Part shown: one piece after another, positions 1 through 64,000 of the stretch
Layout of the letters: each line of letters begins with the position of its first letter
Numbering within the stretch: the first letter of the stretch is position 1
Virus record (IMG/VR): IMGVR_UViG_2585427757_000006
Direction: 5' to 3' (one strand)
Source: a virus
Taxonomy: Duplodnaviria; Heunggongvirae; Uroviricota; Caudoviricetes
Length of the DNA stretch: 64,000 nt
Made by a program: the position numbers and the translations under genes
The notes under the pieces: model-generated
The model's input: the letters and a program-made list of their open reading frames with translations, nothing else
What the model was told of the DNA's origin: nothing
Databases searched by the model: none

Positions 1-57
1 TGTCAGCGGTGACGACTATGAAATATGACTGCGGAACGTGCCGCAGTCAGTTTGCAT

Positions 58-270
58 TTAGTGTATTTTCTTTAACAGACCCCAAAGTGTTCCGGCTTTT
101 GTAGTCAGTTTTCCTGTTTCTGGATCGTACATACGCCATTCACGCCGCTGGTGGACGATATACCCATCTTCACGTTCCAGACGCTCAAGAATGCCAGGCT
201 GCTTGAAACCCTTAGCACGCCAGTAGCCGCTTGTTTTCTCGATTTCCAGACCTGCCAGTGTTAATGCCAT
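58..270 (-). CDS. hypothetical protein (70 aa), last gene of a small minus-strand operon
   Basis: ORF track; start overlaps the stop of the upstream gene; stop at 58-60 followed by a 9-bp-stem hairpin at 26-49. Confidence 0.4.
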   Translation of the reverse strand: MALTLAGLEIEKTSGYWRAKGFKQPGILERLEREDGYIVHQRREWRMYDPETGKLTTKAGTLWGLLKKIH

Positions 271-605
271 TACCCAACCTCCTTGCAGTCATCGAAAAGG
301 TAGCTGTCGTTCTTCGCGTGAACGCCGTATACATCACCCGATTTGTTGTAAACGAACCTATCTTTACCTACGCCAGATAGTTCGCCGTTACGTTTAGTGA
401 GAAACGGGGAAGACAGGACGCGATCATCGCGTACCACATAAAACTGTTCGCCACGGTCCACAACCATCGCGCCGTAATTAGCTTTAACGGCGTTGCGGAT
501 CAGGCCGTTTTTCGCTTCGACCACAAACATTTCGCACTCATAGACATGTGTGTCCGCAAAGACGGGGAGAGTGAGCAGCGCCAGTACCAGGGCTGTTTTC
601 TTCAT
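270..605 (-). CDS. secreted/periplasmic protein with N-terminal signal peptide (111 aa)
   Basis: N-terminus MKKTALVLALLTLPVFA is a classic Sec signal; two Cys in mature part. Confidence 0.5.
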   Translation of the reverse strand: MKKTALVLALLTLPVFADTHVYECEMFVVEAKNGLIRNAVKANYGAMVVDRGEQFYVVRDDRVLSSPFLTKRNGELSGVGKDRFVYNKSGDVYGVHAKNDSYLFDDCKEVG

Positions 606-781
606 GCCACGACTCCTTTGAAAACGCCTAATGCTGAGTCGAAGACCAGTACTACGGCCAGCGCATTGATCATCACATCATTAACAGGCGCCAGCGCTTT
701 ACGGATTGCCCCTGTGAAGATGCAGTCGAGCACAAAGGCTATCGAGATAATAAGTAACGTGATATCTAATAAAATTTTCAC
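602..781 (-). CDS. possible small hydrophobic protein (59 aa, GTG start), below ORF-track size cutoff
   Basis: Hand-translated frame MKILLDITLLIISIAFVLDCIFTGAIRKALAPVNDVMINALAVVLVFDSALGVFKGVVA; its TGA overlaps the ATG of the downstream secreted-protein gene (ATGA). Confidence 0.25.
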   Translation of the reverse strand: MKILLDITLLIISIAFVLDCIFTGAIRKALAPVNDVMINALAVVLVFDSALGVFKGVVA

Positions 782-820
782 GATAGGTAAATGCTAACTT
801 ATATATTTTTGCTGTAAATA

Positions 821-1096
821 TCACTCAAAAGTGCTGATACCCAAAATGCGCTCAAGATGGGCCGCGTCTTCATCGCTTACCAGCATTGTGTCGTCTACGT
901 ACCAGCAGCTACCGTTGTGCCAACAAACACCGTCATCATCGATATAAATAGAATCCGCATCCATTCCTGTGTATTCAACTAGATTGCGTTCAATTGCCGC
1001 TTGAATTTCTTCATCGTTCAGCCCGTCGCACTTGATCATGAACAACGGGTAAACGTCATAGTCGGTACTAGATGAAATGCGAACCAAAGTCTTCAT
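821..1096 (-). CDS. hypothetical protein (~91 aa; start MKTLVRISS)
   Basis: AAGGAG Shine-Dalgarno 7 nt upstream of the ATG at 1096; ORF-track start at 1159 is probably too long; the recurring dyad motif sits just upstream at 1113-1130. Confidence 0.5.
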   Translation of the reverse strand: MKTLVRISSSTDYDVYPLFMIKCDGLNDEEIQAAIERNLVEYTGMDADSIYIDDDGVCWHNGSCWYVDDTMLVSDEDAAHLERILGISTFE

Positions 1097-1275
1097 GTGT
1101 TTTCTCCTTGTTGGTAAGTACTTATCTATCTTAATGGACGCTATAAGGCGCACAATCATTGTGTTCAGGCTGGTGGAAAGAACTTCTCCAGCGTGTGGTT
1201 GATAGCCTTATCAATGTGCATCAGGTGCCAGACGACCATATCTTTGCTTCCAATGCCGCGAGTGTAGATGAAGTG

Positions 1276-4994
<3,719 letters not shown>

Positions 4995-5008
4995 AATTGT
5001 AAATTCCC

Positions 5009-6172
5009 TTAATCAAAATTCTTCTGTTTCATTGCCTCAGCCGCTTTTTGCAGCGGTCCTTTCAAGGCTTTTTCTAACTTTGTCATCTGCTCTAAGTGCC
5101 ACGCAACCGCTTGGGGCCACGTCTCTTTATTAAACCCATCAGCTTTGGTCGAAAACTGAATACGGCAAGATTTCTTCTCATCCAGCCTCATCCACTCAAG
5201 TTCTGCACCAAAAGCATGTTCAATGTCCTGTTTGGACTGACTCAACAAGTCAAAAAGGTATTTATTCTCTTCGGTAACCCCACGGCTGATCCAAAGCTCT
5301 ACTCGAAGCTCTTTTTGCAGAAATATCAGGTTATACGGACACCCACTTAACCCTGAGCCTGCTGATAACCAGTGATCTTTGCTTGGGCTAATGTTGTTAT
5401 AGAGTTGGCAAACGCTTTTCTGAAACGCCTCTAAGGCACGCTCCCAGTACTCGCGACGCACCGTATGGCGGTTTTTAAGGACCACTTCGGTGGTTTTTTC
5501 TTCCGCTTCCTTGGCATTAATGCCGATCATCAACTCTTTCGCTTCTGGCGTTGGAATGATCTGGTCAATATTAATCAGTAGCTGTTCACCCAGTGAATAA
5601 GGCGTGATTTTGAAGCAGGCAATGCTAATGCCTTGACCCAATAACCACAGCGCGGTGCTGGTCACTTCTTTGCGAAAGTTTGCCGCAACTAGCATAATAC
5701 GCTGGCTGTTACCCAGGTTGAGCTTTAACTCATCCAGATCGGGCGCATCCAAAAATTCACATATTCTCGCCGAAGCACTTGCAGGGGCATTTAACAGGTC
5801 AACCTCTGCTGTTACAGGCTCATAGCGATCTAAGTACTGCTGGTAAATGTCAACTATTTGTGCTTTGGTTAAACTGGCACAGTAAGAGGCATATTTAAGG
5901 GCCTGCCACACCACATCTCGGCCACTGTCGTCCAGCTTATTTTCAATAATGACCAAGTTGCCATCTTTATCCAGTGCCAGTAAATCTAATCGTTCACGGG
6001 TGTCATCAAAGCCATCGAACTCTTTTTGAATAATCAACAACTCTTCACCCAATGCGGAAGGTTCGTGTGCCAACCACTCCTGAAGATGCTTGCGCTCAGT
6101 AAAGCCCAACTCACTGAACTTCTTTGTCCTAACAGGACTAATCCTGTTAGTTTGATGATTTACCGTGAACAT
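5009..6172 (-). CDS. uncharacterised 387-aa protein embedded in the hsd operon; N-terminal PD-(D/E)xK-like nuclease motif
   Basis: Tightly packed between hsdS stop (6182) and hsdR start (4994); motif RLDLLALDKDGNLVIIENKLD resembles a D..E-x-K nuclease core; no Walker A. Confidence 0.5.
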   Translation of the reverse strand: MFTVNHQTNRISPVRTKKFSELGFTERKHLQEWLAHEPSALGEELLIIQKEFDGFDDTRERLDLLALDKDGNLVIIENKLDDSGRDVVWQALKYASYCASLTKAQIVDIYQQYLDRYEPVTAEVDLLNAPASASARICEFLDAPDLDELKLNLGNSQRIMLVAANFRKEVTSTALWLLGQGISIACFKITPYSLGEQLLINIDQIIPTPEAKELMIGINAKEAEEKTTEVVLKNRHTVRREYWERALEAFQKSVCQLYNNISPSKDHWLSAGSGLSGCPYNLIFLQKELRVELWISRGVTEENKYLFDLLSQSKQDIEHAFGAELEWMRLDEKKSCRIQFSTKADGFNKETWPQAVAWHLEQMTKLEKALKGPLQKAAEAMKQKNFD

Positions 6173-6181
6173 ATTCGCGTC

Positions 6182-7462
6182 CTATTGCTCAACCATTTCT
6201 GGGGTGATTTTTATTTTTCCTGTCACGGCGCTGTTGATCAGGGTGGTTTTGTATTCTTTAAGCTTTTCAATCTGCGACTTTTGGATATCAATCGTGCGAT
6301 TCAGATCTGGCTCAATTCCTTCAATGAACGAAATTATTTCTTGAATTTCATCTTTTGGTGGCACTGGAACCAATACACTTGCAAGACGATCCCTTGTTAA
6401 TTTTGGCTGTGCCGCACCAGAAATATATACCGTATAGTCCAATCCGCTTAATAATTCGGCCCAGTATTTAAAACCATGAAATTTTGGCTTAATAATATGT
6501 GCATGGTTATTCACCCAATACTTTCCAGTTGCAACAAAAGCCAATGGTGTTGACTTGCTTAGCAAATTCGCGCCATCTTCAGCGATCAAGATTAAATCTT
6601 CATCAAAGATGTAGTCATCAACATAATCGATAACACCACTTGCTCCGTAATACGGATATACGCCCTGTCTCGACTCTCTCTCAACTGCGCTTATTGGAAC
6701 TCTTCTACTGTTAAGAAACTCAAACGCATATCTCAATGACATTAAGTTCCAATGCGCTGGAATCTTACCAATCCAATCCACACCGGAGTCTTTCATTGGC
6801 ACATTGGGATCAAGCCCTTGGGTCACCGCCTGTTGGATGATGATCTGCTTACGCTCTTTCAGCAGGCTAATTTGCTGCTCTTTGATCGAAATCGCTTCGT
6901 CGATTAGAGCGGTTTTCTTGTCGAGAAAATTTGCAATTAGGGACTGCTCTTCTTCTGAAGGCAGAACAAAAGGAATCACCTTCATCCGTGCTTTTGAAAG
7001 GTCCCACTGACCAATCCTTACACCATCTGATGCACTACCAAAAAACGATACATATAACTTACTGCGTATCGCCCAATTGAAAAACTCAGGATTTATTGCC
7101 TTTGTAAAATCAAAAATAAAATACGCAGGACTTACAATTCCAGTGAACTTTGATACACCGTAAGAACCCTGCCACGCTTTCATTTTATTCATTCCAAATT
7201 GACCTTTCTCAAGCTTTTTATAGCCGCTAAGATCATCTGGTATAAAATTGTGATTTGACTCTTGATTATCCACGTCTCTCTCGATAACACCTTGTTCGCG
7301 TGTTATCGAAAGTAGTGGCAATTCAGGGCAGTTTTTGACCGACACCGGAGATAGGCACGAGCCTAACTTAACCAAGTCCCAATGCTCTGGAATCTCGCCA
7401 ATCCACTCATAACCAGAGTCACTATATTGATCATACTTTAGCGTTGAGGTAATGCTTTCCAT
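6182..7462 (-). CDS. hsdS: type I restriction-modification specificity subunit (426 aa, two target-recognition domains)
   Basis: Size and bipartite architecture; position between hsdM and hsdR; start overlaps hsdM stop. Confidence 0.85.
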   Translation of the reverse strand: MESITSTLKYDQYSDSGYEWIGEIPEHWDLVKLGSCLSPVSVKNCPELPLLSITREQGVIERDVDNQESNHNFIPDDLSGYKKLEKGQFGMNKMKAWQGSYGVSKFTGIVSPAYFIFDFTKAINPEFFNWAIRSKLYVSFFGSASDGVRIGQWDLSKARMKVIPFVLPSEEEQSLIANFLDKKTALIDEAISIKEQQISLLKERKQIIIQQAVTQGLDPNVPMKDSGVDWIGKIPAHWNLMSLRYAFEFLNSRRVPISAVERESRQGVYPYYGASGVIDYVDDYIFDEDLILIAEDGANLLSKSTPLAFVATGKYWVNNHAHIIKPKFHGFKYWAELLSGLDYTVYISGAAQPKLTRDRLASVLVPVPPKDEIQEIISFIEGIEPDLNRTIDIQKSQIEKLKEYKTTLINSAVTGKIKITPEMVEQ

Positions 7463-9891
7463 TAGGCTTCTCCCTGAACTTCCGCCACTTTCACGCCTAA
7501 TATTTGTGCAATCAAACCATCAGCCTTCTGCTCTAGATTGATAATGTCAGTTGCTACTTCTTCAAGACTACGTAATGGCTTATGCAGATAGAAATACTTA
7601 TTGAAGCTGATTTCATAGCCAATTTTTACCGTATCTAGGTTTATCCATGCTTCATCGACATGAGGCTTCACTTCATCTAGGAAGTACTGGTAAATGCTTT
7701 GCTTTAATGGAACAGATTCTGTATCTCGCAGGTCTGAATTGGTCTCGTAAGTGATATACTCGCCTTTTTTACCGCCTTCTGCTGAAGGAACGGGGTAATA
7801 ACCAAAATCTGGCAAGTCAGCGACTTCACACTCATAGCGCTCCAGCAGGTCGTTTAATTTATCACCCGTTAATTTAACTACCTTTTTAACCACTTTCTTG
7901 GCGGTTTCGTCATACCAGCTCACCGCGTGAAGAATGGCATTTTTCTCAGGTGCTGAAAGCTTAATAGCATGGGCTTTTAGCGATTTATCAACTTGGGTTT
8001 TAAAGCTATTGAAGTCATCAAATTCAATGCTACCGATGTCAGCCATCAGCGTTTGTGCAGTTTCAAGCAATGCTTTTAGCGCCAGCCAGTGTTTCACATC
8101 AAGCAGTTTGGCCTTAGCCTTAGCATTGAGACTGATGTCGTTATCTTCACACCAAGAAAGAATGTCTTTCTCGATGGATTTTAAGAAGCTCTTTTTCTGA
8201 TCTGACCCGTAGCCAGTTTTTTCGTAAACACGTTCGCCGTGCTCTGCGTACACGTACTCCATCACTTCACTAAGTTGCTTATCAAAACGCAGTGGGGCTA
8301 TGGCATCTTGAGTAAACTTGGCTTTGCGGCGATCTGGGCGCTCGATAGTGACTTTGTAGTAGCCAAAATCGTCATTGCTGAATACCTTACTGGCGATGCC
8401 AACAGGATCATTGTTTGCATCCAGTGCTCTTTCAACATCCTTACACGCGAGGTAAGTATCGGTAATTTCCGTGATGTGCTCAGGCGCAAATTCGCAGTTT
8501 TTGTTACCTAAGTTCTTGCGCAACTTACGGTAGAGCAAGCTGGCATCAATTAATTGCACCTTACCTTTACGCGCCTCAGGTTTATTGTTGCTCAACACCC
8601 AAATGTAAGTGGTAATGCCAGTGTTATAGAACAGGTTATTAGGTAACTGAACGATGGCATCTAGCATGTCGTTTTCAATGATGAAGCGACGAATATTACT
8701 TTCACCACCGCCCGCATCTCCGGTAAAGAGCGATGAGCCGTTATGAACAGAGGCAATCCGGCTGCCTAATGGACTTACGCTCGGATCTTTCATCTTGTTG
8801 ACCATCTCCATTAAGAAAAGCAGCTGGCCATCACTCGAACGTGGCGTGGCATCCACCACTTCGAGATTTCCCCAATAGTCTTTCAGGCTAACCTTAAAAC
8901 GCGGGTCAATCACATCACTGCCGTCTTTAATGTACTTCTGTTCAGACGCCCAACTCTTACCGTATGGCGGGGTAGACAACATAAAGTCAAAGCGTGAAGC
9001 CGCAAACTCGTCGGTAGACAAGGTTGAGCCTACCTTGATGTTCTCAGGGTTGTTACCTTTGATCATCATGTCCGATTTACAAATCGCGTAGGTCTCGTCA
9101 TTGATCTCTTTGCCGTAAAGGTAAATATCTCGGCTGTCGTTCGGGTATTTCTCTTCAATGAAGTTTTGAGATTCAGTGAGCATACCACCGCTACCACACG
9201 CAGGGTCGTAAACGGTCATGGTCAATGGTAGCTGCTCTTTCACTGGGTCAAAAACCAAGTGTGTCATCAGCTCAATCACTTCCCTAGGTGTAAAGTGCTC
9301 ACCGGCTTCTTCGTTATTCTCCTCGTTGAACTTACGGATCAACTCTTCGAACACGTACCCCATACCCAGGTTAGTAAGGGCTGGCATCTTGTTGCCATCT
9401 GGGTCTTCGATCGTTTCATGAGTTAAGTTGATGTAAGGGGAAACAAACTTTTCGACGACATCAAGAAGGACTTGCTTTGAGGCCATGTGACGAATTTGCG
9501 ACTTGAGGTTAAAGCATTCAATGATTTCTTTAACATTATCGCTAAAGCTAAGCAGGTACTCTTCAAAGTTGGCGAGTAATATCTGTTGGTTATTCGTTGC
9601 GGTGTTGAACAGGGATTTCAGGGTCCATTTAGATGTATTGTAAAAAACATAACCACTAGCCGCCTTCAATGGTTCATCATCAAGCTCCGTGGCTTGCATC
9701 TCTTCTTTTTGGAACTTGACCTCTTCAAGCACGGCTTCTTTGGTGGGTTCAAGTAACGTATCTAAACGTCGTAATACCACCATAGGTAAAATCACATCGC
9801 GGTACTTACCGCGAACGTACACATCACGTAAACAGTCGTCGGCAATGTTCCATATAAATGAGATGAGCTTGTTATGTACACTATGATCCAT
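7462..9891 (-). CDS. hsdM: type I restriction-modification N6-adenine DNA methyltransferase, long form (~809 aa)
   Basis: HsdM N-terminal motif FIWNIADDCLRDVY; SAM motif VYDPACGSGGML; catalytic FDFMLSTPPYG; likely start MDHSV at 9891 (ORF-track start at 9927 is a TTG). Confidence 0.9.
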   Translation of the reverse strand: MDHSVHNKLISFIWNIADDCLRDVYVRGKYRDVILPMVVLRRLDTLLEPTKEAVLEEVKFQKEEMQATELDDEPLKAASGYVFYNTSKWTLKSLFNTATNNQQILLANFEEYLLSFSDNVKEIIECFNLKSQIRHMASKQVLLDVVEKFVSPYINLTHETIEDPDGNKMPALTNLGMGYVFEELIRKFNEENNEEAGEHFTPREVIELMTHLVFDPVKEQLPLTMTVYDPACGSGGMLTESQNFIEEKYPNDSRDIYLYGKEINDETYAICKSDMMIKGNNPENIKVGSTLSTDEFAASRFDFMLSTPPYGKSWASEQKYIKDGSDVIDPRFKVSLKDYWGNLEVVDATPRSSDGQLLFLMEMVNKMKDPSVSPLGSRIASVHNGSSLFTGDAGGGESNIRRFIIENDMLDAIVQLPNNLFYNTGITTYIWVLSNNKPEARKGKVQLIDASLLYRKLRKNLGNKNCEFAPEHITEITDTYLACKDVERALDANNDPVGIASKVFSNDDFGYYKVTIERPDRRKAKFTQDAIAPLRFDKQLSEVMEYVYAEHGERVYEKTGYGSDQKKSFLKSIEKDILSWCEDNDISLNAKAKAKLLDVKHWLALKALLETAQTLMADIGSIEFDDFNSFKTQVDKSLKAHAIKLSAPEKNAILHAVSWYDETAKKVVKKVVKLTGDKLNDLLERYECEVADLPDFGYYPVPSAEGGKKGEYITYETNSDLRDTESVPLKQSIYQYFLDEVKPHVDEAWINLDTVKIGYEISFNKYFYLHKPLRSLEEVATDIINLEQKADGLIAQILGVKVAEVQGEA

Positions 9892-10051
9892 TTTCTTTTC
9901 CTGTTCAGTGTTGGTTGCACCCCACAAAGTTGCTGCAACGGCTTCACTATAAATTTAAAATTCTGTTCTTTCTGTAACGCCTAAATGGCCTCTACATCGT
10001 TCGATTAACTTGTTCTACCCGGCGCTAGATTTAAGTTTATGACACCATAAA

Positions 10052-10100
10052 GTGAATCGCCACAGGTTTAATAGACTGAATCGCCACAGGTTTAACAGAC
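10052..10100. repeat. tandem direct repeat, 2 x ~24 bp (TGAATCGCCACAGGTTTAAYAGAC)
   Basis: Two adjacent near-identical copies in the intergenic region between the lipoprotein gene stop (10124) and hsdM start. Confidence 0.8.
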
Positions 10101-10123
10101 ACCTCAGAGTCATTTAAGATGAC

Positions 10124-10315
10124 TTAAAGAGAGGTGTACAGCTCGGTATTCAGACCAGTCCACTGACGGCCAACGCCGACAACTTCACCGATACCTTTGT
10201 CTTCACCCAATTTGTTTACTTTGATGCCAACGTACCCAGGCTCAACACGATCGCAGCCTGTAAGACCCATTGTGCAAACAGCAGCCACGATCACTGCCAG
10301 TAAACCTTTCTTCAT
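10124..10315 (-). CDS. small lipoprotein (63 aa)
   Basis: Signal peptide with lipobox LTGC (MKKGLLAVIVAAVCTMGLTGC). Confidence 0.5.
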   Translation of the reverse strand: MKKGLLAVIVAAVCTMGLTGCDRVEPGYVGIKVNKLGEDKGIGEVVGVGRQWTGLNTELYTSL

Positions 10316-10318
10316 TAC

Positions 10319-10519
10319 TTACTTCCCCTTCGAATTAATTAGTGACTTCAGAAAGTTACGACCAACATTAAAGCCGATAACAGGAGCGCCAAAAGCAACA
10401 ATGATTCCAAGCATTACGGCAATATCGCTTTTAGCCGAGATCAGCGACGGAACCAGCAAACAGTAGATGAAAACTACAGATATACCTGTAGCCACTGCCA
10501 TCAGATAGAGTTTGATCAT
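10319..10519 (-). CDS. small membrane protein (66 aa, two predicted TM helices)
   Basis: Hydrophobic segments LMAVATGISVVFIYCLLV and VMLGIIVAFGAPVIGF. Confidence 0.45.
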   Translation of the reverse strand: MIKLYLMAVATGISVVFIYCLLVPSLISAKSDIAVMLGIIVAFGAPVIGFNVGRNFLKSLINSKGK

Positions 10520-10609
10520 GTGTTTTCCTATGTGGCTATTGTGTGTAGATGGTGAGTAAGTGTTTATATATTTTCAAGGTATAAAGGCGTCCATTCGGAC
10601 GCCTGAAAA

Positions 10610-11683
10610 TTAATCTTCTAATTCATCTGTCGGTGATGTCTTCTCGCGCCTGTCATCTATTGCCTGTAACGCAGCAATGATTTCAGCTAATGGCTTCTCC
10701 CGGTACATCTCGACGATCTGTGATTTGGTGTATTTCTTCTCGCCAATTTCCACACGCCCGCTGGCGCTCTTGGGCAGGTATCCTTCCTCCAGCATGTATT
10801 CAACCAGAGACTCGACGACGTCCAGCCCGCGAGTCGGGTCGAAGTAGAATTTCCATGAGCATTTGCCAAACGGAGGCGCGACTTTGTTTTTAATGCACTC
10901 GGCGCCAACGTCCTGTCCGATCTTCTCTTTGCCATCCTTCATGACGGATGCACCCAGACGGATGCGCACCGACGCGTAGAACTTCGGAGAGTCGCCACCC
11001 GGAGACGTAGTCGGATCGCCAAACATCACACCAATTTTGGTACGCACCTGGTTCAAGAAGATGATGCACGCGTTGTACTTACGCGCCCAAAGCGCCAGAG
11101 TAGGGAAGTTCGCACTTGTCGCGCGCGCCAGCGCCGTGTTGTCGTTCATGTTCAGCTGATCTTTGTCTTTCGCAGTGCCTTCTGCCATCTTGTCGAACTT
11201 CTCAGCCTTCGAGTTCGGAACCATCGACGCCAGAGAGTCGGCTACGATGCAGATAGGGGCTGTTTCCGGAATAAGCTCTTCGTCGCGCACCAGCTTGAGG
11301 ATTGTGCCGATCAGCTCTACGGAGTCTTCGAAGGTATCCGGCTGTTTGTAGACCCACTGACCGTCATCCTCATCTGCGTTCAGGCCATTGGCTACAGCCA
11401 GGCCAACGTCAAAACTGTTTTCATGATCGAGGAATACCGCCAGACCATCTTGTTTTTGAGCGGAGATCATCGCTGCTGTTGCAAGGAACGTTTTCCCTGC
11501 ACTTGGAGGACCGAATACTTCGACGATACGACCACATGGGAAGCCGCCATCGTAACGACCAGAAATAGCTTTGTTTAACGGTGGAAAGCCTGTATCAATC
11601 CAATGAGTTACTTTCTGAATTTCGTCGTTGCTACCGATTTTCTTTTTCAGAGCAAGTGCCAGTGCGGATTTTCCTTTTGCCAT
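10610..11683 (-). CDS. RecA/UvsX-family recombinase
   Basis: RecA-like Walker A GPPSAGKTFLA and RecA-type N-terminal region FPPLNKAISG...GRIVEVFGP. Confidence 0.8.
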   Translation of the reverse strand: MAKGKSALALALKKKIGSNDEIQKVTHWIDTGFPPLNKAISGRYDGGFPCGRIVEVFGPPSAGKTFLATAAMISAQKQDGLAVFLDHENSFDVGLAVANGLNADEDDGQWVYKQPDTFEDSVELIGTILKLVRDEELIPETAPICIVADSLASMVPNSKAEKFDKMAEGTAKDKDQLNMNDNTALARATSANFPTLALWARKYNACIIFLNQVRTKIGVMFGDPTTSPGGDSPKFYASVRIRLGASVMKDGKEKIGQDVGAECIKNKVAPPFGKCSWKFYFDPTRGLDVVESLVEYMLEEGYLPKSASGRVEIGEKKYTKSQIVEMYREKPLAEIIAALQAIDDRREKTSPTDELED

Positions 11684-11685
11684 GA

Positions 11686-11958
11686 TCAGGCTCCTTTTGT
11701 TTCGTTGATTCGTTTTAAAGCGGCGGATTCGTCGAATACAATCGCATCGTGGTTAAGGAGTCTGGATACACGAGCGAGGATTTTTACGACCTGCTCGCTG
11801 ACTAATCCAAACTCGCGATCTGTCGCTTTCATTCCGGCAGCGCCTAGAATTGACGGCAGTGCGATGACAGCGTACTCACCGTGATAAAAGACAATCTCTT
11901 TTGCCAGTTGGGCAGGGGTGGTTGTAGCGCCATTGATAATCGATTTAAGCATTAGCAA
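11686..11958 (-). CDS. hypothetical protein (90 aa)
   Basis: ORF track; packed between recombinase and exonuclease genes. Confidence 0.4.
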   Translation of the reverse strand: MLMLKSIINGATTTPAQLAKEIVFYHGEYAVIALPSILGAAGMKATDREFGLVSEQVVKILARVSRLLNHDAIVFDESAALKRINETKGA

Positions 11959-12947
11959 TACCTTTCGAATGGAAGAACAAACACTTCAAGGTCTTCAAGG
12001 AACGAACGGAAATTCAGCTCGTAGCACAGTTGCTCGAATGCTTTCACGTCACGATTGCCTTTGATTGTTTCGATTTCGGTAGGCGGAAACTTCGTCTCAA
12101 TCAGGTTCATTAGCGTGATGTTTCTCTTGAACGCTTCGAGCATTCGACAGCCTGTTTTCTCGTTGAAGGCATTCTTCGCTAGTTTGTTGAAGGCGGTCTT
12201 ATGGCGTCCTTTGTCAACCACGATTGAGCCGTCGTTGATGCCGCGTACCATCGTTGCGACACTTCCCCATTCATGCAGCAGCTCTTTCGCACCGCCAGCA
12301 CCAATGCCACCAACACCGCTAATGTTGTCCGATTTATCGCCTTGTAATGCTTTTGCTTCCAAAAATGCGCGAGGAGTAGCGAATCCTGTCAGCTCCGCAA
12401 ATTGCTCAAAATTAACCTGCTTGTTTTTGGCGTCTTCGCGCAGGCTTACCCAGCTTACGTTTTCGCGAACTAACTGAAGCCAGTCGCTATCGCCTGTTAA
12501 CAGATAGATGTGTTCAACGATTGGCTGCGGTGCAATGCTGGCTACCAGCAGCCCGGCCAGATCATCCGCTTCTGCATCTTTTGCAATGAGTTGGGTAACT
12601 CCAAGCGCGGTCATCATTTTGAGGATGTATGGCTTCTGGATAGCAAAGCCTTCCTTCATCTTTTTCATATCAGGATCGTCGTCGCGATTTGCTTTGTAGT
12701 CCGGGTAAAAGTCGCGACGCTTGTCACTAAATCCATCCCAAAGAATCATAGGTCGGGCATGGAGGATGGAGGCATAACGACGGACGTTCTTAACAAAGCC
12801 GAAAGCAGCCTGTACTTCCATTTCGCCGTTGTGCAATTTGTCAGATTGTTGGTGGTAATAACCCAGGCTATTGCCATCTACGAAGAGATAATTCACCGGT
12901 ACATTCCTTCCAAAAAGTAAGGCGTCCGTAGACGCCTTACTGGTCAC
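11952..12947 (-). CDS. 5'-3' exonuclease / flap endonuclease (T4 RNase H / T5 D15-like)
   Basis: LFVDGNSLGYY, GDSDWLQL and helix-hairpin-helix GDKSDNISGVGGIGAGGA motifs. Confidence 0.85.
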   Translation of the reverse strand: MTSKASTDALLFGRNVPVNYLFVDGNSLGYYHQQSDKLHNGEMEVQAAFGFVKNVRRYASILHARPMILWDGFSDKRRDFYPDYKANRDDDPDMKKMKEGFAIQKPYILKMMTALGVTQLIAKDAEADDLAGLLVASIAPQPIVEHIYLLTGDSDWLQLVRENVSWVSLREDAKNKQVNFEQFAELTGFATPRAFLEAKALQGDKSDNISGVGGIGAGGAKELLHEWGSVATMVRGINDGSIVVDKGRHKTAFNKLAKNAFNEKTGCRMLEAFKRNITLMNLIETKFPPTEIETIKGNRDVKAFEQLCYELNFRSFLEDLEVFVLPFERYC

Positions 12948-12956
12948 GTAATGGGA

Positions 12957-13985
12957 TTACAGAGAGTCCAGCTCTCTCAGTAGGTCATCCAGACCTTCAT
13001 CTTCCGTCGCAGATGCGGCTGCTACAGATGTCGCTGCGACTGCTTCAGACTCTTTGACTGATACTGCAACGGCAGCGGGACTTGCTTCTGGTTTAAATTC
13101 AGTTTCAACGGCACGGAGGATTTCTTCATCAACCAGACTGGTTGGTTCAGAAGCTGGGGTATGAGCGGTAGCTACAGCAGTCGCACCCTCCGTATGACCA
13201 GTGACAGAGCCAAATCCAGGTAGTGCCGCAGCCGATGTTTTCGCGGTTGAGGAAATTGCTGGTGCAGATGCTGCGGCAGTTGGTGCAGCGATGCCAATCA
13301 GACGACCCATAGTGCGAACTGTCGACAGAAGACGAGTTTCATCAGCCTGATTTGCGTATGCGATCAGATCATGCTGGGTGTTCCAGAATTTATCTTCGAT
13401 ATCGCCTTTGTAGACTTTACGCTTAGGCGAGACGTCATATTTGGTATCGCGACCAGAGCCAGTACGTTTAATCAGGAATGCGTAGCCTTCCTCTTTGCTC
13501 AGTGGATTGCCGATATCATCAGCGATGTCTTCGGTGATTGCTTTGCAGATATCATCGAATACAGTAGACGGCAGCTCGATTAACTGGCATTTCTCAGCAT
13601 CTGCGAAATCCTCACGAGCAGAAAGAATGCCGTTGACCAGGTAGCGAGGAGTGGCACGCATTTGACCGATGCGTTCTTCCATTGCTTTGTTACCCTTGTG
13701 ACGAGCGCGACCTTCCATCACCATTTCGCATAGCTGACAAGCGCGACCGTGAGTATGTTGCTCACAAATATAAGCGTTGGTTGCTTCTTTACCTTCCTCG
13801 TTCTGATACTTAACGTAGTGCATACCGAAAGTCTGGAAGAACTTACCGTTTGGGTCGTCTTTATTCGGGAAGATGCGGATATAGTTGACGCCGTCTTTTA
13901 AGCGAGTCAGATCAACGTTGTTACCACGTTTGGCGGCAATGTCTTCACGAGTTTTGTTAAGCAAATCAAGTAATGTCTTAGACAT
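12957..13985 (-). CDS. T4 gp32-like single-stranded DNA-binding protein
   Basis: IRIFPNKDDPNG and zinc motif CEQHTHGRACQLCE resemble gp32; Ala/Ser/Thr-rich linker; acidic C-terminal tail EDEGLDDLLRELDSL. Confidence 0.7.
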   Translation of the reverse strand: MSKTLLDLLNKTREDIAAKRGNNVDLTRLKDGVNYIRIFPNKDDPNGKFFQTFGMHYVKYQNEEGKEATNAYICEQHTHGRACQLCEMVMEGRARHKGNKAMEERIGQMRATPRYLVNGILSAREDFADAEKCQLIELPSTVFDDICKAITEDIADDIGNPLSKEEGYAFLIKRTGSGRDTKYDVSPKRKVYKGDIEDKFWNTQHDLIAYANQADETRLLSTVRTMGRLIGIAAPTAAASAPAISSTAKTSAAALPGFGSVTGHTEGATAVATAHTPASEPTSLVDEEILRAVETEFKPEASPAAVAVSVKESEAVAATSVAAASATEDEGLDDLLRELDSL

Positions 13986-14102
13986 GTGTTTCTCCTTGTT
14001 GTGATTTGGCCGATGGCGCTATGCGCGTTGGGCTTTCGTTCATTCGTGGCTCTTTCGAGCTGTTAAATGATAGATCAGTACTTACTTATTATCTATCAAA
14101 AA

Positions 14103-14558
14103 TCAACGGGGAGTAATAAAGCGTTCAGAGCCTAATCGCTCTAATTCAACGATGGCCATCTTTGACGCCTGAACGATCATGTCTCGGCGATGCGAAAAGG
14201 CGGCGACAGCATGTTTGTATATGTCTGCGATGTGCCGTGCTTCATCCAACTTCTGCCTTTTAGACAGATACTGTGGGTTTGTTTTAACCTTAGCGTCCAG
14301 TACAGATTCGTTGAACTTAATGCCGTTCATACTCAAGTTCTTACGCTCTGTGTCGTATAGCTTTGCTTCAACAGCTTCAAGGTTAAGTTTTGCCTCTGCG
14401 ACACTTCTTTCTGCATGAGCGAGTTTTGAGCCATACTCCATTAAAAGGCGGGGTTGTCTACGCCAGACTTCCTCCAGATTGTCTCGGTCAAACTCGAGAT
14501 CAGACATTATTTTCTCGTAAATATCGGCGATCATGCACATTTCCTTATCACTTATCAT
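14103..14558 (-). CDS. hypothetical coiled-coil protein (151 aa)
   Basis: ORF track; same strand and operon context. Confidence 0.45.
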   Translation of the reverse strand: MISDKEMCMIADIYEKIMSDLEFDRDNLEEVWRRQPRLLMEYGSKLAHAERSVAEAKLNLEAVEAKLYDTERKNLSMNGIKFNESVLDAKVKTNPQYLSKRQKLDEARHIADIYKHAVAAFSHRRDMIVQASKMAIVELERLGSERFITPR

Positions 14559-14660
14559 TTTGTATTGATTATATCATTGTAATGATGAGGCAATGAGCTT
14601 GAAGATAGGGGGGGTGAGGGGATAAGGGAAAACATGGCCTTTATGGCCATGTTTATTGGA

Positions 14661-15830
14661 TCACGTCTTAATAGTTTCTGCTACGTCGGCTAATATCGCT
14701 TCTAGTCGTTCTCCCTCTTCAGGTCTGAAGTAAAGAATGTTGGGGTTAAACCCGTAAAAGACAGTAACGTCAAGGTCTGGAAGATACTCCTTCCTGCCGA
14801 CCAAATCGGATGGCTTGTTTTTGTTGTTAAACAATGAAGTTGCCCGGCTGCCACACGTCAGCACATAGGTCGGACGCACCAGATTGATCTCTTCACGCAT
14901 AAAGTCGGTGAACTGGCCGATCTCGTCTTTGGTGTAGTCTTTTTCTTTGTCTTTAACCTTCTTGCAAACACCTGTGACATAGAGATCGCCCATGCGTAAA
15001 TCTCCAGCCGTCAATAGCTTGGCCTTAAAGTCGTCGTATCCGTTCTCCATAAAGTAACCGGTTCGAGCATCATTGCCGTTCGCATTGTCCAGAATGATCA
15101 TGATTTTCGGCTTAATACCAATGCTGGGGCGGATTAGTTCATCACCTAAGCCCATTTCAGCCGCCATCCGCGTCATGAGTACGTTAATTTCAGCCGAACG
15201 TTTGGGGTTCATCTCAAACGGACGTGAGGCTTTAACTGCGTCTATGACAAGGTTTCCCATCAATTCAGCCTGGTCGCGTAGGCGCTCTGGATCAGTTGCT
15301 GGCAGACTGCCTGGCTCGATGGATGCAAACGCCCCTACTTTTTGCAGCGATTCGCGCACTCGACTATTACAGGCACGTTTCTCGACAGCTTCTTCGAATT
15401 GCGCCAGTGACTCGAATTTGCCGCCAACTTTTTCTCGCGCTCTCATGATGGCTTGGCAGCCATTCTCAGAACACCCCTTCACAGCAGAGAAGGGCGCATA
15501 CAGCACCTGGCTGCCATCTTCAAGCGTGCGGATCTCGATTCGGTTAGATGACACGTTAACGTCTGGTGGCAATACGCGAATGCCATAGGTCAGCGCATCT
15601 TTAACCAGCCCCTGGTGTTTATCTTCGCCAAGAATAGTGAGAGCAGCAGCGAAAAACTCTGCGGGATAATGAGTTTTCAACCACATAGATTGATAACTGA
15701 TTAAGGAGTAAGCAACAGAGTGTGATTTGTTGAAGGCATACGCGCCGGATTTCTCAAACATATTCCAGATTTCTTCGGCTCGTTCGTGCGTCAGGCCATT
15801 GCTCTCTTCGACAACACCGGTAATTTTCAT
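14661..15830 (-). CDS. dnaE: DNA polymerase III alpha (DnaE-type) C-terminal segment
   Basis: FNKSHSVAYSLISYQSMWLKTHYPAEF matches the conserved DnaE motif; ATG overlaps the HNH gene stop. Confidence 0.8.
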   Translation of the reverse strand: MKITGVVEESNGLTHERAEEIWNMFEKSGAYAFNKSHSVAYSLISYQSMWLKTHYPAEFFAAALTILGEDKHQGLVKDALTYGIRVLPPDVNVSSNRIEIRTLEDGSQVLYAPFSAVKGCSENGCQAIMRAREKVGGKFESLAQFEEAVEKRACNSRVRESLQKVGAFASIEPGSLPATDPERLRDQAELMGNLVIDAVKASRPFEMNPKRSAEINVLMTRMAAEMGLGDELIRPSIGIKPKIMIILDNANGNDARTGYFMENGYDDFKAKLLTAGDLRMGDLYVTGVCKKVKDKEKDYTKDEIGQFTDFMREEINLVRPTYVLTCGSRATSLFNNKNKPSDLVGRKEYLPDLDVTVFYGFNPNILYFRPEEGERLEAILADVAETIKT

Positions 15831-16561
15831 GCAGTCACCTCATCAATCTTCACGAACTCATCCCCATTGGAGGCCAGCCAGTTCCGTTGGCGCTCCCAGC
15901 TCCATATCTCTTCACGCATTTCACTATGCAGGCGAATGTGGGCGTCTTCTGGAAGTGCTACAAGATTCCCAGGGGCGTTATCTATCGTATCGCGGTTAAT
16001 ATGGTGGACATGTTCATCGTCACGTAGCTCCCGACCGAGACGTTCTTTCGCTATCAATCGATGAACGTATTCGTATTGCGAAACGCCATTGTTACCAACC
16101 AGCTGCATCATGTAGCCGTTGGTTTTTACGATGATGCCACCTTTGTAGTTGTTCGCTTCTTCTCCGATCTTTCCGCGTTTGGCAGCCGCCAGCTTTTCCT
16201 TCGTCTCCGCGCGGATTGTTCTGCCGGTTAGCTTTTTCGAAACGGTGGCCACTCGCTCATCGATATCAGCACGCAGACCGGCATTCCACGAGGTTTTCCC
16301 ATACATAGGGTTGCCAGTGCCAGTCCGGGCTTCGGAGAGACGCTTCATACGTTCGTCATTATTTTTGTTTTTGCCACGATTCCAGGCTGGGGTAGCGGAG
16401 ATCCGCGCGCTTCCGCGCCTGATCCCCCATTTGGCTAATAAGCGGTCAATATTTGCCTTGCTGCAACCAGCTTCGGCGGCAATGTCTTCTTTTCTCATCA
16501 GGTCAACCATGTAACGCTGACGTAACCATTCTTCTGTGATTTTGTACTTCGTACTCGGCAT
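15827..16561 (-). CDS. HNH homing endonuclease inserted between the two dnaE segments
   Basis: HNH motif HVHHINRDTIDNAPGNLVALPEDAHIRLH; N-terminal NUMOD-like repeats (NPMYGKTSWNAG, GRTIRAETKEKLAAAKRGK). Confidence 0.85.
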   Translation of the reverse strand: MPSTKYKITEEWLRQRYMVDLMRKEDIAAEAGCSKANIDRLLAKWGIRRGSARISATPAWNRGKNKNNDERMKRLSEARTGTGNPMYGKTSWNAGLRADIDERVATVSKKLTGRTIRAETKEKLAAAKRGKIGEEANNYKGGIIVKTNGYMMQLVGNNGVSQYEYVHRLIAKERLGRELRDDEHVHHINRDTIDNAPGNLVALPEDAHIRLHSEMREEIWSWERQRNWLASNGDEFVKIDEVTA

Positions 16562-16609
16562 TTCTAAGACTCACTAAACAAATTGTTTTCTTATCTTATA
16601 AATTAATTC

Positions 16610-18973
16610 TCAAATATCGAAGCTCGTTATGTCGGCATTTATTGCCATTGCTTCGGCATAAGTGCGACGCTCACCATCAGCACAAAGTAGGCGTGCTGCT
16701 TTATGGATTTTTCTCGTAGAACCATCATCCAGTGACACTGTCACCCAGCCTTCCTCCGCTCGCTTAATGAAGTCGCCGCCAATGGATTTCATTTTCTCCA
16801 TATCTTTTTTCCCGATCGCTTTCCTGACCGAGTCTGCTTCCGCCATTGAGAACCCCGCCAAGATTCGCGTAGCAGCCATGATCTGTTCCTGATAAATCAG
16901 AACTCCGTTTGTGTCGCGAGAGATGTCGTCCAGCATTGGGTGTAAGGAATGTGGGGCCATGAAGCCTTTGGCCACGGACACATAATCGTCCAACATGCCG
17001 GATTGAATCGGGCCAGGTCGGAAGAGCGCAGTTGTAGCGACGACCGTTTTAAAGCTCATTGGCTCAATTCCACCACCTAAATCTTTAAGCAGCTTGCGCA
17101 TTGGGCCTGATTCAAGCTGGAATACGCCCTGTGTATACCCTGCAGCAAAACCATCCAGCACCTTGCGATCTTCAAGAGAAATGGCATCAAGATTGATATC
17201 TTCACCTGTGTTCTCTTTTATGTAGCGTTTTGCACTATCGAGCAAATCGAGAGTTGCCAGGCCAAGCACGTCCAGCTTAATTAGGCCCATAGCCTCGCAG
17301 TAACGCTTGTCAAATGCGATACAACGCGCGTCACCACGGCGTTCAACCGGTGTACGTTCTGTCAGAGGAACACCTGCTACGATCATCCCTGCCGCATGTC
17401 TACCAAAGCCACGCATAAGGCTTTGTAACTTGCAGGCTGCATTGAATGCATCAGGATATTTTGTTGCGTATTTGTCGAGACTTGCCAGTTGTTCGCGCAG
17501 CTCTTCCAATGGAAGGCTATCATCCTCGACGTTCTTCAGTTCTTTTGATACCGCCATATCTGCGGACTCCACACCATAAATACGAGCGGTGTCACGTAGT
17601 GCAGAGGCTGCGCCCAGGTAGGTGAAGTTCGGAATGCCTGCAACGTAATCTTCGCCGTAGCGTTCATTCAGATACTCGATCACCTCATGGCGACGTGCCT
17701 GGCTGAAGTCCAAGTCCGCATCCGGCAAGTCGAGACGCTCAGGGTTGATGAAACGCTCAAACAGAAGACCGTGACGGATTGGGTCGACGTTGGTTATGCC
17801 TATGCACCACGCCACCAGAGAACCGGCAGAGGAACCACGACCAGGCCCAACGGGAATGCCAGTTTCACGACTATGATTCATCAGATCGCGCACCATCAGG
17901 AAGTAACCACAGAATCCCAGGCGAGTCAGCGTGTCCATTTCGTACTTTAGCCGCTCAACATAAACCCTGTTCTCAGAAGCAGGTGGTGTGTATCCAAACT
18001 CTTTTGTGGTAAGACGTTTACGCAGCCCTGCAACAGCCAGTTTCATCAGCGTTGCAGGTTCGTCGTCTGCCATCTTGGGCAGTGCTGGTGGCAATTCATG
18101 CCAGCGCCATGTGCAGGCATCGATAATGGAGTCCTGCGTTGTTGAGGCCATTGCAGCTGTTACCGGCACATCCATGCGAACGGAGAAGGCTTTAAGCGCC
18201 TCAAGGAGATGGCGACGACCATTGATGGCGTTATCTCGCTGGTGGGGGATACGCAGACGATGCGGCTGGTCGATTTTTATGTTGTTCGTAACCATGTGCG
18301 CAATGTCTTTAATGTCTGCATCGTCGATCGATTCGTAATAAGCGGGATAGAACGCCACTGGCTCTATTTTCAATGCGCTGGCGACTTTCATCGCCCGGAC
18401 GTTAATCTGGTCGTAGAATGGGGTAGGGTGCGGATAAACCACACTATAGAAGTTGTCTTTTCCACCCGCTGTAATCAGTGTGCTTATGATTTTTGCAAAA
18501 TCGTTGCGTTGGAACACGCTACCGATGTCGGAAGTAAGCAGGATGATGTTGCCTTTGGCATATGTAGAAACCAACTGTTCGAGCGAGAGACGCGGCACAA
18601 AGTAGAACTGTTCTCGTGTGTTGGCCACCGTCATTAGTTCGCAGATGTCGCGATATCCTTGCTCATTTTTAATTAGAGCGGTAAACGAGTAGTTACGTCC
18701 CCGCTCTAATGATTCCATACATCTCATAGATTCTTTAGCAAGTTTAGCCCGGTGCTCGTATGTGGGATCATCAACAATGTTTAGTTTCACACCACAAATA
18801 ACCGCCATGTCGTCACCAGCGGCACGTTGTAGTGGAATAACGCTCGCAATATTCATGCTATCTGCTGAAATTACAGCGGTGTAGCCAGCTTCTCTGGCAA
18901 TCTTCACCGCGTTTTCAGCTTTTAGAGCCGACTCCCCAAGTGAGAAGTCAGTTCGAACCATCAGTGCCTTCAT
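16610..18973 (-). CDS. dnaE: DNA polymerase III alpha (DnaE-type) N-terminal segment (PHP plus polymerase core)
   Basis: GPGRGSSAGSLVAWCIGITNVDPI and LIKLDVLGLATLDLL match conserved DnaE core motifs. Confidence 0.85.
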   Translation of the reverse strand: MKALMVRTDFSLGESALKAENAVKIAREAGYTAVISADSMNIASVIPLQRAAGDDMAVICGVKLNIVDDPTYEHRAKLAKESMRCMESLERGRNYSFTALIKNEQGYRDICELMTVANTREQFYFVPRLSLEQLVSTYAKGNIILLTSDIGSVFQRNDFAKIISTLITAGGKDNFYSVVYPHPTPFYDQINVRAMKVASALKIEPVAFYPAYYESIDDADIKDIAHMVTNNIKIDQPHRLRIPHQRDNAINGRRHLLEALKAFSVRMDVPVTAAMASTTQDSIIDACTWRWHELPPALPKMADDEPATLMKLAVAGLRKRLTTKEFGYTPPASENRVYVERLKYEMDTLTRLGFCGYFLMVRDLMNHSRETGIPVGPGRGSSAGSLVAWCIGITNVDPIRHGLLFERFINPERLDLPDADLDFSQARRHEVIEYLNERYGEDYVAGIPNFTYLGAASALRDTARIYGVESADMAVSKELKNVEDDSLPLEELREQLASLDKYATKYPDAFNAACKLQSLMRGFGRHAAGMIVAGVPLTERTPVERRGDARCIAFDKRYCEAMGLIKLDVLGLATLDLLDSAKRYIKENTGEDINLDAISLEDRKVLDGFAAGYTQGVFQLESGPMRKLLKDLGGGIEPMSFKTVVATTALFRPGPIQSGMLDDYVSVAKGFMAPHSLHPMLDDISRDTNGVLIYQEQIMAATRILAGFSMAEADSVRKAIGKKDMEKMKSIGGDFIKRAEEGWVTVSLDDGSTRKIHKAARLLCADGERRTYAEAMAINADITSFDI

Positions 18974-19151
18974 GTGTTTTTACCTTTCTGGTTTTTTTGA
19001 TTTTGTCATTGGGGAAGCCTACGAACTTCCCATGCATCGAAATCGCAACTTCTTTTGCTGATTGGTGACAATCGGGCTTGTCTGGACACACCAGACAAGC
19101 CTTACCAGTTTCAGAAGCAGCGATAAGAGAGCCGAAACATCCTTTACGCAC
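18948..19151 (-). CDS. small Cys-rich protein (67 aa)
   Basis: ORF track; CLVCPDKPDCH cluster. Confidence 0.3.
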   Translation of the reverse strand: MRKGCFGSLIAASETGKACLVCPDKPDCHQSAKEVAISMHGKFVGFPNDKIKKTRKVKTHEGTDGSN

Positions 19152-19153
19152 GA

Positions 19154-20389
19154 TTAACCAAATATTTTTTGAACAACTTCACGAGCCGCTTGTGCAGAAG
19201 CTGAAGGGAGTTTGTTAATGAAAGAACGCTCAATACCTGTCACAAAGTCGCCTCGCATCATTCCAATCTTGGCCGACAACAAAAGTTCACGAGGGCCAAT
19301 TGGCTGACTAATAAGGTGTTCTTCGTATCCATCGCGAACGATACCGGCAAACTTAACCATCTTTTCAGCGTATTCATCCACGATGCCTGCATTTGTCAAC
19401 ATGTTGATCTCTGCGTCTTTGCTCATGTATTTCACATTCGAAACGATGCCAAAACGCGAAAAGTTCGCGGCGTTCTGGATGTTTGTACCCTGGTACAAGC
19501 CGGTTTCATCACCAGATCCGTTCGTGTTGCCAGTGCCAATGAAAGCAAACCGTTCATGCGGAGTAATGCGACGCCATTCTGGAGTTGCCTCTTTGATGAC
19601 CAACGCTTCACCTTCCAGCACTGGCTGATACACGCCAAGAATTTGTGGAAACGCAAAGTCGTATTCATCCGCGAGGTAAACCCAGCCATGCTTCATTGCG
19701 AGCGCAAGCAAGCCAGGTTCGAAATACGTAGAGCCATCACGCGCCAGAATTTGCCCCGTAACATGTGCCTCTTCCATTGATGCTGTATGTTGGGCACGGA
19801 TCAACGGACGATTGAGCAAAGCACATAGCTGTGTAGGCAATGACGATTTGCCTGTTCCTGCATGACCCCACAAATAGCCAGGTATGCCAAGTTCAAGCAT
19901 CATGAAAATATCTTTGATCAGTTCGAAGTCGCCATATACGTAGCCTTTCTTCACTTCGGGAACGAACTCTGGATACGGCGTATTGACGTTGACGCTAACC
20001 ATGAGCGGCGTCCCACGTTTTGTTCCGAGTTCTTCCACCGTTACGTTTAGCAGTTCGTGAGCTGCGACCAGATCTGTCTTGTACTCAACTGTGCCTGTGT
20101 AGCCAGGGCTACTGGTCAAGCCAGAAGATTTGGCCATTTCGCTTTTTTGCTCGGCACGTTTAGCTTGAATTGCATCAAGTGCCTTTTTCGATAGCGTTGG
20201 TTCATCTGGAAACTGCGTTGTGTACATTTTCAGTACGGTGTCAGGATCGGCATCTTTTACTGACTCAGGAATGCCCTCGCAATTACCATTGGCTACATGG
20301 GACTTAAAATAGTGAAATGATTTGCCGCACCACTTGCAAACAAGGTAATCAGAAGGATTTTTTTCATTTTGCAGTGCAGTAGTCGTCAT
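19154..20389 (-). CDS. AAA+ ATPase, CobS/MoxR-like
   Basis: Walker A GHAGTGKSSL; N-terminal Cys cluster CKWCGKSFHYFKSH; paired with a vWA protein upstream. Confidence 0.8.
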   Translation of the reverse strand: MTTTALQNEKNPSDYLVCKWCGKSFHYFKSHVANGNCEGIPESVKDADPDTVLKMYTTQFPDEPTLSKKALDAIQAKRAEQKSEMAKSSGLTSSPGYTGTVEYKTDLVAAHELLNVTVEELGTKRGTPLMVSVNVNTPYPEFVPEVKKGYVYGDFELIKDIFMMLELGIPGYLWGHAGTGKSSLPTQLCALLNRPLIRAQHTASMEEAHVTGQILARDGSTYFEPGLLALAMKHGWVYLADEYDFAFPQILGVYQPVLEGEALVIKEATPEWRRITPHERFAFIGTGNTNGSGDETGLYQGTNIQNAANFSRFGIVSNVKYMSKDAEINMLTNAGIVDEYAEKMVKFAGIVRDGYEEHLISQPIGPRELLLSAKIGMMRGDFVTGIERSFINKLPSASAQAAREVVQKIFG

Positions 20390-20484
20390 GCGTTTTTCCT
20401 TTGTTCTCTAATGAGCGTTCAACTTCTTATATAAATATATCATCATCTATCGTAAGTAGTTACTTATCGTTAAGGCTGTTTTGT

Positions 20485-22593
20485 TCACTTTAAAATGATA
20501 CGAGATAGTTCAGTAACTACAGATGAACCAAGACTATCAACGCTCGTTACCAGGGCATGATTTGAGTAAAATCTCTCCGGTGCGTCAGTCATGATGCCAA
20601 TTGCCATCAAATCAATATCAGTCTGCGTTTCAATTTGCTTCGCAACTGAACGCAAATGAGCGTCAAAACCTCTCCCAACAGCCCACGGCGCGCCATCACT
20701 CAGAACAAGCATGATCTTCCTGTCCTCCATGCGACCGGAAAATAACGATGCAAGGCTGGCTATGCTTTCACCATCCACGTTATTAAGAAGTGGGAATGTG
20801 TAGCCTACGCACCCCATACGTGAGCGAACTTCGCGAGAATTTACCTTTTCATTCCAATTTTTGATGATAGGTAGCATTAAAGATTCAAAGCGAGAGAACT
20901 CATACTTGACAGCCTTAAGTTCTCCTGCCGCCATATGACTACCAAATGTAGTGAAGCCGGTGATAATGTTGGGAACATTTATTCGATCAAGGGCATCGGC
21001 GATGGTATATGCACTTGCAAGAGCCAGTTTAATCGTTATACCACTCATTGAACCTGATAAATCAATCACTTGTTGAACACAGGCGTTAACGGCTTTAGAT
21101 TCTTCTTTTTTACGAAACACGCGAGCATCATTCATTGCTAATCTGTAGATACTAGAACCATGAATGCGCCCCCGACGCTGGCCCGGTATAAACTGAACTC
21201 TGTTTCTGCTTGCTATTGCTCGCTCCAGGTCTTTTGCCAGCGTCGACGAAACACCTGACGAAAGATGCTTTTCAATATATTTGTCGAAGAGCTGGTTGCC
21301 TTCAGGAACGATGCGATAGCGGCTGATTGGATATCCTCCCAAATCAATATCGGAGAATGTTTTAATAAGCCGTTTGATATGGGCTTCTGCCTGATCAATG
21401 GAGCCGATGAAGTCGTATGAGCGATTGTATGGCCTGTATTCGCTTTTCGAGCTTTCTGTTAACTCGCTTTTAATCGTTTCGGATAGCGCATCTTCTGTCA
21501 TGCCTCCGACTTCATCTTCCATGCTATCCAACTCCTCTAAAGCCTCTTCCAGACTCATTTTTGACGGAGTTGGGATATCTGAAGAGCCGTCTTCTGTCGT
21601 TTTTCTTTTTTCGTGGTCAGCGGTTAATGATTCTGACGCCGCGTTATCAGAAGCATCAGAATCTGATACCTCTTTATCATTTTCTGTATCATCGAATATT
21701 GTTTCTGATGATTCAGAATTATCTGAATCATCACTGTCGTTATTATCATGTTTGTGCTTACTATGTGATTCTGATTTGATAGATTTGTGGTTATCTAACA
21801 CTGAGGGTGTCTCATGATCTTCGTTGTCTTCACTGTTTTCTCCAGAGGCATCCGTCTGGTCAGCGTCTGAAGGATCGGAAGTTTTTCCCGGAGCTGACTC
21901 CTTACCTTTGCTTTCACTTTCAGTGTCTTTGAGGATCTTAGCTATGGTCGCAGCCACCTTTACACAATCCTCGGTGCAAGACATGTTACGCACGGCCACA
22001 TCGATACCATGTTCTTTTAATAATGAAATTGGTTTCTCAATGACAGGCCAATATTCATCCATGAAATCTACGAACGGTGCTTGGCCATCCCAGGCTCTTA
22101 CAACCGGACAGAGAAAGAAGTTTAGAAAAAGCGCGCGCTGATCTTTGCCACAATAAGCAATAGCCTCTGAAGCCTTTGGTTTAAAGACTTTTTCGATTAT
22201 AAGGCGCTGAGTTGCCATCAGATTACGTCTTGTTCCGTTAAAGACCTGACCCATTTTTCGCTCGATGAACACGTCTTCTAAGGCATTCCATAGCGACCAG
22301 GAAGGAACGCGTCCTTTTTCTCTCATTTTGTTGGACACACGAATATCGGTAAACAAAATGTGAGCAACCTCATGATCGAGAAATCCGCGCACAGCATTCA
22401 TCAATGCCGGTGTTGCGTTATCCGGGATTGATGGGATGTTTACGAGAATTGGCTCTCCATCATCGTTATAGCGTACATAAGCGTCGTCCCCTCGTTCTGC
22501 AACAGGGATGTTTTTACCTGAAAGGAGAGCGACTACTCGTTTTACACTGTCACGGAAGTCCTGAACCTCTTTGATGGAACGTTTTTTAGACAT
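20485..22593 (-). CDS. von Willebrand factor A domain protein, CobT-like, with long acidic Ser/Asp-rich linker
   Basis: MIDAS motif VIDLSGSMSG in C-terminal domain; central low-complexity acidic region. Confidence 0.8.
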   Translation of the reverse strand: MSKKRSIKEVQDFRDSVKRVVALLSGKNIPVAERGDDAYVRYNDDGEPILVNIPSIPDNATPALMNAVRGFLDHEVAHILFTDIRVSNKMREKGRVPSWSLWNALEDVFIERKMGQVFNGTRRNLMATQRLIIEKVFKPKASEAIAYCGKDQRALFLNFFLCPVVRAWDGQAPFVDFMDEYWPVIEKPISLLKEHGIDVAVRNMSCTEDCVKVAATIAKILKDTESESKGKESAPGKTSDPSDADQTDASGENSEDNEDHETPSVLDNHKSIKSESHSKHKHDNNDSDDSDNSESSETIFDDTENDKEVSDSDASDNAASESLTADHEKRKTTEDGSSDIPTPSKMSLEEALEELDSMEDEVGGMTEDALSETIKSELTESSKSEYRPYNRSYDFIGSIDQAEAHIKRLIKTFSDIDLGGYPISRYRIVPEGNQLFDKYIEKHLSSGVSSTLAKDLERAIASRNRVQFIPGQRRGRIHGSSIYRLAMNDARVFRKKEESKAVNACVQQVIDLSGSMSGITIKLALASAYTIADALDRINVPNIITGFTTFGSHMAAGELKAVKYEFSRFESLMLPIIKNWNEKVNSREVRSRMGCVGYTFPLLNNVDGESIASLASLFSGRMEDRKIMLVLSDGAPWAVGRGFDAHLRSVAKQIETQTDIDLMAIGIMTDAPERFYSNHALVTSVDSLGSSVVTELSRIILK

Positions 22594-22691
22594 GGCTAAT
22601 CCTTTGTTATGAAAACAAATTATTTACTAGTGTGTTTAATGTAGCACTGCGCGAACAGGGAACTAAGCCATTCGCGCAGGGAGAAGAGGGG

Positions 22692-22904
22692 TTAACAGAT
22701 TCTGACGGCTAAAGACCCGGAGCCGATATTGAGAAGCGTGAAGCGTTTGTTGTTAAGTTCGAATATAAAGCCAGTTGTGTCATTCACACCAACCTGAATC
22801 TGCTCATTCGGTAGATCGGTGAGGATGTCAGCTACACACTCATCAGCTAATTTCTGTACGTGTCCGATCTCAAGAGCGATTAGGCTGGAAATAGTGGTGT
22901 TCAT
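22692..22904 (-). CDS. hypothetical protein (70 aa)
   Basis: ORF track only. Confidence 0.3.
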   Translation of the reverse strand: MNTTISSLIALEIGHVQKLADECVADILTDLPNEQIQVGVNDTTGFIFELNNKRFTLLNIGSGSLAVRIC

Positions 22905-23154
22905 TCAATCAATCCATTCTAACTTATACTATGGTAAGGAATACTACTAAAATTTATATCAATACTGAATACATTCATATCATATGCAAGTTAATTTTCT
23001 TACCTGTTTTGGGCTAATTTTTCTCCGTGCAATGGCCTTTAACCGGTCTTTTAAGTGTCTATCGAAAAAATGATAATAGCTTTACAACCCTAACCTTTGA
23101 TGTAATATCGGTAAGCACTTACCAGAGAGAATTGAACGCGCAAAGGTTGTAACA

Positions 23155-31138: not shown

Positions 31139-31915
31139 TTACCAACTTCCCCAGCTAATCATCTTGCGCTGATCGCTTTCTAAGCGATAGGGGACAAGAA
31201 GCTCTGTGACATGATTGGTGGCGTATGATTTAGCCTCTTGCTCTATCATCGGTAATTCGTTAGCAATCCTGACCATCTTCCCAGCAAACTCCGCCATTAC
31301 GCCATCACATGCCTTCCCAGCATCAATAACGATATGCACCAGATCCAACTGGCTTTTGCACATGTCGCAAAGAGACGCATACTCACTCTCTCTGATTACA
31401 TTTACGGCATCATTGGCCCCTTTATTAAGCAAGACTTCCAACAGGTTTGTCGGGGTAACGAAATCTGCTTTCAGAGATAATGTCTTTTCACCACTTATCG
31501 AACGCAAGTACTCTTCGTAGTTATTCTTCATCAAACCGCTGCTGCGCATTGCTAGAACTGCTTCTTGAATGGCCGCTTCAATAGTTTCGTCGTTTGAAAG
31601 ACAAAAAACGGTATTTGTGTAGATCACTCTGCCATCAAGCCATGCTCCAACCTGCACTTTAAGACTGAGCGGGTTTTCTTTGCTAATAAAAACAACTAAT
31701 GCAGAACGCCGTGCACAAGAAGGTTCGCCCCATACGTGTAACTCAACTTTCAGATAAGGCAACCCTGGTAGCGGGATCTCGTCCATACGAGCAGCGATAT
31801 GATTCATTGCTGTATTGACGGCCTTTCCAATGATGTCTAGTCGACTGCCCTCGCTGATTTCTAAACCTGTTTTATCAATGATGTCACAGGCCAATTTCTG
31901 AATTTCGTCTTTCAT
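31139..31915 (-). CDS. hypothetical protein (258 aa)
   Basis: ORF track; dyad motif ~40 bp upstream of start. Confidence 0.5.
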   Translation of the reverse strand: MKDEIQKLACDIIDKTGLEISEGSRLDIIGKAVNTAMNHIAARMDEIPLPGLPYLKVELHVWGEPSCARRSALVVFISKENPLSLKVQVGAWLDGRVIYTNTVFCLSNDETIEAAIQEAVLAMRSSGLMKNNYEEYLRSISGEKTLSLKADFVTPTNLLEVLLNKGANDAVNVIRESEYASLCDMCKSQLDLVHIVIDAGKACDGVMAEFAGKMVRIANELPMIEQEAKSYATNHVTELLVPYRLESDQRKMISWGSW

Positions 31916-32040
31916 ACCAACTCCTAGCTAACAGATGAAAGTATTCTTACAAAAAACTAAGTATGTATCTACTTATCATTTTAGGCGCAATAGTTCCCTA
32001 TACGAAGATGCCGGGCTTATAGTCTGCCCGGCATTCACCA

Positions 32041-32455
32041 TTAATGAGCTACAGCCTCACTGTTGCACATCTTTCTGTAGACCTGCTTATAACGCTGTAA
32101 GTCATGAGGATCATTAGGTGCCAACGACTTCGATAGGATTTTGTATACCACCCCTTTCGAAAACATGCCCTTTGGCTTCATTTCGAGTTCAACAACATAT
32201 GAGTGATAGCCCACGTATGCACCAAAGCCCATTTTTGGCGTTCAATTCTCCGCACACAAAGCCTGTCACACTCCCATCGTCATGATCAGTCCTGACAAAC
32301 TTATCTTTCCTAAACATCACCGACGTGGGATCTTTCATATCATCCGCAATTGCTTGTTGGCCCAGAGCAATAGCCTTCTCGTCTGTAGGCTTACACCCCA
32401 CTAAAGCAAACAAAGACAATAAAGCTCCTGTTAAAATCAGCTTATTTTTGCTCAT
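32041..32455 (-). pseudogene. lipoprotein gene apparently split by a frameshift at an A5 run near 32225
   Basis: N-terminal ORF 32189-32455 has lipobox LVGC; a second ORF (32041-32232) in another frame continues from the same point. Confidence 0.35.
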
Positions 32456-32688
32456 GTTGGCTTCCCTTTATTTATATTTATCGCAGGTATTAGTTAATCA
32501 AAACACGAGCAGTGCCACAATAATTAAATGGCGTACTATTTCTTATGGTTATTAGTTTCCTAGTAACTTTACCGACCATAAACTAAATCAACAAAGCTGA
32601 CATATTAACTAAATTTAAGTACCCTTTTTCGCACACTTGACGCTTGCCGCGTCTAAACTGTTCATCCTATATCAACAGAACAAAAAAT

Positions 32689-33834
32689 ATGAAATACATA
32701 AAATCTTCATCGTTGCTGGCATTAACTTTGCTTTTTAGCTCTGGATTCGTTAACGCAGACAATAAACAAACGCTGATAGAAGCCGCTACCGCAGGGGATA
32801 CCGCAGCACAAAGTGAGTTAGGGACAAATTATTTTGATGGTATCAATGGTTTTGATAAGGATGTAGTTGAGGCCAAGAAGTGGATTGATCTCGCTGCAGA
32901 AAAGGGAGACAAAGTAGCATATTATGCACTTGGGGTTATGTACACATTTGGCGAGGGTGTAGATAAAGACCTAAATAAAGCTGTTGAGTACTACAAACTT
33001 GCGGGGGATGCTCGTGAAGGTAGAGCCTACAACAATCTTGGTGCTATTTATCAAAAGGGGTTGCTTGGTAAAGTAGATCATGCACTCGCCATTAAATACT
33101 TCAAACTAGCCTCTGATGCCGGGTATGTTAAAGCAACTTCAGTTCTTGGGGCGTATTACCAATATGGTAAAGGCGTTAAAAAGAATTATAAAAAGGCTTT
33201 TACTTATTACAAAAAGGCGGCAGACCAAGGCAGTTCAGAAGCTATGATAGGATTAGGAATACTATACGATGATGGGTTAGGCGTTAAACGCAATGATGCA
33301 GAAGCAGTTAAGTGGTATAAAAAGGCAGCGGAACTTGGAAACGCCGACGCCATAACCAATCTTGGCATTATGTATGAGAATGGGGAAGGTGTAAAAAAGG
33401 ACTATAAAAAAGCAGCCGACCTTTATCAGACTGCTTGCGATAAAGGAGAAAAAAGAGGCTGCGATTACATTGCAGAACTGAAAGAAAGCGGCAAATATCG
33501 AGCGCCGGCTTCCAAAGCCAAAACAAAATCCGCCACCCAGCGACTTATTGCTAAATCCATTGATAAGGGCGTTAACGCTACATTTACCTGGCAGGGTGAT
33601 GATGCTACCTTCACCGCTAATGATGGCAAAGTTGACTGCACATTCCTGAAGGATTTTTCAGAGAAAGGAGGCAATCTGGCTACCTCGTTTGTTTGCACAG
33701 ATAACGTTCAAATCATCCTGAAGCAATTCAGAGATACCAAAAATGCCTACCTCGCGGTAATGACTGACAACTTCAATACTGAAGTTAAATCATTTTCGGT
33801 CAATGTGTATGTGACTAATACTGGTTCAAACTAA
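32689..33834 (+). CDS. secreted Sel1-like repeat protein (signal peptide plus ~8 Sel1 repeats plus ~100-aa C-terminal domain)
   Basis: Signal peptide MKYIKSSSLLALTLLFSSGFVNA; repeated A..WYKKAA..G...A...LG.MY..G.GV.KD units; plus strand, opposite to neighbours. Confidence 0.8.
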   Translation: MKYIKSSSLLALTLLFSSGFVNADNKQTLIEAATAGDTAAQSELGTNYFDGINGFDKDVVEAKKWIDLAAEKGDKVAYYALGVMYTFGEGVDKDLNKAVEYYKLAGDAREGRAYNNLGAIYQKGLLGKVDHALAIKYFKLASDAGYVKATSVLGAYYQYGKGVKKNYKKAFTYYKKAADQGSSEAMIGLGILYDDGLGVKRNDAEAVKWYKKAAELGNADAITNLGIMYENGEGVKKDYKKAADLYQTACDKGEKRGCDYIAELKESGKYRAPASKAKTKSATQRLIAKSIDKGVNATFTWQGDDATFTANDGKVDCTFLKDFSEKGGNLATSFVCTDNVQIILKQFRDTKNAYLAVMTDNFNTEVKSFSVNVYVTNTGSN

Positions 33835-35007
33835 TGCAGCTATGCCTTTTACCTTGCTTAAAAGTTCAAGCTGTCGTGAGTAAGGTTTTGCGCAATAGTA
33901 GGCTTTGATAATCTGCCCGGGGGTCGCATCGCCGGGGTCGAGTCCTTCCTCGCCCAAACATGCAATTTTCACATTAAGACCAATACTGCTCAGTCGCCTG
34001 GCTGCGGCCATAGTGTTGCGTATAGCCTGCTTTTCACTATCCCACATCATAATCACATTACGTAGCCCACGCGCCTTGAGCGTCAGGAACGCGCCCAGCT
34101 GATCTTCTGCATCCTGAGTGGTGTTACCAGATAGATGCATCCCGAACGTTCCTATTGGTTCCACGTAATCACGTAATGTTTCTTCGTCAAAAATAGCTCG
34201 TTTGACCCCCATAACATCGAACGCCCCCTCACAGACAACTACAGTCTGTTTGCCGACTGCATTATGGCCGTTGTAGAGAAACCTACCTGAAGCTGGAAGC
34301 TGCATAGGAAAGAGGTAGCGACGTTCTGCTGCACCGGTAATGTCACGCCCCTGGAAGGTCTTCATCACGCCATCCAGATCGTAAACCGGTATCAGGATGC
34401 GCATATCAAACACCTGCCCTTTGACCTGGTCTGTGTACGGATCGACGTATGCGTGCTTGCCTTCGACGCAGTAACGCAGATCAAAGTATTTGGCCAGATC
34501 CGGGGAGATATGGCGCTCCACCAGATAATCAGGAAGACGACCGTCAATGGGGAGTTCGTAATGTCGAGGGAGAGCTACTGGCCCTTCGAGTTCAACCTTG
34601 CTGGCCAGCACGACCTCTTCCTTCTTCGGCGCCCATCCTTGTGAGATCAGCGCGTTCTGCACATATTCCTCGAACTGTCGTCGTGATTTACCGCTGTAGT
34701 GCTTGAGGAAGACCAGCTTATTGAACTGAATCTCTTCGGGATGATCACCAGCAAAGCATTTGCCGACGCCACTGGTCAGATTGAAATATACCTTCCAGTT
34801 GGAGCTGCCACATACCGGACACTCCTTGATATTCACTTCACGACCGCGAGCACTCACGCCTCCACGTCGATAAACGATACCTTCAGTGTCCAACCATTGT
34901 TCAAAATCTAATTCGGTAATTAGCTCTTTCAGCTCGCTCACGATAATTCCACTTTTAATAGGCAATATTGTGACCAACCTAAATGTTGATATAATATAAA
35001 GGTTCAT
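33826..35007 (-). CDS. DNA primase (zinc-binding plus TOPRIM domain)
   Basis: Zinc motif CPVCGSSNWKVYFNLTSGVGKCFAGDH; TOPRIM VVVCEGAFDVMG; start uncertain (ATG 35007 or GTG ~34944; ORF track 35079). Confidence 0.8.
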   Translation of the reverse strand: MNLYIISTFRLVTILPIKSGIIVSELKELITELDFEQWLDTEGIVYRRGGVSARGREVNIKECPVCGSSNWKVYFNLTSGVGKCFAGDHPEEIQFNKLVFLKHYSGKSRRQFEEYVQNALISQGWAPKKEEVVLASKVELEGPVALPRHYELPIDGRLPDYLVERHISPDLAKYFDLRYCVEGKHAYVDPYTDQVKGQVFDMRILIPVYDLDGVMKTFQGRDITGAAERRYLFPMQLPASGRFLYNGHNAVGKQTVVVCEGAFDVMGVKRAIFDEETLRDYVEPIGTFGMHLSGNTTQDAEDQLGAFLTLKARGLRNVIMMWDSEKQAIRNTMAAARRLSSIGLNVKIACLGEEGLDPGDATPGQIIKAYYCAKPYSRQLELLSKVKGIAALV

Positions 35008-35088
35008 GTGTTTTTCTTTTGTGGTTTGGCAAAAGAAAAGTTGTTTCACCAATGAATCAAGCGTGGAGGTGTTCTCCACGCTTATTTT

Positions 35089-36429
35089 TTAGGTAACGTC
35101 TAAGATTCGCTCAATGAAGCGCATTTGTTCGAGGTTTTGTTTAACGCGAATGCTGACCCCTCCCTGCTGGTTACGAGAACCAGCAAAGTAGAGACGAGCC
35201 TCTCCTTTCGCTTCTTCTTCTTCGGTTTTGTTGATCGTTATTACCAGGTCAGCAATACGTACTTTTTCGATGTTGTCGGCGGCGTGCATCATTGTGGCAA
35301 CTTCTGACGCGCCACCTTCACGGTTTGTCTGCGATGCCGTGATCCCAGCAACGTTATGCTTGTCATAAAGAGCACGTAAATCGGTGTAGATACTACGAAT
35401 GTTAGCGCGATCATCACGAAGGTCATAACTGGCACGCATCAAATCTGCGTAGTCGACAACAACCATATCAGGCACCATGCCATTGGCTTTCATGCTGTTA
35501 AGCATACGGTCCAGATCTGCCGGTGACATACTTCCTGACGGACGCTCAACAACCCACAAACTACCAATCCCCTTCGTGGCTCCCAACTCTGCCAACTTAC
35601 GATGAACCTCATCGCGCCGTTCAACCAGCTTGGACATTTCCGTCTCCGACAATCTTGCATCAAAACGGTCGGATAAAATGGTGGTGTGAACCTCCAGCGA
35701 GAGATACAGAACATTGTAGCCAGCAAGCGTTGCGTTTATGGAAAACTCACCCATTGCGGTCGATTTACCGGATTTAGCGAACCCCATGAAGAGCACCATT
35801 TCACGCTTCGCCCAGCCTTTTTGGTACAGCAACCTATCGAGCAGAGGGAGTCCAGTTGTAATGCTGTTTGGCACATACTCCTCTGAAGCCTCATATTCAC
35901 GCGCTTTCAATCGCTCACTTGCGGAGGTGTAGTAGTCATAGATTCCGGTCGCTTCGTTCGATCCAATCTGCTGAACCTTGGCCATGATTGCCATCGCCCC
36001 CTGAAAGTCGCCCTTCTCTTTCAGTTCAGCAGCCTTAATCAGAGCATCATCAAACGCTACGCTTTTTGCGAAGGTTGATACCTGGTCAACCATGTACGAG
36101 GTATCGGACAATTTTTCTGCAAGGATGCGCTTAAACGCAGCAACAACATCGGCGAATAGTTCCTCACGGATGGTCTTATCGCGTTTAGCACGTTTAAGCA
36201 TATCCAGAATCGCAGATGAAGAAGGCGCGCTCTTGTACATACGGTAATAGCCCGAAACCATATTAACCAATATGGCATTGGCCGCATTGGCAAATTGGCT
36301 AGGCACAACCAGATCTCCCGCACGAGTAAGAAACTCGTGATCACGACAAAAATATGCCGTCAGTCTGTTCTGGAAATCTTCATCAAACTCTTCGGACAGC
36401 CCGCGTCCTGTATGGCAAAGTTCGGTCAT
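35089..36429 (-). CDS. replicative DNA helicase (DnaB-like)
   Basis: RecA-fold C-terminal domain with Walker A MGFAKSGKSTAMG and Walker B region MVVVDYADLM. Confidence 0.85.
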   Translation of the reverse strand: MTELCHTGRGLSEEFDEDFQNRLTAYFCRDHEFLTRAGDLVVPSQFANAANAILVNMVSGYYRMYKSAPSSSAILDMLKRAKRDKTIREELFADVVAAFKRILAEKLSDTSYMVDQVSTFAKSVAFDDALIKAAELKEKGDFQGAMAIMAKVQQIGSNEATGIYDYYTSASERLKAREYEASEEYVPNSITTGLPLLDRLLYQKGWAKREMVLFMGFAKSGKSTAMGEFSINATLAGYNVLYLSLEVHTTILSDRFDARLSETEMSKLVERRDEVHRKLAELGATKGIGSLWVVERPSGSMSPADLDRMLNSMKANGMVPDMVVVDYADLMRASYDLRDDRANIRSIYTDLRALYDKHNVAGITASQTNREGGASEVATMMHAADNIEKVRIADLVITINKTEEEEAKGEARLYFAGSRNQQGGVSIRVKQNLEQMRFIERILDVT

Positions 36430-36472
36430 GTGCTTTCCTTTGTTTTTTAAACAAATTGTTTTCTAGTATTAG

Positions 36473-37213
36473 TTAATTAGATAGGGGATCAATAAACCGC
36501 CGTGCTTCTTCCAGTTCTTCTGGAAAGTGGGCGGAAATAAGGCGCTCTGGAACGATTTCCATTAGCCAGATAGCGGAGAAAATTGCGCGTATGCGCTTGC
36601 TGCGAGGGATGGTGCGCAAACGCTCCAGAATCCACTCAAAATAGCTTTCCTGAATCGGGTTGAACTGCATGTCTCCCATATGCTTAAAGCTAACAAGAGA
36701 GTCATCCAGACGGGTTGTTGCGCGTCTGGCTAATTTCTCTTCAAATATCTCAATCAGTTCTGGCTGCCACAAATGCTGTGGGCGCGGCAGCTTGTCCCAC
36801 AGCCGTCGTGCAGCTGCGGAAAGAACGGTGGAGATAAAGTAGTCGTATGAGCAGCAATAGCGATCCGCAAACTGGCGTGCTTTCCATAGCGACGTTTTAT
36901 TGGCAGTCGACAACTCCTGATAAGGCAGGCGTTTTAACCCGGTGGTGAACGGAGCTGTTTCAAAGTGTTCGCGACCGTGCGTCAGCATGATATTTGAGTA
37001 CTGACGTTTGTATGCCTCCGTAAAAAGGCAGGTGGCCATGAGAGGATGCATGTCGCGGTAATCAAACCACTTCGTCTCGAAGAGTTCAGCCTCGTCTTTG
37101 CAGCGCGACAAACCAATGTTTTCAGCAACCCACTTGTCCATAACAGCGGTATTCCACTCTGTCATGAAGTCGTACTGGTTGTTGTCGATGGTATCGAAAA
37201 AGATTTGGCTCAT
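36473..37213 (-). CDS. hypothetical protein (~246 aa) immediately upstream of helicase
   Basis: ORF track; likely ATG at 37213 with AGGTGA Shine-Dalgarno; dyad motif just upstream. Confidence 0.5.
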   Translation of the reverse strand: MSQIFFDTIDNNQYDFMTEWNTAVMDKWVAENIGLSRCKDEAELFETKWFDYRDMHPLMATCLFTEAYKRQYSNIMLTHGREHFETAPFTTGLKRLPYQELSTANKTSLWKARQFADRYCCSYDYFISTVLSAAARRLWDKLPRPQHLWQPELIEIFEEKLARRATTRLDDSLVSFKHMGDMQFNPIQESYFEWILERLRTIPRSKRIRAIFSAIWLMEIVPERLISAHFPEELEEARRFIDPLSN

Positions 37214-37327
37214 GTGGCTCACCTGGTAGGTAGTTACTTACTTATCACAATGAGCGGATGATAGCGACTGGTGGCAGTTTTTGGAAGTGGAAACAGAAGG
37301 GAGTTGTTCTGGTGGGTGTCTTTAAAA

Positions 37328-37382
37328 GACCTGCTTCCGTATATATATATACTAAGATACTTATTATATACGGAAGCAGGTC
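37328..37382. terminator. 18-bp perfect inverted repeat hairpin (GACCTGCTTCCGTATATA / TATATACGGAAGCAGGTC), 19-nt loop
   Basis: Lies 23 nt downstream of the DUF2971-like gene stop; loop contains a TAAGATACTTAT dyad-like core. Confidence 0.6.
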
Positions 37383-37404
37383 ATAATTGTTGATACTACC
37401 AATA

Positions 37405-38160
37405 CTAGTATCCAAGAAAATCAGTATCTTTCTCTAATCTTATTTTTTCCAGCTTATACGATCCTGGAGGGCACTTCATTTTGTAGATTTCGATACCTGA
37501 ATCAAATAGTTGATGAACATAATTTTGAAGTTGACTGCTAGCCTTACAACCTATTGTTATTTCCTTAATTAAGGATTTATCAAATAATTTCACGCCACAA
37601 TTCTCGGTTACGATTCTAACCTCCTCTTCATATTCCCAGACATCGCTTTTATTTAGGCAAAGAGCCGCTGCAATCTCTTTAGCTGAGTCGGTAAAAAAAT
37701 TTACAACCGGAACATCAGAGGAATATTTGACCTCACCGCGAACAAAAAAAACATCATCAAACGCATTTATAAAACCATCATCAAATCCGATGCAAAAACC
37801 AGAGTGAGAATGCGCATAATGCGACCACATAAGATAATTATCTGGTCTTTTTGTCAAACAAATAACTCCCCGACACTGCAGAAAAGTTGTTCTAATCATA
37901 TAGTTATCAAAACTGCGACTATGTTCTGTTTGACTCAATAACCAGCGTTCAAATTCATCATTGTGATGATTAGGCCAAAGCTCAAAAAATCTTTTCTTAA
38001 TGGCGTCTATATCAGCATCATAATCAAAATTAACTTTAAACTCGGCAGGATCGTTGAAATCATTCGGACGAGTTGCTCGAATTTTCCCATCTTCTAAGTA
38101 ATACTTTAAATACTTTATTGTGTCTTCCGGGACGCTACTTCCAACATATTTGTAAAGCAT
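37405..38160 (-). CDS. DUF2971-like protein (~251 aa), AT-rich cargo gene
   Basis: FNDPAEF and LMWSHYAHSHSGFCIGF match what I recall as DUF2971 hallmarks; likely start MLYKY at 38160; flanked by strong hairpins. Confidence 0.5.
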   Translation of the reverse strand: MLYKYVGSSVPEDTIKYLKYYLEDGKIRATRPNDFNDPAEFKVNFDYDADIDAIKKRFFELWPNHHNDEFERWLLSQTEHSRSFDNYMIRTTFLQCRGVICLTKRPDNYLMWSHYAHSHSGFCIGFDDGFINAFDDVFFVRGEVKYSSDVPVVNFFTDSAKEIAAALCLNKSDVWEYEEEVRIVTENCGVKLFDKSLIKEITIGCKASSQLQNYVHQLFDSGIEIYKMKCPPGSYKLEKIRLEKDTDFLGY

Positions 38161-38174
38161 AAATATACCTTTTA

Positions 38175-38202
38175 AGAGAAGGCGTCTAATCACGCCTTCT
38201 CT
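38175..38202. terminator. hairpin AGAGAAGGCGT-ctaatc-ACGCCTTCTCT
   Basis: 11-bp perfect stem directly after the parG-like stop. Confidence 0.55.
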
Positions 38203-38204
38203 TA

Positions 38205-38564
38205 TCAACCTTTCTTCATCAACTCTCGTTTAATTTCATCGGTACGCATCGTGACATCGGCAGCTGTGATTGCCTCGTTAAGTTTCACGATGTCCTCGAT
38301 TTCCTGCGGTGACTTCTCTGCCAGATGGAAAATGGCTGCGCGAATCACGTCAGAACGGGTGAATTTCTCGAAGCGAGGGATGAACTTCATCATCTCCAGC
38401 AGTTCGAAGTATTCGTCCTCCAGTGACATTGTGCGGCTTTTAATTTTCTCTTTGCCACGAGTCGGGCGTCCCTGTGGTCTGACTGGTTGGCGCAAAGGAG
38501 TTGTGTTCTTAGCCGGTGCATCAGGCTCTTTGCGCTTTGCTAGGTCACCCATTTTCATGGACAT
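38205..38564 (-). CDS. ParG-like small partition protein (putative ribbon-helix-helix centromere binder)
   Basis: 119 aa, basic N-terminal tail; start overlaps the ParA stop. Confidence 0.5.
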   Translation of the reverse strand: MSMKMGDLAKRKEPDAPAKNTTPLRQPVRPQGRPTRGKEKIKSRTMSLEDEYFELLEMMKFIPRFEKFTRSDVIRAAIFHLAEKSPQEIEDIVKLNEAITAADVTMRTDEIKRELMKKG

Positions 38565-39232
38565 TATTCTTCTTCCTCCAGACTCAACAGATAATCTACA
38601 AATTCTTCAAACTCGGCTTCCGCCTTTTTGTCGCGCTCGCTACCGGTCATTTCAAAGATAGAACGACCAGACTCTTCCGCATCATCATAGACGTTGCGGT
38701 TATATAGATTGACTGGCGCAGACTCGATTCCAAACGTCTCAACAATCTCTTTAGCCGCCAGAATGCGAGACACTTGTGATGGCAAAGCCGGGCACTGGTT
38801 CATGACCGCGCGGACCTTCACTTTATCGTTTACATTGCGAACATTGTCGATAATAGGATCGATGTCACGCAGAGATTTCAAATCACGACGCTTAGGACGA
38901 AGCGGGATAATGATAACGTCGGCCATCAGCATCGCTTGTCGCTGAATTTCGGAGTCGAAGCCACCAGCATCTACCACTACAAACTCAGCTCTACCCTGAA
39001 GCGATTTTAGGTGCTTAATGATGTCATCCTGAACGTATGCAAAAGGAATCAGCTCAAGGTCTTCGTTCTGTCGACGGTCTTCACACCAGCTCGTTGTCGT
39101 GCGCTGAATATCTATATCGGTAATATAAACCTTCTTCTTCTTTTTGACTTTCAGGCAAACGGCAATTTGCTGGGCAACGGTGGATTTGCCAGGCCCGCCC
39201 TTTGTGCCGCCAACCACAAAGATCTTGGTCAT
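38564..39232 (-). CDS. parA: ParA-family partition ATPase (small type)
   Basis: Deviant Walker A GGTKGGPGKSTVA; 222 aa with no N-terminal HTH. Confidence 0.85.
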   Translation of the reverse strand: MTKIFVVGGTKGGPGKSTVAQQIAVCLKVKKKKKVYITDIDIQRTTTSWCEDRRQNEDLELIPFAYVQDDIIKHLKSLQGRAEFVVVDAGGFDSEIQRQAMLMADVIIIPLRPKRRDLKSLRDIDPIIDNVRNVNDKVKVRAVMNQCPALPSQVSRILAAKEIVETFGIESAPVNLYNRNVYDDAEESGRSIFEMTGSERDKKAEAEFEEFVDYLLSLEEEE

Positions 39233-39550
39233 TGGAGAGTTCCCTTTGCGTATATAATTATCGTCTGAAACAACTTGTTTTCTTATATGTGATATAGCCT
39301 AAATGCCTACGGCTGCGGTGTAAAGGTTAAATGGTAGGTTGTGATTAACAATTGGCAAACATAGCTTGTATTTGTCTGTTGAAAAAAGTAACAATGACCT
39401 CTATATTACAAGTACGGTGATATGCCGTACACAATTTGATAATGCACACGTAATGGGCTATAGCCTTTTAAAGTAATTTTTGAGTCGAAAACTCAGTTTG
39501 AACAGAGGAGATTGATGGCCTTCCTACATCACGGCCATCAGGAGGAATAC

Positions 39551-39820
39551 ATGTCAGCACTAAAAAAGCAGCGCATCGATTTGAGATTAACCGATGACGA
39601 TAAAAGCATCATCGAGGAAGCTGCCGCAATGTCTAACCAGAGCATTACTCAGTTTATGGTTAGCAGTGCATCTGAACGTGCCGTGAAAGTTATAGAGCAA
39701 CACCGTAGACTAGTTCTGAATGAAGAATCCTGGAATCTGGTTATGGACGCTATAAGCAATCCTCCGGCACCGAACGACAAGCTGAAACGAGCTGCTGATC
39801 GTCTGAAAAGCATGGAGTAG
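39551..39820 (+). CDS. TacA-like (DUF1778) ribbon-helix-helix antitoxin
   Basis: AGGAGG Shine-Dalgarno before the ATG at 39551; C-terminal NPPAPNDKL as in DUF1778 antitoxins; immediately upstream of a GNAT gene. Confidence 0.7.
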   Translation: MSALKKQRIDLRLTDDDKSIIEEAAAMSNQSITQFMVSSASERAVKVIEQHRRLVLNEESWNLVMDAISNPPAPNDKLKRAADRLKSME

Positions 39821-39827
39821 TTTACTC

Positions 39828-40349
39828 GTGGATAATATAAAGATAGAAATTTTCTCTGGAGAGAAAGATTATGATTTGAATGGTTTTGATTGCGGTGAAG
39901 AATCACTAAATGCCTTTTTAACCAACCACTTAAAAAGGCAGCATGAGGGAAAAATTCTTCGCGCTTATGTGCTTTGCACGAAAGAAGGCAGACCAAAAGT
40001 GTTAGGGTATTACACTTTGTCAGGTAGCTGCTTTGAAAAGGAGTCCTTACCTTCAAGAAGCCAGCAAAAGAAGGTACCTTATCGGAATGTTCCAAGTGTT
40101 ACTTTGGGTAGGCTGGCTTTGGACAAGTCCCTTCAAGGTCAAGGATTTGGCTCAATGCTTGTAACACATGCAATGCGCGTTGTGTACAATGCATCTCTTG
40201 CTGTAGGCATTCATGGACTTTTCGTTGAGGCGTTAAATGACAAAGCCAAGGCGTTTTATAAAAGTTTAGACTTTATCCAGCTGGTTGGTAACAACGAGCG
40301 TTCTTTGTTCTATCCTACAAAATCTATCGAAAAATTGTTCGAAGAATAA
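39828..40349 (+). CDS. GNAT-family acetyltransferase toxin (TacT/AtaT-like)
   Basis: Acetyl-CoA binding motif GRLALDKSLQGQGFGSMLV; 173 aa; GTG start 8 nt after antitoxin stop. Confidence 0.75.
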   Translation: MDNIKIEIFSGEKDYDLNGFDCGEESLNAFLTNHLKRQHEGKILRAYVLCTKEGRPKVLGYYTLSGSCFEKESLPSRSQQKKVPYRNVPSVTLGRLALDKSLQGQGFGSMLVTHAMRVVYNASLAVGIHGLFVEALNDKAKAFYKSLDFIQLVGNNERSLFYPTKSIEKLFEE

Positions 40350-40380
40350 TGTACTCCCCTCAAGTGAGGGGAACTTCGCA

Positions 40381-40596
40381 TCACCAACCGCAAACTCTCT
40401 CTCCCATCGTATTGTGAAAAAGGATTTGGCGTTCGGTTTCTTCGGTCATCACATCATTATTGCTGATATAGATAGGCCCAGCTCCATCGCAGAACAATAC
40501 GCTGGCGGTTTGTGGTTTAATGACGCACCCACTTATCATACAACTCACGATGAACGGCAGAAGCATCTTTCTGACGTATTTTATTGCTCGTCTCAT
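40381..40596 (-). CDS. outer-membrane spanin lipoprotein (Rz1-like), overlapping the i-spanin gene in another frame
   Basis: Lipobox MISGC; ~80 bp overlap with the i-spanin ORF. Confidence 0.5.
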   Translation of the reverse strand: MRRAIKYVRKMLLPFIVSCMISGCVIKPQTASVLFCDGAGPIYISNNDVMTEETERQILFHNTMGERVCGW

Positions 40597-40768
40597 TCAC
40601 CACTTCCACTGTGCTTTGAAGTCGTTTTCTGTCTTCCTGTTTTGCCTTCTCTTCCATTGCTCGTCGCGCCGCATTCCCGCCCATCGTGTAAGCGCCGACA
40701 AGAACGAAAAGAACGGCAGCCAGCGTAATCAAAGCAACTTTTAGCTTTGTCATCAGGCTGCCTAGCAT
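40517..40768 (-). CDS. inner-membrane spanin (Rz-like)
   Basis: N-terminal TM helix ALITLAAVLFVLVGAY then charged coiled-coil region. Confidence 0.55.
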   Translation of the reverse strand: MLGSLMTKLKVALITLAAVLFVLVGAYTMGGNAARRAMEEKAKQEDRKRLQSTVEVVNETSNKIRQKDASAVHRELYDKWVRH

Positions 40769-40769
40769 A

Positions 40770-41489
40770 TTAGACCATCCCTTTCTGGTGTTTTCTTACC
40801 TGCGACCAGGCAATGAATCCGGCCACAACAATAGTGGCAATACCGAAGATGATGCGTACTGTATCCCCGCTAGAGATATGACCTTGTGCTTTATCCATAG
40901 CAGCGGAAACCTGCGGCATAACATCGGCCAGCTGCGCCAGACCAATACCTGCTGTAACAGTTGCGCCTGCGGTTTCTTTAGTTACAGGAACAGCCTTCAC
41001 GGTTTTCACCGGCTTAACAACGCCAGCTCGACGCAGACCTTCCTCAATAACTTCTGCCGCATACCAGGTGTTCAGCGTTTTTAGCGGACCTCGCCCATTC
41101 TCATGGCGAATGATTGCCTCAACCAAAGGTCGAAGAATGTCGTAATCATGCAGATCGATAATCATGTCTGCGGTTACACCAACGGCTTTAGACACCTCAT
41201 TAATGTAGGCGTCAGTATTGTTTTCATTCGGCGGTGCCCAACGTTCAATAACTTCACGAATGGTATCGATACTTGAGCCGTCTTTTGCGCGACGTTTGTC
41301 GTGGTAGGTAATTAGAGTCACCGCCAGCGCACGAATCCCCCAAACAGGGTCTTTAAACGTGCAAAAGCGCGGTTCGTCTGGATTCGCAACCAGACCTTGC
41401 CACGGTGATCCTTTATCAAGATTACCGGGGTTATTATTACGAATGCCTCTCGGAGTCTTCATCCTTGATCTCCTGTTATTGCAGTCCAC
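40770..41489 (-). CDS. putative endolysin / peptidoglycan hydrolase with a C-terminal hydrophobic segment
   Basis: Directly upstream of the spanin pair; N-terminal GIRNNNPGNL motif; C-terminal IIFGIATIVVAGFIAW. Confidence 0.4.
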   Translation of the reverse strand: MDCNNRRSRMKTPRGIRNNNPGNLDKGSPWQGLVANPDEPRFCTFKDPVWGIRALAVTLITYHDKRRAKDGSSIDTIREVIERWAPPNENNTDAYINEVSKAVGVTADMIIDLHDYDILRPLVEAIIRHENGRGPLKTLNTWYAAEVIEEGLRRAGVVKPVKTVKAVPVTKETAGATVTAGIGLAQLADVMPQVSAAMDKAQGHISSGDTVRIIFGIATIVVAGFIAWSQVRKHQKGMV

Positions 41490-41811
41490 TTTTTACGCCA
41501 TACGCGGCTAACCCCAAAAGCAGTGCGGTAATAATGAACGACGTTATTTTAGAAACAATGCCGCCAAAGAACCCACTTGAGATGGAATCTAACCGGTTAA
41601 GGAGTTTGTCCAGATTGGAGTGTTGAATACTATGTTGCGCCGGGGTCATATCACCAAAGTAGGTTTTCAGCTGATCATTGACCTCCTGGCCAATTTCTTC
41701 ACGTAGCTCTTTACCTAATTTGCCAACAACCTCCCGAGCAACGATCGCGGCAATACGCTCAACTTGCTCTGTTGTAACGCCCGCCATCTCGTTCGACATG
41801 TTTTCCTCCAT
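41476..41811 (-). CDS. putative holin or lysis-associated membrane protein (single C-terminal TM)
   Basis: First gene of the lysis cluster; C-terminal FFGGIVSKITSFIITALLLGLAAYGV. Confidence 0.3.
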   Translation of the reverse strand: MEENMSNEMAGVTTEQVERIAAIVAREVVGKLGKELREEIGQEVNDQLKTYFGDMTPAQHSIQHSNLDKLLNRLDSISSGFFGGIVSKITSFIITALLLGLAAYGVKSGLQ

Positions 41812-41880
41812 GAAAAGTCAAATCGGGATGGCGGATTTATATCACATTTCACCCTTTTGTTGTAGGTGTGTACTTACCTA

Positions 41881-42114
41881 TCATTCAGCATTGCAACCGA
41901 TTGATGAGAAAGCACCTACTCCAACCCATCGCCAGTTATAGATGCTACCCGCTTTGTATAAGGTATAGTCGTTCACTTTTTTAACAGCATATATGGGTAT
42001 GACTGTCTCCTGTCCACCAATGATAGCTTCACCATAACATATAGGTGTCGGCAATTTCTGGCAGCCAGTAAGAGAGAGAACAACAGCTATTGTTAGAAAT
42101 AATCTTTTCATCAT
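41881..42114 (-). CDS. small lipoprotein downstream of the tail-fibre genes (possible Llp/Cor-like exclusion lipoprotein)
   Basis: Signal peptide with lipobox LTGC; 77 aa. Confidence 0.45.
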   Translation of the reverse strand: MMKRLFLTIAVVLSLTGCQKLPTPICYGEAIIGGQETVIPIYAVKKVNDYTLYKAGSIYNWRWVGVGAFSSIGCNAE

Positions 42115-42121
42115 TTACTCA

Positions 42122-42730
42122 TCAGTTATACAGATTTCTATTTATTACCGGTACTCTGCCATTTACGCTAAAACTATGGCCGCCATTAAGTTGGTTTACG
42201 AATATCGAGCTAACAGTATTTCCATATGCCGCATATCCATAAACCATTGTCATGGCTCCGCCCGGTACTGGAACAGCGAACACATTCGCATATGTTGGGA
42301 TTATCGCTGGAGGGTAATCAAAAACATGCCCTCCAGAGCTGTTCCACTCCGTATTATTAAGAAAGGTAAATGAAAGTGGGATATTTGCCGTATTATAGAT
42401 TTCCCCCCCTTGTGCATTGAAAAAACTCATGCCCCAAGTTTCTTTTTTGGCTATACCTTTCGAAAATACGTATATCGTGGCACTAGAGTCGCTACCCTGA
42501 CCTCCGAAACTGTAAATCACCTGGTTGTTACGCACTATTCTGTTGGCTATTAATGAAACAGCTTTCGAATAGGCAACAAAAATAATCGGTGAACGATCTG
42601 GAGATATTTTGGTGTTAAACTCTGTCCCGCCGGACAAAGAAACAACCTGCTTTCTCTGAAAAACGATAGGAGACAAAGAAGGAGACATCCAGACCTTCCC
42701 GTCAGATCGATATATCTTGCTTCCGTACAT
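42122..42730 (-). CDS. tail-fibre-associated protein (202 aa)
   Basis: ORF track; follows the tail-fibre gene; Gly/Ser/Asn-rich. Confidence 0.4.
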   Translation of the reverse strand: MYGSKIYRSDGKVWMSPSLSPIVFQRKQVVSLSGGTEFNTKISPDRSPIIFVAYSKAVSLIANRIVRNNQVIYSFGGQGSDSSATIYVFSKGIAKKETWGMSFFNAQGGEIYNTANIPLSFTFLNNTEWNSSGGHVFDYPPAIIPTYANVFAVPVPGGAMTMVYGYAAYGNTVSSIFVNQLNGGHSFSVNGRVPVINRNLYN

Positions 42731-42984
42731 TATTTTTGAAAAACCAATATGTTTAAATTACCACTAGCTCCAGACCACGAAATGGTATTTCCAGAAACCG
42801 TAAGACTTGTGTACTTTCCATTGGTTACGTCCATTATGTAATAGTCGATTCCCAATCCCGCCTCAACCTCATATGTTCTACTTCCTGAACCAGAGGGAGT
42901 AAAATAATCGAGGTAATAAACAGGGGCCAACGCATTGACCATCTCCTGTCTTGATGGCGACCAAACCTGTGCACCATAGCTCAT
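42730..42984 (-). CDS. tail-fibre-associated protein (84 aa)
   Basis: ORF track; start overlaps neighbour. Confidence 0.4.
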   Translation of the reverse strand: MSYGAQVWSPSRQEMVNALAPVYYLDYFTPSGSGSRTYEVEAGLGIDYYIMDVTNGKYTSLTVSGNTISWSGASGNLNILVFQK

Positions 42985-43044
42985 AAATATATCCTTATAC
43001 TTTTAAGCAGGGGCTGGTTTAGCTCCAGCCCCGATTGAAGTTGT

Positions 43045-46000
43045 TTATTCTTTAGGTGAATTTAACTTCGTTTCAAGCTCCTCAACCCTTTTGGTCAATT
43101 GCTGAATATGATGAATGAGTGGTACAACCAAACGCTCATACATCACTCCTTCAGCGACCATACCATTTGAGGAAATATCTTCTGGAGAATCATTATTTGT
43201 TGGTTCACGCCAATGGACATATTGCGGGGCAATCTCACCAACCTCTTCAGCAATAAGGCCGTAATACCCCCAATCCTTTCGGTCACCTCGACAAATTGAA
43301 CGATACCAAACAGGTCTTAATGACAAAAGTTCATCAGCATATCGATCTTGTAATGTTTCAATATCCTTTTTATAGCGCCTTGAAGACGTTGAACGCCAAA
43401 CTGTATTGATACCTGGGTTTGGATCAATGTACATATTGGCACCGCTAGTAGTTGTGCCAATATCCCATATAGCAAACCCTCCACTACCGCCTGATTTGAC
43501 AACCAGTGTTTCAGCAACAATATCCAGGTTGCCACTATAGCCTGTCAGTGATGATCTGCTTGCATAGGAGCTTAGAAGGTTTGCTACCTCTGTTTTCGTG
43601 TAAGCATTAAGGTTAGCCGCAGTCAAAGTTATATCGGCAGAGCCATCAAACGCCACACCAGCAATTTTCCTTGCTGTCTGCAATTTTGTGGCGGTTGCGG
43701 CATTACCAGTAGTGTTCTGATTACCAGTTGTATTCACACCAGGGATTGAATCCTTAGCGGTATATACCTGCGCCCACGCTGACCATGCTGCACCTGTGTT
43801 ATCTCTTCGTGAGCGAATGAAAACTGGCGCATGTGCACCGCTCGTACCACTCCAGCCAATAAGCAACTCGCCCTCACCAGCAGCACTCGCACCTTTCATG
43901 TGCAATACGTTGCCATACGTGGTCGGGTAGCTATTGTTGTACGCCTCATACATTTGAATGCCAGCAGTGCCTTGAGTAGAGCCGCTTAACGCCGTAACTC
44001 GGCCACGAGATACCAATGTATTAATGTTGATATCGCCTGAACCATCAAACTTAACACCATTGATGTTTCTCGCTGTTTGCAACTTCGTAGCTGTTGAAGC
44101 ATTACCGTTCAAACTACCATTTACGCCACCAGTCACATTTAGTCCATTACCAATTGATACAGCACCGCTGGTATTATTAATTGTAATCGGTCGCAAACCG
44201 TTCCATGAACCTAATGTGTCTCCTGATGCTGTTAGCAGGAAATATGTGTTCGCCCCATCATTACGGATAAAGAACCCATAGTTACCGTAAGCAATGCGGA
44301 AACCATTTGCATATTTTGAAACGATCTCACCAGAAGACGTTACCCCCCCAGATAATGTGCCACCTGAAAGCGGTAATGCTCCTACATCAGAAGCTGTTGG
44401 TTTGTTTCTGGTGTTATAAGAACGACGCCAGCCTGGCGCATAATCACTTCCATTGTACACATAAATAAATTCCGCATTATTAACACCACCATGACCCGAT
44501 GTTGTTGTCGTTGTAACACGAATAGTGTAATGGCTTGTTGCCTTATTACTAAACACCTCAATCACGGAACCAGATAGATCGATCCTACCGCAACCAGTGT
44601 CGTCTATATAATTATTGTTGGCGTAAGCCCATGAGCACCGTGCAATCCAATATTTGTTTGAAAATGCACCCTGATTATTTAGCCACGTTATAAACTGAGC
44701 AGTCGTAAATGCTGTTCCGTTACCACTATTTAACCATCCGGCGGCAGCGGTTGGTGCGTTTATATCAGCCGGCTGAGGCATAAATCCAGTCGTGTAAACC
44801 TGCTCCCAACCACTTTCAAAACCATAGCCATCTCTTGAGGAACGGTAGAACAGACCACCATTTTTATAGTGAGCTTTAATTTGAAGCGTACGGCAACTAC
44901 CTACACCGGTATAAAAGTTGGCAAGAATATAACTAGCGCCTGCTCTAGTTACATTGTAAGCACCAGATTCAGCATTCCACGGCACGCCACCATCAGCATC
45001 CGCATATGTATCCGTTGCCCTTCTGGCAAAAGCAGCCACATGCGCGGCGGTTAAAGTGATATCTTTGGAACCATCAAACTCAACACCAGAAACCCGTCTT
45101 GGCGTTTGCAGCTTTGTTGCTGTTAATGCATTACCGTTCAGACTTGCGGACAGTTTGGTTCCAATAACCAGTTCGCCGGTTGCGTTATCAATAGCAAACG
45201 GTCTTAATGTATTCCAGCCACCATAAACATCACCTTGATTGGTAAGCAGCAGGTAAGTTTTAGCGCCATCATTACGCCATAATGCCCCATACTCCCCACC
45301 TATCATTCGAATCTGATTACCACCACGCGCTACAATTTCGTCTGTGGCAAAAAGTTTTTTGCACGACAAGTTATCGTTAACGATTAACGAATGAGACTCA
45401 TAAAAACCACGCCCACTCTTAAAATCAAGGATAACGTCCGCCGCGATACATTCAATCGCCGGATTTGTTGCCCCAAACTTATAGGTCGTATCATTAACAA
45501 CGAGATCCGCACCAGGTGCGGATATTGACAGGCCATCTTCAATAAACGCAAAAACAGGGAAAGCAGCACCATCAACATAGAACACAGAGCGCAAATCATC
45601 GCCCTTATTACTCATCATTATTGAGTGGATGGCTCGTTCATTGTTTTGATATTGCCAGAACATTCCATAAGCATAACGCCCCCTGTCAGTCCAGCCACCA
45701 GGCATAACAAATCCGTTAAACTCGCAGTTATTCATCGGATCGCCTGCGGTTCGCGTTGCCGTGGTGATAATGACCCTTGATGCCAGTTCGCTTACTGAGC
45801 CAGCAGAACGCATAACAACAACAGGGTAATATTTTCCAGATGTTGCACCTGCAGGAGCGTTAACCCGCACATAACGCATACCACGCTTATCAGCAAAGTC
45901 TGTTTTACTGACCGCGTTAATGTTGTTCAGGAAGCGTCCCTTATCGGGTATATCAGCGCCGTTCTGGTCTTTCTGCAGACGTTTCTCTGCATTGTCATAG

Positions 46001-47466
46001 GCTGATTTTACTGCCTTTGGCGTTGCCGCCAGCGTCTCAGACGTACTGTTGGTCGCACTGCTGAGCTGTACTATCCCCTTTTTCGTCGTACTTGCATCCT
46101 CAAGCGCCACGGCGGATGCAATATCCTCTGCCCGTTTTGCCGCTGTCTCGGCGCGCGTTGCCGCGGATTCCGCCGTACTTTTGCTCTGTGCTGCCGCCGT
46201 CGCACTGCCAGCTGCCTCTGTCGCCTTCGTGGATGCTGTCGTGGCGCTGCCCTTCGCTGCGGACGCTTGTCTGGTCGCCTCATCTTTTGAAGCAGACGCC
46301 GATGATGCCGATGACGCTGCCGAACTGGCGGACGATGCGGCTGCCGTTTTTGAGGATTCTGCACGGGTTTCCGACGCTTTCGCGTTCGTTTCGGATGTCT
46401 TCGCTGCGGAAGCAGACCTCGCTGCTGCGCTGGCCTGTTCAGTGGCTTCGCCAGCCTTCGTTGTGGCTGTTGAAGCAGACGATGCGGCACTTTCTGCCGA
46501 TTTTCCGGCGGCGGTGGCACTGGCTGAGGCCTGCCCGGCACTTGTTGACGCGGCACTTGCAGACGACGCAGCCGCTGTTTTTGAGCCTGCCGCAGCCGAG
46601 GCGCTCTGTCCCGCTGCCGTTTCAGAAGACCTGGCGTTCGTCTCGGACGTTTTTGCCGCCTTCGCGGAATTTCCTGCCGCCGTTGCCGAGGAAGCGGCAT
46701 TACTGGCGCTCGAGGCTGCGTTCGTTTCTGATGATTTCGCTGCCTCTTTTGAGGCCGCCGCATCCCGGGCTGAGGTGGCAGCTTCTGACGCCTTCGTGGT
46801 CGCGGTGGATGCAGAAGTGGCTGCAGATTTTTGTGACGCTGCAGCATTCGTTTCAGATTTTTTCGCAGCAGTTGCACTCGCACTTGCGGCACTTTGTGAG
46901 GATGCCGCAGCGGATGCACTTTGAGACGCTTGAGAGGCTTTTTCTCCAGCGGCATTGGCGCTTTTTGCTGCTGCGGCAGCACTGGCCGCCGCCTCACGAG
47001 CTTTGTCGCCAGCAGCATCAATCGCGTCAGTGTTATTTTTATACCACTCAACGTTTTCGTTGTGCTCGTTGACGATCTGCATTAGCGGCTTAACGGTCAC
47101 TTCTGTACCGTCTTCACGCTCGATTGTCACCTCATCCAGCGCAGTCAACCAACTGCGTATGGACTTGGAATCAGCCGACATACGCGACATTAGCGCAGTA
47201 AAACGCGCGCTAAACTGTGTTAAGTCGCCTTCATAGGTCGTAATGATTCGGCACGGAACCTCAGACTGAGTTTCGCCGGTATAAGGTTCTGAGAGAACAA
47301 TATTCGTATCGCTTATTACGCGCTTGATCTCATACAGCTTATTGTCGGGGCCAATGACGATCATCCCCGGCAACACACCATTAGCTGTTACGTTCCAGGC
47401 TGTCCCTGCCCCAACCAGAGTATTGCTACCATGTGTAAATGTGATAGTACCTTCCCTGTACCACAT
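43045..47466 (-). CDS. long tail fibre protein (1473 aa) with Ala/Ser-rich repeat region, three tail-fibre repeat units and a C-terminal self-cleaving chaperone (peptidase S74-like) domain
   Basis: ~320-aa low-complexity SETNA-type repeats; three ...TATKLQT.R...GV.FDGS.DI... units; C-terminal SSRRYKKDI and YYGLIAEEVGEIAPQYV. Confidence 0.85.
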   Translation of the reverse strand: MWYREGTITFTHGSNTLVGAGTAWNVTANGVLPGMIVIGPDNKLYEIKRVISDTNIVLSEPYTGETQSEVPCRIITTYEGDLTQFSARFTALMSRMSADSKSIRSWLTALDEVTIEREDGTEVTVKPLMQIVNEHNENVEWYKNNTDAIDAAGDKAREAAASAAAAAKSANAAGEKASQASQSASAAASSQSAASASATAAKKSETNAAASQKSAATSASTATTKASEAATSARDAAASKEAAKSSETNAASSASNAASSATAAGNSAKAAKTSETNARSSETAAGQSASAAAGSKTAAASSASAASTSAGQASASATAAGKSAESAASSASTATTKAGEATEQASAAARSASAAKTSETNAKASETRAESSKTAAASSASSAASSASSASASKDEATRQASAAKGSATTASTKATEAAGSATAAAQSKSTAESAATRAETAAKRAEDIASAVALEDASTTKKGIVQLSSATNSTSETLAATPKAVKSAYDNAEKRLQKDQNGADIPDKGRFLNNINAVSKTDFADKRGMRYVRVNAPAGATSGKYYPVVVMRSAGSVSELASRVIITTATRTAGDPMNNCEFNGFVMPGGWTDRGRYAYGMFWQYQNNERAIHSIMMSNKGDDLRSVFYVDGAAFPVFAFIEDGLSISAPGADLVVNDTTYKFGATNPAIECIAADVILDFKSGRGFYESHSLIVNDNLSCKKLFATDEIVARGGNQIRMIGGEYGALWRNDGAKTYLLLTNQGDVYGGWNTLRPFAIDNATGELVIGTKLSASLNGNALTATKLQTPRRVSGVEFDGSKDITLTAAHVAAFARRATDTYADADGGVPWNAESGAYNVTRAGASYILANFYTGVGSCRTLQIKAHYKNGGLFYRSSRDGYGFESGWEQVYTTGFMPQPADINAPTAAAGWLNSGNGTAFTTAQFITWLNNQGAFSNKYWIARCSWAYANNNYIDDTGCGRIDLSGSVIEVFSNKATSHYTIRVTTTTTSGHGGVNNAEFIYVYNGSDYAPGWRRSYNTRNKPTASDVGALPLSGGTLSGGVTSSGEIVSKYANGFRIAYGNYGFFIRNDGANTYFLLTASGDTLGSWNGLRPITINNTSGAVSIGNGLNVTGGVNGSLNGNASTATKLQTARNINGVKFDGSGDININTLVSRGRVTALSGSTQGTAGIQMYEAYNNSYPTTYGNVLHMKGASAAGEGELLIGWSGTSGAHAPVFIRSRRDNTGAAWSAWAQVYTAKDSIPGVNTTGNQNTTGNAATATKLQTARKIAGVAFDGSADITLTAANLNAYTKTEVANLLSSYASRSSLTGYSGNLDIVAETLVVKSGGSGGFAIWDIGTTTSGANMYIDPNPGINTVWRSTSSRRYKKDIETLQDRYADELLSLRPVWYRSICRGDRKDWGYYGLIAEEVGEIAPQYVHWREPTNNDSPEDISSNGMVAEGVMYERLVVPLIHHIQQLTKRVEELETKLNSPKE

Positions 47467-47559
47467 GTTGAATATGCTCCTTGATTTGGCGGGTTATCCT
47501 TGCCCGCCATTAAGTAAATACTTACCTATTTTTACCGATATAAAATTTTTTTTCCACCA

Positions 47560-50500
47560 TCACAGACGGCCAATTCTTACTCGTAGGACGTTGTTATCGT
47601 CATAAACGTCAATCCGCTGACCATTTATAACCAATCGCCCATTGCCGCCGCTATTACCGTTGATCTCCAGCGTTCCATTTTTGCCGAACCGCCATCCAGA
47701 TCTACCGCTAACAAAATTGGTAGATTGCAGATCGCCTACTTTTGCATTGGTGATTGTGCCATCCTTGATATACGCTCCATTCATATAGGCGATACTGTTT
47801 TCGATAACAAATGGCGTTGTGATCTTCCCGTTAACAGAGTTGACCAAACCAAACCTGTCCGCCTGAACCAAAAACTGAGATAGCCCAGTGGTGTCAATAC
47901 CAAGCGCAATACCGGCAACATACTTCTGCCCTCCGCTCGTTGAAGTCTCCATTTTCAACGTCCACGCGGTTGACACTTTTTTGTTGGTATCAGCAATAGC
48001 TGTTGCCTGCTGTTGAATTGTCGCGGTATTTCCATTCACCTCTGCTTTCAGAGTATCGATTCGCCCACTCAGAGCATTATCTGCCTGCGTTCTCGCTTTC
48101 GTTTCAGTTGTGACCGCCGCGGAAATGTTGGCTGCCGTTTGAGACTCTAAGTTTGTGATTTGAGTCGCCAATGCAGCATCTTGCTCTGTACGCGTTTTCG
48201 TTTCGGTTGCTACAGCCGCTTTAATATCCTCTTTGTATTGAGAGGTCAGCTTGGTGATCTGAGACGACAACGCCGAGTCAGCATCAGTTCGAGCCTGCGT
48301 TTCAACTGCAACGGCCGCACTAATATCTTTCGCTGTCTGTGCTTTTAAACTTGAAACCTCTTTTGTTAAAGCGGTATCACCATCTGCACGAGCCGTTGTT
48401 TCTCTGGCAAGAGACGCCTTGAGATCATTAGCTTTTGCTGTAAGAGACGTAATCTGGGTAGACAATGCACTATCGGCATCAGTCCTTGCTTTTGTCTCTA
48501 CAGCAACCGCTGCGGCAATATCAGTTCCGGTTTGTGCTCGCAGGCTGTTAATTTCTCGTGAGAGCGCCTGGTCAGCACTTGCTCTGGCCTCCTGCTCCTG
48601 AGTGATGGCAGCGGATATATCACCGTCAACCTTTGACTGAAGCTGGTTTATTTGTTTGGCTAACGCAGAGTCCCCGCTTGCTCGGGCCTCCTGCTCACTA
48701 CGTATTGCAGCAGAAATATCATCATCAACCTTTGCCTGAAGTTGGGTGATCTGGCTTGCCAGAGCCGAATCTTCCGTTACTCGGGCTTCTTGCTCTTCCT
48801 TAATAGCTGCGACGATATCGTTGCTTACTTTCGACTCAAGCTGAGTGATCTGTGTCGTCAGAGCTTCATCGGCAGATGTACGAGCCTCCTGCTCTGTACT
48901 AATCGCCGCGCTGATATCTCCTTCAAACTTAGATTGCAGCTGAGTGACACGCTTTGCCAACGCTTCATCGCCATCGGCACGAGCGGTGGACTCTTCCAGA
49001 ATACTGGCCTTAATGTCTTCGCCAATTTCTACGCGAATTTCCTCAACCTTCGTGGCCATTGCAGACATATCATCAGCAAAGGTTTTCTGTGTTGTTGCGA
49101 TCTTCGCGTTATTGACCATCTGCTTGTGCTGGTCTTCATCTTGACGAAGAGCCAGGTCAATATTTGTTTTGGCCAAAGCCTCAATGTTCGTAGTCAGTTC
49201 TGCACTGGCACGATCGACCTCTGCAACCGTCTTTTTCATTTCTTCAACGGCAGCGGAGCTTTCCTCTACCGTTGACTGCAACACTTCCAGTTGTTTAGCG
49301 TTTGCAGCATCCCCTTCAACACGAGCCTCGCTTTCCTTAGCAATAAGAGCCGCCGCTTCGTCTCTTGCAGCCTTTATTGCCTCGACTGTATTAGCGAGAG
49401 CTTTATCGTGTTCAGATACGGTGTTTTCGATTTCAACAATTGCAGCATCAGTAGCATCAATTTTTTCAAACGCTTCATTGACCTTGTCGATCGTTGCCGA
49501 AACCTCACCTTTAAGCTCGGTTTGTGCGTTCTCCAAAGCATCGCTACGCTCGTTGAATTTTATTTCAAAACCCGCGAGGTTATCGCTGAACTGCTTATCT
49601 AATTCAGCTATATCTTCCTTAACGTCGTTTACCGACCCCTCCAAAGATTCGACGCTCTGGTTGATATGCTCATTTAACTCGTCAACTGCTTCTTGAGAGA
49701 CTTTGCTGTTGATGTCCTCAAGCAGAGCCTGACCAAGCTCGGAAGATGTAATTTTGCCAGTCAGGAACGACAGTACATCGCGAGTTGTCGCCTCTGTTCC
49801 CAAGTTTGAGTTCGGAGGACTTAACATACCTCGCTTGTTCGATGCTCGAACCCAGTAATACCACGTTTCGCTATCCCCAAGACCAGCATGTGTAAAGGTG
49901 GTGCTTGCAGACTCTGCGATCAGTTTCGCCGTATCCAGATTGTTGGTCTGGGATGCGTAAACATTAATGTGATCAAGGTCTACCGAATCTGGATTAACCC
50001 AATTCAGTATCACATTACGATAGTCTCCAACGGCCGTTAATGACGTTGGGGCATCTGGCGGTGTCATTGTGCCCAACACCTGATAAACGGTACTGATAAT
50101 CTCTGTTTTTTTACCGTTGAATGAAACCGCATACAGCTGGAAGTCGTAGCGTCCATTCTCCGCGACATTAACGATTTCGTATTGCTCTTCGGTTACACGC
50201 GCCGATTGCCAGTTCGATACATTGTTTTCATCAGAACGTCGCCAACTGATCCAATACTCTGGAGATTTCCCTTCCCATGTTGCAGTCAGTTTTACTGACA
50301 GGTTGCCCGGGCTTGAGAGGTAAGTCCCTTCAGTGATTTGCAAATTAGACGGCTTGGAGTAAGTCGGGTCCAATACCGTCGTATTCTGCGGGATAAGCGT
50401 TGCACCATTGTCGATCGCCTCATATTTAGACGGATTGTTTTCAACAGCGGTGATGTCAAAGCTACCCGACGTTTCCCCCTGAGCGATGTTAACGATGCGA

Positions 50501-52290
50501 ACGCGCATAGGTTCGAGATCTGGTTCTGTAATTGTCCAGACACCGTTCAAAACAGGCGTTTCCGCTGACGACAGGGCTTTTGAAAACGTAACCTTTGTTA
50601 TGTTTTCGCCAGTTTCAAGAACATCGCGCTCAACGATTTTGCCTTCCTGATTCAATATCCGAATAAAGCTGCCGCTTTTAGCTAACGACACAGGCGCATC
50701 GAGAGTGATGCTGTTTTTGGTAAACTCCACAATTCGACCGGAGTTACGTTTACCTGCACGATATTTGTTCTGAATCAGAACGGTTTCACCAGGCATCAGA
50801 AATGAGGCGTCTAAGCCGGCAGTAAATGTAATTACATCCGACTCCATTCTGGCGGTATACAAAAGCCACAAACCAACTCGGTGAGCCTGGCCTCGGCTTG
50901 TACATCCAAATGCTACGACTTCTGTTTTACGCTCACCATAACGGCGCATTGCGTCCTGATCTTCAACGTATTCGATGTTTTGCTTATAACCGTCCTCCTT
51001 GTTGTTGTAGGTTACGAGCGCAACGGATGGGCGATCTTTACGCGCAGAACCTTTATAGGTAAACAGTCCATCTTTGACGTTGGAGTTGGTAAACATCATT
51101 ACCGGATCTGATGGGCTATCCTGCATGATGTTAACCATGCCACCAGCCCAAAACACCATGCCGCGGAATGCACCGGCAATATCCTGAATTAATCGGTATG
51201 CGTCTTGTCGACTGGTGATCTGCGTATTGATTGCAAAGCGTTTCTCTTTACCCCCAAAGCCATCATCGACCTCTTCGTCACAATATCGACCAATCTGGTA
51301 GAGCTGGCCGAGGTCAATCATGGATTCCGACACAAATTGCCCAAGACCATACCGAGTATTGGTAAGCAAATCGTAGAGAATCCACGCAGGGTTTGAAGAA
51401 GACAACAGCTTAAAAGTACCGTCCCATACGCCGACATAAGTATTGGTGTATTCGTTGTAGTTTGACGGTACTCGGATTTTGATACCGCGCACCAAATACG
51501 AACGGGAAGGCATTGTGCTACCAAACTGCTCTGAATTGACCTTCAAGCCAACAAGAGCAGAGTTAGGGTAGTTCATTGGCGTGTCGACAATCTCACCGAT
51601 GGAATCAACCCATGTGTCGTTGTAGAGGTACTGGCTACTATTATCATCTGTAAGACGAATCACCCTAACCTTGTATGCACGACCAGGCTTAGGCAGTTTC
51701 AGCTCATAGCTACGGTAATACACGCCGGTTTTCTTTGCCGTTAGCGTGATATCAACGCTTTTCTCACCTTCTGCCACTACATCAGAAAATGTTGCGTCTG
51801 CGTTGGCGATCTGGAATTTGTACTTCACCGTAGTGTCATTTGTATCGCCAGAGCTTTTATCAACGCTACGTAAAGAGGGGAATTTCATGATGACACGAAC
51901 GCGATCAGCTTCATCGTTATCGATTGAAACCGTAACGTCGTGGGTTTTTTTAAGGTGAATATTTACGGACTTAGGCGTTTCAACAAAATCAAAACCAGCC
52001 ATTGGCGTCTGGTCTTGTGAGCCGTCACGAAAATCCCATGTAATACCGCTGAAGTTGGAAGAGCCATCTTCATTCAAGATCGGTAAATCGTCGATGAAGA
52101 TCGACTTTGCGCCATTTACCAGGCCACCGATAACCCCCTCGCCAAGAAGGTCGAGGATGGCTGCCATAGCACGAGAATTGACAGTATCATCAGCTTCAAC
52201 CGGGGTACGGCTGGAGCTTTTACTTTTCTTGCCACCAGCACCGGCAATAAGAAGCGGTAATTTTTTCTTCTTGAACTGTTCCATGTCCAA
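47560..52290 (-). CDS. lambda J-like central tail fibre / host-specificity protein (1576 aa) with a long coiled-coil repeat array
   Basis: AFGCTSRGQAHRVGLWLLYT and FLTGKITSSELGQALLE align with lambda J as recalled; ~15 tandem ~25-aa repeats; J-like C-terminal block. Confidence 0.9.
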   Translation of the reverse strand: MDMEQFKKKKLPLLIAGAGGKKSKSSSRTPVEADDTVNSRAMAAILDLLGEGVIGGLVNGAKSIFIDDLPILNEDGSSNFSGITWDFRDGSQDQTPMAGFDFVETPKSVNIHLKKTHDVTVSIDNDEADRVRVIMKFPSLRSVDKSSGDTNDTTVKYKFQIANADATFSDVVAEGEKSVDITLTAKKTGVYYRSYELKLPKPGRAYKVRVIRLTDDNSSQYLYNDTWVDSIGEIVDTPMNYPNSALVGLKVNSEQFGSTMPSRSYLVRGIKIRVPSNYNEYTNTYVGVWDGTFKLLSSSNPAWILYDLLTNTRYGLGQFVSESMIDLGQLYQIGRYCDEEVDDGFGGKEKRFAINTQITSRQDAYRLIQDIAGAFRGMVFWAGGMVNIMQDSPSDPVMMFTNSNVKDGLFTYKGSARKDRPSVALVTYNNKEDGYKQNIEYVEDQDAMRRYGERKTEVVAFGCTSRGQAHRVGLWLLYTARMESDVITFTAGLDASFLMPGETVLIQNKYRAGKRNSGRIVEFTKNSITLDAPVSLAKSGSFIRILNQEGKIVERDVLETGENITKVTFSKALSSAETPVLNGVWTITEPDLEPMRVRIVNIAQGETSGSFDITAVENNPSKYEAIDNGATLIPQNTTVLDPTYSKPSNLQITEGTYLSSPGNLSVKLTATWEGKSPEYWISWRRSDENNVSNWQSARVTEEQYEIVNVAENGRYDFQLYAVSFNGKKTEIISTVYQVLGTMTPPDAPTSLTAVGDYRNVILNWVNPDSVDLDHINVYASQTNNLDTAKLIAESASTTFTHAGLGDSETWYYWVRASNKRGMLSPPNSNLGTEATTRDVLSFLTGKITSSELGQALLEDINSKVSQEAVDELNEHINQSVESLEGSVNDVKEDIAELDKQFSDNLAGFEIKFNERSDALENAQTELKGEVSATIDKVNEAFEKIDATDAAIVEIENTVSEHDKALANTVEAIKAARDEAAALIAKESEARVEGDAANAKQLEVLQSTVEESSAAVEEMKKTVAEVDRASAELTTNIEALAKTNIDLALRQDEDQHKQMVNNAKIATTQKTFADDMSAMATKVEEIRVEIGEDIKASILEESTARADGDEALAKRVTQLQSKFEGDISAAISTEQEARTSADEALTTQITQLESKVSNDIVAAIKEEQEARVTEDSALASQITQLQAKVDDDISAAIRSEQEARASGDSALAKQINQLQSKVDGDISAAITQEQEARASADQALSREINSLRAQTGTDIAAAVAVETKARTDADSALSTQITSLTAKANDLKASLARETTARADGDTALTKEVSSLKAQTAKDISAAVAVETQARTDADSALSSQITKLTSQYKEDIKAAVATETKTRTEQDAALATQITNLESQTAANISAAVTTETKARTQADNALSGRIDTLKAEVNGNTATIQQQATAIADTNKKVSTAWTLKMETSTSGGQKYVAGIALGIDTTGLSQFLVQADRFGLVNSVNGKITTPFVIENSIAYMNGAYIKDGTITNAKVGDLQSTNFVSGRSGWRFGKNGTLEINGNSGGNGRLVINGQRIDVYDDNNVLRVRIGRL

Positions 52291-52301
52291 AAAATCCTTG
52301 A

Positions 52302-52892
52302 TTACATAAGCTGGTCGATGGTGATAGAAGAACTCACGACCTGTGAGCCAACTAAAATTTCCTCGCCATAGATAAGCTGTACAGGGTTCCCCTGGTTTGT
52401 TGTGTTTTGAGGTCCATCAAAGTAATAAGAGTTCGAGTTATCCGCCTGCCTCACACTTTCGTTAGTGGCTTGCGGAGATATGATTTGCGCTATACCGCCC
52501 ATCATCAGTGACAAACCGAGAGGCGCAAGAGCGGGCACCCATATCGAGGCAACCATTAATACTGCTCCAACAACCGTCTGAAACCATCCAAAAGCAGATC
52601 CACCGCTTCCTCGCGGAACAGGTGTAATGCGGATTTTGGCTATGTTGTCAGACTGCCCCATCATCTGATATTCACTCTCGTCCACAGACCACTTGTGGCC
52701 CTGTTTATTGGTGATCTGGATGTGGTATCTGTCATAGGTTTTGATGTTGCGCTTCATCCATGCTTTAAACCCAGGCTTGTTGGCCTCAATTAAATCCAGA
52801 GCCTGTTTTGTATTGCGCACCTTTAGATGCCAGTGGCGGCCAAAATGTTTGGCCATAGGACCGCCAAGCTGCACATGAACTAACTCAGACAC
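52302..52892 (-). CDS. tail assembly protein I-like
   Basis: ITPVPRGSGGSAFGWFQTVVGAV and QGNPVQLIYGEEILVGSQVV resemble lambda gpI. Confidence 0.8.
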   Translation of the reverse strand: MSELVHVQLGGPMAKHFGRHWHLKVRNTKQALDLIEANKPGFKAWMKRNIKTYDRYHIQITNKQGHKWSVDESEYQMMGQSDNIAKIRITPVPRGSGGSAFGWFQTVVGAVLMVASIWVPALAPLGLSLMMGGIAQIISPQATNESVRQADNSNSYYFDGPQNTTNQGNPVQLIYGEEILVGSQVVSSSITIDQLM

Positions 52893-53704
52893 GTCTCATC
52901 TCCCTTGAGCAAGTCTCTGTGACGCAAGTGATGCGTCGTATGTTTCTGATACATCCCGCCGTAATAAGCACGACAACTAAGGCGGTCGATCTGGTGATGA
53001 AGAATCATTCCATCGCCGATATAAACCGCACAGTGGTCAGGCATTTTTCCGTATTGGATAAAGAAGACGTCCCCACGTTGAGGTTCTGTCCCGGGCGCAA
53101 GCCGTACCAATCCTTCGTTTCGGTAGTTCTGGTCGAGAATGTCGTTATCGCCGGTGTACCACGATGGAATATGCAGGTGTGCGTTCGGGTTTAGTTCGAC
53201 GTTAAACTCACGCTTCAAATAGTCCCGACACAACATCCAGCAATCGAATACGCCAAATACATACGGTCTGCCCAGGTATGGCATTTCGAAACCATCAGGT
53301 GTGATCACATTCATCTCGCTAAAATGGAAAGGGGCATCTCCCTCAACATTCTTGCGAATAGCCAGAATCATCCACGGAACTTCCGTCGCTTCGCAGCCTG
53401 CACGATCGGCATCAGATGCTTCTGCTGATTCATCAGTATGTGAATGCCAGATTGCGATTACGTCACCTGCATCCTCTGCCGCTATAATGTCGTCAACGTG
53501 CATTACAAAAGTGTTCTGCGGGTTCTCCGAAACATTTCGCGCTTCCATAAAGCGATATTTGTCGCCATTAGTTCTCACCAGAAAGCCACACGCTTCATTA
53601 GGGTAGCGATTTATGGCGCAGAGATAGATTTGCTGCATAACATCAGAGCCAAGCTCAGGGATTGCTTTATTACCCATATCGCGTAGCTCCAATAAACCCG
53701 CCAA
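52880..53704 (-). CDS. tail tip assembly protein K-like (JAB/MPN plus NlpC/P60 domains)
   Basis: EACGFLV...AIWHSHT (JAB metal site) and GVFDCWMLCRDYL (NlpC/P60 Cys). Confidence 0.85.
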   Translation of the reverse strand: MAGLLELRDMGNKAIPELGSDVMQQIYLCAINRYPNEACGFLVRTNGDKYRFMEARNVSENPQNTFVMHVDDIIAAEDAGDVIAIWHSHTDESAEASDADRAGCEATEVPWMILAIRKNVEGDAPFHFSEMNVITPDGFEMPYLGRPYVFGVFDCWMLCRDYLKREFNVELNPNAHLHIPSWYTGDNDILDQNYRNEGLVRLAPGTEPQRGDVFFIQYGKMPDHCAVYIGDGMILHHQIDRLSCRAYYGGMYQKHTTHHLRHRDLLKGDETCLS

Positions 53705-54368
53705 AATGGATCACTCCGTTGGCAAAATAATTCCGACGCGCATTACAGGCGTCATAACGTTTTGTGCAGTAATCAGCACCAGACATAGACGTCTGCTGGT
53801 TATTTTTGTCGAAATATGGACCGGTATAGCCGCATTCTGGCCCTCGGTATTTCCACGGGCAGGTGTTTTTAATGATCTGACGATACGGCAGTTGCACCCC
53901 CATCAAATCGAACACACTGGACAACTCAAACTCGACAACCTGATGAGTTTCGAGCGTTTTCTGTTCGATAAACCACATTTCATCCGGGAAATGTTGGTTT
54001 GGATCTGCTGTTGGGTTGCCGTCTTTAAAATTAACGGCATCGAGGAAGCGAGCCAGCGTCATCTTGCGAATAATGCGGCAGCCAACAAGATCGTCGTTCG
54101 CCTGAACTTCCGCAGAGACGGTTCCGGCAAAGTTCGATACCTGAATTTTTGGACGTGGCAACGTTCCCTGGCCAGTTTTGTCAAAGCCTGATGCTTTGAT
54201 TGGCCACGGCTCGTATGTCACTCCTTGCCAGACGACCGGTTGCATCAGTTCGTTTGTTCCGGCGTGGAAGAATAGCTTCCCCCCTGAAGTTGTGTTCGAC
54301 ATATCCAGTACGAACAACTCAATGAGTGCAGAGGGAGATAAGCTCTGAATATCAGCTTTAATTCCCAT
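53670..54368 (-). CDS. minor tail protein L-like
   Basis: ARFLDAVNFKDGNPTADP and CPWKYRGPECGY resemble lambda gpL. Confidence 0.85.
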   Translation of the reverse strand: MGIKADIQSLSPSALIELFVLDMSNTTSGGKLFFHAGTNELMQPVVWQGVTYEPWPIKASGFDKTGQGTLPRPKIQVSNFAGTVSAEVQANDDLVGCRIIRKMTLARFLDAVNFKDGNPTADPNQHFPDEMWFIEQKTLETHQVVEFELSSVFDLMGVQLPYRQIIKNTCPWKYRGPECGYTGPYFDKNNQQTSMSGADYCTKRYDACNARRNYFANGVIHFGGFIGATRYG

Positions 54369-54450
54369 TGTTTCATCCTTGATATAAGTAGGCGCTAAAA
54401 TCCTGTTAGCGCCACAATGATAGTAAATTAGTACTTACTTATCCAGATGC

Positions 54451-54786
54451 TTAAGCCTCAAATACTTGTCTGAATGTAGCAGTTAAGACACAGTACCCCT
54501 GATATCGCTTGACCGTATGACTGTCACATACAACTACAATCTGCTTGCCTCTTGGATTAACCCAATAGAACGATTCAACACCTGATCGCTCAGTCAGGAA
54601 ATCATCGATTGCATTAATTTCGTTGTATGATCTGGTAAAGGTTAACGACCATTCTTCTTTAATACGATTAAGACCTTGAGCCTGTCGCTGCTCGTAGTCA
54701 TCACCAAAATTAAGTACCGTTACATTCGGTTTTACGCTCTTTTCAGATTCGTAATCTGGATACCAATTAAACGTTTGTCTTTCCAT
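54451..54786 (-). CDS. minor tail protein M-like
   Basis: 111 aa, FGDDYEQRQAQGLN as in lambda gpM; position between tape measure and L. Confidence 0.75.
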   Translation of the reverse strand: MERQTFNWYPDYESEKSVKPNVTVLNFGDDYEQRQAQGLNRIKEEWSLTFTRSYNEINAIDDFLTERSGVESFYWVNPRGKQIVVVCDSHTVKRYQGYCVLTATFRQVFEA

Positions 54787-54828
54787 CTCACATCCTTGTG
54801 AGACTGCCCCGGTCGGGGCAGTCGATAG

Positions 54829-57800
54829 TTAGTTACGTTGAGTGTTTGGGTTGAGTGATCCGCCAGGGCGTTTCTCTTGAGCGATAGTCTCAAGCGCGAT
54901 TGCTTTCATCCGTTGAGCGGCATTGTTCCATATGCTTTCTGTATCGCCGGATTCTGTCGTGCTACCGTCACTATGGACGTTGATCTCAATTGATACAGGA
55001 GAAAGAACATTTCCGCCTCCACTCATACCATCGGTACTGAGCGTTACAGGGATTGTTCGACCATCAGGCAATGGAACATACGCCTCATTCATATCGCCTT
55101 CCCCAAACAACGCCAATTGAGGTGAGTTAGCAATACCGCCTTTCTGGTATGCCCGGAGCGGGATCACGCCGTCTTTTCCGAATATTCCTCCATTTGCAAA
55201 CTTCGGGATTGCAGGAATGCCTTTAGTTCCGTCAGCCACACTGCTGGTTGCGGTTTTAGCAGAGCTTGATGTCACGCTGTCGAAACCACCGCCAGCCCAA
55301 GCTGAAACAAGACCAGATGCAACCGTTGCTCCAAAACTCAACCACTTATTACCAGAGCCGGAAGCATTAGCTCCAAGCATTGCAAACGCGGCAGACAGCG
55401 CGCCGGTAACAGAGCTGAGGTTCTGCATCGAGAAGATGGAGTCCTTCACGGCTTTTGTCTCGGCATCTTTGGCTTCAGTGCTATCAAATAGCCCCGATAC
55501 CCAGCTACCAATCGCATTTGTTGCAGTGCCAATTGCGCTGGTGGTCTGCTGTGTTGTTTGCCCCAATCCAGTTACCGAACTGGACGTCTCCTTCGTGGCT
55601 TCTCCTACCGACTTGTCGCCGTTAACAGTGTTGCCCATTCGTACCCCTTGATTGGCAACGGCGGAAGCAACCCCGGTCAGCAAATTACCACTCTGTGAAC
55701 TACCAGCTGCGGTGGTTCCCATCCCCAACATGTTCATTAGAGGCAGCGTGATCTGCGACTTCACGACCATATTGGTGATATCTTTCAAAATGGACTGAGA
55801 TAGGCTGGAGAAGCTCATCTTCCCGTTAATAACGAAATCAGTCAGGACATCAGTTAAGCCACTAAACAAATCAGTCCAGGTGCTTTCGATCTGCTCTGCC
55901 AGGTTTTCGTATTCCAGTGCCAACTTCTGCGTCGCAGTCCCCGTCTCTTTAATAAGCGCGGTATTGCCAGCAGCAATCAGTTGATTGATTTTCTTTGTAT
56001 AAAGCGCCACAACTTTAGGATCAGACGCCTTATCACGAAGTTCTATCAACGCTTTGAGATTGCGGTTGTAGGTGTCTTCGAAATCAGCAACTTTCTCTTC
56101 ACGAGACGGCGTATAGCCAGCACTAATAATGGAATCCGCCTCCGGTGCCCAAGTGGAGATCATCTGCTCAACATTGCGGCGATTAAACATCTCGCGATAT
56201 TCAGGTGTCGCATTTTTGAGGTCTTCAAGACGTTTTTTCGCCTTGTCGATCATCTCTTGAGTGATGAACTCGTTAGGAACCGCATTAGCCAAATCCGTCA
56301 GCGATTTCGTTGTATCGCGTAGAGACTGATCAAACGATACCGTAGCCTTAGAGCTTTCACCCATTTGCCCCATAAGCTGATCGGCTTTATCCAGAGCCTT
56401 CTGGTATCCGGCTGCCAGTTTCTGTTGCGCTGCCTGTTCTTTCTTGGCCGCACGCTGCGAGGCATTAGCTGATCGTTGGGCTGCTTTCTCGGCGGCTGCG
56501 GCATCCTGTTCACGAGCTTTAGTCAGTGCGGCAATGGCTGCGGTACGCTCTTCATCGCTCATTTTCTCCAGAGAGCTGGCACTGGATGCTTTCTGCAAAT
56601 TAAGCTGCGTCTTGAGTTGTTTAGGCCCAATAATCGGCTTACCTTCGAAGTCCATCATCGGAGTGCCGTCAGGCAAAGTACGTTGATAAGTCGCAGAATC
56701 CATCTGGTTTCGCATGTATTGCGCCAGCGCCTTCTGAGCAGCTTTATCAGTTGTACCTAACCCAAGAACAGTCCCCTGGTTTGACATTACGCCCTTACCA
56801 GTTTTGGCCGCGTTATCTCTCTCGAACTCTGCCTGAGTAAGTTCCTGAGCAACGGCTTCCAAATGCTCCTGATAACCACGAATACTGCCTTGCAGTTTCT
56901 GGATTTGCTCGGTATTGCCATCCTTTTTGGCTTTTTCAAGCTGATCATTAAGAGTCGCAATTTGCTTCTCGGTCGCATTCTTACGAGAAGAAAGTGAATC
57001 AACCAGTTTTTGCGCAGGCTCCAGATAGCTTTTGTTTACCGTTTCACGTAACGGTGCCAATAGCTTGTTCTTTTCGTCATCTGAAAGTGAACCGTCATCA
57101 TTGATTTTCTGGATCTTATCCAGAGCCTCCTGCCGGGCTTTCACGAATGTTGCCGCGAAAATCTGGTTTTCCGCTCGAATTTTCTCAATCTGAGATTCGG
57201 CAGCCTCTTTAGCCAAACGCTTTGCTACAGCGCCGTCACCAAGAGCTATCGTGCCGGTTATCTTTTGATACTCTTCCTGATTTTTTTTCAGGCGTGCTTC
57301 GATGTCAGCCTTCGACTCTTTGTGAGTAATAACACCGGCAGAGTTAGATACGTAATTAACACCCTCACCAGTTTTTAATGCTCGTTGATCAGCAAGAATC
57401 TGCTTTTCGAGCTTTTCTGCGCGGTCGGCCATTTGTGCACGTTTGGCCGCTGTCATCGCTTCTGGTATTTTCCTAATCTCGTCAACGACCTTTGAAGTTT
57501 CGCTGCGGAGCATGGTCATGTACGTGATTAGGCCAGCAACAGCTACAGTGGCAACTGTAAATGCTGCCCCTATAGGGTTTGCTACAATGAACGCCGTTAA
57601 TCCAGCAAAAGCGCCTTTAAGCCCCGTAATCGCCCCACGGATGGCGAAAATAAGAGAGGGGATCGGAGCCAGCCCCATACGTGCCGCACGATTGAATCGA
57701 GTTACTGCTGTAGCGCCGAGGTTAAATGGAGTCTGTATGGCGGTCGCCATCGTGGCAAAGGTGCTAACCATCTGGCTCCCAGCGCCAACTACCCCCATGA

Positions 57801-59403
57801 TCCCTGCTCGCATCAGTTTGAACGCAACCATCGCGGCCACGACCTTACCGAGATTAATTACCAGCTCTTGGTTCTTTGCTAACCATTGAGCAAGCTGACG
57901 CAACCCATCGATTGCCGTTGTTAACCCCGAACCTAAAGAATTGGCAAACGAAATCCCTTCGGCGCTATTCATGATTGAAGCCAGTTCTTTCATCCCCTTC
58001 GATAGAGAATCCAGATATCCGGCCTGACCAACCCGATCAGCAAATAACGTGAATGACGTCTGAAGTTGCGCCAGCGCACCTGTGTAGGTTTGCATCATGT
58101 CTTTCGCTGCGTTCTCATTCTCCGCACGCAGACCAACAAACATCAGAGACAACGCCTGTTTTGCCTCAACCGTACCGCTGGCAACGGCTTTAGTCAGTTC
58201 CCCCATAGTGATGCCTGCGGCGTCTGCCATTGCCTGCATCGCGTTAGGAACGGCTTCACCTAATTGCTGACGTAGCTCTTCCATTGACACGACGCCCTTA
58301 CCGGACATCTGCTGAACGGCCACAGCCGCACGTTTCAACAGCTCACTATCACCACCAAAACGAGCAACGGAGTCCACCAGCGCCTTCAGAGAACCATCGG
58401 TTGGATCTAAGCCAGCAGAACGAAACTTCACGAAGGAGTCTGTTAACGCCTGCATCGCGAACGGCGCATTTTGAGCCATGTCTACGATGTACTTCATATC
58501 ATCAGCGGCAGCCTGGCCCGGGTTGGACTTCTCCTTATTCAACCCTCGAAGCATCACCCGCATACGTTCCATTTCGGCCGCAGCTTCAACAATAGGCTTC
58601 TGCCACCCAAACATGATGTCAGTAACCGTTCTGGCTGCATCTCCGATCTCGCCAAGCAGGAAAATGTTGCCACGAAGGCCAGAGAACATACCTTCTTCGT
58701 TACTTTTACCGCTATGGCCAGAAGCGCCGCTACGCCGCCCGCCACCACCATCGCCACTTCCAGATGTACGAACGCGTACCGGCTTGCTAATCAGTTGCTG
58801 ACGTCCGATAACTTCGTCCATCTGCTCACGAACCTTTTTCAGTCCCTCGGCAGCCTGACTCGTTGTGACACCCCAATTACTGAGTCGCTTCGTCGTGGTA
58901 TTAAGGCGCGTATTCATGCCACTCACGGACGCAGAGGCTTCTTTGACCTCCGTACCAAAGCGGCTTGCGCTTTTGCTTGCATAGGTCGCCCAATCAGAGA
59001 AATCATTTAGCTCTGATTGCACTTTACGTAATGACGCGGTGAGTTTATCTACTGAAGAAGTTGTCGTATCGACGCGCTCAATCAGGGCTTTAAGACCAGA
59101 ATTGAGGCTGGTGATGTTGCCACGCATTTTACGCGTAGCATCTGAAGCAAGCTCAAAACCGGCAGCTACATCCTGTAGTTTATCTGCCGTAGAATCGAGC
59201 TTGCTTTCCAGAACGCCAATGATACGGGCGACCGAACCCAAAGAGCGTTCAAAGGTTTGGATTTTTTGAGCAGGCTTTGTTACCTGCTCACCAAATCGAG
59301 TAAGCAGTTTCCCCGCACGATCGATTGACGCTGTAAACTGTTTGTCTTCCAGCGACAGGATAAACTCTACGTTTTGTGACATTCCCTTGTCATCCTCTGC
59401 CAA
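54829..59403 (-). CDS. tail tape measure protein (1524 aa)
   Basis: Size, position after G/T chaperone genes, long helical Ala/Gln/Lys-rich body, hydrophobic segments. Confidence 0.85.
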   Translation of the reverse strand: MAEDDKGMSQNVEFILSLEDKQFTASIDRAGKLLTRFGEQVTKPAQKIQTFERSLGSVARIIGVLESKLDSTADKLQDVAAGFELASDATRKMRGNITSLNSGLKALIERVDTTTSSVDKLTASLRKVQSELNDFSDWATYASKSASRFGTEVKEASASVSGMNTRLNTTTKRLSNWGVTTSQAAEGLKKVREQMDEVIGRQQLISKPVRVRTSGSGDGGGGRRSGASGHSGKSNEEGMFSGLRGNIFLLGEIGDAARTVTDIMFGWQKPIVEAAAEMERMRVMLRGLNKEKSNPGQAAADDMKYIVDMAQNAPFAMQALTDSFVKFRSAGLDPTDGSLKALVDSVARFGGDSELLKRAAVAVQQMSGKGVVSMEELRQQLGEAVPNAMQAMADAAGITMGELTKAVASGTVEAKQALSLMFVGLRAENENAAKDMMQTYTGALAQLQTSFTLFADRVGQAGYLDSLSKGMKELASIMNSAEGISFANSLGSGLTTAIDGLRQLAQWLAKNQELVINLGKVVAAMVAFKLMRAGIMGVVGAGSQMVSTFATMATAIQTPFNLGATAVTRFNRAARMGLAPIPSLIFAIRGAITGLKGAFAGLTAFIVANPIGAAFTVATVAVAGLITYMTMLRSETSKVVDEIRKIPEAMTAAKRAQMADRAEKLEKQILADQRALKTGEGVNYVSNSAGVITHKESKADIEARLKKNQEEYQKITGTIALGDGAVAKRLAKEAAESQIEKIRAENQIFAATFVKARQEALDKIQKINDDGSLSDDEKNKLLAPLRETVNKSYLEPAQKLVDSLSSRKNATEKQIATLNDQLEKAKKDGNTEQIQKLQGSIRGYQEHLEAVAQELTQAEFERDNAAKTGKGVMSNQGTVLGLGTTDKAAQKALAQYMRNQMDSATYQRTLPDGTPMMDFEGKPIIGPKQLKTQLNLQKASSASSLEKMSDEERTAAIAALTKAREQDAAAAEKAAQRSANASQRAAKKEQAAQQKLAAGYQKALDKADQLMGQMGESSKATVSFDQSLRDTTKSLTDLANAVPNEFITQEMIDKAKKRLEDLKNATPEYREMFNRRNVEQMISTWAPEADSIISAGYTPSREEKVADFEDTYNRNLKALIELRDKASDPKVVALYTKKINQLIAAGNTALIKETGTATQKLALEYENLAEQIESTWTDLFSGLTDVLTDFVINGKMSFSSLSQSILKDITNMVVKSQITLPLMNMLGMGTTAAGSSQSGNLLTGVASAVANQGVRMGNTVNGDKSVGEATKETSSSVTGLGQTTQQTTSAIGTATNAIGSWVSGLFDSTEAKDAETKAVKDSIFSMQNLSSVTGALSAAFAMLGANASGSGNKWLSFGATVASGLVSAWAGGGFDSVTSSSAKTATSSVADGTKGIPAIPKFANGGIFGKDGVIPLRAYQKGGIANSPQLALFGEGDMNEAYVPLPDGRTIPVTLSTDGMSGGGNVLSPVSIEINVHSDGSTTESGDTESIWNNAAQRMKAIALETIAQEKRPGGSLNPNTQRN

Positions 59404-59659
59404 ATATTTGCATCAGTTGCTCTTTGGCGTCAGGGTCTGCCTTATCCTGGCTTGGATCGTAGACTTTATCTGTTACGACTGGTCTTCCAATCCTGAGTTG
59501 CAAACCCTCCATGAACGCCTTCACAGCCTCGCCATCCGCCTGGGACGCACGAGCGACTTGTAAGTTGCGGACATCCTCTTCCGCACGCAGACGGTCTATA
59601 TTGCGACTGAGCATCCAGAACATCGTGAGAGGAACGTTCAGTAGCTCTAATGGCGACAC
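59390..59659 (-). CDS. tail assembly chaperone T-like segment (probably expressed as a G-T frameshift fusion)
   Basis: Frame stays open upstream across the G stop codon in the -1 frame (hand-checked). Confidence 0.5.
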   Translation of the reverse strand: MSPLELLNVPLTMFWMLSRNIDRLRAEEDVRNLQVARASQADGEAVKAFMEGLQLRIGRPVVTDKVYDPSQDKADPDAKEQLMQIFGRG

Positions 59660-59739
59660 GGCGTAGTGAGCAACTACACGACTGAAATAGAATCCGAGAT
59701 CTATTGAGACGGTCCTTGTCCCGGATTCATCGCGGGAAA

Positions 59740-60057
59740 TTACTTTGCCCCTTCGCCAGCCGCTTTTTCGTTTTCTTCATCAATCACTTCCATAGCGAAG
59801 GTGAAGATCTGCTGGAGTTGCGGAACGGTCAGTTTTTCAAGAACTTCATCAGGTACTGAAGGGATAACCTTACGAACCAGATCTGCATAAGCTGTCACTT
59901 GCTCAACAGGAGACATGTTCATGAGATCTTTGCCTTCCATCTGCTTGATGGAAACGAACAGACCTACCGTCATTTCAACGATGGGATATTCCTGACCGCC
60001 AAATTTGATGCTTTTCTTCGGAGGCAGAATGGAATCTAGATCGAGTAATTTGGTCAT
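59740..60057 (-). CDS. tail assembly chaperone G-like
   Basis: 105 aa, acidic C-terminus, between major tail protein and tape measure. Confidence 0.6.
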   Translation of the reverse strand: MTKLLDLDSILPPKKSIKFGGQEYPIVEMTVGLFVSIKQMEGKDLMNMSPVEQVTAYADLVRKVIPSVPDEVLEKLTVPQLQQIFTFAMEVIDEENEKAAGEGAK

Positions 60058-60112
60058 TGGTTAAAATCCTTTTAAAAGAGAGGCCCATCCTGAGCCTCTG
60101 CTTAATTACTGA

Positions 60113-60859
60113 TTAATCTGCGGGGTTAATCGTTACTGACTTAGTTGCCTTCTTACCACCGCTATTGCTGGTGAAGGAGATATTTGTAGAACCCTGCGCC
60201 ACACCACGTACCAGACCCGTTTGATCTACCGTGGCCTTTTTCTGGTCTTCGGATTCCCAAACACCGGTTTTGTCTGCGGCATCAGCTGGAGTGATTTCGG
60301 CTGTCAGTTGCACAGTCTCCCCTGCTTTTACAGTTGGAGATTCCTGTTTGATCGACACGGTTTTTACCGGTTTAGGACCGCTCATTTTGCCCAGAACGCC
60401 TTCATCATCCGGGTATGCGCTGAACTGAACAGAGAACACACGAACATCATCAGACTGGTAGGTCATAGTGAAGTTGCCCGCGGTTGCCGCTTTCGGGATG
60501 GTCAACACATAGTCGGTGGTGTCCTGCGGAGTCAGAACCAGCTCCTTCGCCACATCAATCAGGTTAACGCCCTGTGCAGATGTGATCGTGACAGAGCTGT
60601 CATCTTCGCTCAGAGTAGAACCAGGCATCAGGTCAACCATGTTTTGGAGTACAGACTCAGCCAGAGGCGCGGTGATGGTAATGTTGCGCCCCTGAACTAA
60701 TTCGGAAATTACGGTCTGCCCCAACTGATCGACGGTGACTTTCAGCGTTTCAGTGGCTACTTCAACCTGAACACCACCTTTGGTGTAACCCAAATCCACA
60801 CCACCAAACGACACCTTACAGGCACCAAGTTTGATGTTTTTTACATGGGTATTAGACAT
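60113..60859 (-). CDS. major tail tube protein (V-like) with C-terminal Ig-like (Big_2) domain
   Basis: C-terminal Big_2-like sequence TVKAGETVQLTAEITPADAADKTGVWESEDQKKATVDQTGLV; likely start MSNTHVK at 60859. Confidence 0.75.
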   Translation of the reverse strand: MSNTHVKNIKLGACKVSFGGVDLGYTKGGVQVEVATETLKVTVDQLGQTVISELVQGRNITITAPLAESVLQNMVDLMPGSTLSEDDSSVTITSAQGVNLIDVAKELVLTPQDTTDYVLTIPKAATAGNFTMTYQSDDVRVFSVQFSAYPDDEGVLGKMSGPKPVKTVSIKQESPTVKAGETVQLTAEITPADAADKTGVWESEDQKKATVDQTGLVRGVAQGSTNISFTSNSGGKKATKSVTINPAD

Positions 60860-60933
60860 TGATGGAAAACTCCTTTTTCCGTTAATTCTACGCATTCATT
60901 GCGCCAACAGTAAGTATATACTTACCGATTAAC

Positions 60934-61290
60934 CTAATTCAATAAATAGCCAGCAAATTCAACAGGAATGCCTGCTTCTATTAATGCTCCATCATTTTTG
61001 GGATAAATGATTGGCATCGCCATCGGTCGTACCAGTCGAAAATAAACACCACCAGATTCCGTTTCCTCTACTGGAAACATCTCAATGATTTTATTAGCTT
61101 TCTCAACCGTCGTAGTAATTGACGAACCACGCACAATTATTGTGAATGATTCGTGGTAAAAGCCCTGTAGCTCATGATCGATGCTGATACCGGTATTTGG
61201 GTTAATAAGCAGGACGCCAGATTTCACATTGGCAGGCAAGTAGTGACAGAAAATGTCAGTCCCGACCGTGCCAATCTTTGCCTTCTGCAT
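60934..61290 (-). CDS. putative tail terminator / completion protein (~118 aa from MQKAK)
   Basis: Gene directly upstream of the major tail protein; ORF-track start overlaps the previous gene. Confidence 0.4.
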   Translation of the reverse strand: MQKAKIGTVGTDIFCHYLPANVKSGVLLINPNTGISIDHELQGFYHESFTIIVRGSSITTTVEKANKIIEMFPVEETESGGVYFRLVRPMAMPIIYPKNDGALIEAGIPVEFAGYLLN

Positions 61291-61318
61291 CAAACTTGCA
61301 AACGCTTCAATAAACACA

Positions 61319-61792
61319 TTAACCTCTCGTAAAACCGGCTTTTCTGGCAGCCTCAAGAATCGCTTCTGAGAACTGCTTCTCGCTAATTTCCACCGCTCTT
61401 TCCAGAAAGTGTGGCCCAACACGAGGTTTAACACCGGCAATTGGTGGGTTTGTCACGTTCTTCATTCGAGAAAGATAACCGAGTCGGTATTTACCCAGCT
61501 CCATGTACTTAGCATAGTCACCGACTTCTACGCCCGGATGCCCCTGACGTGGTTTTGCTCCAGACACAGAAAGCTCAATGCGCAGCCCTGAATAACCTTC
61601 TTTAATCACCCTGGCAAAGATGGCTGTCTCCAGAGATCCGGTTTCCAGCGGGGCCATTGCACGGCTGAGACGCTCAACCAAACGCGCCAGCTTTTCCATG
61701 TCCCGAATAAGATATCGCTTAAATGCTTTCTGGCTGTTATTGAGTCTATTCCCCGCACGTTTGAACTGATGCGCATCGTATTTCAGACCCAT
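61319..61792 (-). CDS. putative head-tail joining / tail completion protein (157 aa)
   Basis: Position in lambda-like morphogenesis order. Confidence 0.4.
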   Translation of the reverse strand: MGLKYDAHQFKRAGNRLNNSQKAFKRYLIRDMEKLARLVERLSRAMAPLETGSLETAIFARVIKEGYSGLRIELSVSGAKPRQGHPGVEVGDYAKYMELGKYRLGYLSRMKNVTNPPIAGVKPRVGPHFLERAVEISEKQFSEAILEAARKAGFTRG

Positions 61793-62223
61793 ATATTCGC
61801 CCCCACTTCAAGATGCCCAGGTCTTCCTCGTAGCCCCCAGCGGCGATGAACACTGGACACCTTTAATTTTTGACCTTCAAGGATCAGCACATCATCAAGT
61901 TGTACAGCCGCTTCTAAAGGGACAACTAACACAGCATCAAACAGCTCCAGACTCGCCTTACCACGACTACCAGAGCTATCAGCACGAACTGACGATTTCT
62001 CATTACTCTGTTCGAACTTAACCACGCCGACATTCGTCTTCCTGACGAATTGTAATTGCGCCTCGCCGTAAACGTTCTTTGCGCCAAAGCGGTAGATCGC
62101 AATTTCTGTTTGCCACGAAATATTCATGCTCTCTCTCTGTTGTTGTCGGTCGCTCTCATTACTGGCCAAAAAACCTTTCGACCAAAAGTAAATAATGCGA
62201 CTGGCGTTACGCACGGCGAACAA
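61783..62223 (-). CDS. putative head-tail connector protein (start uncertain; possibly ATG at 62127)
   Basis: ORF track; position. Confidence 0.4.
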   Translation of the reverse strand: MFAVRNASRIIYFWSKGFLASNESDRQQQRESMNISWQTEIAIYRFGAKNVYGEAQLQFVRKTNVGVVKFEQSNEKSSVRADSSGSRGKASLELFDAVLVVPLEAAVQLDDVLILEGQKLKVSSVHRRWGLRGRPGHLEVGANIWV

Positions 62224-63040
62224 TCATACGGTTGTTGATGTAACTGACCAGCAAGCGCCAGGTACTACGAGCCACATGCACGTTTGCAGCTTTACCGGTA
62301 CGGTACATGTTGGTTGTTTCACCGATGGACTCTGACAAAATGCCATCCTCTCGTGCTGCGGCTACATCATTGCCATTTGCGATCTCACACGCTTCGTTGA
62401 CAACGGCAAGCATCAACGCTTCTTTGAAGTAGTCAGGGAACTCTTCAAACTTCTCCTGCGTCATCTTTTCCCAATCGACTAAATCATGCCGGTACGCTCC
62501 ATCTGCTCCCCACGGAATGTCATACACATTCAGCATATTTTGAGGGCGATCGTATCGGTCAAAGTCGATACGTAGAATTTTGCGGATTGAGAACGGTAAA
62601 GTTTTAATTCGTCTGGTAGCCTCAATGAGACGCTTGCGCATTAAGCCTTCACCATCCGACAGCAAAGTGTCCCCATTCAGCATATCGATCGCCTGCATTT
62701 GAGCATCAGCGACAGTTGCAAACGACTGTTCTGGTATCGACAGTTCAAAACTATTCAGCAGAACATACATTTGCCGCTCTTCATGCGTCAGACCCGATGC
62801 AACAGCCTTCACAATGACGTACCGCAGATCTCGCTCTTTCTCAGAGAGCTGGTTATATTCAGCCGACACGACAACCGGAATCGACATTTGACCGCTGGTA
62901 ATTTCTAGCGGCTCGCCCTCAACGAGAATAGCCCCGGGGCTGTCCTTTACTGTGTAGGTAGCAGATTCGATATCCAGCACGTTGAAGGCAAATGAAAGGG
63001 AAACAGCTTCACCGCTACGATACGAGTCGATCTGCGCCAT
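62207..63040 (-). CDS. hypothetical structural protein (277 aa)
   Basis: ORF track; within morphogenesis module. Confidence 0.45.
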   Translation of the reverse strand: MAQIDSYRSGEAVSLSFAFNVLDIESATYTVKDSPGAILVEGEPLEITSGQMSIPVVVSAEYNQLSEKERDLRYVIVKAVASGLTHEERQMYVLLNSFELSIPEQSFATVADAQMQAIDMLNGDTLLSDGEGLMRKRLIEATRRIKTLPFSIRKILRIDFDRYDRPQNMLNVYDIPWGADGAYRHDLVDWEKMTQEKFEEFPDYFKEALMLAVVNEACEIANGNDVAAAREDGILSESIGETTNMYRTGKAANVHVARSTWRLLVSYINNRMIVRRA

Positions 63041-63474
63041 TACTCACCGCCTTGTGCTTTCAGGATGCCTTCAATCATCTCGACAATTCCTTTCGCTTTG
63101 ACACCAACCTGATTACCAATCACACGTAGACCGGCAATGCCTTCATTGTCTGCAATTGACTCCAACTCTTCTCGTGTGAAAGTCTGGATCTGTTTGGCCG
63201 GTTCATCTGGTGTCCCACGTTTCATTGGCACAATGTCAGGTGCTGCTGGCTCGGTAATCAGGTCTGCGGTCAACTCGCCACGATCACTGTATGCGGCAGA
63301 CGGAGAAACATTTTTGCCCTCGACTGTTGATGCTCGCATTGAGGCACAAATCCTTTGCTGATCGATAAAAGGCAACTCCGCTACGGACACCCCGTTCTCG
63401 AACTGAACGCCGCACAGCATTCCCGAATAACCGGAAAATTGCGGTTCTAATAAAACAATTTTTGCTGGTTTCAT
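63040..63474 (-). CDS. hypothetical structural protein (144 aa)
   Basis: ORF track; start overlaps neighbour. Confidence 0.45.
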   Translation of the reverse strand: MKPAKIVLLEPQFSGYSGMLCGVQFENGVSVAELPFIDQQRICASMRASTVEGKNVSPSAAYSDRGELTADLITEPAAPDIVPMKRGTPDEPAKQIQTFTREELESIADNEGIAGLRVIGNQVGVKAKGIVEMIEGILKAQGGE

Positions 63475-63518
63475 AACGCTTTCTCTCCTCTTGGGCGGCT
63501 TTCGCCGCCCAATGTCGG

Positions 63519-64000
63519 TTATTCCTGTGCGGCAGTGACCTCTACGGTCGCTGTCGCTTTGTGGCTACCATCTTGGGTAGTAACCTCGATTGTGGCAGTA
63601 CCAGCCGCAACACCAGTTACAACACCGGTTTCGCTGTCCACCGTTGCAAACTCGGTATTTTTAGATTCCCAAGTAACGGTTTTATTTGTGGCTCCTGCCG
63701 GCTCGACATTTGCGGTCAGCTGAACAGTTTTGCTTGCCTCAACGGTTGTGCTATTTGGGTCGATTTCGACGCCTGTAACAGCCACAACAGGCGCAGTTAC
63801 TTCCACCGTTGCAGTTGCCTTTTTGCTACCATCTTGGGAAACGATCTCAATCGTCGCAGTGCCAACTTCTACACCAGTTACGTTCCCGCTCTGGTCTACC
63901 GTTGCCTTATCTTCATTTTTGGAAGACCAGGTAACAGCCTTATTCGTCGCATTTGACGGCTGAACATTCGCTTTCAGACTGACTGATTTCCCTTTCTCAA
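63519..64000 (-). CDS. Ig-like (Big_2) tandem-domain protein, C-terminal part; gene continues beyond the window edge
   Basis: Hand translation of the frame upstream of the ORF-track GTG (63806) stays open to 64000 and gives a second Big_2-like unit (...KAVTWSSKNEDKATVDQSGNVTGVEVGTATIEIVSQDGSKKATATVEVTAP). Confidence 0.6.
   Translation of the reverse strand, partial: EKGKSVSLKANVQPSNATNKAVTWSSKNEDKATVDQSGNVTGVEVGTATIEIVSQDGSKKATATVEVTAPVVAVTGVEIDPNSTTVEASKTVQLTANVEPAGATNKTVTWESKNTEFATVDSETGVVTGVAAGTATIEVTTQDGSHKATATVEVTAAQE

Follow-up and report, generated by a model that had tools for sequence, protein, structure and literature searches.

A predicted nuclease of the PDC-S11 family with a C-terminal DUF4268 domain, encoded within a mobile type I restriction-modification cassette

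The 64,000-nucleotide stretch of DNA analyzed here (the window) carries, on its minus strand, a gene for a 387-amino acid protein located between the hsdS and hsdR genes of a type I restriction-modification (R-M) operon. We refer to this gene as X (5009..6172, ATG start, coordinates including the stop codon). Judged by its sequence, X is a full-length member of PDC-S11, which existing catalogues list among candidate anti-phage families, and it joins an N-terminal PD-(D/E)xK nuclease domain to a C-terminal DUF4268 domain. The reading we favor, and consider reasonably probable, is that X is a single-chain, NTPase-free PDC-S11 nuclease that acts autonomously in the manner of type IV restriction enzymes although its gene lies inside a type I R-M cassette that is itself mobile.

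Gene X, its operon and its family

The same strand carries a 426-aa ORF (6182..7462) on one side of X and a 1005-aa ORF (1977..4994) on the other, with a further long ORF (7462..9927) upstream of all three. The gap between hsdS and X is exactly 9 nt (6173-6181) and that between X and hsdR exactly 14 nt (4995-5008), and both contain an AGGA-like Shine-Dalgarno sequence. The ORF coordinates and the profile matches of the neighboring genes bear out an earlier note on this DNA, which had described a 387-aa ORF with these gaps in the order hsdM-hsdS-X-hsdR. When the operon was scanned for promoters and terminators, no site resembling either stood out between its genes above shuffled expectation; since this result equals the shuffled background, the scan is uninformative on transcription units. 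Taken together, the short same-strand gaps, the Shine-Dalgarno sequences and the lack of an internal promoter or terminator signal make co-transcription plausible, and X is probably transcribed together with the three hsd genes. The earlier note had regarded this as almost certain.

The X ORF lies far beyond chance expectation, and X is confirmed as a real gene. The exact protein is present in 63 public contigs and its full-length homologues number in the thousands (7432 matches at E ≤ 1e-5; 5527 clusters of 50% identity at E ≤ 1e-3). A phage genome collection contained no full-length homologue of X, and a viral fold search returned one real match, Gp54 of Bacillus phage G, the rest being noise.

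Residues 1-383 of X align to positions 1-373 of the 375-position PADLOC PDC-S11 profile PDLC04913 (E 1.4e-182, 604.8 bits), and the other seven of the eight PDC-S11 profiles match as well, with E values from 1e-30 to 1e-67. X and PDC-S11 share the same two-domain architecture and we found no structural difference between them. The gene had been described in the earlier note as uncharacterized; its whole protein is, however, this PADLOC candidate, and the argument from embedding made there is the same as that on which PDC candidates are based, these being genes embedded in BREX, DISARM or type I R-M systems (Payne et al., 2024). The preprint of Payne et al. (2024) never uses the term "PDC-S" in its main text, so we infer the origin of PDC-S11 in the embedded-gene screen from the PDC naming. 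A literature search found no published functional test of PDC-S11; the sole mention it returned is a weak correlation in haloarchaea. The family is thus already listed as a defense candidate, independent defense genes within type I operons are documented, and the X cassette does not overturn current views.

The nuclease and DUF4268 domains

The N-terminal domain of X (residues ~1-206; 5555..6172, minus strand) is of the NucS/RecB PD-(D/E)xK type. Its catalytic core, D63...E77-x-K79...Q90-xxx-Y94 (5891..5986, minus strand), was delimited by conservation and by alignment to the NucS profile. The peptide RLDLLALDKDGNLVIIENKLD, in which the earlier note had recognized a PD-(D/E)xK-like core, corresponds to residues 61-81, and that recognition is upheld by the near-invariance of D63, E77 and K79, by the QxxxY downstream and by NucS as the best match. 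In alignments of 101, 69 and 130 sequences no core residue falls below 99% conservation: neither D63 nor K79 ever varies, E77 is constant in two of the alignments and reaches 99% in that of 101 sequences, and Q90 and Y94 are invariant. The signature D-x13-E-x-K-x10-Q-x3-Y has a spacing identical to that of NucS, and in the HMM alignment the core falls on NucS residues D160/E174/K176/Q187/Y191. Across the family, 65-92% of members have their catalytic Glu at position 77, and E26 and E51 are further residues assigned to the catalytic domain. A check of the homologues found the signature, including the D..E-x-K residues, intact in 80 of 80 genomic loci, whatever their context.

We modeled X with AF2 from a 130-sequence MSA (pLDDT 86.8) and set aside a single-sequence AlphaFold model (pLDDT 43.6). 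The nuclease domain has the restriction endonuclease-like alpha-beta-beta-beta-alpha-beta fold; D63...E77-x-K79 sit on strands 62-67 and 73-78, which form the beta2-beta3 hairpin, and Q90 and Y94 lie on helix 88-99. In both sequence and structure the best match of this domain is NucS (structures compared: Pyrococcus abyssi 2vld and Thermococcus 5gke), and its structural neighbors also include the cue-activated effectors Can2/Card1, Shedu SduA and Hachiman HamA. A profile search of PDB sequences yielded only a marginal match to NucS (E 0.046, NucS residues 159-192). We conclude from sequence and model that the N-terminus of X is a genuine PD-(D/E)xK core and predict that X is an active nuclease.

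X falls outside the NucS family proper, scoring well below the thresholds for NucS_C (15.7 bits versus 24), NF003270 (23.4 versus 216) and NF002876 (17.4 versus 252). The NCBIfam NucS match covers only profile positions 117-202 of 250, and no similarity extends beyond the catalytic core. Furthermore, the nuclease domain is C-terminal in NucS but N-terminal in X, and the context of X is one of defense and mobile elements rather than repair.

The earlier note had recognized no match for the C-terminal ~150 residues. They contain instead a DUF4268 domain (Pfam PF14088; residues 238-372; 5057..5461, minus strand) that scores 135.9 bits against a gathering threshold of 27 (E 1e-39) and spans profile positions 1-138 of 140. 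In the model a long helix (residues ~209-252) links it to the nuclease domain, and the domain itself adopts a secretion-chaperone/YbjN-like alpha/beta fold with conserved tryptophans. A fold comparison found no likeness to any established modified-base reader, such as SRA, PUA/EVE or McrB-N, and the profile search of PDB sequences gave no match for DUF4268. Some relatives of X carry three to five tandem copies of the domain, as expected of a binding module. DUF4268 is also repeatedly fused to GmrSD type IV enzymes (PMC4619093). How DUF4268, fused to several type IV enzymes and with a predicted fold that matches no known modified-base reader, recognizes its target is a question that extends beyond X.

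A published parallel comes from two DUF4268 nucleases, MdgA and MdgB, each of which defends E. coli as a single gene and targets modified phage DNA (Cell Host Microbe 2025, PMC12366544). MdgA degrades T4 DNA with an activity that is significantly reduced on unmodified T4-GT7 DNA, in vitro and with no partner it distinguishes modified from unmodified purified DNA, and its E77A mutation abolishes activity (PMC12366544). Like X, both combine a nuclease and DUF4268 in one polypeptide and are widespread across phyla; the stand-alone homologues of X suggest that X may be sufficient for defense. The catalytic residue of MdgA bears the same number as the Glu of the E-x-K of X, which is suggestive only. 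MdgA differs from X in coming from a metagenomic insert, with no type I context reported. X and MdgA are putative homologues in view of the DUF4268 that they have in common, the numbering of E77 and their broad distribution.

By analogy with MdgA and MdgB, X is probably modification dependent: DUF4268 would select DNA with bulky or hypermodified bases, such as the glucosyl-hmC of T-even phages or the Mom-modified adenine of Mu, and the PD-(D/E)xK site would then degrade the selected DNA. It is also conceivable, if unlikely, that X defends autonomously but takes no account of DNA modification, with DUF4268 responding to a different cue of infection, for instance a protein of the phage, DNA ends or a replication intermediate. 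Such a role fits both a DUF4268 fold that is not that of a known modified-base reader and the presence of the cue-activated Can2/Card1, SduA and HamA among the structural neighbors, but it sits poorly with the repeated joining of DUF4268 to modification-dependent enzymes (GmrSD, MdgA and MdgB) and with the modification dependence of MdgA cleavage in vitro.

The mobile type I cassette

HsdM, HsdS and HsdR are all present with their diagnostic domains in Pfam, NCBIfam and PADLOC. HsdR (1005 aa; 1977..4994, minus strand) has HSDR_N, ResIII, SWI2_SNF2 and T1R_D3-like Pfam domains and retains both the nuclease motif D155..E169-x-K171 and a DEAH motif at residue 431. HsdS (426 aa; 6182..7462, minus strand) matches Pfam Methylase_S twice and PADLOC Specificity_I. 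Its second target-recognition domain diverges from those of two close relatives, L001 and L002, with 150 differences from residue 239 onward, and the exact protein is found in 32 contigs. For hsdM (7462..9891, minus strand; Pfam HsdM_N and N6_Mtase, PADLOC MTase_I E 3e-266) the mechanically called ORF begins at a TTG at 9927; annotated relatives are 809 aa long, the length obtained from the ATG at 9891.

In the window the motif IV codon of hsdM (8971..8973, minus strand) is ACC (Thr) where relatives have AAC (Asn), giving TPPY for NPPY, so the (N/D)PP(Y/F) consensus is absent from this HsdM. Among the other HsdM homologues, the 29 in which this motif is covered without exception read NPP[YF], as do the near-identical E. 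coli proteins of L001 and L002, and the exact T307 protein is found in only two public contigs. Changing NPPY or NPPF to APPA abolishes methylation by type I methyltransferases (PMC5100572), and we infer that the single Asn-to-Thr change in the window HsdM is probably inactivating.

The same four-gene order, which the earlier note had proposed to look for, is found in other genomes: the four genes travel together with ~98% identity across genera. SXT/R391-like ICEs and chromosomal islands of E. coli carry them, as does the SSU5-like phage-plasmid of the window, and the cassette is transferred among these elements as a unit. Its distribution and that of X are patchy and follow mobile elements (ICE, plasmids, the phage-plasmid and islands flanked by IS debris), with the cassette present in only 64 of 5426 complete E. 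coli genomes. At the border of the cassette in the window lies an ORF that is a remnant of an IS3-family transposase (1276..1962, minus strand), and a partial IS3 transposase is annotated in the same place in pNT1F31-113kb. The literature on SXT hotspot 5 describes ICEVchInd6 with a type I R-M system and hypothetical genes, which may or may not be the X cassette.

A comparable arrangement is that of TgvAB, a GmrSD-like type IV system located within a type I R-M system on Vibrio pathogenicity island 2, for which a complementary action with the host type I enzyme against modified and unmodified DNA has been proposed (PMC11411939). As in TgvAB, a modification-dependent system (in the case of X, a predicted one) is nested between type I R-M genes. 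The two proteins of TgvAB, however, carry DUF262 NTPase/sensor domains and a DUF1524 His-Me nuclease, whereas X is one PD-(D/E)xK plus DUF4268 protein with no NTPase. X does not belong to the GmrSD/TgvAB group: Pfam found neither DUF262 (ParB-like NTPase) nor DUF1524 (His-Me) in it, and DUF4268 is all they have in common.

In the favored reading the adjoining type I enzyme would deal with unmodified DNA and X with modified DNA, so the four-gene cassette would cover both classes of invader. Should X indeed be a nuclease that acts autonomously and depends on DNA modification, the cassette would amount to a compact restriction module with two layers, and a temperate phage-plasmid that carries it could exclude T-even-like competitors from its host.

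Genomic context of X homologues and the tie to type I R-M

Among the 80 loci, 43 are well flanked (at least 5 kb on both sides), and in these we looked for hsd genes within 8 kb. X is embedded in a type I R-M system in 18 and adjacent to one in nine, and 16 (~37%) have no hsd gene within 8 kb. Together with the M-S-X-R order in the window, the 18 embedded and nine adjacent loci constitute the recurrent embedding in BREX, DISARM or type I R-M systems that is characteristic of PDC candidates. At the hsd-free loci the immediate neighbors are heterogeneous and include few restriction-modification genes (e.g. MmeI-type). A homologue with 51.7% identity, found on 227 plasmid records of Klebsiella, also stands alone, beside SIR2 and an ATPase. 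The 16 loci and the Klebsiella plasmid copies have no type I methyltransferase gene (hsdM) within 8 kb, which suggests that X needs no cognate methyltransferase, as expected of a type IV enzyme.

Where type I systems do host X homologues, they belong to at least three unrelated families, with HsdM proteins of ~800 aa (SNPPYG), ~580 aa (ANPPFN) and ~900 aa (ANPPFSQNY), and the position of X varies among S-X-R, M-S-R-X and X-M-S-R. The genes that share its slot are other stand-alone defense cassettes: SoFic, RhuM/Fic PDC-S23, Schlafen/AlbA_2 and IetS. When we clustered the three genes on either side of X across the 80 loci, the largest cluster had only six members, so X has no conserved or obligate partner gene. 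In pLR-46_1, IS26 has removed hsdM and most of hsdS and a 100%-identical X is kept. These observations suggest that X is autonomous from the Hsd proteins.

The closest subclade (at least 55% identity) behaves differently in that ~24 of its 28 loci are hsd-linked, most often with X directly between hsdS and hsdR. This linkage and the 9- and 14-nt junctions, which suggest tight co-expression, mean that a functional tie to type I R-M has to be taken seriously. The earlier note had proposed a coupled second effector. In such a reading X would depend physically or functionally on the type I complex; it might be recruited by HsdM/HsdS or by translocating HsdR for a second cut, or be licensed by whichever methylation state the type I enzyme detects. 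Besides the subclade linkage and the same-strand junctions with no internal promoter or terminator signal, the joint travel of the four genes at ~98% identity across genera speaks for such coupling. We nevertheless consider it quite unlikely, and the proposal is not supported by the wider evidence: the host type I families are several and unrelated and the position of X among them is variable, unrelated defense cassettes use the same slot, the 16 hsd-free loci and the Klebsiella plasmid copies keep all catalytic residues, X is intact in pLR-46_1, the window itself has an HsdM with the probably inactivating TPPY, and DUF4268 nucleases act as single genes (PMC12366544).

For this subclade another tie can be envisaged, although we regard it as improbable: X would be the fail-safe nuclease of the type I operon, firing when the enzyme is blinded by hypermodification of phage DNA or by an anti-restriction protein, with DUF4268, whose secretion-chaperone-like fold is not known to read DNA, as the sensor. 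Were this true, DUF4268 would represent either a novel type of modified-DNA reader or, within a restriction system, a switch that senses protein.

A third form of dependence would follow the logic of PrrC and RloC, with X silenced by the intact type I enzyme and unleashed by an anti-restriction protein (Ocr, ArdA or Stp-like) to degrade DNA indiscriminately in the style of abortive infection. X does occupy the same slot in type I R-M operons as PrrC/RloC, PrrC itself being almost exclusively embedded in type I R-M (Payne et al., 2024), and DUF4268, being folded like protein-binding chaperones, could sense protein rather than DNA. X is not a member of this group, as the earlier note had correctly stated: it has no [AG]xxxxGK[ST] Walker A motif, no ABC ATPase domain and no ATPase family among its Pfam, NCBIfam and PADLOC matches. 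The substrate of PrrC/RloC is tRNA, cut by an anticodon-nuclease domain that X lacks, whereas the predicted substrate of X is DNA. Since X has no PrrC-like NTPase or regulatory domain, since many homologues have no hsd neighbors and since MdgA tells modified from unmodified purified DNA without a partner, we judge this arrangement very improbable.

Finally, it is scarcely credible that X, as a relative of NucS/EndoMS, serves the housekeeping repair of mismatched or branched DNA and lies in the operon by chance: NucS/EndoMS are its only relatives of known function in sequence or structure, and one UniRef entry calls a homologue "Endonuclease NucS", but X scores far below the NucS cut-offs with a likeness limited to the catalytic core, and its distribution, as seen in the scarcity of the cassette among complete E. 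coli genomes, is patchy and borne by mobile elements.

The X gene in the type I operon

X is encoded by a 387-aa ORF with an ATG start on the minus strand (5009..6172), lying 9 nt downstream of hsdS and 14 nt upstream of hsdR on the same strand, just as an earlier note on this DNA had described. The other genes of the cassette, also on the minus strand, were recognized by Pfam, NCBIfam and PADLOC as those for HsdS (426 aa, 6182..7462), HsdR (1005 aa, 1977..4994) and HsdM (809 aa, 7462..9891; the mechanical ORF begins at a TTG at 9927), and in HsdR both the nuclease motif (D155...E169-x-K171) and the DEAH box are preserved. An AGGA-like ribosome-binding site is present within each short gap flanking X, and we found no promoter-like or terminator-like signal above shuffled background in the operon interior. 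The earlier note considered the genes almost certainly co-transcribed; the common strand, the short gaps and their ribosome-binding sites speak for this, and we grade co-transcription of hsdM-hsdS-X-hsdR as plausible only.

The PADLOC model PDLC04913 (candidate family PDC-S11) matches the entire protein (E 1.4e-182, residues 1-383), and the C-terminal region of about 150 aa, which the earlier note had not recognized, is Pfam DUF4268 (residues 238-372, E 1.2e-39). The N-terminal part gives sub-threshold matches only, to NucS_C, PDDEXK_4 and NCBIfam NucS equivalogs. Despite this, comparative alignments make its predicted assignment as a nuclease solid. When X is aligned with 100 full-length representatives (identity down to about 32%), E26, D63, K79 and Y94 never vary, E77 and Q90 reach 99% conservation and E51 reaches 96%; three further independent alignments (69, 24 and 130 sequences) repeat this pattern. 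The 130-sequence profile places D63, E77, K79, Q90 and Y94 on D160, E174, K176, Q187 and Y191 of NucS from Pyrococcus abyssi, spaced identically; this agreement, together with the residue conservation, supports the PD-(D/E)xK-like core that had been noticed at the N-terminus.

Modelling with AlphaFold2 on the 130-sequence alignment gave a confident structure (mean pLDDT 86.8) in three parts: an N-terminal alpha/beta domain (residues ~1-206), whose conserved residues lie on the helix and strands where they are expected, a long linking helix (residues 209-252) and a compact C-terminal domain. X is a member of PDC-S11, of DUF4268 and of the PD-(D/E)xK superfamily. Membership in the NucS, GmrSD and PrrC/RloC families was rejected, the defining features of each having been looked for in X and not found; the earlier view that X is not of PrrC/RloC type thus stands. 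Three relatives of X carry tandem DUF4268 domains (four in P0177, three in P0206 and five in P0244), which suggests that this domain is a modular binding unit.

Genomic contexts and mobility

The X family comprises 5527 clusters (50% identity) at E<=1e-3 and 472 at E<=1e-30, with a conserved architecture of ~370 aa. We sampled 80 loci from species-representative genomes with homologues 50-84% identical to X, located hsd genes by tblastn and iterated HMM searches, and counted contexts in the 43 loci whose flanks reach 5 kb or more on each side. The embedded arrangement recurs in other genomes: hsd genes flank the homologue on both sides in 18 of the 43 loci and on one side only in nine, and the remaining 16 have no hsd gene within 8 kb. 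The catalytic signature is kept in all 80 loci. Judged by HsdM size and motif, the type I systems that host X homologues belong to clearly different families (~800 aa with SNPPYG, ~580 aa with ANPPFN and ~900 aa with ANPPFSQNY). The homologue stands alone between S and R, as in the window, at loci L004, L005, L009, L023 and L065, is accompanied there by one to three extra genes at L006, L015, L016, L019, L021, L024, L025, L051 and L072, follows R at L020 and L078, and precedes M at L010 and L035.

Genes co-embedded with X homologues are defence cassettes, namely SoFic, RhuM/Fic (PDC-S23/S05), Schlafen/AlbA_2-HATPase_c_4 and an IetS-like protease. Clustering of all neighbours revealed no conserved partner of X, the largest neighbour family having six members, and X has no obligate partner. 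The hsd-free loci hold housekeeping genes and a few defence neighbours (MmeI-type IIG enzymes, NERD, AbiEii-like ATPases, NYN). A 51.7%-identical homologue occurs in 227 Klebsiella plasmid records (IncFII-type plasmids); in the one example inspected (locus L083, NZ_CP028178.1, 27-5376) it is solitary, without hsd genes, retains the catalytic signature, and neighbours a SIR2-family protein, an ATP-binding protein and a Tn3-family transposase.

The module is mobile. The window backbone (10500-30000 compared) is that of an SSU5-like phage-plasmid, with identities of 97.5% to Escherichia phage CMS-2020a, 96% to phage Cyrano and 81% to Salmonella phage SSU5, and it is closely matched by E. coli plasmid pNT1F31-113kb (RepB, DnaE). 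The cassette is an acquired insertion into this backbone, since the deposited related phage genomes lack it and its borders consist of an IS3-family transposase remnant directly downstream of hsdR (1276-1962, minus strand) and truncated backbone genes; upstream of hsdM lie about 680 nt of non-coding or pseudogene DNA (9930-10600), corresponding to a truncated SPFH gene in a relative.

All four genes recur at about 98-99% identity on E. coli chromosomal islands rich in IS debris, yet among 5426 complete genomes of this species just 64 have the cassette. An SXT/R391-type ICE (loci L085-L090, e.g. L085 4212-18495) holds a 98%-identical cassette between rumAB and traI, preceded by a BrxR-like WYL regulator, which is missing from the E. 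coli phage-plasmid copy, and followed by a CBASS operon (CD-NTase and SAVED-HNH). This ICE carriage accounts for near-identical proteins in Vibrio, Alteromonas, Morganella, Providencia, Shewanella and others. Plasmid pLR-46_1 (locus L084, NZ_AP027538.1, 7719-13196) has lost hsdM and the greater part of hsdS to IS26 and keeps a 150-aa hsdS fragment, an X 100% identical to that of the window, and hsdR.

Proposed function of X

The earlier note's argument from the place of the gene inside a type I operon had previously been made systematically: genes lying within Hma, BREX, DISARM and type I R-M systems frequently turn out to be defence systems in their own right, and PDC candidates derive from such genes (Payne et al., bioRxiv 10.1101/2024.01.29.577857). 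PDC-S11 does not appear by name in the main text of that study. One precedent is TgvAB, two genes inside a type I R-M system of Vibrio pathogenicity island 2 that form an independent type IV system targeting phages with hypermodified cytosines (Vizzarro et al. PMC11411939). DUF4268 itself is an accessory domain of GmrSD type IV enzymes (Machnicka et al. PMC4619093; Jablonska et al. PMC5714182) and is predicted to bind DNA (Jablonska et al. PMC5714182). The single-gene nucleases MdgA and MdgB, which carry DUF4268 domains, protect E. coli against T4 but give it no protection from unmodified T4-GT7; in purified form, MdgA breaks down T4 DNA and is significantly less active on T4-GT7 DNA, and its E77A mutant is inactive (2025 functional metagenomics, PMC12366544). 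In 65-92% of X-family members the catalytic glutamate likewise occupies position 77, which suggests that MdgA belongs to the X family. X probably works like MdgA.

We lean, with some reserve, towards X being an autonomous, modification-dependent type IV-like nuclease nested in a type I operon. DUF4268 would steer a NucS/RecB-type PD-(D/E)xK active site, acting independently of NTP, to DNA with bulky or hypermodified bases, resulting in type IV-like restriction. In this reading X sits in a tolerant hsdS-hsdR junction, where it would be co-expressed and is co-mobilized with the type I genes. It would complement the type I enzyme, whose action hypermodified DNA often evades. We infer catalysis by X, its dependence on modification and its independence from the Hsd proteins.

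Three other readings stay alive because the modelled DUF4268 fold appears chaperone-like and because, contrary to the autonomy trend, about 24 of the 28 closest relatives (at least 55% identity, loci L003-L030) are hsd-linked. An autonomous nuclease sensing something other than DNA modification is the best of them, though unlikely. True coupling of X to the type I enzyme, the second effector proposed in the earlier note, is slightly less likely again. A PrrC-style guardian triggered by anti-restriction proteins we consider improbable, and a NucS-like repair nuclease, for all the shared spacing of active-site residues, would be very surprising.

HsdM, HsdS and RecA-like alleles of the window

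Catalytic motif IV of HsdM reads TPPY instead of NPPY (T307 of 809 aa; codon 8971-8973, minus strand); one A-to-C substitution accounts for the difference from near-identical E. coli relatives. All 29 other HsdM homologues covering the motif have NPP[YF]. The allele is real but rare, its exact form being found on two public contigs. Type I enzymes in which this motif is mutated to APPA no longer methylate DNA (PMC5100572); by analogy, the methyltransferase of the window element may be inactive, and with it perhaps the entire type I system.

The second target-recognition domain of HsdS (window 6182-6750, residues ~239-426) is unrelated to that of its nearest relatives, with about 150 differences from the otherwise 99%-identical cassettes of pNT1F31-113kb and E. 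coli ET474; this swap should alter the recognition sequence. The exact window HsdS was found on 32 contigs.

Finally, the RecA-like gene at 10610-11683 (minus strand, 357 aa) is an intein-free allele. Its pNT1F31-113kb orthologue, 779 aa long and annotated 'LAGLIDADG family homing endonuclease', is matched by the window protein only at residues 1-76 and 487-779 and therefore contains a LAGLIDADG insertion of ~410 aa.

Follow-up and report, generated by a model that had tools for sequence, protein, structure and literature searches.

The tandem repeat at positions 10053-10100 of the window, the 64,000-nucleotide stretch of DNA analysed here, most probably (about 85%) consists of the 24 terminal bases at the left extremity of an IS3-family insertion sequence (IS), present twice in succession, and would represent inert IS debris rather than a control element of the phage-plasmid in which it resides. 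The repeat was recovered by Tandem Repeats Finder with a period of 24, 2.0 copies, 95% matches and a score of 89, which bears out the two back-to-back units noticed in the sequence-only reading and moves their start from 10052 by one base to 10053. The two copies are identical at 23 of 24 bases, the sole difference being at nt 19, which is T in copy 1 and C in copy 2. When up to three mismatches were allowed, neither strand of the 64-kb window yielded a further copy (shuffled sequence also expects 0), and the exact tandem is absent from the GTDB representative genomes, a collection with one genome per species. In the RefSeq/PLSDB records of the identical plasmids described below, the 84-nt stretch containing the tandem has no annotated feature; our results indicate that it should be annotated as IS remnants and not as an origin or an operator.

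The region 9900-10200 is 100% identical to ~113-kb E. coli plasmids, such as pNT1F31-113kb, and the backbone on either side matches the phages SSU5 and Cyrano, S. Typhi pHCM2 and Y. pestis pMT1. Consequently, the window represents an SSU5/pHCM2-like phage-plasmid carrying a type I restriction-modification (R-M) island. All genes around the repeat are encoded on the minus strand (Table 1), with recA and a small membrane-protein gene upstream of it. The repeat had been described as lying between the last gene of the replication operon and hsdM; this placement is correct for the minus strand, with hsdM downstream, but the upstream ‘last gene’ is in fact a pseudogene fragment, namely, the 5' part of an SPFH/band-7 gene that is intact in pHCM2. 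The open frame of this fragment (63 codons, 10124-10315) continues into the IS leader and reaches a stop codon at 10124-10126. At the recA locus (L006 12277-14616) of pNT1F31-113kb, a plasmid nearly identical in other respects, the annotated product of a 2340-nt gene is a ‘LAGLIDADG family homing endonuclease’, the window recA encoding 357 aa, and dnaE of this plasmid spans 3507 nt (L006 19419-22925), the dnaE-sized open reading frame of the window encoding 787 aa (16610-18973, minus strand). These differences in size and annotation suggest that the sibling phage-plasmids differ by intein or homing endonuclease insertions in recA and dnaE.

Table 1. Coordinates of the features discussed in the text; positions refer to the window unless another record is given.
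Feature	Position	Strand	Remarks
Left border, IS911-like IS3-family fragment	1270..1962	-	rve transposase gene without N-terminus
Type I R-M operon	1977..9891	-	Pfam hits and RefSeq annotation of identical plasmids
hsdR	1977-4994	-	
DUF4268 gene	5009-6172	-	
hsdS	6182-7462	-	
hsdM	7462-9891	-	
Native WYL-hsdM spacer, 113 nt	9892..10004	-	conserved with Vibrio locus
WYL-domain gene remnant	10005..10052	-	last 15 codons and stop, cut by IS tip
WYL gene	L010 6106-7029		counterpart of window remnant 10005-10052
Copy 1	10053..10076	+	TGAATCGCCACAGGTTTAATAGAC; read as first 24 nt of IRL of a T-type ISEhe3-like IS; solo tip abutting the truncated WYL gene
Copy 2	10077..10100	+	TGAATCGCCACAGGTTTAACAGAC; read as first 24 nt of IRL of the truncated C-type IS copy
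Truncated IS left end, 60 nt of 1229 bp	10077..10136	+	imperfect IRL of ~33 nt and leader
Hairpin	10099..10137	+	IS leader stem-loop = 10100-10136
Right junction AGGTG, 5-bp microhomology	10132..10136		three-way alignment of window, pHCM2 and full IS
SPFH/band-7 5' fragment, pseudogene	10137..10315	-	RefSeq: ‘SPFH ... incomplete, missing C-terminus’
Small membrane-protein gene	10319-10519	-	upstream of repeat
recA	10610-11683	-	upstream of repeat

The assignment of the repeat to an IS is based on several sequence comparisons. Copy 2 aligns base for base with the left ends of full IS copies in phage SfIV and in Cronobacter and Leclercia plasmids, and the G-type copies found in ev099, mEp332 and Klebsiella differ from it at nt 12. 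When the region 9000-11000 was compared with phages by Megablast, SfIV, the Escherichia phages ev099 and mEp332 and Klebsiella phages were matched over 10068/10077-10136 only, with 94-97% identity over 60-69 nt. In the annotated phage records, the matched stretch is located immediately 5' of a transposase gene, which in Shigella phage SfIV is labelled ‘ISEhe3 orfA’; the name ISEhe3 used here is that of the SfIV record annotation. Copy 1 together with the leader, used as a query, matched 69 PLSDB plasmid records at 100%, demonstrating that a natural T-type variant of the IS exists. The IS is widespread: depending on the query, it occurs in about one-fifth to one-third of the complete E. coli genomes (>1,000 genomes), and it is also present in many genera of Enterobacterales.

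The full IS copy taken as reference (L009 2520-3748) is 1229 bp long and has TG...CA tips and imperfect terminal repeats, with the left inverted repeat (IRL) TGAATCGCCACAGGTTTAACAGAC and the reverse complement of the right inverted repeat (IRR) TGAATCGCCAC[A/G]GATAAT[C/T]TAGAC. It encodes orfA with an HTH_Tnp_1 domain and orfB with an rve domain, which are separated by an A7G slippery run, and two of the full copies are flanked by 3-bp direct repeats (TCT in L008 and ATA in L009). With respect to the hallmarks of the IS3 family, the left end and the leader of the window element match those of SfIV, L007 and L009; the TG...CA tips, the inverted repeats and a length of 1.2-1.5 kb are found in the full reference copies, the window retaining left tips only; and the orfA/orfB pair with its -1 frameshift is missing from the window and present in L009. 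Alignment with full copies further shows that the remnant ends 3 nt short of the orfA ATG, at GGTG, and no right IS end was found in the window. Lacking orfA, orfB and the right end, the window element cannot transpose and is to be regarded as a remnant or scar rather than as a functional member of the family. Thus, positions 10077-10136 correspond to the first 60 nt of an ISEhe3-type IS, comprising the IRL and the leader stem-loop, and all that the window keeps of the 1229 bp are these 60 nt and the additional 24-nt tip. The feature is of an already known kind, a remnant of a very common IS.

The hairpin ACACCTC...GAGGTGT, which had been noticed after the repeat, is confirmed with coordinates 10099-10137 and falls within the IS leader. 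The plus-strand RNA of 10077-10150 folds at -19.7 kcal/mol (z = -2.9), and the SfIV copy of the IS folds into the same stem-loop as the window; some IS copies display an A-to-G change in the stem, whereby the pair is kept as U-G. As T10137 belongs to the backbone, the A-T pair at the base of the stem (10099/10137) is a chance pairing. The 3' arm of the stem-loop, GAGAGGTG, constitutes the Shine-Dalgarno region of orfA. In several IS, a stem in the leader is known to sequester the ribosome-binding site when the element is transcribed by read-through. A search for Rfam families in 9800-10400 yielded none at E <= 1. We also considered the hairpin as a transcription terminator and rejected this possibility: it has no T-run, the bases after the stem being ACAGCT on the plus strand and CTGTTAAA on the minus strand, and no terminator-like call was made at 10099-10137 on either strand.

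One of the roles that had been proposed for the repeat is that of an iteron-like site, i.e., a protein-binding repeat involved in replication, partition or regulation. Such a role would agree with the intergenic position of the direct repeat, with its length of approximately two helical turns and with the proximity of genes for replication and recombination, and plasmid iterons are likewise short direct repeats of ~22-24 bp. Iterons, however, occur in several copies at an origin or rep gene and are conserved in relatives, whereas here only two copies are present in 64 kb, even when three mismatches are allowed, and they are not near a rep gene; the search for further copies in the window, which had been recommended as a check, therefore counts against the iteron. 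The comparison with relatives lacking the island, also recommended, gave a clear outcome: pHCM2, pMT1 and SSU5, which replicate normally without the island and match the window from 10132 onward only, do not contain the repeat. Furthermore, one sibling plasmid carries a single copy, and the sequence itself is that of an IS terminus, the IS in question occurring in >1,000 E. coli genomes and many other genera. We consider the probability of an iteron-like function to be negligible, and the repeat likely has no role in replication.

The opposite flank of the repeat reveals what the IS has interrupted. Homology between the window and a Vibrio gigantis plasmid ends at 10052/10053, exactly where copy 1 starts, and the Vibrio sequence runs on as a gene for a WYL-domain protein. 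The IS has accordingly inserted into the WYL gene, and everything 5' of the last 15 codons of that gene is gone. The translation of the remnant, LYGVINLNLAPGRTS, corresponds to ...ALYGVTNLNLAPGRTS in V. gigantis p1, where an intact WYL-hsdM-hsdS-DUF4268-hsdR locus is contained in a Tn7-like element and adjoins its tnsD and tnsE genes. The region upstream of hsdM displays a mean column identity of 94% with the Vibrio sequence, in a pairwise alignment that includes the WYL remnant and the first hsdM codons. The DUF4268 protein (387 aa) is encoded between hsdS and hsdR, a position kept in all three settings of the operon, namely, the E. coli chromosomes, the phage-plasmids and Vibrio.

This arrangement bears on a further proposal, according to which the repeat contributes to the promoter or operator of the hsd genes, for instance, as an outward-facing IS promoter driving hsdM. 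IS ends are known to create promoters; on the coding strand, the repeat precedes the hsdM ATG by ~160 nt, and removal of the native WYL gene makes a new source of transcription or regulation plausible. Nevertheless, the V. gigantis locus, which is free of the IS, retains the hsdM upstream sequence, including the 113-nt spacer, without the repeat, and the natural variant with a single copy keeps an intact hsd operon. A consensus scan of 9700-10700 found no sigma-70-like site, with -35 and -10 hexamers spaced by 16-18 nt, at threshold on the minus strand, although such a scan can miss weak or activator-dependent promoters. The only promoter-like match within the repeat, TTAACA-17-TAAGAT at 10092-10120, is on the plus strand and directed away from hsdM, towards the dead IS; it probably represents a weak promoter that the IS carries in its IRL. 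A promoter or operator role of the repeat is thus very unlikely, and any hsd-proximal promoter is likely to be seated in the 113-nt spacer. A side effect of the repeat on hsd transcription is possible, but the only plausible effect on the hsd genes would be an indirect one, through removal by the IS of the WYL gene, whose product was probably a regulator. WYL-domain proteins encoded beside defence systems are commonly transcriptional regulators. In addition, the hsd operon is now located directly behind the recA-SPFH' unit with no terminator between them, an arrangement that might affect its expression.

In the phage-plasmid, the R-M island of ~8.87 kb occupies the place of ~1.48 kb of pHCM2-type backbone, and the backbone lost to the island comprises the 3' two-thirds of the SPFH gene, a DUF2591 gene and a portion of the gene that follows it. 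At the right border, homology to pHCM2 and pMT1 begins at 10132, with 100% identity, and the pentanucleotide AGGTG is common to the IS leader (...GAGAGGTG|CCCATG) and the SPFH gene (...GGAAGGTG|TACAGC). The alignment of the three sequences shows this to be the actual right junction, formed by illegitimate recombination inside the IS leader and the SPFH gene. At the left border, the terminal repeat TGAAGTGTCAACAAAAACTGG of an IS911-like fragment begins at 1270 and meets the backbone exactly at its tip. This terminal repeat is one G short of the copy in E. coli AR_0085 (TGAAGTG-TCAAC versus TGAAGTGGTCAAC).

The tandem next to hsdM is not restricted to phage-plasmids. The hsdM upstream region, the WYL remnant and copies 1 and 2 are also found in E. 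coli chromosomes (e.g., AR_0085), in two other plasmids and in metagenome contigs. Outside the phage-plasmids, an IS911-like end truncates the IS leader at nt 46 (window position 10122), in place of the truncation at nt 60 by the SPFH gene; given this second IS911-like end, the chromosomal islands are flanked by IS911-like sequences in the same orientation. The plasmid and chromosomal versions must derive from a common ancestor in which the tandem, with 60 nt or more of the IS, was in place. Since this ancestor already had the tandem, the latter predates the arrival of the island in the phage-plasmid and is not a scar of its entry.

These observations also decide against the repeat being a target duplication or an attachment-site scar left when the R-M island entered. 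Its location within 40 nt of the boundary between the island and the backbone is what such a scar would show, but the identical tandem is present beside hsdM in chromosomal islands with a different right junction, which led us to reject this candidate; moreover, no matching copy exists at the other border, which is an IS911-like tip, and the real junction is the AGGTG at 10132-10136. An entry scar is, accordingly, extremely unlikely. The suggestion that the repeat is an insertion scar nevertheless retains some truth, as an IS did insert into the WYL gene; it fails for the entry of the island, the true junction of which lies 32-36 nt further right.

The tandem is nearly invariant at the plasmid junction, being present in 27 of the 28 PLSDB records with this junction and in 20 of the 21 plasmid records from the complete E. 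coli genomes. The sole exception in both collections is pM160133_p3, which carries a single C-type copy and an intact hsd operon. As the tandem is common to the chromosomal and plasmid islands, the single copy is more simply explained by later loss, and we read it as a secondary 24-bp deletion, with the polarity assigned by parsimony. A sibling phage-plasmid with the hsd junction, E. coli S56 plasmid B, additionally carries a truncated T-type IS of 437 bp (L248 2460-2937) directly against an IS1 terminal repeat. This piece lies near a yehD-type fimbrial gene and an assembly chaperone gene, has no counterpart in the window and marks another IS-bounded accessory segment.

How the tip of the IS came to be doubled is a separate question, on which the identification of the IS does not depend. 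We lean towards a model in which a C-type IS was nested, in direct orientation, in the IRL of a T-type IS. The WYL gene would first have been hit by a T-type IS, whose IRL would subsequently have received a C-type sister IS in the same orientation, the break falling behind nt 24. The part of the T-type IS beyond this break would have disappeared next, and the C-type IS would later have shrunk to its first 60 nt; recombination between the two IS bodies, which formed a direct repeat, and/or deletion would account for these losses. Consistent with this scenario, copy 1 starts exactly at the IS tip and the single mismatch between the copies is at a site where natural IS variants differ. Comparable structures occur elsewhere. 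A complete A-type IS in the Leclercia plasmid pCOL314-2 is immediately preceded by nt 1-20 of a G-type IRL, and at the same site Escherichia sp. ESNIH1 carries an intact G-type IS alone. The IMG/VR contig L135 contains a 20-nt tip duplication with a different flank, in which the tips are identical. The 20-nt duplications in pCOL314-2 and L135 are independent cases and support an origin from two IS.

These structures were placed in a wider context by searching IMG/VR and metagenome contigs for any tip-tip tandem with a gap of 0-30 nt. The IMG/VR matches comprised four at the same hsd junction and one new 20-nt case, whereas all nine IS-related matches in the metagenomes represented the same hsd junction, the other ~100 loci being unrelated, with an 11-mer occurring twice. 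In a subset of metagenome contigs (L138, L156 and L184), the 11-mer TGAATCGCCAC is repeated every 41 nt in long regular arrays that are unrelated to the IS.

The nested model predicts a reciprocal junction, in which the IRR is followed by GAC and by the IRL from nt 25 (IRR-GAC-ACCTCAGAG; IRR-AAC-AGACACC in the 20-nt cases). The junction with the IRL from nt 25 was found in none of the 72,556 PLSDB plasmids or 5,426 E. coli genomes, so that the nested state has never been seen intact and the origin of the tandem stays inferred. A nested pair would, however, form a 1.2-kb direct repeat, which homologous recombination should quickly collapse to a tip followed by one IS, and this would explain the missing reciprocal junction. 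At the right flank of the Leclercia case, neither a target duplication nor a remainder of the resident IS was found.

The alternative is duplication in situ, whereby the 24 nt of a single IS tip were doubled by slippage or aberrant repair and one copy subsequently underwent the C/T change. The failure to find an intact nested structure or the reciprocal junction in PLSDB and the E. coli genomes is compatible with this explanation, as are the single copy of pM160133_p3 and the two identical 20-nt tips of L135, which are what a fresh duplication would produce. Yet in each of the three independent cases the first base of the duplicated unit is the first base of the IS, which is automatic for nesting and unlikely for random slippage, and its borders show no microhomology, copy 1 being preceded by AAG and each copy ending in GAC. 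The mismatch, moreover, coincides with a natural IS variant, which a random change in copy 1 would match in only ~1/72 of cases, and in Leclercia the tip and the following IS are two different natural variants, the variant of the tip being found intact at the same site elsewhere. As to the single copy of pM160133_p3, the presence of the tandem in both chromosomal and plasmid islands makes later loss the simpler explanation. On balance, duplication in situ appears unlikely, and nesting of one IS in another remains our preferred account.

The three known tip duplications, of 24 nt here and of 20 nt each in the Leclercia plasmid and the IMG/VR contig, raise the tentative possibility of recurrent self-targeting, in which ISEhe3-type IS enter the IRL of a sister copy at nt 20 or 24 in the same orientation and collapse of the resulting pair leaves a tip followed by an IS. 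No preference for targets resembling its own ends was detected among 106 unique insertion sites of the IS, for which the mean flank score was 4.80, compared with 4.80 for shuffled sequences; given the lack of a general preference, insertion into a sister IRL must be rare. The flanks of L008 and L009 do resemble the ends of the IS (shuffle p of 0.006 and 0.0015, respectively), but we discarded these two sites as evidence of targeting, such values being expected for the best of ~1,500 BLAST-ranked records. A parallel is offered by the targeted insertion of IS911, likewise an IS3-family element, for which the end of a sister copy already in place serves as the target. IS911 reportedly inserts next to sequences resembling its own ends and is said to do so beside the target repeat. 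Compared with this reported geometry, the break considered here falls inside the repeat (at nt 24, or at nt 20 in the other cases) and the tips are in direct rather than inverted orientation.

In a broader perspective, the locus conforms to the familiar pattern of accessory islands bounded by IS remnants, with an IS911-like sequence on the left, an ISEhe3-like sequence on the right and a defence system between them; nothing of substance sets it apart from such islands, the tandem tip being merely an unusually tidy footprint. Gain and loss of IS have been documented in phage-plasmids of the SSU5 group. Taken together, the comparisons outline the history of a type I R-M operon that lost its WYL gene to an IS and then spread in E. 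coli chromosomes and SSU5-like phage-plasmids. The loss of the WYL gene and the fusion of the operon behind recA-SPFH' may have altered the expression of restriction from the phage-plasmid.

Apart from the repeat at the island border, the window contains a 99-bp tandem repeat at 48578-48795 (2.2 copies, 76% matches, Tandem Repeats Finder score of 222), which is by far its strongest. This repeat lies inside a minus-strand open reading frame of 1576 aa (47560-52290), in which it would give rise to protein repeats of 33 residues.

Follow-up and report, generated by a model that had tools for sequence, protein, structure and literature searches.

A mobile Sel1-repeat gene with a predicted orphan β-barrel domain at a cargo hotspot of SSU5-like phage-plasmids

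The closest solved match of the Sel1 array described here is EsiB (c5321) from uropathogenic E. coli (PDB 4bwr), which was found to be surface exposed and to bind SIgA (PMC3735183). In A. baumannii, an EsiB-like protein encoded on a plasmid binds both IgG and IgA and drives virulence (PMC13524772). A further role has been proven for the Sel1-only protein Sel1E of K. pneumoniae, which provides T6SS immunity against VgrG4 (PMC7108748). Sel1-type T6SS immunity proteins bind and neutralise the incoming effector, and they lack a barrel domain. The periplasmic barrel inhibitors PliC (3oe3, 4mir), MliC/YdhA (2f09), PhiA (7dpy) and ACP (6gq4), in turn, have no Sel1 fusion. On the phage side, the classical morons (bor and lom of λ; cor of N15, φ80 and T1; sp of T4) are single genes for exported proteins that are dispensable to the phage.

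The gene analyzed here shares features with these systems. It lies in a window of 64,000 nt (the whole stretch of viral DNA that was analyzed), and it encodes a protein of 381 amino acid residues with a Sel1 array and a C-terminal domain modelled as a β-barrel; we refer to it as the Sel1-barrel gene. Like the classical morons, it is found between conserved operons or beside tail-fibre genes and differs from its surroundings in base composition, while being unrelated to them in sequence and fold. The region of the window was 99.4% identical to the E. coli plasmid pLAO7 and 95–99% identical to about 40 other E. coli plasmids of about 110 kb, and about 395 related plasmids were found in Escherichia, Enterobacter, Salmonella, Citrobacter, Shigella and Klebsiella. 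Based on these plasmid relatives and on the primase, which was 90% identical to that of phage Cyrano and 82% identical to that of SSU5, the window was identified as an E. coli SSU5-like phage-plasmid. Phage-plasmids of this type, of which PLSDB contains about 400, are often met in Enterobacterales of clinical and animal origin and are increasingly seen as carriers of accessory traits. Database entries already list the protein as a hypothetical TPR/Sel1 protein (PHROG 8741); the hotspot, the movement of the gene from phage to phage and its orphan, highly constrained predicted β-barrel are newly recognised here.

The cargo module next to the primase gene

The features of the locus (window coordinates) are as follows.

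29282–30604, minus strand: gene of an ATP-dependent ligase
31958–31975: palindrome TAAGTA-N6-TACTTA at the left junction, just upstream of the hyp258/ligase operon
31977–33841: variable two-gene module (lipoprotein and Sel1-barrel genes), 1,865 bp, replaced by 30 bp in Cyrano and pLF82
32042–32455, minus strand: small lipoprotein gene (137 aa in pLAO7, lipobox LVGC, phrog_2320)
32456–32688: divergent intergenic region, AT-rich (33.9% GC)
32597–32625, plus strand: promoter-like block CTGACA-17 nt-TACCCT, about 64 nt upstream of the ATG
32689–33834, plus strand: intact Sel1-barrel gene, 381 aa
33826–33834: convergent overlap of 9 bp between the Sel1-barrel stop and the primase stop
33826–35079, minus strand: DNA primase gene (longest ORF), its last five codons within the cargo module
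35089–36429, minus strand: gene of a DnaB-like helicase

The Sel1-barrel gene is contained in an open reading frame spanning 32644–33834 on the plus strand, and its start was placed at the ATG at 32689. The same start is used in RefSeq for the 100% identical protein WP_032252488.1 of plasmid pLAO7 (named “tetratricopeptide repeat protein”), and all the homologues in the alignment begin at the equivalent ATG. The TTG at 32644 was ruled out as a start, given that RefSeq and the homologues use the ATG and that the predicted signal peptide directly follows it. The full-length product matched PHROG 8741, a family of unknown function, from end to end.

The first-pass annotation had described a plus-strand gene of lower GC content among minus-strand genes of the replication region, and this description agrees with the data. 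The neighbours encode primase, DnaB-like helicase and ATP-dependent ligase. According to the pLAO7 annotation of the region, 18 of the 22 genes lie on the minus strand, the four plus-strand genes being the Sel1-barrel gene, an orphan of 29.6% GC and a toxin-antitoxin pair. The GC content of the Sel1-barrel gene was 41.6% (GC3, 37%), compared with 46.2% for the window and a GC3 of about 51% in the primase, helicase and ligase genes, and it corresponded to the 10th percentile among windows of the same size; the gap relative to the backbone is thus genuine and modest.

When the window was compared with Cyrano by blastn, homology stopped at 31976 and restarted at 33842, on either side of a module flanked by the primase gene at one end and by the next replication operon at the other. 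The distance from flank to flank was 3941 bp here and 2106–2112 bp in most of the E. coli relatives, which represent the empty form. At the same left junction, SSU5 carries an unrelated plus-strand gene, SSU5_041 (321 aa), for which neither a signal peptide nor a family match was found. As the junction is empty in Cyrano and pLF82 and holds an unrelated gene in SSU5, it constitutes a cargo hotspot. The palindrome TAAGTA-N6-TACTTA also occurs in Cyrano, SSU5 and the Enterobacter phage-plasmid and marks the common insertion point.

The module is distributed patchily among the SSU5-like plasmids: of about 395, about 53 contain the full module and 81 (about a fifth) contain a full-length homologue of the Sel1-barrel gene; pLAO7 and pECOH89 are among the carriers. 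Among complete E. coli genomes, the gene was present in 65 of 5426 (∼1%), each time on a plasmid. Presence or absence at a defined junction between collinear relatives, together with a base composition differing from the backbone, is the pattern of a moron, and the occupation of accessory slots in unrelated temperate phages (see below) points in the same direction. The Sel1-barrel gene is therefore a self-contained accessory gene of the moron type, placed at a recurrent hotspot that separates the primase gene from the replication operon following it, and its earlier designation as cargo is borne out.

The second gene of the module is transcribed divergently from the Sel1-barrel gene, and in the window a +1 frameshift (insertion of G) shortens its lipoprotein product to 88 aa. 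An obligate partnership of the two was ruled out, since neither the Enterobacter and Citrobacter phage-plasmids nor the prophage contexts contain the lipoprotein gene. It is thus an independent second cargo, and its absence where the Sel1-barrel gene persists identifies the latter as the retained unit.

Strict consensus scanning revealed neither a promoter upstream of the Sel1-barrel gene nor a plus-strand terminator, and no terminator was found between this gene and the primase gene. The block CTGACA-17-TA(A/C)CCT was the only strongly conserved upstream block when seven contexts with diverged surrounding DNA were compared (four E. coli alleles, the Enterobacter and Citrobacter phage-plasmids and the Pseudenterobacter chromosome). 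Its −10 element is poor, and the Shine-Dalgarno sequence of the gene is weak. This block, which accompanies the gene from context to context, is plausibly a weak σ70 promoter, and it is the sole hint toward expression in the lysogen. The hexamer TTGACG at 32637 was rejected as a promoter, being neither conserved nor followed by a usable −10 element.

Predicted export, Sel1 array and C-terminal barrel

Four parts were deduced for the protein from its sequence and structural models.

32689–32757, plus strand: predicted Sec signal peptide, residues 1–23, with predicted cleavage between VNA and D
32758–33498, plus strand: Sel1-like repeat solenoid, residues 24–270, six repeats plus caps
33499–33540, plus strand: flexible linker rich in Lys, Ala and Ser, residues 271–284, poorly conserved and with pLDDT <50 in part
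33541–33816, plus strand: orphan domain modelled as an 8-stranded β-barrel, residues ∼285–376 (92 aa), with invariant C317 and C336

The N-terminus, MKYIKSSSLLALTLLFSSGFVNA followed by DNK after the predicted cleavage site, contains K2 and K5, a hydrophobic core of 11 residues (Kyte-Doolittle ∼1.9) and V-N-A at positions −3 to −1. Neither a lipobox cysteine nor a twin arginine is present in this N-terminus. These features, which are retained by every full-length homologue, probably represent a Sec-type signal peptide, and residues 1–22 were disordered in the AlphaFold (AF2) model. The signal peptide proposed at first reading is thus upheld by sequence features, while the term “secreted” used with it was too strong, because a Sec/SPase I-type signal takes a protein to the periplasm only. 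Beyond the Sec signal, no lipobox, autotransporter or secretion partner was found in the protein or in the phage-plasmid neighbourhood. The four conserved cysteines form two close pairs, C250/C258 and C317/C336.

The Pfam profile (PF08238) corroborated the assignment to the Sel1 family, with a score of 181.5 bits (cutoff, 30.7; E=9.8e-55) and six passing repeats. When the full protein was modelled with AlphaFold (pLDDT 81.7), residues 23–267 formed 14 helices with pLDDT >95, corresponding to six repeats with N- and C-terminal capping helices; the count of about eight repeats given in the first-pass annotation should accordingly be lowered to six, or to about seven helical hairpins. The α/α-hairpin solenoid fold was recovered by Foldseek, with matches to 4bwr, 6ok3, 8sxq and 1ouv at E≤1e-14.

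Among solved structures, the best match of the array in sequence was EsiB, with 37% identity over about 246 columns (phmmer, 2.4e-66), and it was followed by Oxalobacter Sel1 proteins, LceB (8sxq), HcpC (1ouv) and LpnE (6deh). EsiB is nevertheless built differently, with 11 repeats and a helical tail as opposed to the six repeats, flexible linker and β-barrel of the present protein, which is moreover carried by temperate phages; the protein was therefore not assigned to the EsiB architecture. The pair C250-x7-C258 in the last Sel1 repeat resembles those of the Hcp proteins, in which C-x7-C occurs in every repeat, and it is the only such pair here. A fold match was also obtained with the T6SS immunity proteins PA5086 and PA5087 of P. 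aeruginosa (6lch/5jkp; Foldseek E ∼1e-6, identity ∼20%). The NCBIfam search returned sub-threshold repeat matches only (MerG, MotX, AlgK and ExoR; for ExoR, 34 bits against 450). The Sel1 family is very large, and the Sel1 part by itself makes no specific prediction.

The C-terminal domain, put at about 100 aa in the first-pass annotation, proved to be 92 aa long. Modelled alone with 11 homologues, it gave an up-and-down 8-stranded barrel (pLDDT 87.6, pTM 0.78), and in the alignment of the homologues nearly all the invariant columns, including C317 and C336, fell within residues 285–373. Further invariant positions are N296, W301, N311, D316, N339, Q341, K345, Y354 and E365. No Pfam match to the barrel was obtained at E≤10 with the 11 family members searched, and no sequence relative was found in the PDB. 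When the barrel was searched exhaustively with phmmer against 1.84 billion cluster representatives, eight matches were returned, of which one was short and spurious (Ig-like repeats), and a profile search added no members. Comparison of structures and sequences likewise revealed no solved structure covering the barrel within a Sel1 protein. On these sequence comparisons, the barrel appears to be an undescribed and strongly conserved family.

By fold comparison, the barrel scored 9.8 against DUF4251 (19% identity), 8.8 against DUF1842, 8.3 against both BtaiB and the Cap15 barrel, 8.0–8.1 against PliC, 7.4 against MliC/YdhA, 7.2 against PhiA and 6.1 against ACP, and as comparable scores were obtained for outer-membrane barrels and avidins, these values identify a fold class and not a family. 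DUF4251 (4gdz, Bacteroides eggerthii) and DUF1842 (8t0b) showed no sequence match, come from another phylum, differ in architecture and have no known role. The T6SS immunity protein BtaiB (9jdd_B) shares the 8-stranded barrel fold without a sequence relationship, and the same holds for the periplasmic inhibitors PliC, MliC/YdhA, PhiA and ACP. Among predicted viral structures, the best matches were small phage barrel proteins, one of them annotated as a putative lysozyme inhibitor. The domain has the fold of the PliC/MliC family (PF09864), an 8-stranded barrel of about 80–100 aa; membership was nevertheless rejected, given that no Pfam match was obtained at E≤10, that hhalign gave a probability of 0.1% against a manually entered YdhA sequence, and that the PliC/MliC motifs SxSGAxY and YxxxTKG were absent from the alignment of the barrel homologues.

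Distribution and evolution of the gene

In the Enterobacter and Citrobacter phage-plasmids, a homologue 54% identical and with seven repeats occupies the same site, has no lipoprotein gene beside it, and shows the identical 9-bp convergent overlap with the primase stop. Among the IMG/VR contigs, 24 contained the barrel: 20 SSU5-like, three lambdoid of the Leclercia type, and one myovirus-like. In the lambdoid prophages the gene follows GpJ and the tail-fibre genes at the prophage end, and in the myovirus-like contig it lies between the tail tube gene and downstream tail genes. The barrel was further detected in five of 185,579 species-representative genomes, namely those of Escherichia whittamii, a Pantoea sp., two Leclercia and Pseudenterobacter timonensis. 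The E. whittamii chromosome has an intact copy of 419 aa beside the decayed remains of a primase gene and of an IS, the Pantoea homologue is located on a megaplasmid, and the Pseudenterobacter homologue lies among CdiA (CdiA-CT) fragments and orphan toxin/immunity modules. All the hosts belong to the Enterobacterales. The gene has thus moved among several temperate-phage lineages and chromosomal islands of this order. No partner gene was conserved across the contexts of the homologues.

The two halves of the protein have evolved at different rates, the barrel being by far the slower. The dN/dS ratios (Nei-Gojobori) were 0.12–0.30 for the Sel1 array and 0.00–0.05 for the barrel, values that indicate purifying selection on the gene. 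The barrel was 77% identical in plant-associated Pantoea. In the E. coli allele of p22AR0322A, an array of seven repeats was 67% identical and the barrel 99% identical; given this mismatch, the Sel1 array has been swapped by recombination.

PADLOC gave no real match for the Sel1-barrel protein, the lipoprotein, SSU5_041 or the flanking hypothetical proteins; the lone match of the Sel1-barrel protein, 39 residues of PtuA, was spurious, and no stretch passed by itself. Literature searches on Sel1 proteins in SSU5 phages, prophage morons and superinfection exclusion returned no paper mentioning the gene.

Candidate roles of the protein

By analogy with the systems compared above, the protein may act in the periplasm as a binder or inhibitor and so protect the envelope of the lysogen, the reading toward which we lean tentatively, with a confidence somewhat below even. 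In the plasmid-prophage state, a weak σ70-like promoter of its own would then drive the gene, in the direction opposed to that of the lytic replication genes. After export, DsbA would form the disulfides C250-C258 and C317-C336 in the periplasm, and the protein would remain in the cell envelope. Acting stoichiometrically, it would bind through its invariant barrel to an envelope component or a class of enzymes conserved in enterobacteria, and the fast-diversifying, recombining Sel1 array would serve for variable protein recognition. As an outcome, the envelope would be shielded from superinfecting phage or from T6SS/CDI toxins that target peptidoglycan or the membrane, and the animal host would be unaffected. 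This protective role is favoured because both halves of the protein resemble periplasmic immunity or inhibitor classes, because a barrel so well preserved in plant-associated Pantoea (77% identity) suggests a target in bacteria, because a variable, recombining array suits changing partners, and because the gene acts as a single mobile unit. Several observations run counter to it: the barrel has no sequence link to PliC/MliC, no cognate effector was annotated adjacent to the gene in the phage-plasmid (only the Pseudenterobacter copy lies among CdiA-CT fragments), and no PADLOC model was matched. Selection was purifying and not visibly positive, the −10 element is poor, the Shine-Dalgarno sequence is weak, a plus-strand terminator is missing, and the nearest solved homologue is a surface-exposed SIgA binder.

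That last point leads to a role in host interaction or immune evasion, in which the protein, on the surface or in OMVs, would bind host proteins such as immunoglobulins through the Sel1 array, as do EsiB and ImbA, and would give an advantage in the animal. Solved matches ranking after EsiB (HcpC, LceB and LpnE) also come from pathogens, the EsiB-type proteins bind immunoglobulins as described above, and the carrier strains were from human, dog, cattle, pig and chicken. We nevertheless consider such a role unlikely, since export features end with the Sec signal, the architecture is not that of EsiB, the similarity of the array consists mostly of the repeat consensus, and the most constrained part of the protein is the barrel, which also occurs in Leclercia and Pseudenterobacter; its high conservation in plant-associated Pantoea speaks for a target in bacteria and not in mammals. 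A bacterial partner would equally suit a non-defensive modulator of the envelope, that is, a periplasmic adaptor or regulator altering stress responses, OMV production or cell-wall turnover. Known examples of such modulators are ExoR, which sequesters a sensor, NlpI and LbcA, which steer a protease or peptidoglycan hydrolase, and EnhC, which inhibits a lytic transglycosylase. The Sec features combined with a Sel1 array, the weak sub-cutoff matches to ExoR, MotX, AlgK and MerG, and a barrel so highly conserved as to suggest a conserved host partner are consistent with this function. It remains doubtful in our view, as every NCBIfam match was far under its cutoff, no partner gene accompanies the homologues from one context to another, and a mosaic, fast-changing Sel1 array fits poorly. 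A literature search on EnhC, lytic transglycosylase and Sel1 returned nothing.

The position of the gene inside the replication module, and the 9-bp overlap with the 3′ end of the primase gene kept in the Enterobacter and Citrobacter phage-plasmids, would fit a function in the phage life cycle itself, whether lysis regulation, antisense transcription into the primase gene aiding replication, or a virion-associated protein. About 80% of the SSU5-like plasmids do without the gene, including the functional phages SSU5 and Cyrano, an exported protein is unable to act on cytoplasmic replication, and other phages carry the gene in quite different modules, all of which makes a life-cycle function highly improbable.

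Should either envelope protection or a benefit in a host prove true, the gene would represent a new lysogenic-conversion function and would provide a first role for the undescribed β-barrel, in addition to the primase/next-operon junction having been shown as a cargo hotspot. Protection of the lysogen envelope, the reading preferred here, can be extended to a speculative and rather improbable proposal, according to which the protein founds a novel class of protection factors that phages carry and that act in the periplasm, with an invariant barrel that docks on or inhibits a conserved envelope target and a Sel1 array, recombining and variable in repeat number, that recognises changing invaders. 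If true, such a class would explain why unrelated temperate phages and Enterobacterales islands have taken up the gene independently. The invaders would here be phage tail or ejection proteins, or T6SS/CDI toxins.

Alleles and homologues of the Sel1-barrel gene

L015 1727-2980: mosaic Sel1-barrel allele, E. coli p22AR0322A
L006 10047-10982 (+): second Sel1 protein of the lambdoid prophage, 311 aa, four Sel1 repeats
L017 7038-8942: Sel1-barrel locus of the Escherichia whittamii chromosome, with an intact 419-aa Sel1-barrel gene

When the p22AR0322A allele was aligned with the window gene, the seven-repeat Sel1 array was 67% identical whereas the barrel was 99% identical, a disparity which indicates intragenic recombination. 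In the lambdoid prophage, the second Sel1 gene follows the homologue of the Sel1-barrel gene at a distance of ∼0.8 kb on the downstream side, and its product carries a Cys-rich motif and a hydrophobic segment at the C-terminus, without a signal peptide. The E. whittamii segment, located between the trp/ompW/yci genes and tonB, contains, besides the Sel1-barrel gene, a truncated piece of primase and the remnant of an IS transposase; it is a chromosome-captured fragment of a phage-plasmid, in which the cargo gene alone is still intact.

The cargo hotspot and the adjoining lipoprotein gene

window 31958-31975: palindrome TAAGTA-N6-TACTTA, exact left edge of the cargo hotspot
window 32010-32032: GC-rich hairpin GCCGGGC-N9-GCCCGGC, just 3′ of the lipoprotein gene stop (minus strand)
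window 32042-32455 (-): lipoprotein gene adjoining the Sel1 gene (phrog_2320, lipobox LVGC)
L002 5994-6959 (+): SSU5_041, 321 aa

The palindrome is kept in the window, Cyrano, SSU5 and an Enterobacter phage-plasmid. It may belong, as an operator or promoter element, to the hyp258-ligase operon that lies downstream; alternatively, it may be a landmark of recombination. In SSU5, the same hotspot is occupied by SSU5_041, which is unrelated to the Sel1-barrel gene, lacks a signal peptide and had no match in the Pfam-based NCBIfam or PADLOC; it is a further uncharacterised occupant. The lipoprotein gene of the window is 100% identical to its pLAO7 form (137 aa) apart from one added G near 32230, by which the product is cut to 88 aa; either the gene is a pseudogene or the extra G is a sequencing error. 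The hairpin, which has no U-tract, may serve this gene as a terminator or as an RNA-stabilising element.

Other features of the window

window 26074-26982 (+): 302-aa ORF, 29.6% GC, on the strand opposite to its neighbours
window 27161-27718 (-): four-tRNA cluster (Ser-TGA, Thr-TGT, Tyr-GTA, Asn-GTT)
window 43045-47466 (-): tail-fibre-like protein, 1473 aa

The 302-aa ORF, which adjoins the tRNA cluster and a gene for glutaredoxin, gave no match in Pfam and PADLOC searches; it has the look of another cargo gene, one that is more markedly foreign. At the place equivalent to the tRNA cluster, tRNA Ser, Thr and Asn were found in Cyrano, and of these tRNAs the SSU5 stretch examined, which ends ∼1.4 kb beyond that place, shows Asn alone. 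The tail-fibre-like protein contains a long low-complexity repeat rich in Ala/Ser/Thr, and this repeat accounts for the spike of 60.7% GC with strong AT-skew at 46-47 kb.

What the first reader, a model, noticed from the sequence alone, without database searches (positions are those of the whole stretch)
37328..38202. AT-rich DUF2971-like gene isolated between two strong hairpins next to the partition locus
The ~251-aa ORF is markedly AT-rich and carries FNDPAEF and LMWSHYAHSHSGFCIGF, which I recall as DUF2971 hallmarks. It is bracketed by an 11-bp-stem hairpin (38175-38202) and an 18-bp perfect inverted repeat (37328-37382). A compositionally foreign, self-contained gene in a phage element is a typical defence or abortive-infection candidate.
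Basis: partly seen in the sequence, partly recalled or inferred. Interest (0 to 1): 0.65.

Follow-up and report, generated by a model that had tools for sequence, protein, structure and literature searches.

The report
Candidate anti-phage enzyme gene on phage-plasmid
This AT-rich gene on an SSU5-like phage-plasmid of E. coli encodes a small enzyme-like protein of a family already listed as a candidate anti-phage defence. It sits in a swappable cargo slot next to the plasmid partition genes, so it is a good but not new kind of defence candidate.

Summary
A 251-aa ORF (37405-38160, minus strand, GC 0.36 against 0.46 for the window) carries FNDPAEF and LMWSHYAHSHSGFCIGF. It lies between the only two perfect hairpins in the 64-kb window.

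The window is an SSU5-like phage-plasmid, 98.7% identical to Escherichia phage Cyrano/pLF82. The gene fills a variable slot between the parA/parG-like operon and a conserved backbone terminator. In sibling elements the same slot holds:
- PD-T4-3;
- a KAP NTPase (PDC-S49);
- an unknown 352-aa gene;
- other DUF2971 lineages, only 40-55% identical, while backbone neighbours are 82-99% identical.

Relatives sit in a P2 tail-gene slot, next to a prophage repressor, and in a restriction island. Published LF82 transcriptomes show the ortholog expressed in the lysogen.

The gene is not self-contained. The left hairpin belongs to the backbone, and no promoter was found, so read-through from the par operon is likely.

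Verdict: a well-supported, untested single-gene defence candidate and a new member of a known kind. Interest is moderate.

The parts
37405..38160 (-). DUF2971 / PDC-S31 gene, 251 aa. Predicted ADP-ribosyltransferase-fold protein with motifs F35-N-D-P38, W112-S-H-Y115 and W175-x-Y-E178-x-E180-x-R182.
38173..38204 (-). Perfect 13-bp stem with a 6-nt loop. It starts directly after the TGA stop (38205-38207) of the parG-like gene and ends 12 nt before the DUF2971 ATG. There is no clean U-tract. Read as a leaky terminator or RNA-stabilising stem at the 3' end of the par operon (inferred).
   Evidence: Every sibling element has a different but strong hairpin, with a related GGCG...CGCC core, at the same place after the parG-like stop.
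37328..37382 (-). Conserved backbone hairpin: 18-bp perfect stem followed by UUUU on the minus strand. Read as the intrinsic terminator that closes the cargo slot.
   Evidence: Homology with siblings carrying other cargo runs up to window 37384-37385, so the hairpin is included in the conserved part. It is present in 9 loci, with 94% of cells paired and no significant covariation.
37386..38204 (.). Variable cargo cassette. This is the part that differs between sibling phage-plasmids.
   Evidence: BLAST breakpoints at 37384/37385 and 38203-38207 against PhiR41_1, CMS-2020a and SSU5. This allele is in 21 of 5426 complete E. coli genomes, always on plasmids of about 105-113 kb.
38205..38564 (-). 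119-aa backbone protein (phrog_5111). Probably the ParG-like ribbon-helix-helix partner of ParA. It is not cargo-specific.
   Evidence: 92-99% identical across elements with different cargo. Weak match to the aCcr1 ribbon-helix-helix family, E 2e-4. No Pfam family and no RelE/ParE NCBIfam match.
38564..39232 (-). ParA-family partition ATPase, 222 aa.
   Evidence: NCBIfam ParA_partition E 1.9e-33. phrog_164 E 4e-51.
39331..39358 (-). The only sigma-70-like site on the minus strand upstream of the gene (TTGCCA-16-TACCAT). Candidate promoter of a parA-parG-DUF2971 transcript.
   Evidence: This is a consensus match only.
36473..37222 (-). Conserved backbone gene of unknown function (phrog_2500), next to the DnaB-like helicase. 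It marks the left boundary of the slot.
   Evidence: 83-87% identical across siblings.

Best explanation
The gene is a single-gene anti-phage (abortive-infection type) defence candidate carried as swappable cargo by an SSU5-like phage-plasmid.

Shown:
- The protein belongs to DUF2971 / PADLOC PDC-S31.
- It is confidently predicted to adopt an ADP-ribosyltransferase fold, closest to the DNA ADP-ribosyltransferase DarT.
- It occupies a variable slot, bounded by the stop codon of the parG-like gene and a conserved terminator hairpin. In sibling elements that slot holds known or candidate defence genes.
- Its ortholog in E. coli LF82 is transcribed in the lysogen.

Inferred:
- It is transcribed by read-through from the parA-parG operon across a leaky hairpin, so it is made at a low constitutive level while the element is a plasmid.
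- On infection by another phage the enzyme uses NAD+ to ADP-ribosylate a target. Nucleic acid is more likely than protein, given the DarT and Tpt1 resemblance.
- The probable catalytic residues are Y115, E178 and E180.
- The modification blocks phage (and host) gene expression or replication and so protects the clone that carries the phage-plasmid.
- No adjacent antitoxin exists, so activity must be gated within the protein or by a phage-derived trigger.
For: Family: Pfam DUF2971 E 3.7e-10. PADLOC PDC-S31 E 1.1e-40 over residues 1-239. phrog_1762 E 5e-68.

Slot: breakpoints are. Alternative cargo is PD-T4-3 (E 1.6e-23), PDC-S49/KAP NTPase (E 2.8e-22), and five DUF2971 lineages. DUF2971 alleles are 40-55% identical while ParA is 82-91%, the ParG-like protein 92-99% and DnaB 93%. 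PD-T4-3 in SSU5-group elements is also reported independently (bioRxiv 10.1101/2025.09.12.675607).

Other contexts: between the tail-fibre assembly and sheath genes of P2-like prophages. Next to a CI-like repressor of a Shewanella prophage. Between a type IIG restriction enzyme and GmrSD in Algoriphagus. In an integrase island with CbtA/CbeA.

Expression: CYRAN_30 (99.2% identical) is 6-fold above prophage background in lysogenic LF82, and its upstream neighbour CYRAN_29 is 9-fold (PMC9928086).

Precedent: Aristaios is a single DUF2971 gene from a Lactococcus plasmid. It gives abortive-type protection and affects phage transcription (PMC11381338, PMC13064643). An SSU5-like Klebsiella plasmid lowers plating of three lytic phages 10-100 fold, with the responsible gene unidentified (PMC8969562).
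Against: No experiment has tested this gene or any enterobacterial relative. PDC systems are explicitly untested candidates.

The usual motif-I His or Arg is not conserved.

A toxic enzyme without an antitoxin needs a gating mechanism that I could not identify.

Read-through transcription is inferred from the lack of a promoter match and a weak terminator. It has not been measured.

A direct sequence comparison with Aristaios was not possible.
Confidence: 0.6

Rival explanations
1. The protein serves competition between mobile elements rather than classical anti-phage defence. It would exclude incoming plasmids or related phage-plasmids, for instance by modifying entering single-stranded DNA, to protect the resident element's niche.
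For: It is attached to the plasmid partition operon and expressed in the plasmid state. Its nearest structural relatives are DarT enzymes; DarT is reported to ADP-ribosylate thymidine on ssDNA (PMC12522546). Loss of an SSU5-like Klebsiella plasmid raised transformation efficiency as well as phage plating (PMC8969562).
Against: The co-occupants of the slot (PD-T4-3) and of the other contexts (P2 slot, restriction island) are anti-phage systems. Aristaios was shown to act against phages. The Klebsiella phenotype is not assigned to any gene.
Confidence: 0.15
2. It is a phage-side effector, either anti-defence or host take-over. It would be an ADP-ribosyltransferase that modifies host proteins for the benefit of the phage-plasmid, in the manner of T4 Alt, ModA and ModB.
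Against: It is expressed in the lysogen as part of a plasmid-maintenance operon, not in an early lytic module. It is dispensable: PhiR41_1, a related phage whose record lists E. coli K-12 MG1655 as host, lacks it, and an IS1-truncated copy persists in one plasmid. The family was picked up embedded in bacterial BREX, DISARM or type I restriction loci. It also occurs in a chromosomal restriction island.
Confidence: 0.1
3. It is the toxin of a plasmid-addiction (post-segregational killing) module, with the upstream 119-aa protein or an unseen RNA as antitoxin.
For: The Cyrano record labels the 119-aa neighbour 'RelE/ParE putative toxin'. The location beside the partition genes is typical for stability modules. 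The DarT-like fold is that of a known toxin.
Against: The 119-aa protein is backbone. It is 92-99% identical whatever the cargo, including beside PD-T4-3 and KAP NTPase, and it has no RelE/ParE match. No macrodomain or other antitoxin-like gene lies in the cassette. The element already carries a TacA/TacT-like module 1.3 kb away.
Confidence: 0.05
4. It is a decaying or functionless passenger left in a recombination-prone intergenic region.
For: It is rare (21 of 5426 E. coli genomes). One copy is disrupted by IS1.
Against: The ORF is intact and at least 99% identical in the copies found. The catalytic-looking motifs are invariant across 64 diverse homologues. The gene is transcribed. The family has 37,663 cluster representatives, mostly full-length stand-alone proteins.
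Confidence: 0.05

Closest known systems
PADLOC PDC-S31 (single-gene 'phage defence candidate' built from DUF2971 proteins found embedded in BREX, DISARM or type I restriction loci)
   Same: Full-length HMM match, E 1.1e-40, residues 1-239 against profile positions 8-255 of 259. Stand-alone protein of about 250 aa with no conserved partner gene.
   Different: PDC-S31 is an untested prediction. Here the gene sits in a phage-plasmid cargo slot joined to a partition operon, not inside a restriction or BREX locus.
Aristaios (Lactococcus plasmid pUCCL641, 316 aa; validated single-gene abortive-type system)
   Different: 65 residues shorter. Gram-negative phage-plasmid host. No phenotype is known here.
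DarT of DarTG toxin-antitoxin systems (ssDNA thymidine or guanosine ADP-ribosyltransferase)
   Different: No DarT HMM match. No DarG macrodomain antitoxin next door. Large helical insert between the first two core strands (residues 51-96). Motif I is N-D-P rather than a conserved His.
Defence hotspots of temperate phages and satellites (P2 tin/old and tail-gene slots, P4 hotspot)
   Same: A fixed position between conserved core genes where unrelated defence genes replace each other. There are no transposon or integron signatures, and exchange is by flanking homology. A 36%-identical family member sits in a P2 tail-gene slot.
   Different: The slot here belongs to the SSU5 phage-plasmid group and is joined to the 3' end of the partition operon. 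I found no paper describing it as a hotspot. The large clinical survey lists the systems but not their location.

Membership tests
Pfam DUF2971 (PF11185) | HMM score above the curated gathering threshold | tested here: met
   41.4 bits against a 22-bit cut-off, E 3.7e-10, residues 111-183 covering profile positions 1-89 of 89. All 64 aligned homologues also match.
Pfam DUF2971 (PF11185) | Conserved tyrosine (motif II) and ExE (motif III), as described for the family in PMC12522546 | tested here: met
   Y115 and E178 are invariant and E180 is at least 90% conserved in 64 sequences. The motifs are present in all 11 compared alleles.
PADLOC PDC-S31 | Full-length match to a PDC-S31 model | tested here: met
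   PDLC04990 E 1.1e-40. Three further PDC-S31 models match with E from 1.7e-33 to 1.5e-5.
PADLOC PDC-S31 | Single-gene system with no obligatory partner | tested here: met
   The cassette holds one gene. Both neighbours are backbone genes kept whatever the cargo.
PADLOC PDC-S31 | Anti-phage activity | not testable with these tools
   PDC systems are '145 untested phage defence candidates'. A full-text search for PDC-S31 found no paper.
Aristaios | DUF2971 domain plus predicted ADP-ribosyltransferase fold in a single plasmid gene | tested here: met
   Aristaios is described in PMC11381338.
Aristaios | Direct sequence homology to the Aristaios protein (pUCCL641_199) | not tested
   The sequence is not held in the paper's text or supplements. 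Lengths differ (316 against 251 aa).
Aristaios | Abortive-infection phenotype with a block of phage transcription | not testable with these tools
   Needs experiments. Reported for Aristaios in PMC13064643.
DarT / DarTG | Match to DarT sequence models | tested here: not met
   No DarT hit in PADLOC at E up to 1 or in Pfam for any of 64 members. No PDB sequence hit with the family profile.
DarT / DarTG | Adjacent DarG macrodomain antitoxin | tested here: not met
   The neighbours are the ParG-like 119-aa protein and a phrog_2500 backbone protein. Neither has a macrodomain.
DarT / DarTG | DarT-like three-dimensional fold | tested here: met
ADP-ribosyltransferase superfamily (H-Y-E clade) | Motif I His (or Arg) at the end of the first core strand | tested here: inconclusive
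   No invariant His or Arg near strand 26-30. The invariant residues there are N36 D37 P38. PMC12522546 also notes that the His is poorly conserved. Invariant H114 and H119 lie in the motif II region.
ADP-ribosyltransferase superfamily (H-Y-E clade) | Catalytic Glu at the start of the fifth core strand, lining the NAD+ pocket | tested here: inconclusive
   E178-x-E180 precede strand 180-185 in the model. No residue-level superposition on a solved enzyme could be made with the tools.
ADP-ribosyltransferase superfamily (H-Y-E clade) | NAD+-dependent ADP-ribosyl transfer | not testable with these tools
   Needs a biochemical assay.
Intrinsic (Rho-independent) terminator: left hairpin 37328-37382 | Stable G+C-containing stem followed by a U-tract on the transcribed strand | tested here: met
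   18-bp stem, dG -31.5 kcal/mol, followed by UUUU on the minus strand. The stem and T-run are conserved in 9 loci. The simple scanner missed it because its loop limit is 8 nt.
Intrinsic (Rho-independent) terminator: right hairpin 38173-38204 | Stable stem followed by a U-tract | tested here: not met
   The stem is strong (dG -21.9 kcal/mol) but is followed by AAAAGG on the minus strand and by UCAACC on the plus strand. The Salmonella counterpart does have a T-run. Read as a weak or leaky terminator (inference).

The most novel reading that the evidence does not exclude
DUF2971 proteins may be antitoxin-less, DarT-like nucleic-acid ADP-ribosyltransferases whose activity is gated directly by a phage cue.

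The position just after the par operon of SSU5-group phage-plasmids would then be a previously undescribed defence hotspot. The cargo would be expressed by leaky read-through of the partition operon. At least five deeply diverged DUF2971 lineages would alternate there with PD-T4-3, a KAP NTPase and an unannotated 352-aa gene.

This would include the very common Salmonella ~106.7-kb (pHCM2-sized) plasmids, in a group where DefenseFinder reports no defence system for the pHCM2-like S. Typhi elements.
Probability: 0.3. Interest if true: 0.6.

Novelty: new member of a known kind. Interest (0 to 1): 0.4.

Why it matters
DUF2971 is a very large family. A profile of this subfamily finds 37,663 cluster representatives. 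The literature reports it in about 6,000 species. Only one member has been validated (Aristaios) and no biochemistry exists.

The E. coli allele sits on a tractable, inducible phage-plasmid (Cyrano/pLF82 of the Crohn's-associated strain LF82) and is already known to be transcribed in the lysogen. That makes it a convenient entry point for three questions: whether these proteins defend enterobacteria, what they modify, and how a toxin-like enzyme is controlled without an antitoxin.

The slot itself matters for genomic surveillance. SSU5-group phage-plasmids are common in Klebsiella, Salmonella, Shigella sonnei and E. coli. DefenseFinder-based surveys miss this gene family, so the defence content of these elements is probably underestimated.

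Tried and rejected
2. Cross-family HMM signal. Scanning all 64 homologues against Pfam at E up to 1 gave no DarT, AbiGi or Tox-ART hits.
3. Mobile-element explanation for the cassette. There are no flanking direct repeats or target-site duplications. There is no integron-like site: the hairpins are perfect stems without attC features, and the integron-in-phage paper does not concern this locus. Rejected in favour of exchange by flanking homology.
4. Known RNA family for the hairpins. Rfam gave only generic microRNA-precursor matches far below threshold. Rejected.
5. Covariation support for the left hairpin. The stem is too conserved: 10 of 15 pairs never vary, and the result is not distinguishable from shuffles. 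The structure is conserved but not proven by covariation.
6. The 119-aa neighbour as a RelE/ParE toxin, as annotated in the Cyrano record. No support in Pfam, NCBIfam or PDB sequences. Rejected.
7. An own promoter for the gene. No minus-strand sigma-70-like site lies between 38160 and 39330.
8. Obtaining the Aristaios sequence and the Kp1604 p2 plasmid record. Neither was available.
9. PADLOC and Pfam on cargo of the second slot, upstream of parA, in siblings. No hits.

Full report
**1. What is in the sequence**

The ORF runs on the minus strand from ATG 38160 to the stop at 37405 and encodes 251 aa. The mechanical ORF list, and the Cyrano phage record, extend it to a TTG at 38208 (267 aa). 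Homologues begin at MLYKY and K4/Y5 are nearly invariant, so ATG 38160 is the start.

FNDPAEF lies at residues 35-41 and LMWSHYAHSHSGFCIGF at residues 110-126. GC is 0.356, against 0.462 for the window and 0.48-0.49 for the two flanking genes.

Both hairpins are real.
- Left: 37328-37345 pairs with 37365-37382. The stem is 18 nt and perfect, dG -31.5 kcal/mol, z -8.8.
- Right: 38173-38185 pairs with 38192-38204. The stem is 13 nt and perfect, not 11, dG -21.9 kcal/mol, z -6.6.

Only seven inverted repeats in the whole window pass the same filter. These two are the only perfect ones.

**2. What element this is**

Window 36400-39300 is 98.7% identical over its full length to Escherichia phage Cyrano. 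It matches, at a lower coverage of 71% and 84% identity, Salmonella phage SSU5. The Cyrano paper equates Cyrano with plasmid pLF82 of E. coli LF82 (PMC9928086).

The gene order on the minus strand is: lysis genes, ParA, a 119-aa protein, this gene, a 241/249-aa backbone gene, a DnaB-like helicase, a primase. ParA is supported by NCBIfam (E 1.9e-33) and phrog_164.

The 119-aa protein has only a weak ribbon-helix-helix signal (aCcr1 family, E 2e-4). I call it ParG-like by inference. The 'RelE/ParE toxin' label in the Cyrano record has no support.

**3. The gene sits in a cargo slot and the hairpins mark its edges**

BLAST of the region against sibling elements shows that homology stops at window 37384/37385 on the left and resumes at 38203-38207 on the right. 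The cassette is therefore about 37386-38204.

The 18-bp hairpin lies inside the conserved left flank. It is present, followed by a T-run on the minus strand, in all nine loci examined, whatever their cargo. Ninety-four per cent of cells pair. The stem hardly varies, so covariation is not significant. I read it as the backbone terminator that closes the slot.

The 13-bp hairpin lies inside the variable part. It starts directly after the TGA of the ParG-like gene and ends 12 nt before the ATG. Every sibling has some strong hairpin at that spot, with a related GGCG...CGCC core. In the window it lacks a U-tract. In the Salmonella version it has one.

No sigma-70-like site lies between the gene and the parA upstream region. 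No direct repeats flank the cassette.

The gene is therefore not a self-contained unit. Most likely it is the third gene of a parA-parG-cargo transcript, reached by read-through of a leaky terminator. This is inferred, not measured.

**4. What else occupies the slot**

| Element | Occupant of the slot | Evidence |
|---|---|---|
| PhiR41_1 and 136 PLSDB plasmids | 255-aa GIY-YIG protein, PADLOC PD-T4-3 (E 1.6e-23) | |
| CMS-2020a, Klebsiella pKP124-2, 23 plasmids | 567-587-aa KAP NTPase, PDC-S49 | |
| 139 plasmids | 352-aa protein with no family match except phrog_22329 | |
| SSU5 | DUF2971 gene plus two unknown genes | |

DUF2971 genes fill the same slot in SSU5, in Klebsiella pHKP0018.3, in a metagenomic relative, in Salmonella contigs of about 106.7 kb and in another Klebsiella lineage.

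These alleles are only 40-55% identical to the window protein. The neighbours are far closer: ParA 82-91%, the ParG-like protein 92-99%, the 241-aa protein 83-87%, DnaB 93%.

In PLSDB, 618 plasmids carry a homologue, 317 of them from Klebsiella. The window's own allele is in 26 plasmids and in 21 of 5426 complete E. coli genomes. It is always on plasmids of about 105-113 kb and never on chromosomes. One copy is truncated by IS1.

Low GC is shared by most alleles (0.36-0.42) but not by the SSU5/pHKP0018.3 allele (0.48).

**5. What the protein is**

Family matches are Pfam DUF2971 at 41.4 bits against a 22-bit cut-off, PADLOC PDC-S31 at E 1.1e-40 over the full length, and phrog_1762 at E 5e-68. 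NCBIfam gives nothing.

A profile of 64 homologues finds 37,663 cluster representatives at E up to 1e-3 and 8,474 at E up to 1e-30. The best are stand-alone proteins of about 240-290 aa matched end to end.

Invariant residues are N36 D37 P38, L110 W112 S113 H114 Y115 H119 G121, K171 W175 Y177 E178 R182 and G204. E180 is nearly invariant.

Foldseek and sequence-profile searches of solved structures found nothing significant. No member hits the DarT or AbiGi models.

This agrees with a published analysis that places DUF2971 in the H-Y-E clade near DarT. That analysis reports a poorly conserved motif-I His, a strictly conserved Tyr, an ExE motif and large helical inserts (PMC12522546). The model shows such an insert at residues 51-96. 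I could not superpose residues on a solved enzyme, so the catalytic roles of Y115, E178 and E180 are inferred.

**6. Evidence on function**

- PDC-S31 is one of 145 untested candidates. They were chosen because members are embedded in BREX, DISARM or type I restriction loci (bioRxiv 10.1101/2024.01.29.577857).
- Aristaios, a single DUF2971 gene on a Lactococcus plasmid, protects against phages in an abortive manner. It affects phage transcription (PMC11381338, PMC13064643).
- Homologues sit in other places where prophages keep defence genes:
  - between the tail-fibre assembly and sheath genes of P2-like prophages. By my own knowledge this is the Z/fun position, and a tail-gene hotspot in P2 is documented in PMC13586616;
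  - next to the CI-like repressor of a Shewanella prophage;
  - between a type IIG restriction enzyme and GmrSD in Algoriphagus;
  - in an integrase island with CbtA/CbeA in Serratia.
- In LF82 lysogens the ortholog CYRAN_30 is transcribed 6-fold above prophage background. The upstream CYRAN_29 is 9-fold above it (PMC9928086). This fits co-transcription with partial attenuation.
- An SSU5-like Klebsiella plasmid lowers plating of three lytic phages by 10-100 fold and lowers transformation. The responsible gene is unknown (PMC8969562).

**7. Most likely mechanism and rivals**

*Best reading (confidence about 0.6).* The gene is a lysogen-expressed, single-protein defence. Its ADP-ribosyltransferase-fold enzyme is activated on infection and modifies a nucleic-acid or protein target, stopping phage development at the cost of the cell.
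- Shown: family, fold, slot, expression.
- Inferred: read-through transcription, NAD+ chemistry, target, gating.

*Rivals.*
- Exclusion of other mobile DNA, 0.15.
- A phage-side host-modifying or anti-defence enzyme, 0.1. This is disfavoured by lysogenic expression, dispensability and chromosomal defence-island contexts.
- An addiction toxin, 0.05. The supposed partner is a backbone gene.
- A functionless passenger, 0.05. The motifs are invariant and the gene is transcribed.

**8. Comparison with known systems, and novelty**

The gene is a member of Pfam DUF2971 and of PADLOC PDC-S31 by their HMM criteria. It works like, and may be related to, Aristaios, but direct homology was not tested.

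It is not a DarT/DarTG member. It has no DarT HMM match and no DarG partner, although DarT is its nearest solved fold.

The gene would be flagged automatically by PADLOC, so the finding is a new member of a known kind.

Two things may be less known: the par-linked slot as a defence hotspot of SSU5-group phage-plasmids, and the repeated occupation of that slot by deeply diverged DUF2971 lineages. The large clinical survey lists PD-T4-3 and other systems in these elements with DefenseFinder. It does not mention a hotspot or DUF2971. A full-text search for PDC-S31 found no paper.

**9. Verdict**

Interest is moderate (0.4): a clean, testable candidate in a tractable element, but of a kind already catalogued.

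Noticed in passing
window 39233-40770 (TacA-like 39512-39820 +, GNAT toxin 39828-40349 +): A second variable slot lies on the other side of the par operon, between parA and the lysis genes. In the window it holds a TacA/TacT-type toxin-antitoxin pair (TacA1 E 8.6e-26 plus a GNAT acetyltransferase). SSU5, PhiR41_1 and two Klebsiella plasmids carry unrelated genes there with no Pfam or PADLOC match.
   Followed up: partly
L005 1604-2662 (+), E. coli pHH107-1; also L018 4826-5881 (-): A 352-aa protein (phrog_22329) with no Pfam, PADLOC or other match is an alternative occupant of the same slot. It is in 139 PLSDB plasmids across Klebsiella, Salmonella, Escherichia and Citrobacter. A 351-aa protein, presumably the same family (not compared), sits beside a DUF2971 gene in Salmonella contigs of about 106.7 kb. 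By its position it is an unannotated defence candidate.
   Followed up: partly
L018/L019 4001-4756 (protein P0035), Salmonella contigs of 106.7 kb: This DUF2971 allele is listed in 3492 blocks of the assembly collection. It sits in the same par-adjacent slot of Salmonella plasmids about the size of pHCM2. A DefenseFinder survey reports no defence systems in pHCM2-like S. Typhi elements, so this candidate may be systematically overlooked. Identity with pHCM2 itself was not checked.
   Followed up: partly
L002 3880-4924 (SSU5_036 and SSU5_035): In phage SSU5 two extra genes of unknown function (136 and 214 aa, no Pfam or PADLOC hit) lie between the ParG-like gene and the DUF2971 gene. The slot can therefore hold several cargo genes.
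   Followed up: no
window 38205-38564 (= CYRAN_29) and 37405-38208 (= CYRAN_30): Two likely annotation problems in the Cyrano record. CYRAN_29 is labelled 'RelE/ParE putative toxin' but has no such match, and it is a conserved ParA partner with a weak ribbon-helix-helix signal. CYRAN_30 is annotated from the upstream TTG (267 aa), which overlaps the hairpin, whereas homologues and RefSeq start at the ATG (251 aa).
   Followed up: yes
L017 971-2152 (E. coli MMC-J-0050 plasmid unnamed3): One of the 21 E. coli copies is cut by an IS1A insertion. This leaves a 151-aa N-terminal fragment without the YExE motif. It is a natural knock-out and shows the gene is dispensable for plasmid maintenance.
   Followed up: yes
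window 37339/37371 against L001 (Cyrano): Within the left hairpin, the window has C-G where Cyrano has U-A at the same stem position (CCG/CGG against CTG/CAG). Other relatives show the G-U intermediate. This is suggestive of stem maintenance but is not statistically significant on nine sequences.
   Followed up: yes
L002 3012-3770 against L006 2369-3127: The DUF2971 alleles of Salmonella phage SSU5 and of K. pneumoniae plasmid pHKP0018.3 are 98% identical in protein. This suggests a recent transfer of the cassette, or of the whole region, between genera. The backbone identity between these two elements was not measured.
   Followed up: no
L016 3186-3995 and 5001-5762: A chromosomal locus next to proBA carries two DUF2971 paralogues (269 and 253 aa) separated by one small gene.
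   Followed up: no
window 24738-24770, 25623-25654, 26219-26270, 62925-62946: Four other near-palindromes or hairpins (16-31 nt arms, 74-94% complementary) turned up in the whole-window scan. They were not examined.
   Followed up: no

Follow-up and report, generated by a model that had tools for sequence, protein, structure and literature searches.

A probable plasmid-maintenance region in an SSU5-like Escherichia coli phage-plasmid: a conserved partition operon with an optional AtaRT/KacAT-type toxin-antitoxin cassette

Why does a tailed-phage genome carry plasmid-type maintenance genes between its replication and lysis modules? This question is raised by positions 38205-40349 of a 64,000-nucleotide stretch of viral DNA (IMG/VR record IMGVR_UViG_2585427757_000006; the whole stretch is referred to here as the window), in which a sequence-only reading had proposed partition and toxin-antitoxin (TA) genes of an extrachromosomal phage-plasmid. 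We recovered all four open reading frames where that reading had placed them, in two divergent operons lying between the replication and lysis genes. On the minus strand are parA (38564..39232, 222 aa) and, downstream of it, the gene of a 119-aa candidate centromere-binding partner (38205..38564); on the plus strand are an 89-aa antitoxin (39551..39820) and a 173-aa toxin (39828..40349). One flank is formed by DnaB helicase/primase genes (33826-36429) and the other by the Rz1, Rz, endolysin, and holin genes (40381-41811), which were named from the 98% identical Cyrano record. A GC-rich hairpin at 40353..40374, where the toxin and Rz1 spanin genes converge, was detected as a terminator-like site in a consensus scan and is likely a terminator. 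The proposed tyrosine recombinase (PF00589; 23536-24639) and phage replisome are also present; dnaE, helicase, and primase were found, and the ligase is assigned by the annotation of relatives. We consider it very probable that 38205-40349 serves plasmid maintenance in an SSU5-like E. coli phage-plasmid and comprises a conserved partition operon and an optional TA cassette of the AtaRT/KacAT type.

Comparison with known phage-plasmids agreed with the SSU5/pHCM2-type assignment made from the sequence alone. E. coli plasmids of 109-113 kb that are circular and non-mobilizable match the region with 99.7% nucleotide identity, the phage-plasmid Cyrano/pLF82 matches it with 98.3%, and SSU5 matches its par part alone, with 86.5%. 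Across 37400-40400, Cyrano (pLF82, OV696614 / NC_011917) and plasmids like pLAO7 of the SSU5_pHCM2 group share 98.3-99.7% identity with the window and the same gene order: helicase, a 249-aa gene, DUF2971, partner, and parA, then the divergent antitoxin and toxin, followed by Rz1, Rz, endolysin, and holin. Collinearity of the window with plasmid pLAO7 (NZ_OP242221) extends from 1.6 to 56.8 kb, and the two differ in accessory content alone: a type I restriction-modification (R-M)/IS segment (1120-10135) is not at that site in pLAO7, and dnaE is split by an HNH-endonuclease open reading frame in the window but not in pLAO7. By sequence, the element is thus placed near Cyrano/pLF82 and pLAO7 among the SSU5-like phage-plasmids. 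Tail fibre, tape measure, capsid, portal, terminase, holin, endolysin, and spanin genes are annotated in the near-identical collinear records, so that phage genes and plasmid maintenance genes share one replicon; ParA and the TA were identified in the window itself. The SSU5 supergroup is an established group of phage-plasmids, and earlier publications cover the type of element, its life as a plasmid, and both the ParA and the KacT-like annotation. For Cyrano/pLF82, experiments showed an extrachromosomal state at 5.5 copies per cell and the production of virions (PMC9928086).

The tyrosine recombinase would be compatible with another origin, an integrated prophage with remnant plasmid genes; flanking chromosomal genes were what the sequence-only reading had named as its refutation. 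A survey of 5,426 complete E. coli genomes makes this extremely improbable. The par block was present in 264 genomes (265 places) and the TA in 152, and all 265 par and all 152 TA copies were plasmid-borne, with none on a chromosome; the plasmids concerned measure about 85-205 kb. In addition, the window aligns collinearly with a circular plasmid, and its sole large non-matching segment is the type I R-M cassette with an IS fragment, rather than chromosomal core genes. One preprint describes, in S. Agona, a chromosomally integrated plasmid that has the SSU5 repB-parA region without phage structural genes. The phage-plasmid was recognisable from raw sequence alone, as confirmed here, and it belongs to a very common plasmid family.

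The product of parA is predicted to be a small deviant-Walker-A partition ATPase with no N-terminal DNA-binding domain. The deviant Walker A motif (GGTKGGPGKST) occupies residues 8-18. The protein matched the Pfam families MipZ (7e-14), AAA_31 (9e-14), CbiA, and ParA, as well as phrog_164, "ParA-like partition protein" (E=4e-51); its match to NF041546 ParA_partition (1.9e-33, 115.7 bits) falls under that model's 180-bit cutoff. The nearest solved structure is ParF of TP228 (4dzz/5u1g, E=1.2e-10). Together, the family matches and the proximity to ParF in the PDB bear out the small ParA ATPase of the sequence-only reading, and we assign the protein by its sequence as a small ParF-like Walker ATPase. 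A small ATPase of this class and a control region upstream of its gene are common to the window and the type Ib system ParF-ParG-parH of TP228, but the similarity between ParA and ParF is weak (E=1e-10). No second ParA was found in the related full plasmid pLAO7, where the other "AAA ATPase" was rejected as a ParA candidate because it is kinase-like.

The start codon of the partner gene (ATG) overlaps the parA stop codon (TAA) by one base, an arrangement of translational coupling. The 119-aa protein consists of a conserved N-terminal MGDLAK motif (N-terminal peptide MSMKMGDLAKRK), a variable basic linker, a conserved core (I-K-S-R-T-M-S-L-E-D-E ... F-T-R-S-D-V-I-R-A-A-I), and two further helices. 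It belongs to a tiny orphan family that always adjoins ParA of this type: an exhaustive profile search retrieved 18 representatives among 1.84 billion, and even at 31% identity the partner gene directly follows that of a ParA of 221-229 aa, on SSU5-like contigs measuring about 110 kb. There was no match to a Pfam family at gathering score, and the one to phrog_5111 is to a family with no assigned function.

The sequence-only reading had called this protein RHH-like and the operon ParA/ParG-like. The downstream partner gene is indeed present, and an RHH fold is weakly supported by sub-threshold signals, namely a match of the partner to aCcr1 (2.3e-4) and matches of two homologues to RHH_1 (0.0053 and 0.11) in the same register. 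However, structure searches with AlphaFold2 models of the partner retrieved no RHH protein and no recognisable fold match for either model. The better model (pLDDT 84.6) is all-helical, with four helices. Sequence profile searches of the PDB gave nothing usable for the partner, and hhalign comparisons with ParG, CopG, and the antitoxin encoded in the window gave nothing, with a probability of 0.1 for a manually entered ParG sequence. PF09274 (ParG) was absent from the Pfam matches of 12 partner-family members, even at E<=10. The comparison with ParG thus holds as a functional analogy and not as family membership: both proteins are small, encoded downstream of the ATPase, and composed of a flexible N terminus and a compact C-terminal domain, but no sequence similarity was found between them, and two additional C-terminal helices are present in the partner. 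On sequence grounds, we do not place it in the ParG family.

In the Cyrano record, the same gene (CYRAN_29) is annotated as a RelE/ParE-type toxin, and the Cyrano paper mentions it as such (PMC9928086). This annotation and mention are all that speak for a toxin, which we regard as hardly credible. None of the 12 family members matched such a Pfam family even at E<=10, no match was obtained in NCBIfam or among PDB sequences, the predicted structure is all-helical, and the adjoining gene is the translationally coupled parA and not an antitoxin gene. The "RelE/ParE toxin" gene of Cyrano almost certainly encodes the ParA partner, and its annotation should be corrected.

A different objection would be that the 119-aa protein is a transcriptional regulator only, or that ParA is served by two other proteins: pLAO7 encodes, at 63.9-66.0 kb near the terminase genes, two proteins with a ParB N-terminal domain and an ABC ATPase. 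Consistent with this, the 119-aa protein matched no known centromere-binding family, and no iteron array adjoins the operon. On the other hand, the ParB_N genes lie ~30 kb off, outside the window, and the coupling of the 119-aa gene to parA is kept down to 31% identity. Phage packaging genes often have ParB_N proteins encoded next to them, and these do not usually serve in partition. The 119-aa protein has the architecture of type Ib centromere-binding proteins, with a conserved N-terminal peptide, a basic linker, and a small DNA-binding-like core. We consider it very unlikely that ParA works with the ParB_N proteins instead or that the 119-aa protein is a regulator only.

We return to ParA and its coupled partner as the conserved core partition operon. 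By analogy with type Ib systems, the partner would most likely bind DNA by its central RHH-like segment and stimulate ParA by its conserved N-terminal tail, and the two proteins would position the low-copy plasmid prophage into both daughter cells. The operon would be driven from a conserved cis block upstream of parA (39264..39339, minus strand), which contains a predicted parA promoter and a candidate operator/centromere. This control block includes the palindromes AAACAAcTTGTTT (39268-39280) and TATATgtgATATA (39284-39296) and possible minus-strand promoter hexamers that were read by eye (TTTACA, 39324-39319; TAGGCT, 39301-39296). Across E. coli, Salmonella (SSU5), and Klebsiella (pJN2-26) elements, 74 of its 76 positions are fixed; conservation of the whole parA-parB block is lower, at 80-86% identity to SSU5 and pJN2-26. 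A core of ~55 bp is almost invariant in 30 unique variants from 79 loci, and conservation ends sharply at 39339/39340, where the cargo starts. All relatives from the viral-contig scan were at least 91% identical, which suited a cargo census but not phylogenetic footprinting of the centromere.

Several sequences were considered as the centromere. No iterated repeat array was present in 39200-39560, and so a type Ib-like iterated centromere was not found; TP228, by comparison, has an array of short tetramer/iterated boxes upstream of its ATPase gene. The sequence TTATATGTGATATAG had no significant extra copies. One of the two control-block palindromes proved to be a genome-wide motif: AAACAAnTTGTTT immediately precedes parA, the DnaB helicase gene, and at least 10 further leftward operons distributed over the element, and it was rejected as a par-specific centromere. 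A further candidate on the downstream side, a 55-bp palindrome at 37328-37382, was likewise rejected: diverged relatives have hairpins in the corresponding position that differ in sequence, and a terminator is the simpler explanation.

The wide distribution of AAACAAnTTGTTT allows a speculation to which we give little credence, that the 119-aa partner founds a centromere-binding family limited to SSU5-like phage-plasmids and binds these dispersed sites. If true, partition would be coupled to the global control of replication and phage genes via dispersed centromere-operator sites. Parallels for such coupling are KorB on RK2, omega on pSM19035, and SopB on the phage-plasmid N15.

The second operon encodes the TA pair, with the antitoxin gene first and an intergenic gap of 7 nt. 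The antitoxin matched PF08681 (TacA1/DUF1778, 5.7e-26) and is predicted to bind DNA by an N-terminal RHH head and to neutralise the toxin by its C-terminal region; its ATG at 39551 is preceded by an AGGAGG Shine-Dalgarno sequence. The toxin matched GNAT acetyltransferase families. A DUF1778 antitoxin paired with a GNAT toxin had been proposed from the sequence alone and is what we found, but the pair is not close to Salmonella TacAT, after which the proposal had named it. Homology is full-length to AtaR-AtaT of the E. coli O157:H7 chromosome (6ajm, 6gts, 7chd) and KacA-KacT of K. pneumoniae (5zgn, 5xun): the antitoxin matched KacA (5zgn) with E=6.6e-42 and AtaR (6ajm) with E=1.3e-40, and the toxin matched AtaT (6gts) with E=8e-79 and KacT (5zgn) with E=3.7e-74. 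Salmonella TacA-TacT (5fvj, 7ak8) also pairs, at the superfamily level, a DUF1778 RHH antitoxin with a GNAT toxin but is far more distant, with E=6e-11 for the toxin against TacT (5fvj) and 1.7e-4 for the antitoxin (7ak7). These sequence comparisons assign the TA to the AtaRT/KacAT clade.

Antitoxin and toxin are 76% and 69% identical to chromosomal AtaR and AtaT, respectively. The antitoxin-first bicistron, the catalytic tyrosine, the acetyl-CoA motif, and the DNA-contact residues are all shared with AtaRT/KacAT. In the toxin, Tyr-144 (KacT Tyr-145) and the acetyl-CoA motif Q-G-x-G at residues 105-108 (Q105-G106-x-G108) are invariant in an alignment with AtaT and two plasmid alleles; the KacT Y145F variant is the form that was solved alone. 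In the antitoxin alignment, the KacA DNA-contact residues R8, D10, and R12 are invariant.

We next consider how the pair may be controlled. A σ70 promoter is predicted at 39379..39407 on the plus strand (TTGAAA, 17-nt spacer, TATATT; 10 of 12 consensus matches). The palindrome GTACGG-TGATATG-CCGTAC (39412..39430, plus strand), which the sequence-only reading had guessed to be the operator, starts 5 nt past the predicted -10 and would therefore span the transcription start. It is the sole exact match in the 64 kb, and none of 100 shuffles gave any match. Its arms and 7-bp spacer length are the same as in the KacAT crystal operator AAATGTACGGTTATTAACCGTACATGA (PMC6698736). The same arms and spacing lie upstream of chromosomal ataRT (GTACGG-TGACATA-CCGTAC) and of a third allele, on plasmid pPEC1021-3 (GTACGG-TATTTTT-CCGTAC), two ataRT-type loci with coding sequences just 65-69% identical at the nucleotide level. 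Among related loci, the palindrome was exact in 41 of the 43 that carry the TA and in none of the 36 that do not. These comparisons strengthen the candidate operator. The spacer sequence differs between the window and KacAT/ataRT, and the distance from the operator to the antitoxin ATG is ~120 nt in the window versus ~30 nt in chromosomal ataRT. The structure of the TA leader was not unusual (z=-0.31), and an Rfam search returned no relevant RNA-element matches.

The window TA resides on a phage-plasmid, whereas AtaRT is chromosomal; ataRT was found on 1,626 E. coli chromosomes among the 5,426 complete genomes. Because the operator and the DNA-reading residues are common to both, cross-regulation between host and element, or anti-addiction, is plausible.

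By analogy with the characterised homologues, the GNAT toxin would acetylate charged tRNA and so block translation, and the C terminus of the antitoxin would wrap the toxin and neutralise it. The toxin-antitoxin hetero-hexamer would repress its own promoter at GTACGG-N7-CCGTAC, presumably with conditional cooperativity. In a cell that has lost the element, decay of the labile antitoxin would leave the toxin free to arrest growth, a post-segregational killing that may add to partition.

Our census shows that the TA is optional cargo. It occupies a variable slot (39340..40400, plus strand) from the parA control region to the lysis genes, and matches of SSU5, PhiR41_1, and the Klebsiella phages end at window position 39339, with unrelated genes beyond; in SSU5, two such genes stand in place of the TA. 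Among 79 related viral loci, 42 carry an AtaRT-like TA and one more was inferred to do so from the palindrome alone. Other cargo was of the PhiR41_1 type in 11 loci (five full-length, six short fragments only), the SSU5 type in 6, and the pJN2-26 type in 3, and was unclassified in 17; the alternative cargo had no Pfam or PADLOC matches. As ~42% of the E. coli par-block elements are without the TA (present in 152 of 264), it is dispensable for maintenance.

This optional distribution, in E. coli elements as in viral loci, would also fit a cassette that is mainly a defence or competition moron, acting in abortive infection against other phages or in the exclusion of related elements with little effect on plasmid stability. 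The study of Cyrano, in which the TA and CYRAN_29 are expressed in lysogeny, lists the TA among lysogeny-expressed morons (PMC9928086). The window also encodes a type I R-M system and the defence candidate PDC-S11. Against a mainly defensive cassette, neither TA protein matched a PADLOC model, and the slot next to the partition control region holds three or more diverged AtaRT-type alleles, which fits a maintenance role. Plasmid-borne type II TAs, moreover, classically stabilise replicons. We consider a mainly defensive cassette possible yet rather unlikely, and defence and addiction are not mutually exclusive roles. We thus retain a contribution of the TA to maintenance as the preferred reading. 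A sister slot flanks parAB on its opposite side and holds defence candidates, PDC-S31 in the window and PD-T4-3 in PhiR41_1, and these defence-type genes in the neighbouring slot leave room for a non-addiction role of the TA. The parAB core accordingly lies between two cargo hotspots, one with the TA and the other with defence candidates.

The four genes proposed by the sequence-only reading are all present, as the ORF listing and direct reading of the DNA showed, and Pfam assigns three of them. On the minus strand, parA (38564-39232; 222 aa; Pfam MipZ, AAA_31, CbiA, and ParA) is followed at its 3' side by a partner gene without a Pfam family (38205-38564, minus strand; 119 aa), whose ATG shares one base with the parA TAA. 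The opposite strand carries the antitoxin gene (39551-39820; 89 aa; TacA1/DUF1778, E = 5.7e-26), with an AGGAGG sequence 5' of its ATG at 39551, and, 3' of it, the toxin gene (39828-40349; 173 aa), which matches GNAT acetyltransferase families. The proposed setting between replication and lysis modules was also borne out: DnaB-type helicase and primase genes (33826-36429) lie to the left, and genes for Rz1, Rz, endolysin, and holin, identified through a 98% identical annotated record, lie to the right. A tyrosine recombinase gene (23536-24639) and dnaE are found elsewhere in the window.

Circular, non-mobilizable E. coli plasmids of 109-113 kb share 99.7% identity with this 3-kb region, and Escherichia phage Cyrano (plasmid pLF82) shares 98.3%. 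For the par part only, identity is 86.5% to Salmonella phage SSU5 and ~80% to Klebsiella relatives. Comparison showed that plasmid pLAO7 is collinear with the whole window, from 1.6 to 56.8 kb, except for a few accessory segments. Cyrano has been described as an SSU5-resembling phage-plasmid that makes virions and has a measured copy number of 5.5 per cell; its 'KacT acetyltransferase-type toxin', the neighbouring antitoxin, and the 119-aa gene CYRAN_29 are expressed during lysogeny (PMC9928086). The SSU5 supergroup of phage-plasmids is established (PMC7969092), and every testable feature of membership was found in our element, in agreement with the earlier proposal of an SSU5-type phage-plasmid. 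A chromosomal location was addressed indirectly. A survey of 5,426 complete E. coli genomes placed the par block at 265 sites in 264 of them and the toxin-antitoxin (TA) segment in 152; every copy of either was plasmid-borne, and no par copy was chromosomal. By analogy, the region would combine type Ib ParA partition with addiction by an AtaRT/KacAT cassette, on an SSU5-type phage-plasmid with a P1-like lifestyle; the central findings have all been published or annotated in databases before.

ParA has a deviant Walker A motif (GGTKGGPGKST) and lacks an N-terminal DNA-binding domain. Among solved structures, ParF of TP228, the archetype of type Ib partition, is nearest to it (E = 1.2e-10). Against the NCBIfam model ParA_partition it scored 115.7 bits, under the cutoff of 180, and it is therefore a diverged member. 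Another 'AAA ATPase' of pLAO7 was considered as a second ParA and rejected as kinase-like, leaving a single ParA on the element. The suggested ParA/ParG-like partition stood for the ATPase with its 3' partner; that partner does not belong to the ParG family.

The partner protein matched no Pfam family, and the PHROG family to which it belongs lacks an assigned function; when 1.84 billion representatives were searched exhaustively with a profile, only 18 relatives came up. Two ParB_N-domain proteins encoded close to the terminase genes are weaker candidates for the partner of ParA. On SSU5-like contigs of ~110 kb, even 31%-identical relatives of the 119-aa protein are encoded directly 3' of a ParA of 221-229 aa, and because of this adjacency its pairing with ParA looks obligate. 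In the family alignment, the N-terminal motif (M/F)G(D/G)L(A/T)K is conserved and a basic linker varies; the core, I-x-S-R-T-x-S-x-E ... (T/S)-R-S-D-V-x-R-A, is invariant and similar to the strand and second-helix signature of RHH_1. Ribbon-helix-helix matches were sub-threshold and in a consistent register: aCcr1 on the window protein (2.3e-4) and RHH_1 on two homologues (0.0053 and 0.11). The hhalign comparison with CopG, also sub-threshold, gave 0.016. The label 'RelE/ParE putative toxin', given to CYRAN_29 (6806-7165 of record L001, equivalent to 38205-38564) both in the public Cyrano record and in the Cyrano paper, has no sequence or model support; CYRAN_29 is the translationally coupled ParA partner.

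No iterated repeat array was found near the par operon. The best centromere candidate is a nearly invariant 76-bp block upstream of parA (39264-39339), in which 74 of 76 positions are fixed across E. coli, Salmonella, and Klebsiella elements, whereas parA-parB overall are only 80-86% identical; its core of ~55 bp, CTTTACAC...TTGTTTCA, hardly differs among 30 unique variants. The block also contains plausible promoter hexamers and the palindromes TATAT-N3-ATATA and AAACAA-N-TTGTTT. The latter was rejected as a par-specific site, as it recurs genome-wide as TAAGAAAACAAnTTGTTT.

Four copies of TAAGAAAACAAnTTGTTT lie on the minus strand of the window (16576-16588, 22613-22625, 36449-36461, and 39268-39280), against 0.36 expected, and none of 100 shuffles reached four; pLAO7 has 12, eight exact and four near. 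Many leftward genes have this palindrome 12-65 nt 5' of their start codons, among them those for ParA and the DnaB helicase, a terminase-adjoining gene, and the HNH ORF inside dnaE. The palindrome is conserved in distant SSU5-like relatives, one of which (L014) has it upstream of parA and dnaB again (at 3302 and 5654). Because copies precede many leftward genes, also in relatives, we read TAAGAAAACAAnTTGTTT as a putative genome-wide promoter or operator element; it was not found in the literature searched. That it makes the ParA partner a KorB/omega/SopB-like regulator seems unlikely.

At the distal end of the slot 3' of the partner gene lies a near-perfect 55-bp palindrome (37328-37382), whose perfect 18-bp arms, GACCTGCTTCCGTATATA, enclose an AT-rich centre. 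The palindrome has 1-2 mismatches in SSU5 and phage PhiR41_1 and is diverged yet symmetric in Klebsiella pJN2-26. Since TTTT follows it on the minus strand, it is probably an operon terminator, albeit an unusually long one.

The TA pair had been called TacA/TacT-like. The DUF1778 antitoxin and GNAT toxin are there, and the clade is that of AtaRT/KacAT, for which all testable features were found. Among solved structures, the toxin matched AtaT (E = 8e-79) and KacT (3.7e-74), and Salmonella TacT at only 6e-11; the antitoxin matched KacA (6.6e-42) and AtaR (1.3e-40). In alignments with the O157:H7 chromosomal proteins, the toxin is 69% identical to AtaT and the antitoxin 76% identical to AtaR. 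Toxin Tyr-144 is equivalent to KacT Tyr-145, the residue changed (Y145F) in the structure of KacT alone, and the Q-G-x-G acetyl-CoA motif is invariant. KacA residues Arg-8, Asp-10, and Arg-12 contact bases and are needed for operator binding, as mutation shows (PMC6698736); all three are identical in the window antitoxin.

The palindrome GTACGG-tgatatg-CCGTAC (39412-39430), previously guessed to be the operator, is the one exact instance of GTACGG-N7-CCGTAC in 64 kb, and 100 shuffles yielded none. The DNA crystallised with KacAT, AAATGTACGGTTATTAACCGTACATGA, has exactly these arms and a 7-bp spacer. The kacAT operator is reported to lie across the transcription start (PMC6698736), and our palindrome begins 5 nt past the -10 element of the best sigma-70-like promoter predicted in a scan (39379-39407; TTGAAA, 17 nt, TATATT). 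Arms and spacing are kept at two ataRT-type loci whose coding DNA is no more than 65-69% identical and whose upstream regions cannot be aligned, namely chromosomal ataRT (GTACGG-TGACATA-CCGTAC) and a RepB-type plasmid (GTACGG-TATTTTT-CCGTAC). Among 79 surveyed SSU5-like viral contigs holding the par block, the exact palindrome was present in 41 of 43 loci with an AtaRT-like cassette, spanning no fewer than three sequence alleles and ten operator variants, and each of the two exceptions was one base off; no locus with other cargo had it (0 of 36). This distribution ties the palindrome to the TA and not to par, and the guess was upheld: it is almost certainly the TA operator.

The TA leader is ~120 nt long, compared with ~30 nt in chromosomal ataRT. 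It contains a perfect 8-bp inverted repeat, TGATGGCC ... GGCCATCA, with a 12-nt loop (39513-39540), ending directly 5' of the antitoxin Shine-Dalgarno sequence. No unusual structure was found in the leader as a whole (z = -0.31).

By homology, the toxin would acetylate aminoacyl-tRNA; AtaT reportedly acts on Met-tRNAfMet. The antitoxin C terminus would block acetyl-CoA binding and toxin dimerisation, and a T-A2-A2-T hexamer would repress the promoter with conditional cooperativity.

Matches to SSU5, PhiR41_1, and Klebsiella phages end at 39339, and in the interval that separates the parA control region from the spanin genes these phages carry unrelated genes. Pfam and PADLOC found no function for the alternative cargo genes of this slot. 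The TA is cargo, present in 152 of the 264 E. coli elements with the par block. The slot on the far side of parAB is likewise variable: directly 3' of the partner gene, the window has a DUF2971 gene (37405-38208, minus strand; PADLOC candidate PDC-S31, E = 3e-41), and the equivalent slot of PhiR41_1 has a GIY-YIG protein gene (2179-2946 of record L007; PD-T4-3, 1.6e-23). Two cargo hotspots thus appear to flank parAB. An addiction role is what we infer for the TA on classical grounds, and it stays conditional because the TA is optional and the opposite slot holds defence candidates. The same two observations keep alive a role in defence or competition, which is compatible with addiction.

In E. 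coli O157:H7, chromosomal ataRT lies between livJ and panM (1503-2303 of record L011). Because ataRT occurs on 1,626 chromosomes of the 5,426 complete genomes and has operator arms and antitoxin DNA-reading residues in common with the phage-plasmid TA, host-element regulatory cross-talk or anti-addiction is conceivable and testable. The ataRT search gave 1,925 places in 1,854 genomes, hence about 71 genomes with two copies. If all 71 were plasmid plus chromosomal pairs, they would make up ~24% of the 299 plasmid copies, and 30% of all genomes have ataRT on the chromosome; by this rough estimate there is no obvious exclusion between the two.

The sole long window segment without a pLAO7 match (1120-10135) contains no chromosomal core DNA. 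It holds an rve-family IS integrase fragment (1276-1962) and a type I restriction-modification cassette (HsdR, 1977-4994; HsdS, 6182-7462; HsdM, 7462-9927) in which a DUF4268 gene is embedded (5009-6172; PADLOC candidate PDC-S11, E = 1e-182). Outside the window, pLAO7, the full plasmid closest to it, carries at 78.8-82.1 kb (28759-32050 of record L004) genes annotated metG (methionine-tRNA ligase) and apbC, both of normally chromosomal look. A methionyl-tRNA synthetase is co-resident with a toxin whose homologue AtaT targets Met-tRNAfMet, which may be coincidence. Finally, the DNA polymerase III alpha gene of the window is split (14661-18973) by an insertion at about 15734-16788. The part with PHP, NTPase, and finger domains (16610-18973) and that with HHH_6 (14661-15830) are separated by a 244-aa HNH_3/NUMOD3 homing-endonuclease-like ORF (15827-16561), whereas in pLAO7 dnaE is intact (1172 aa) and nothing matches the insertion segment.
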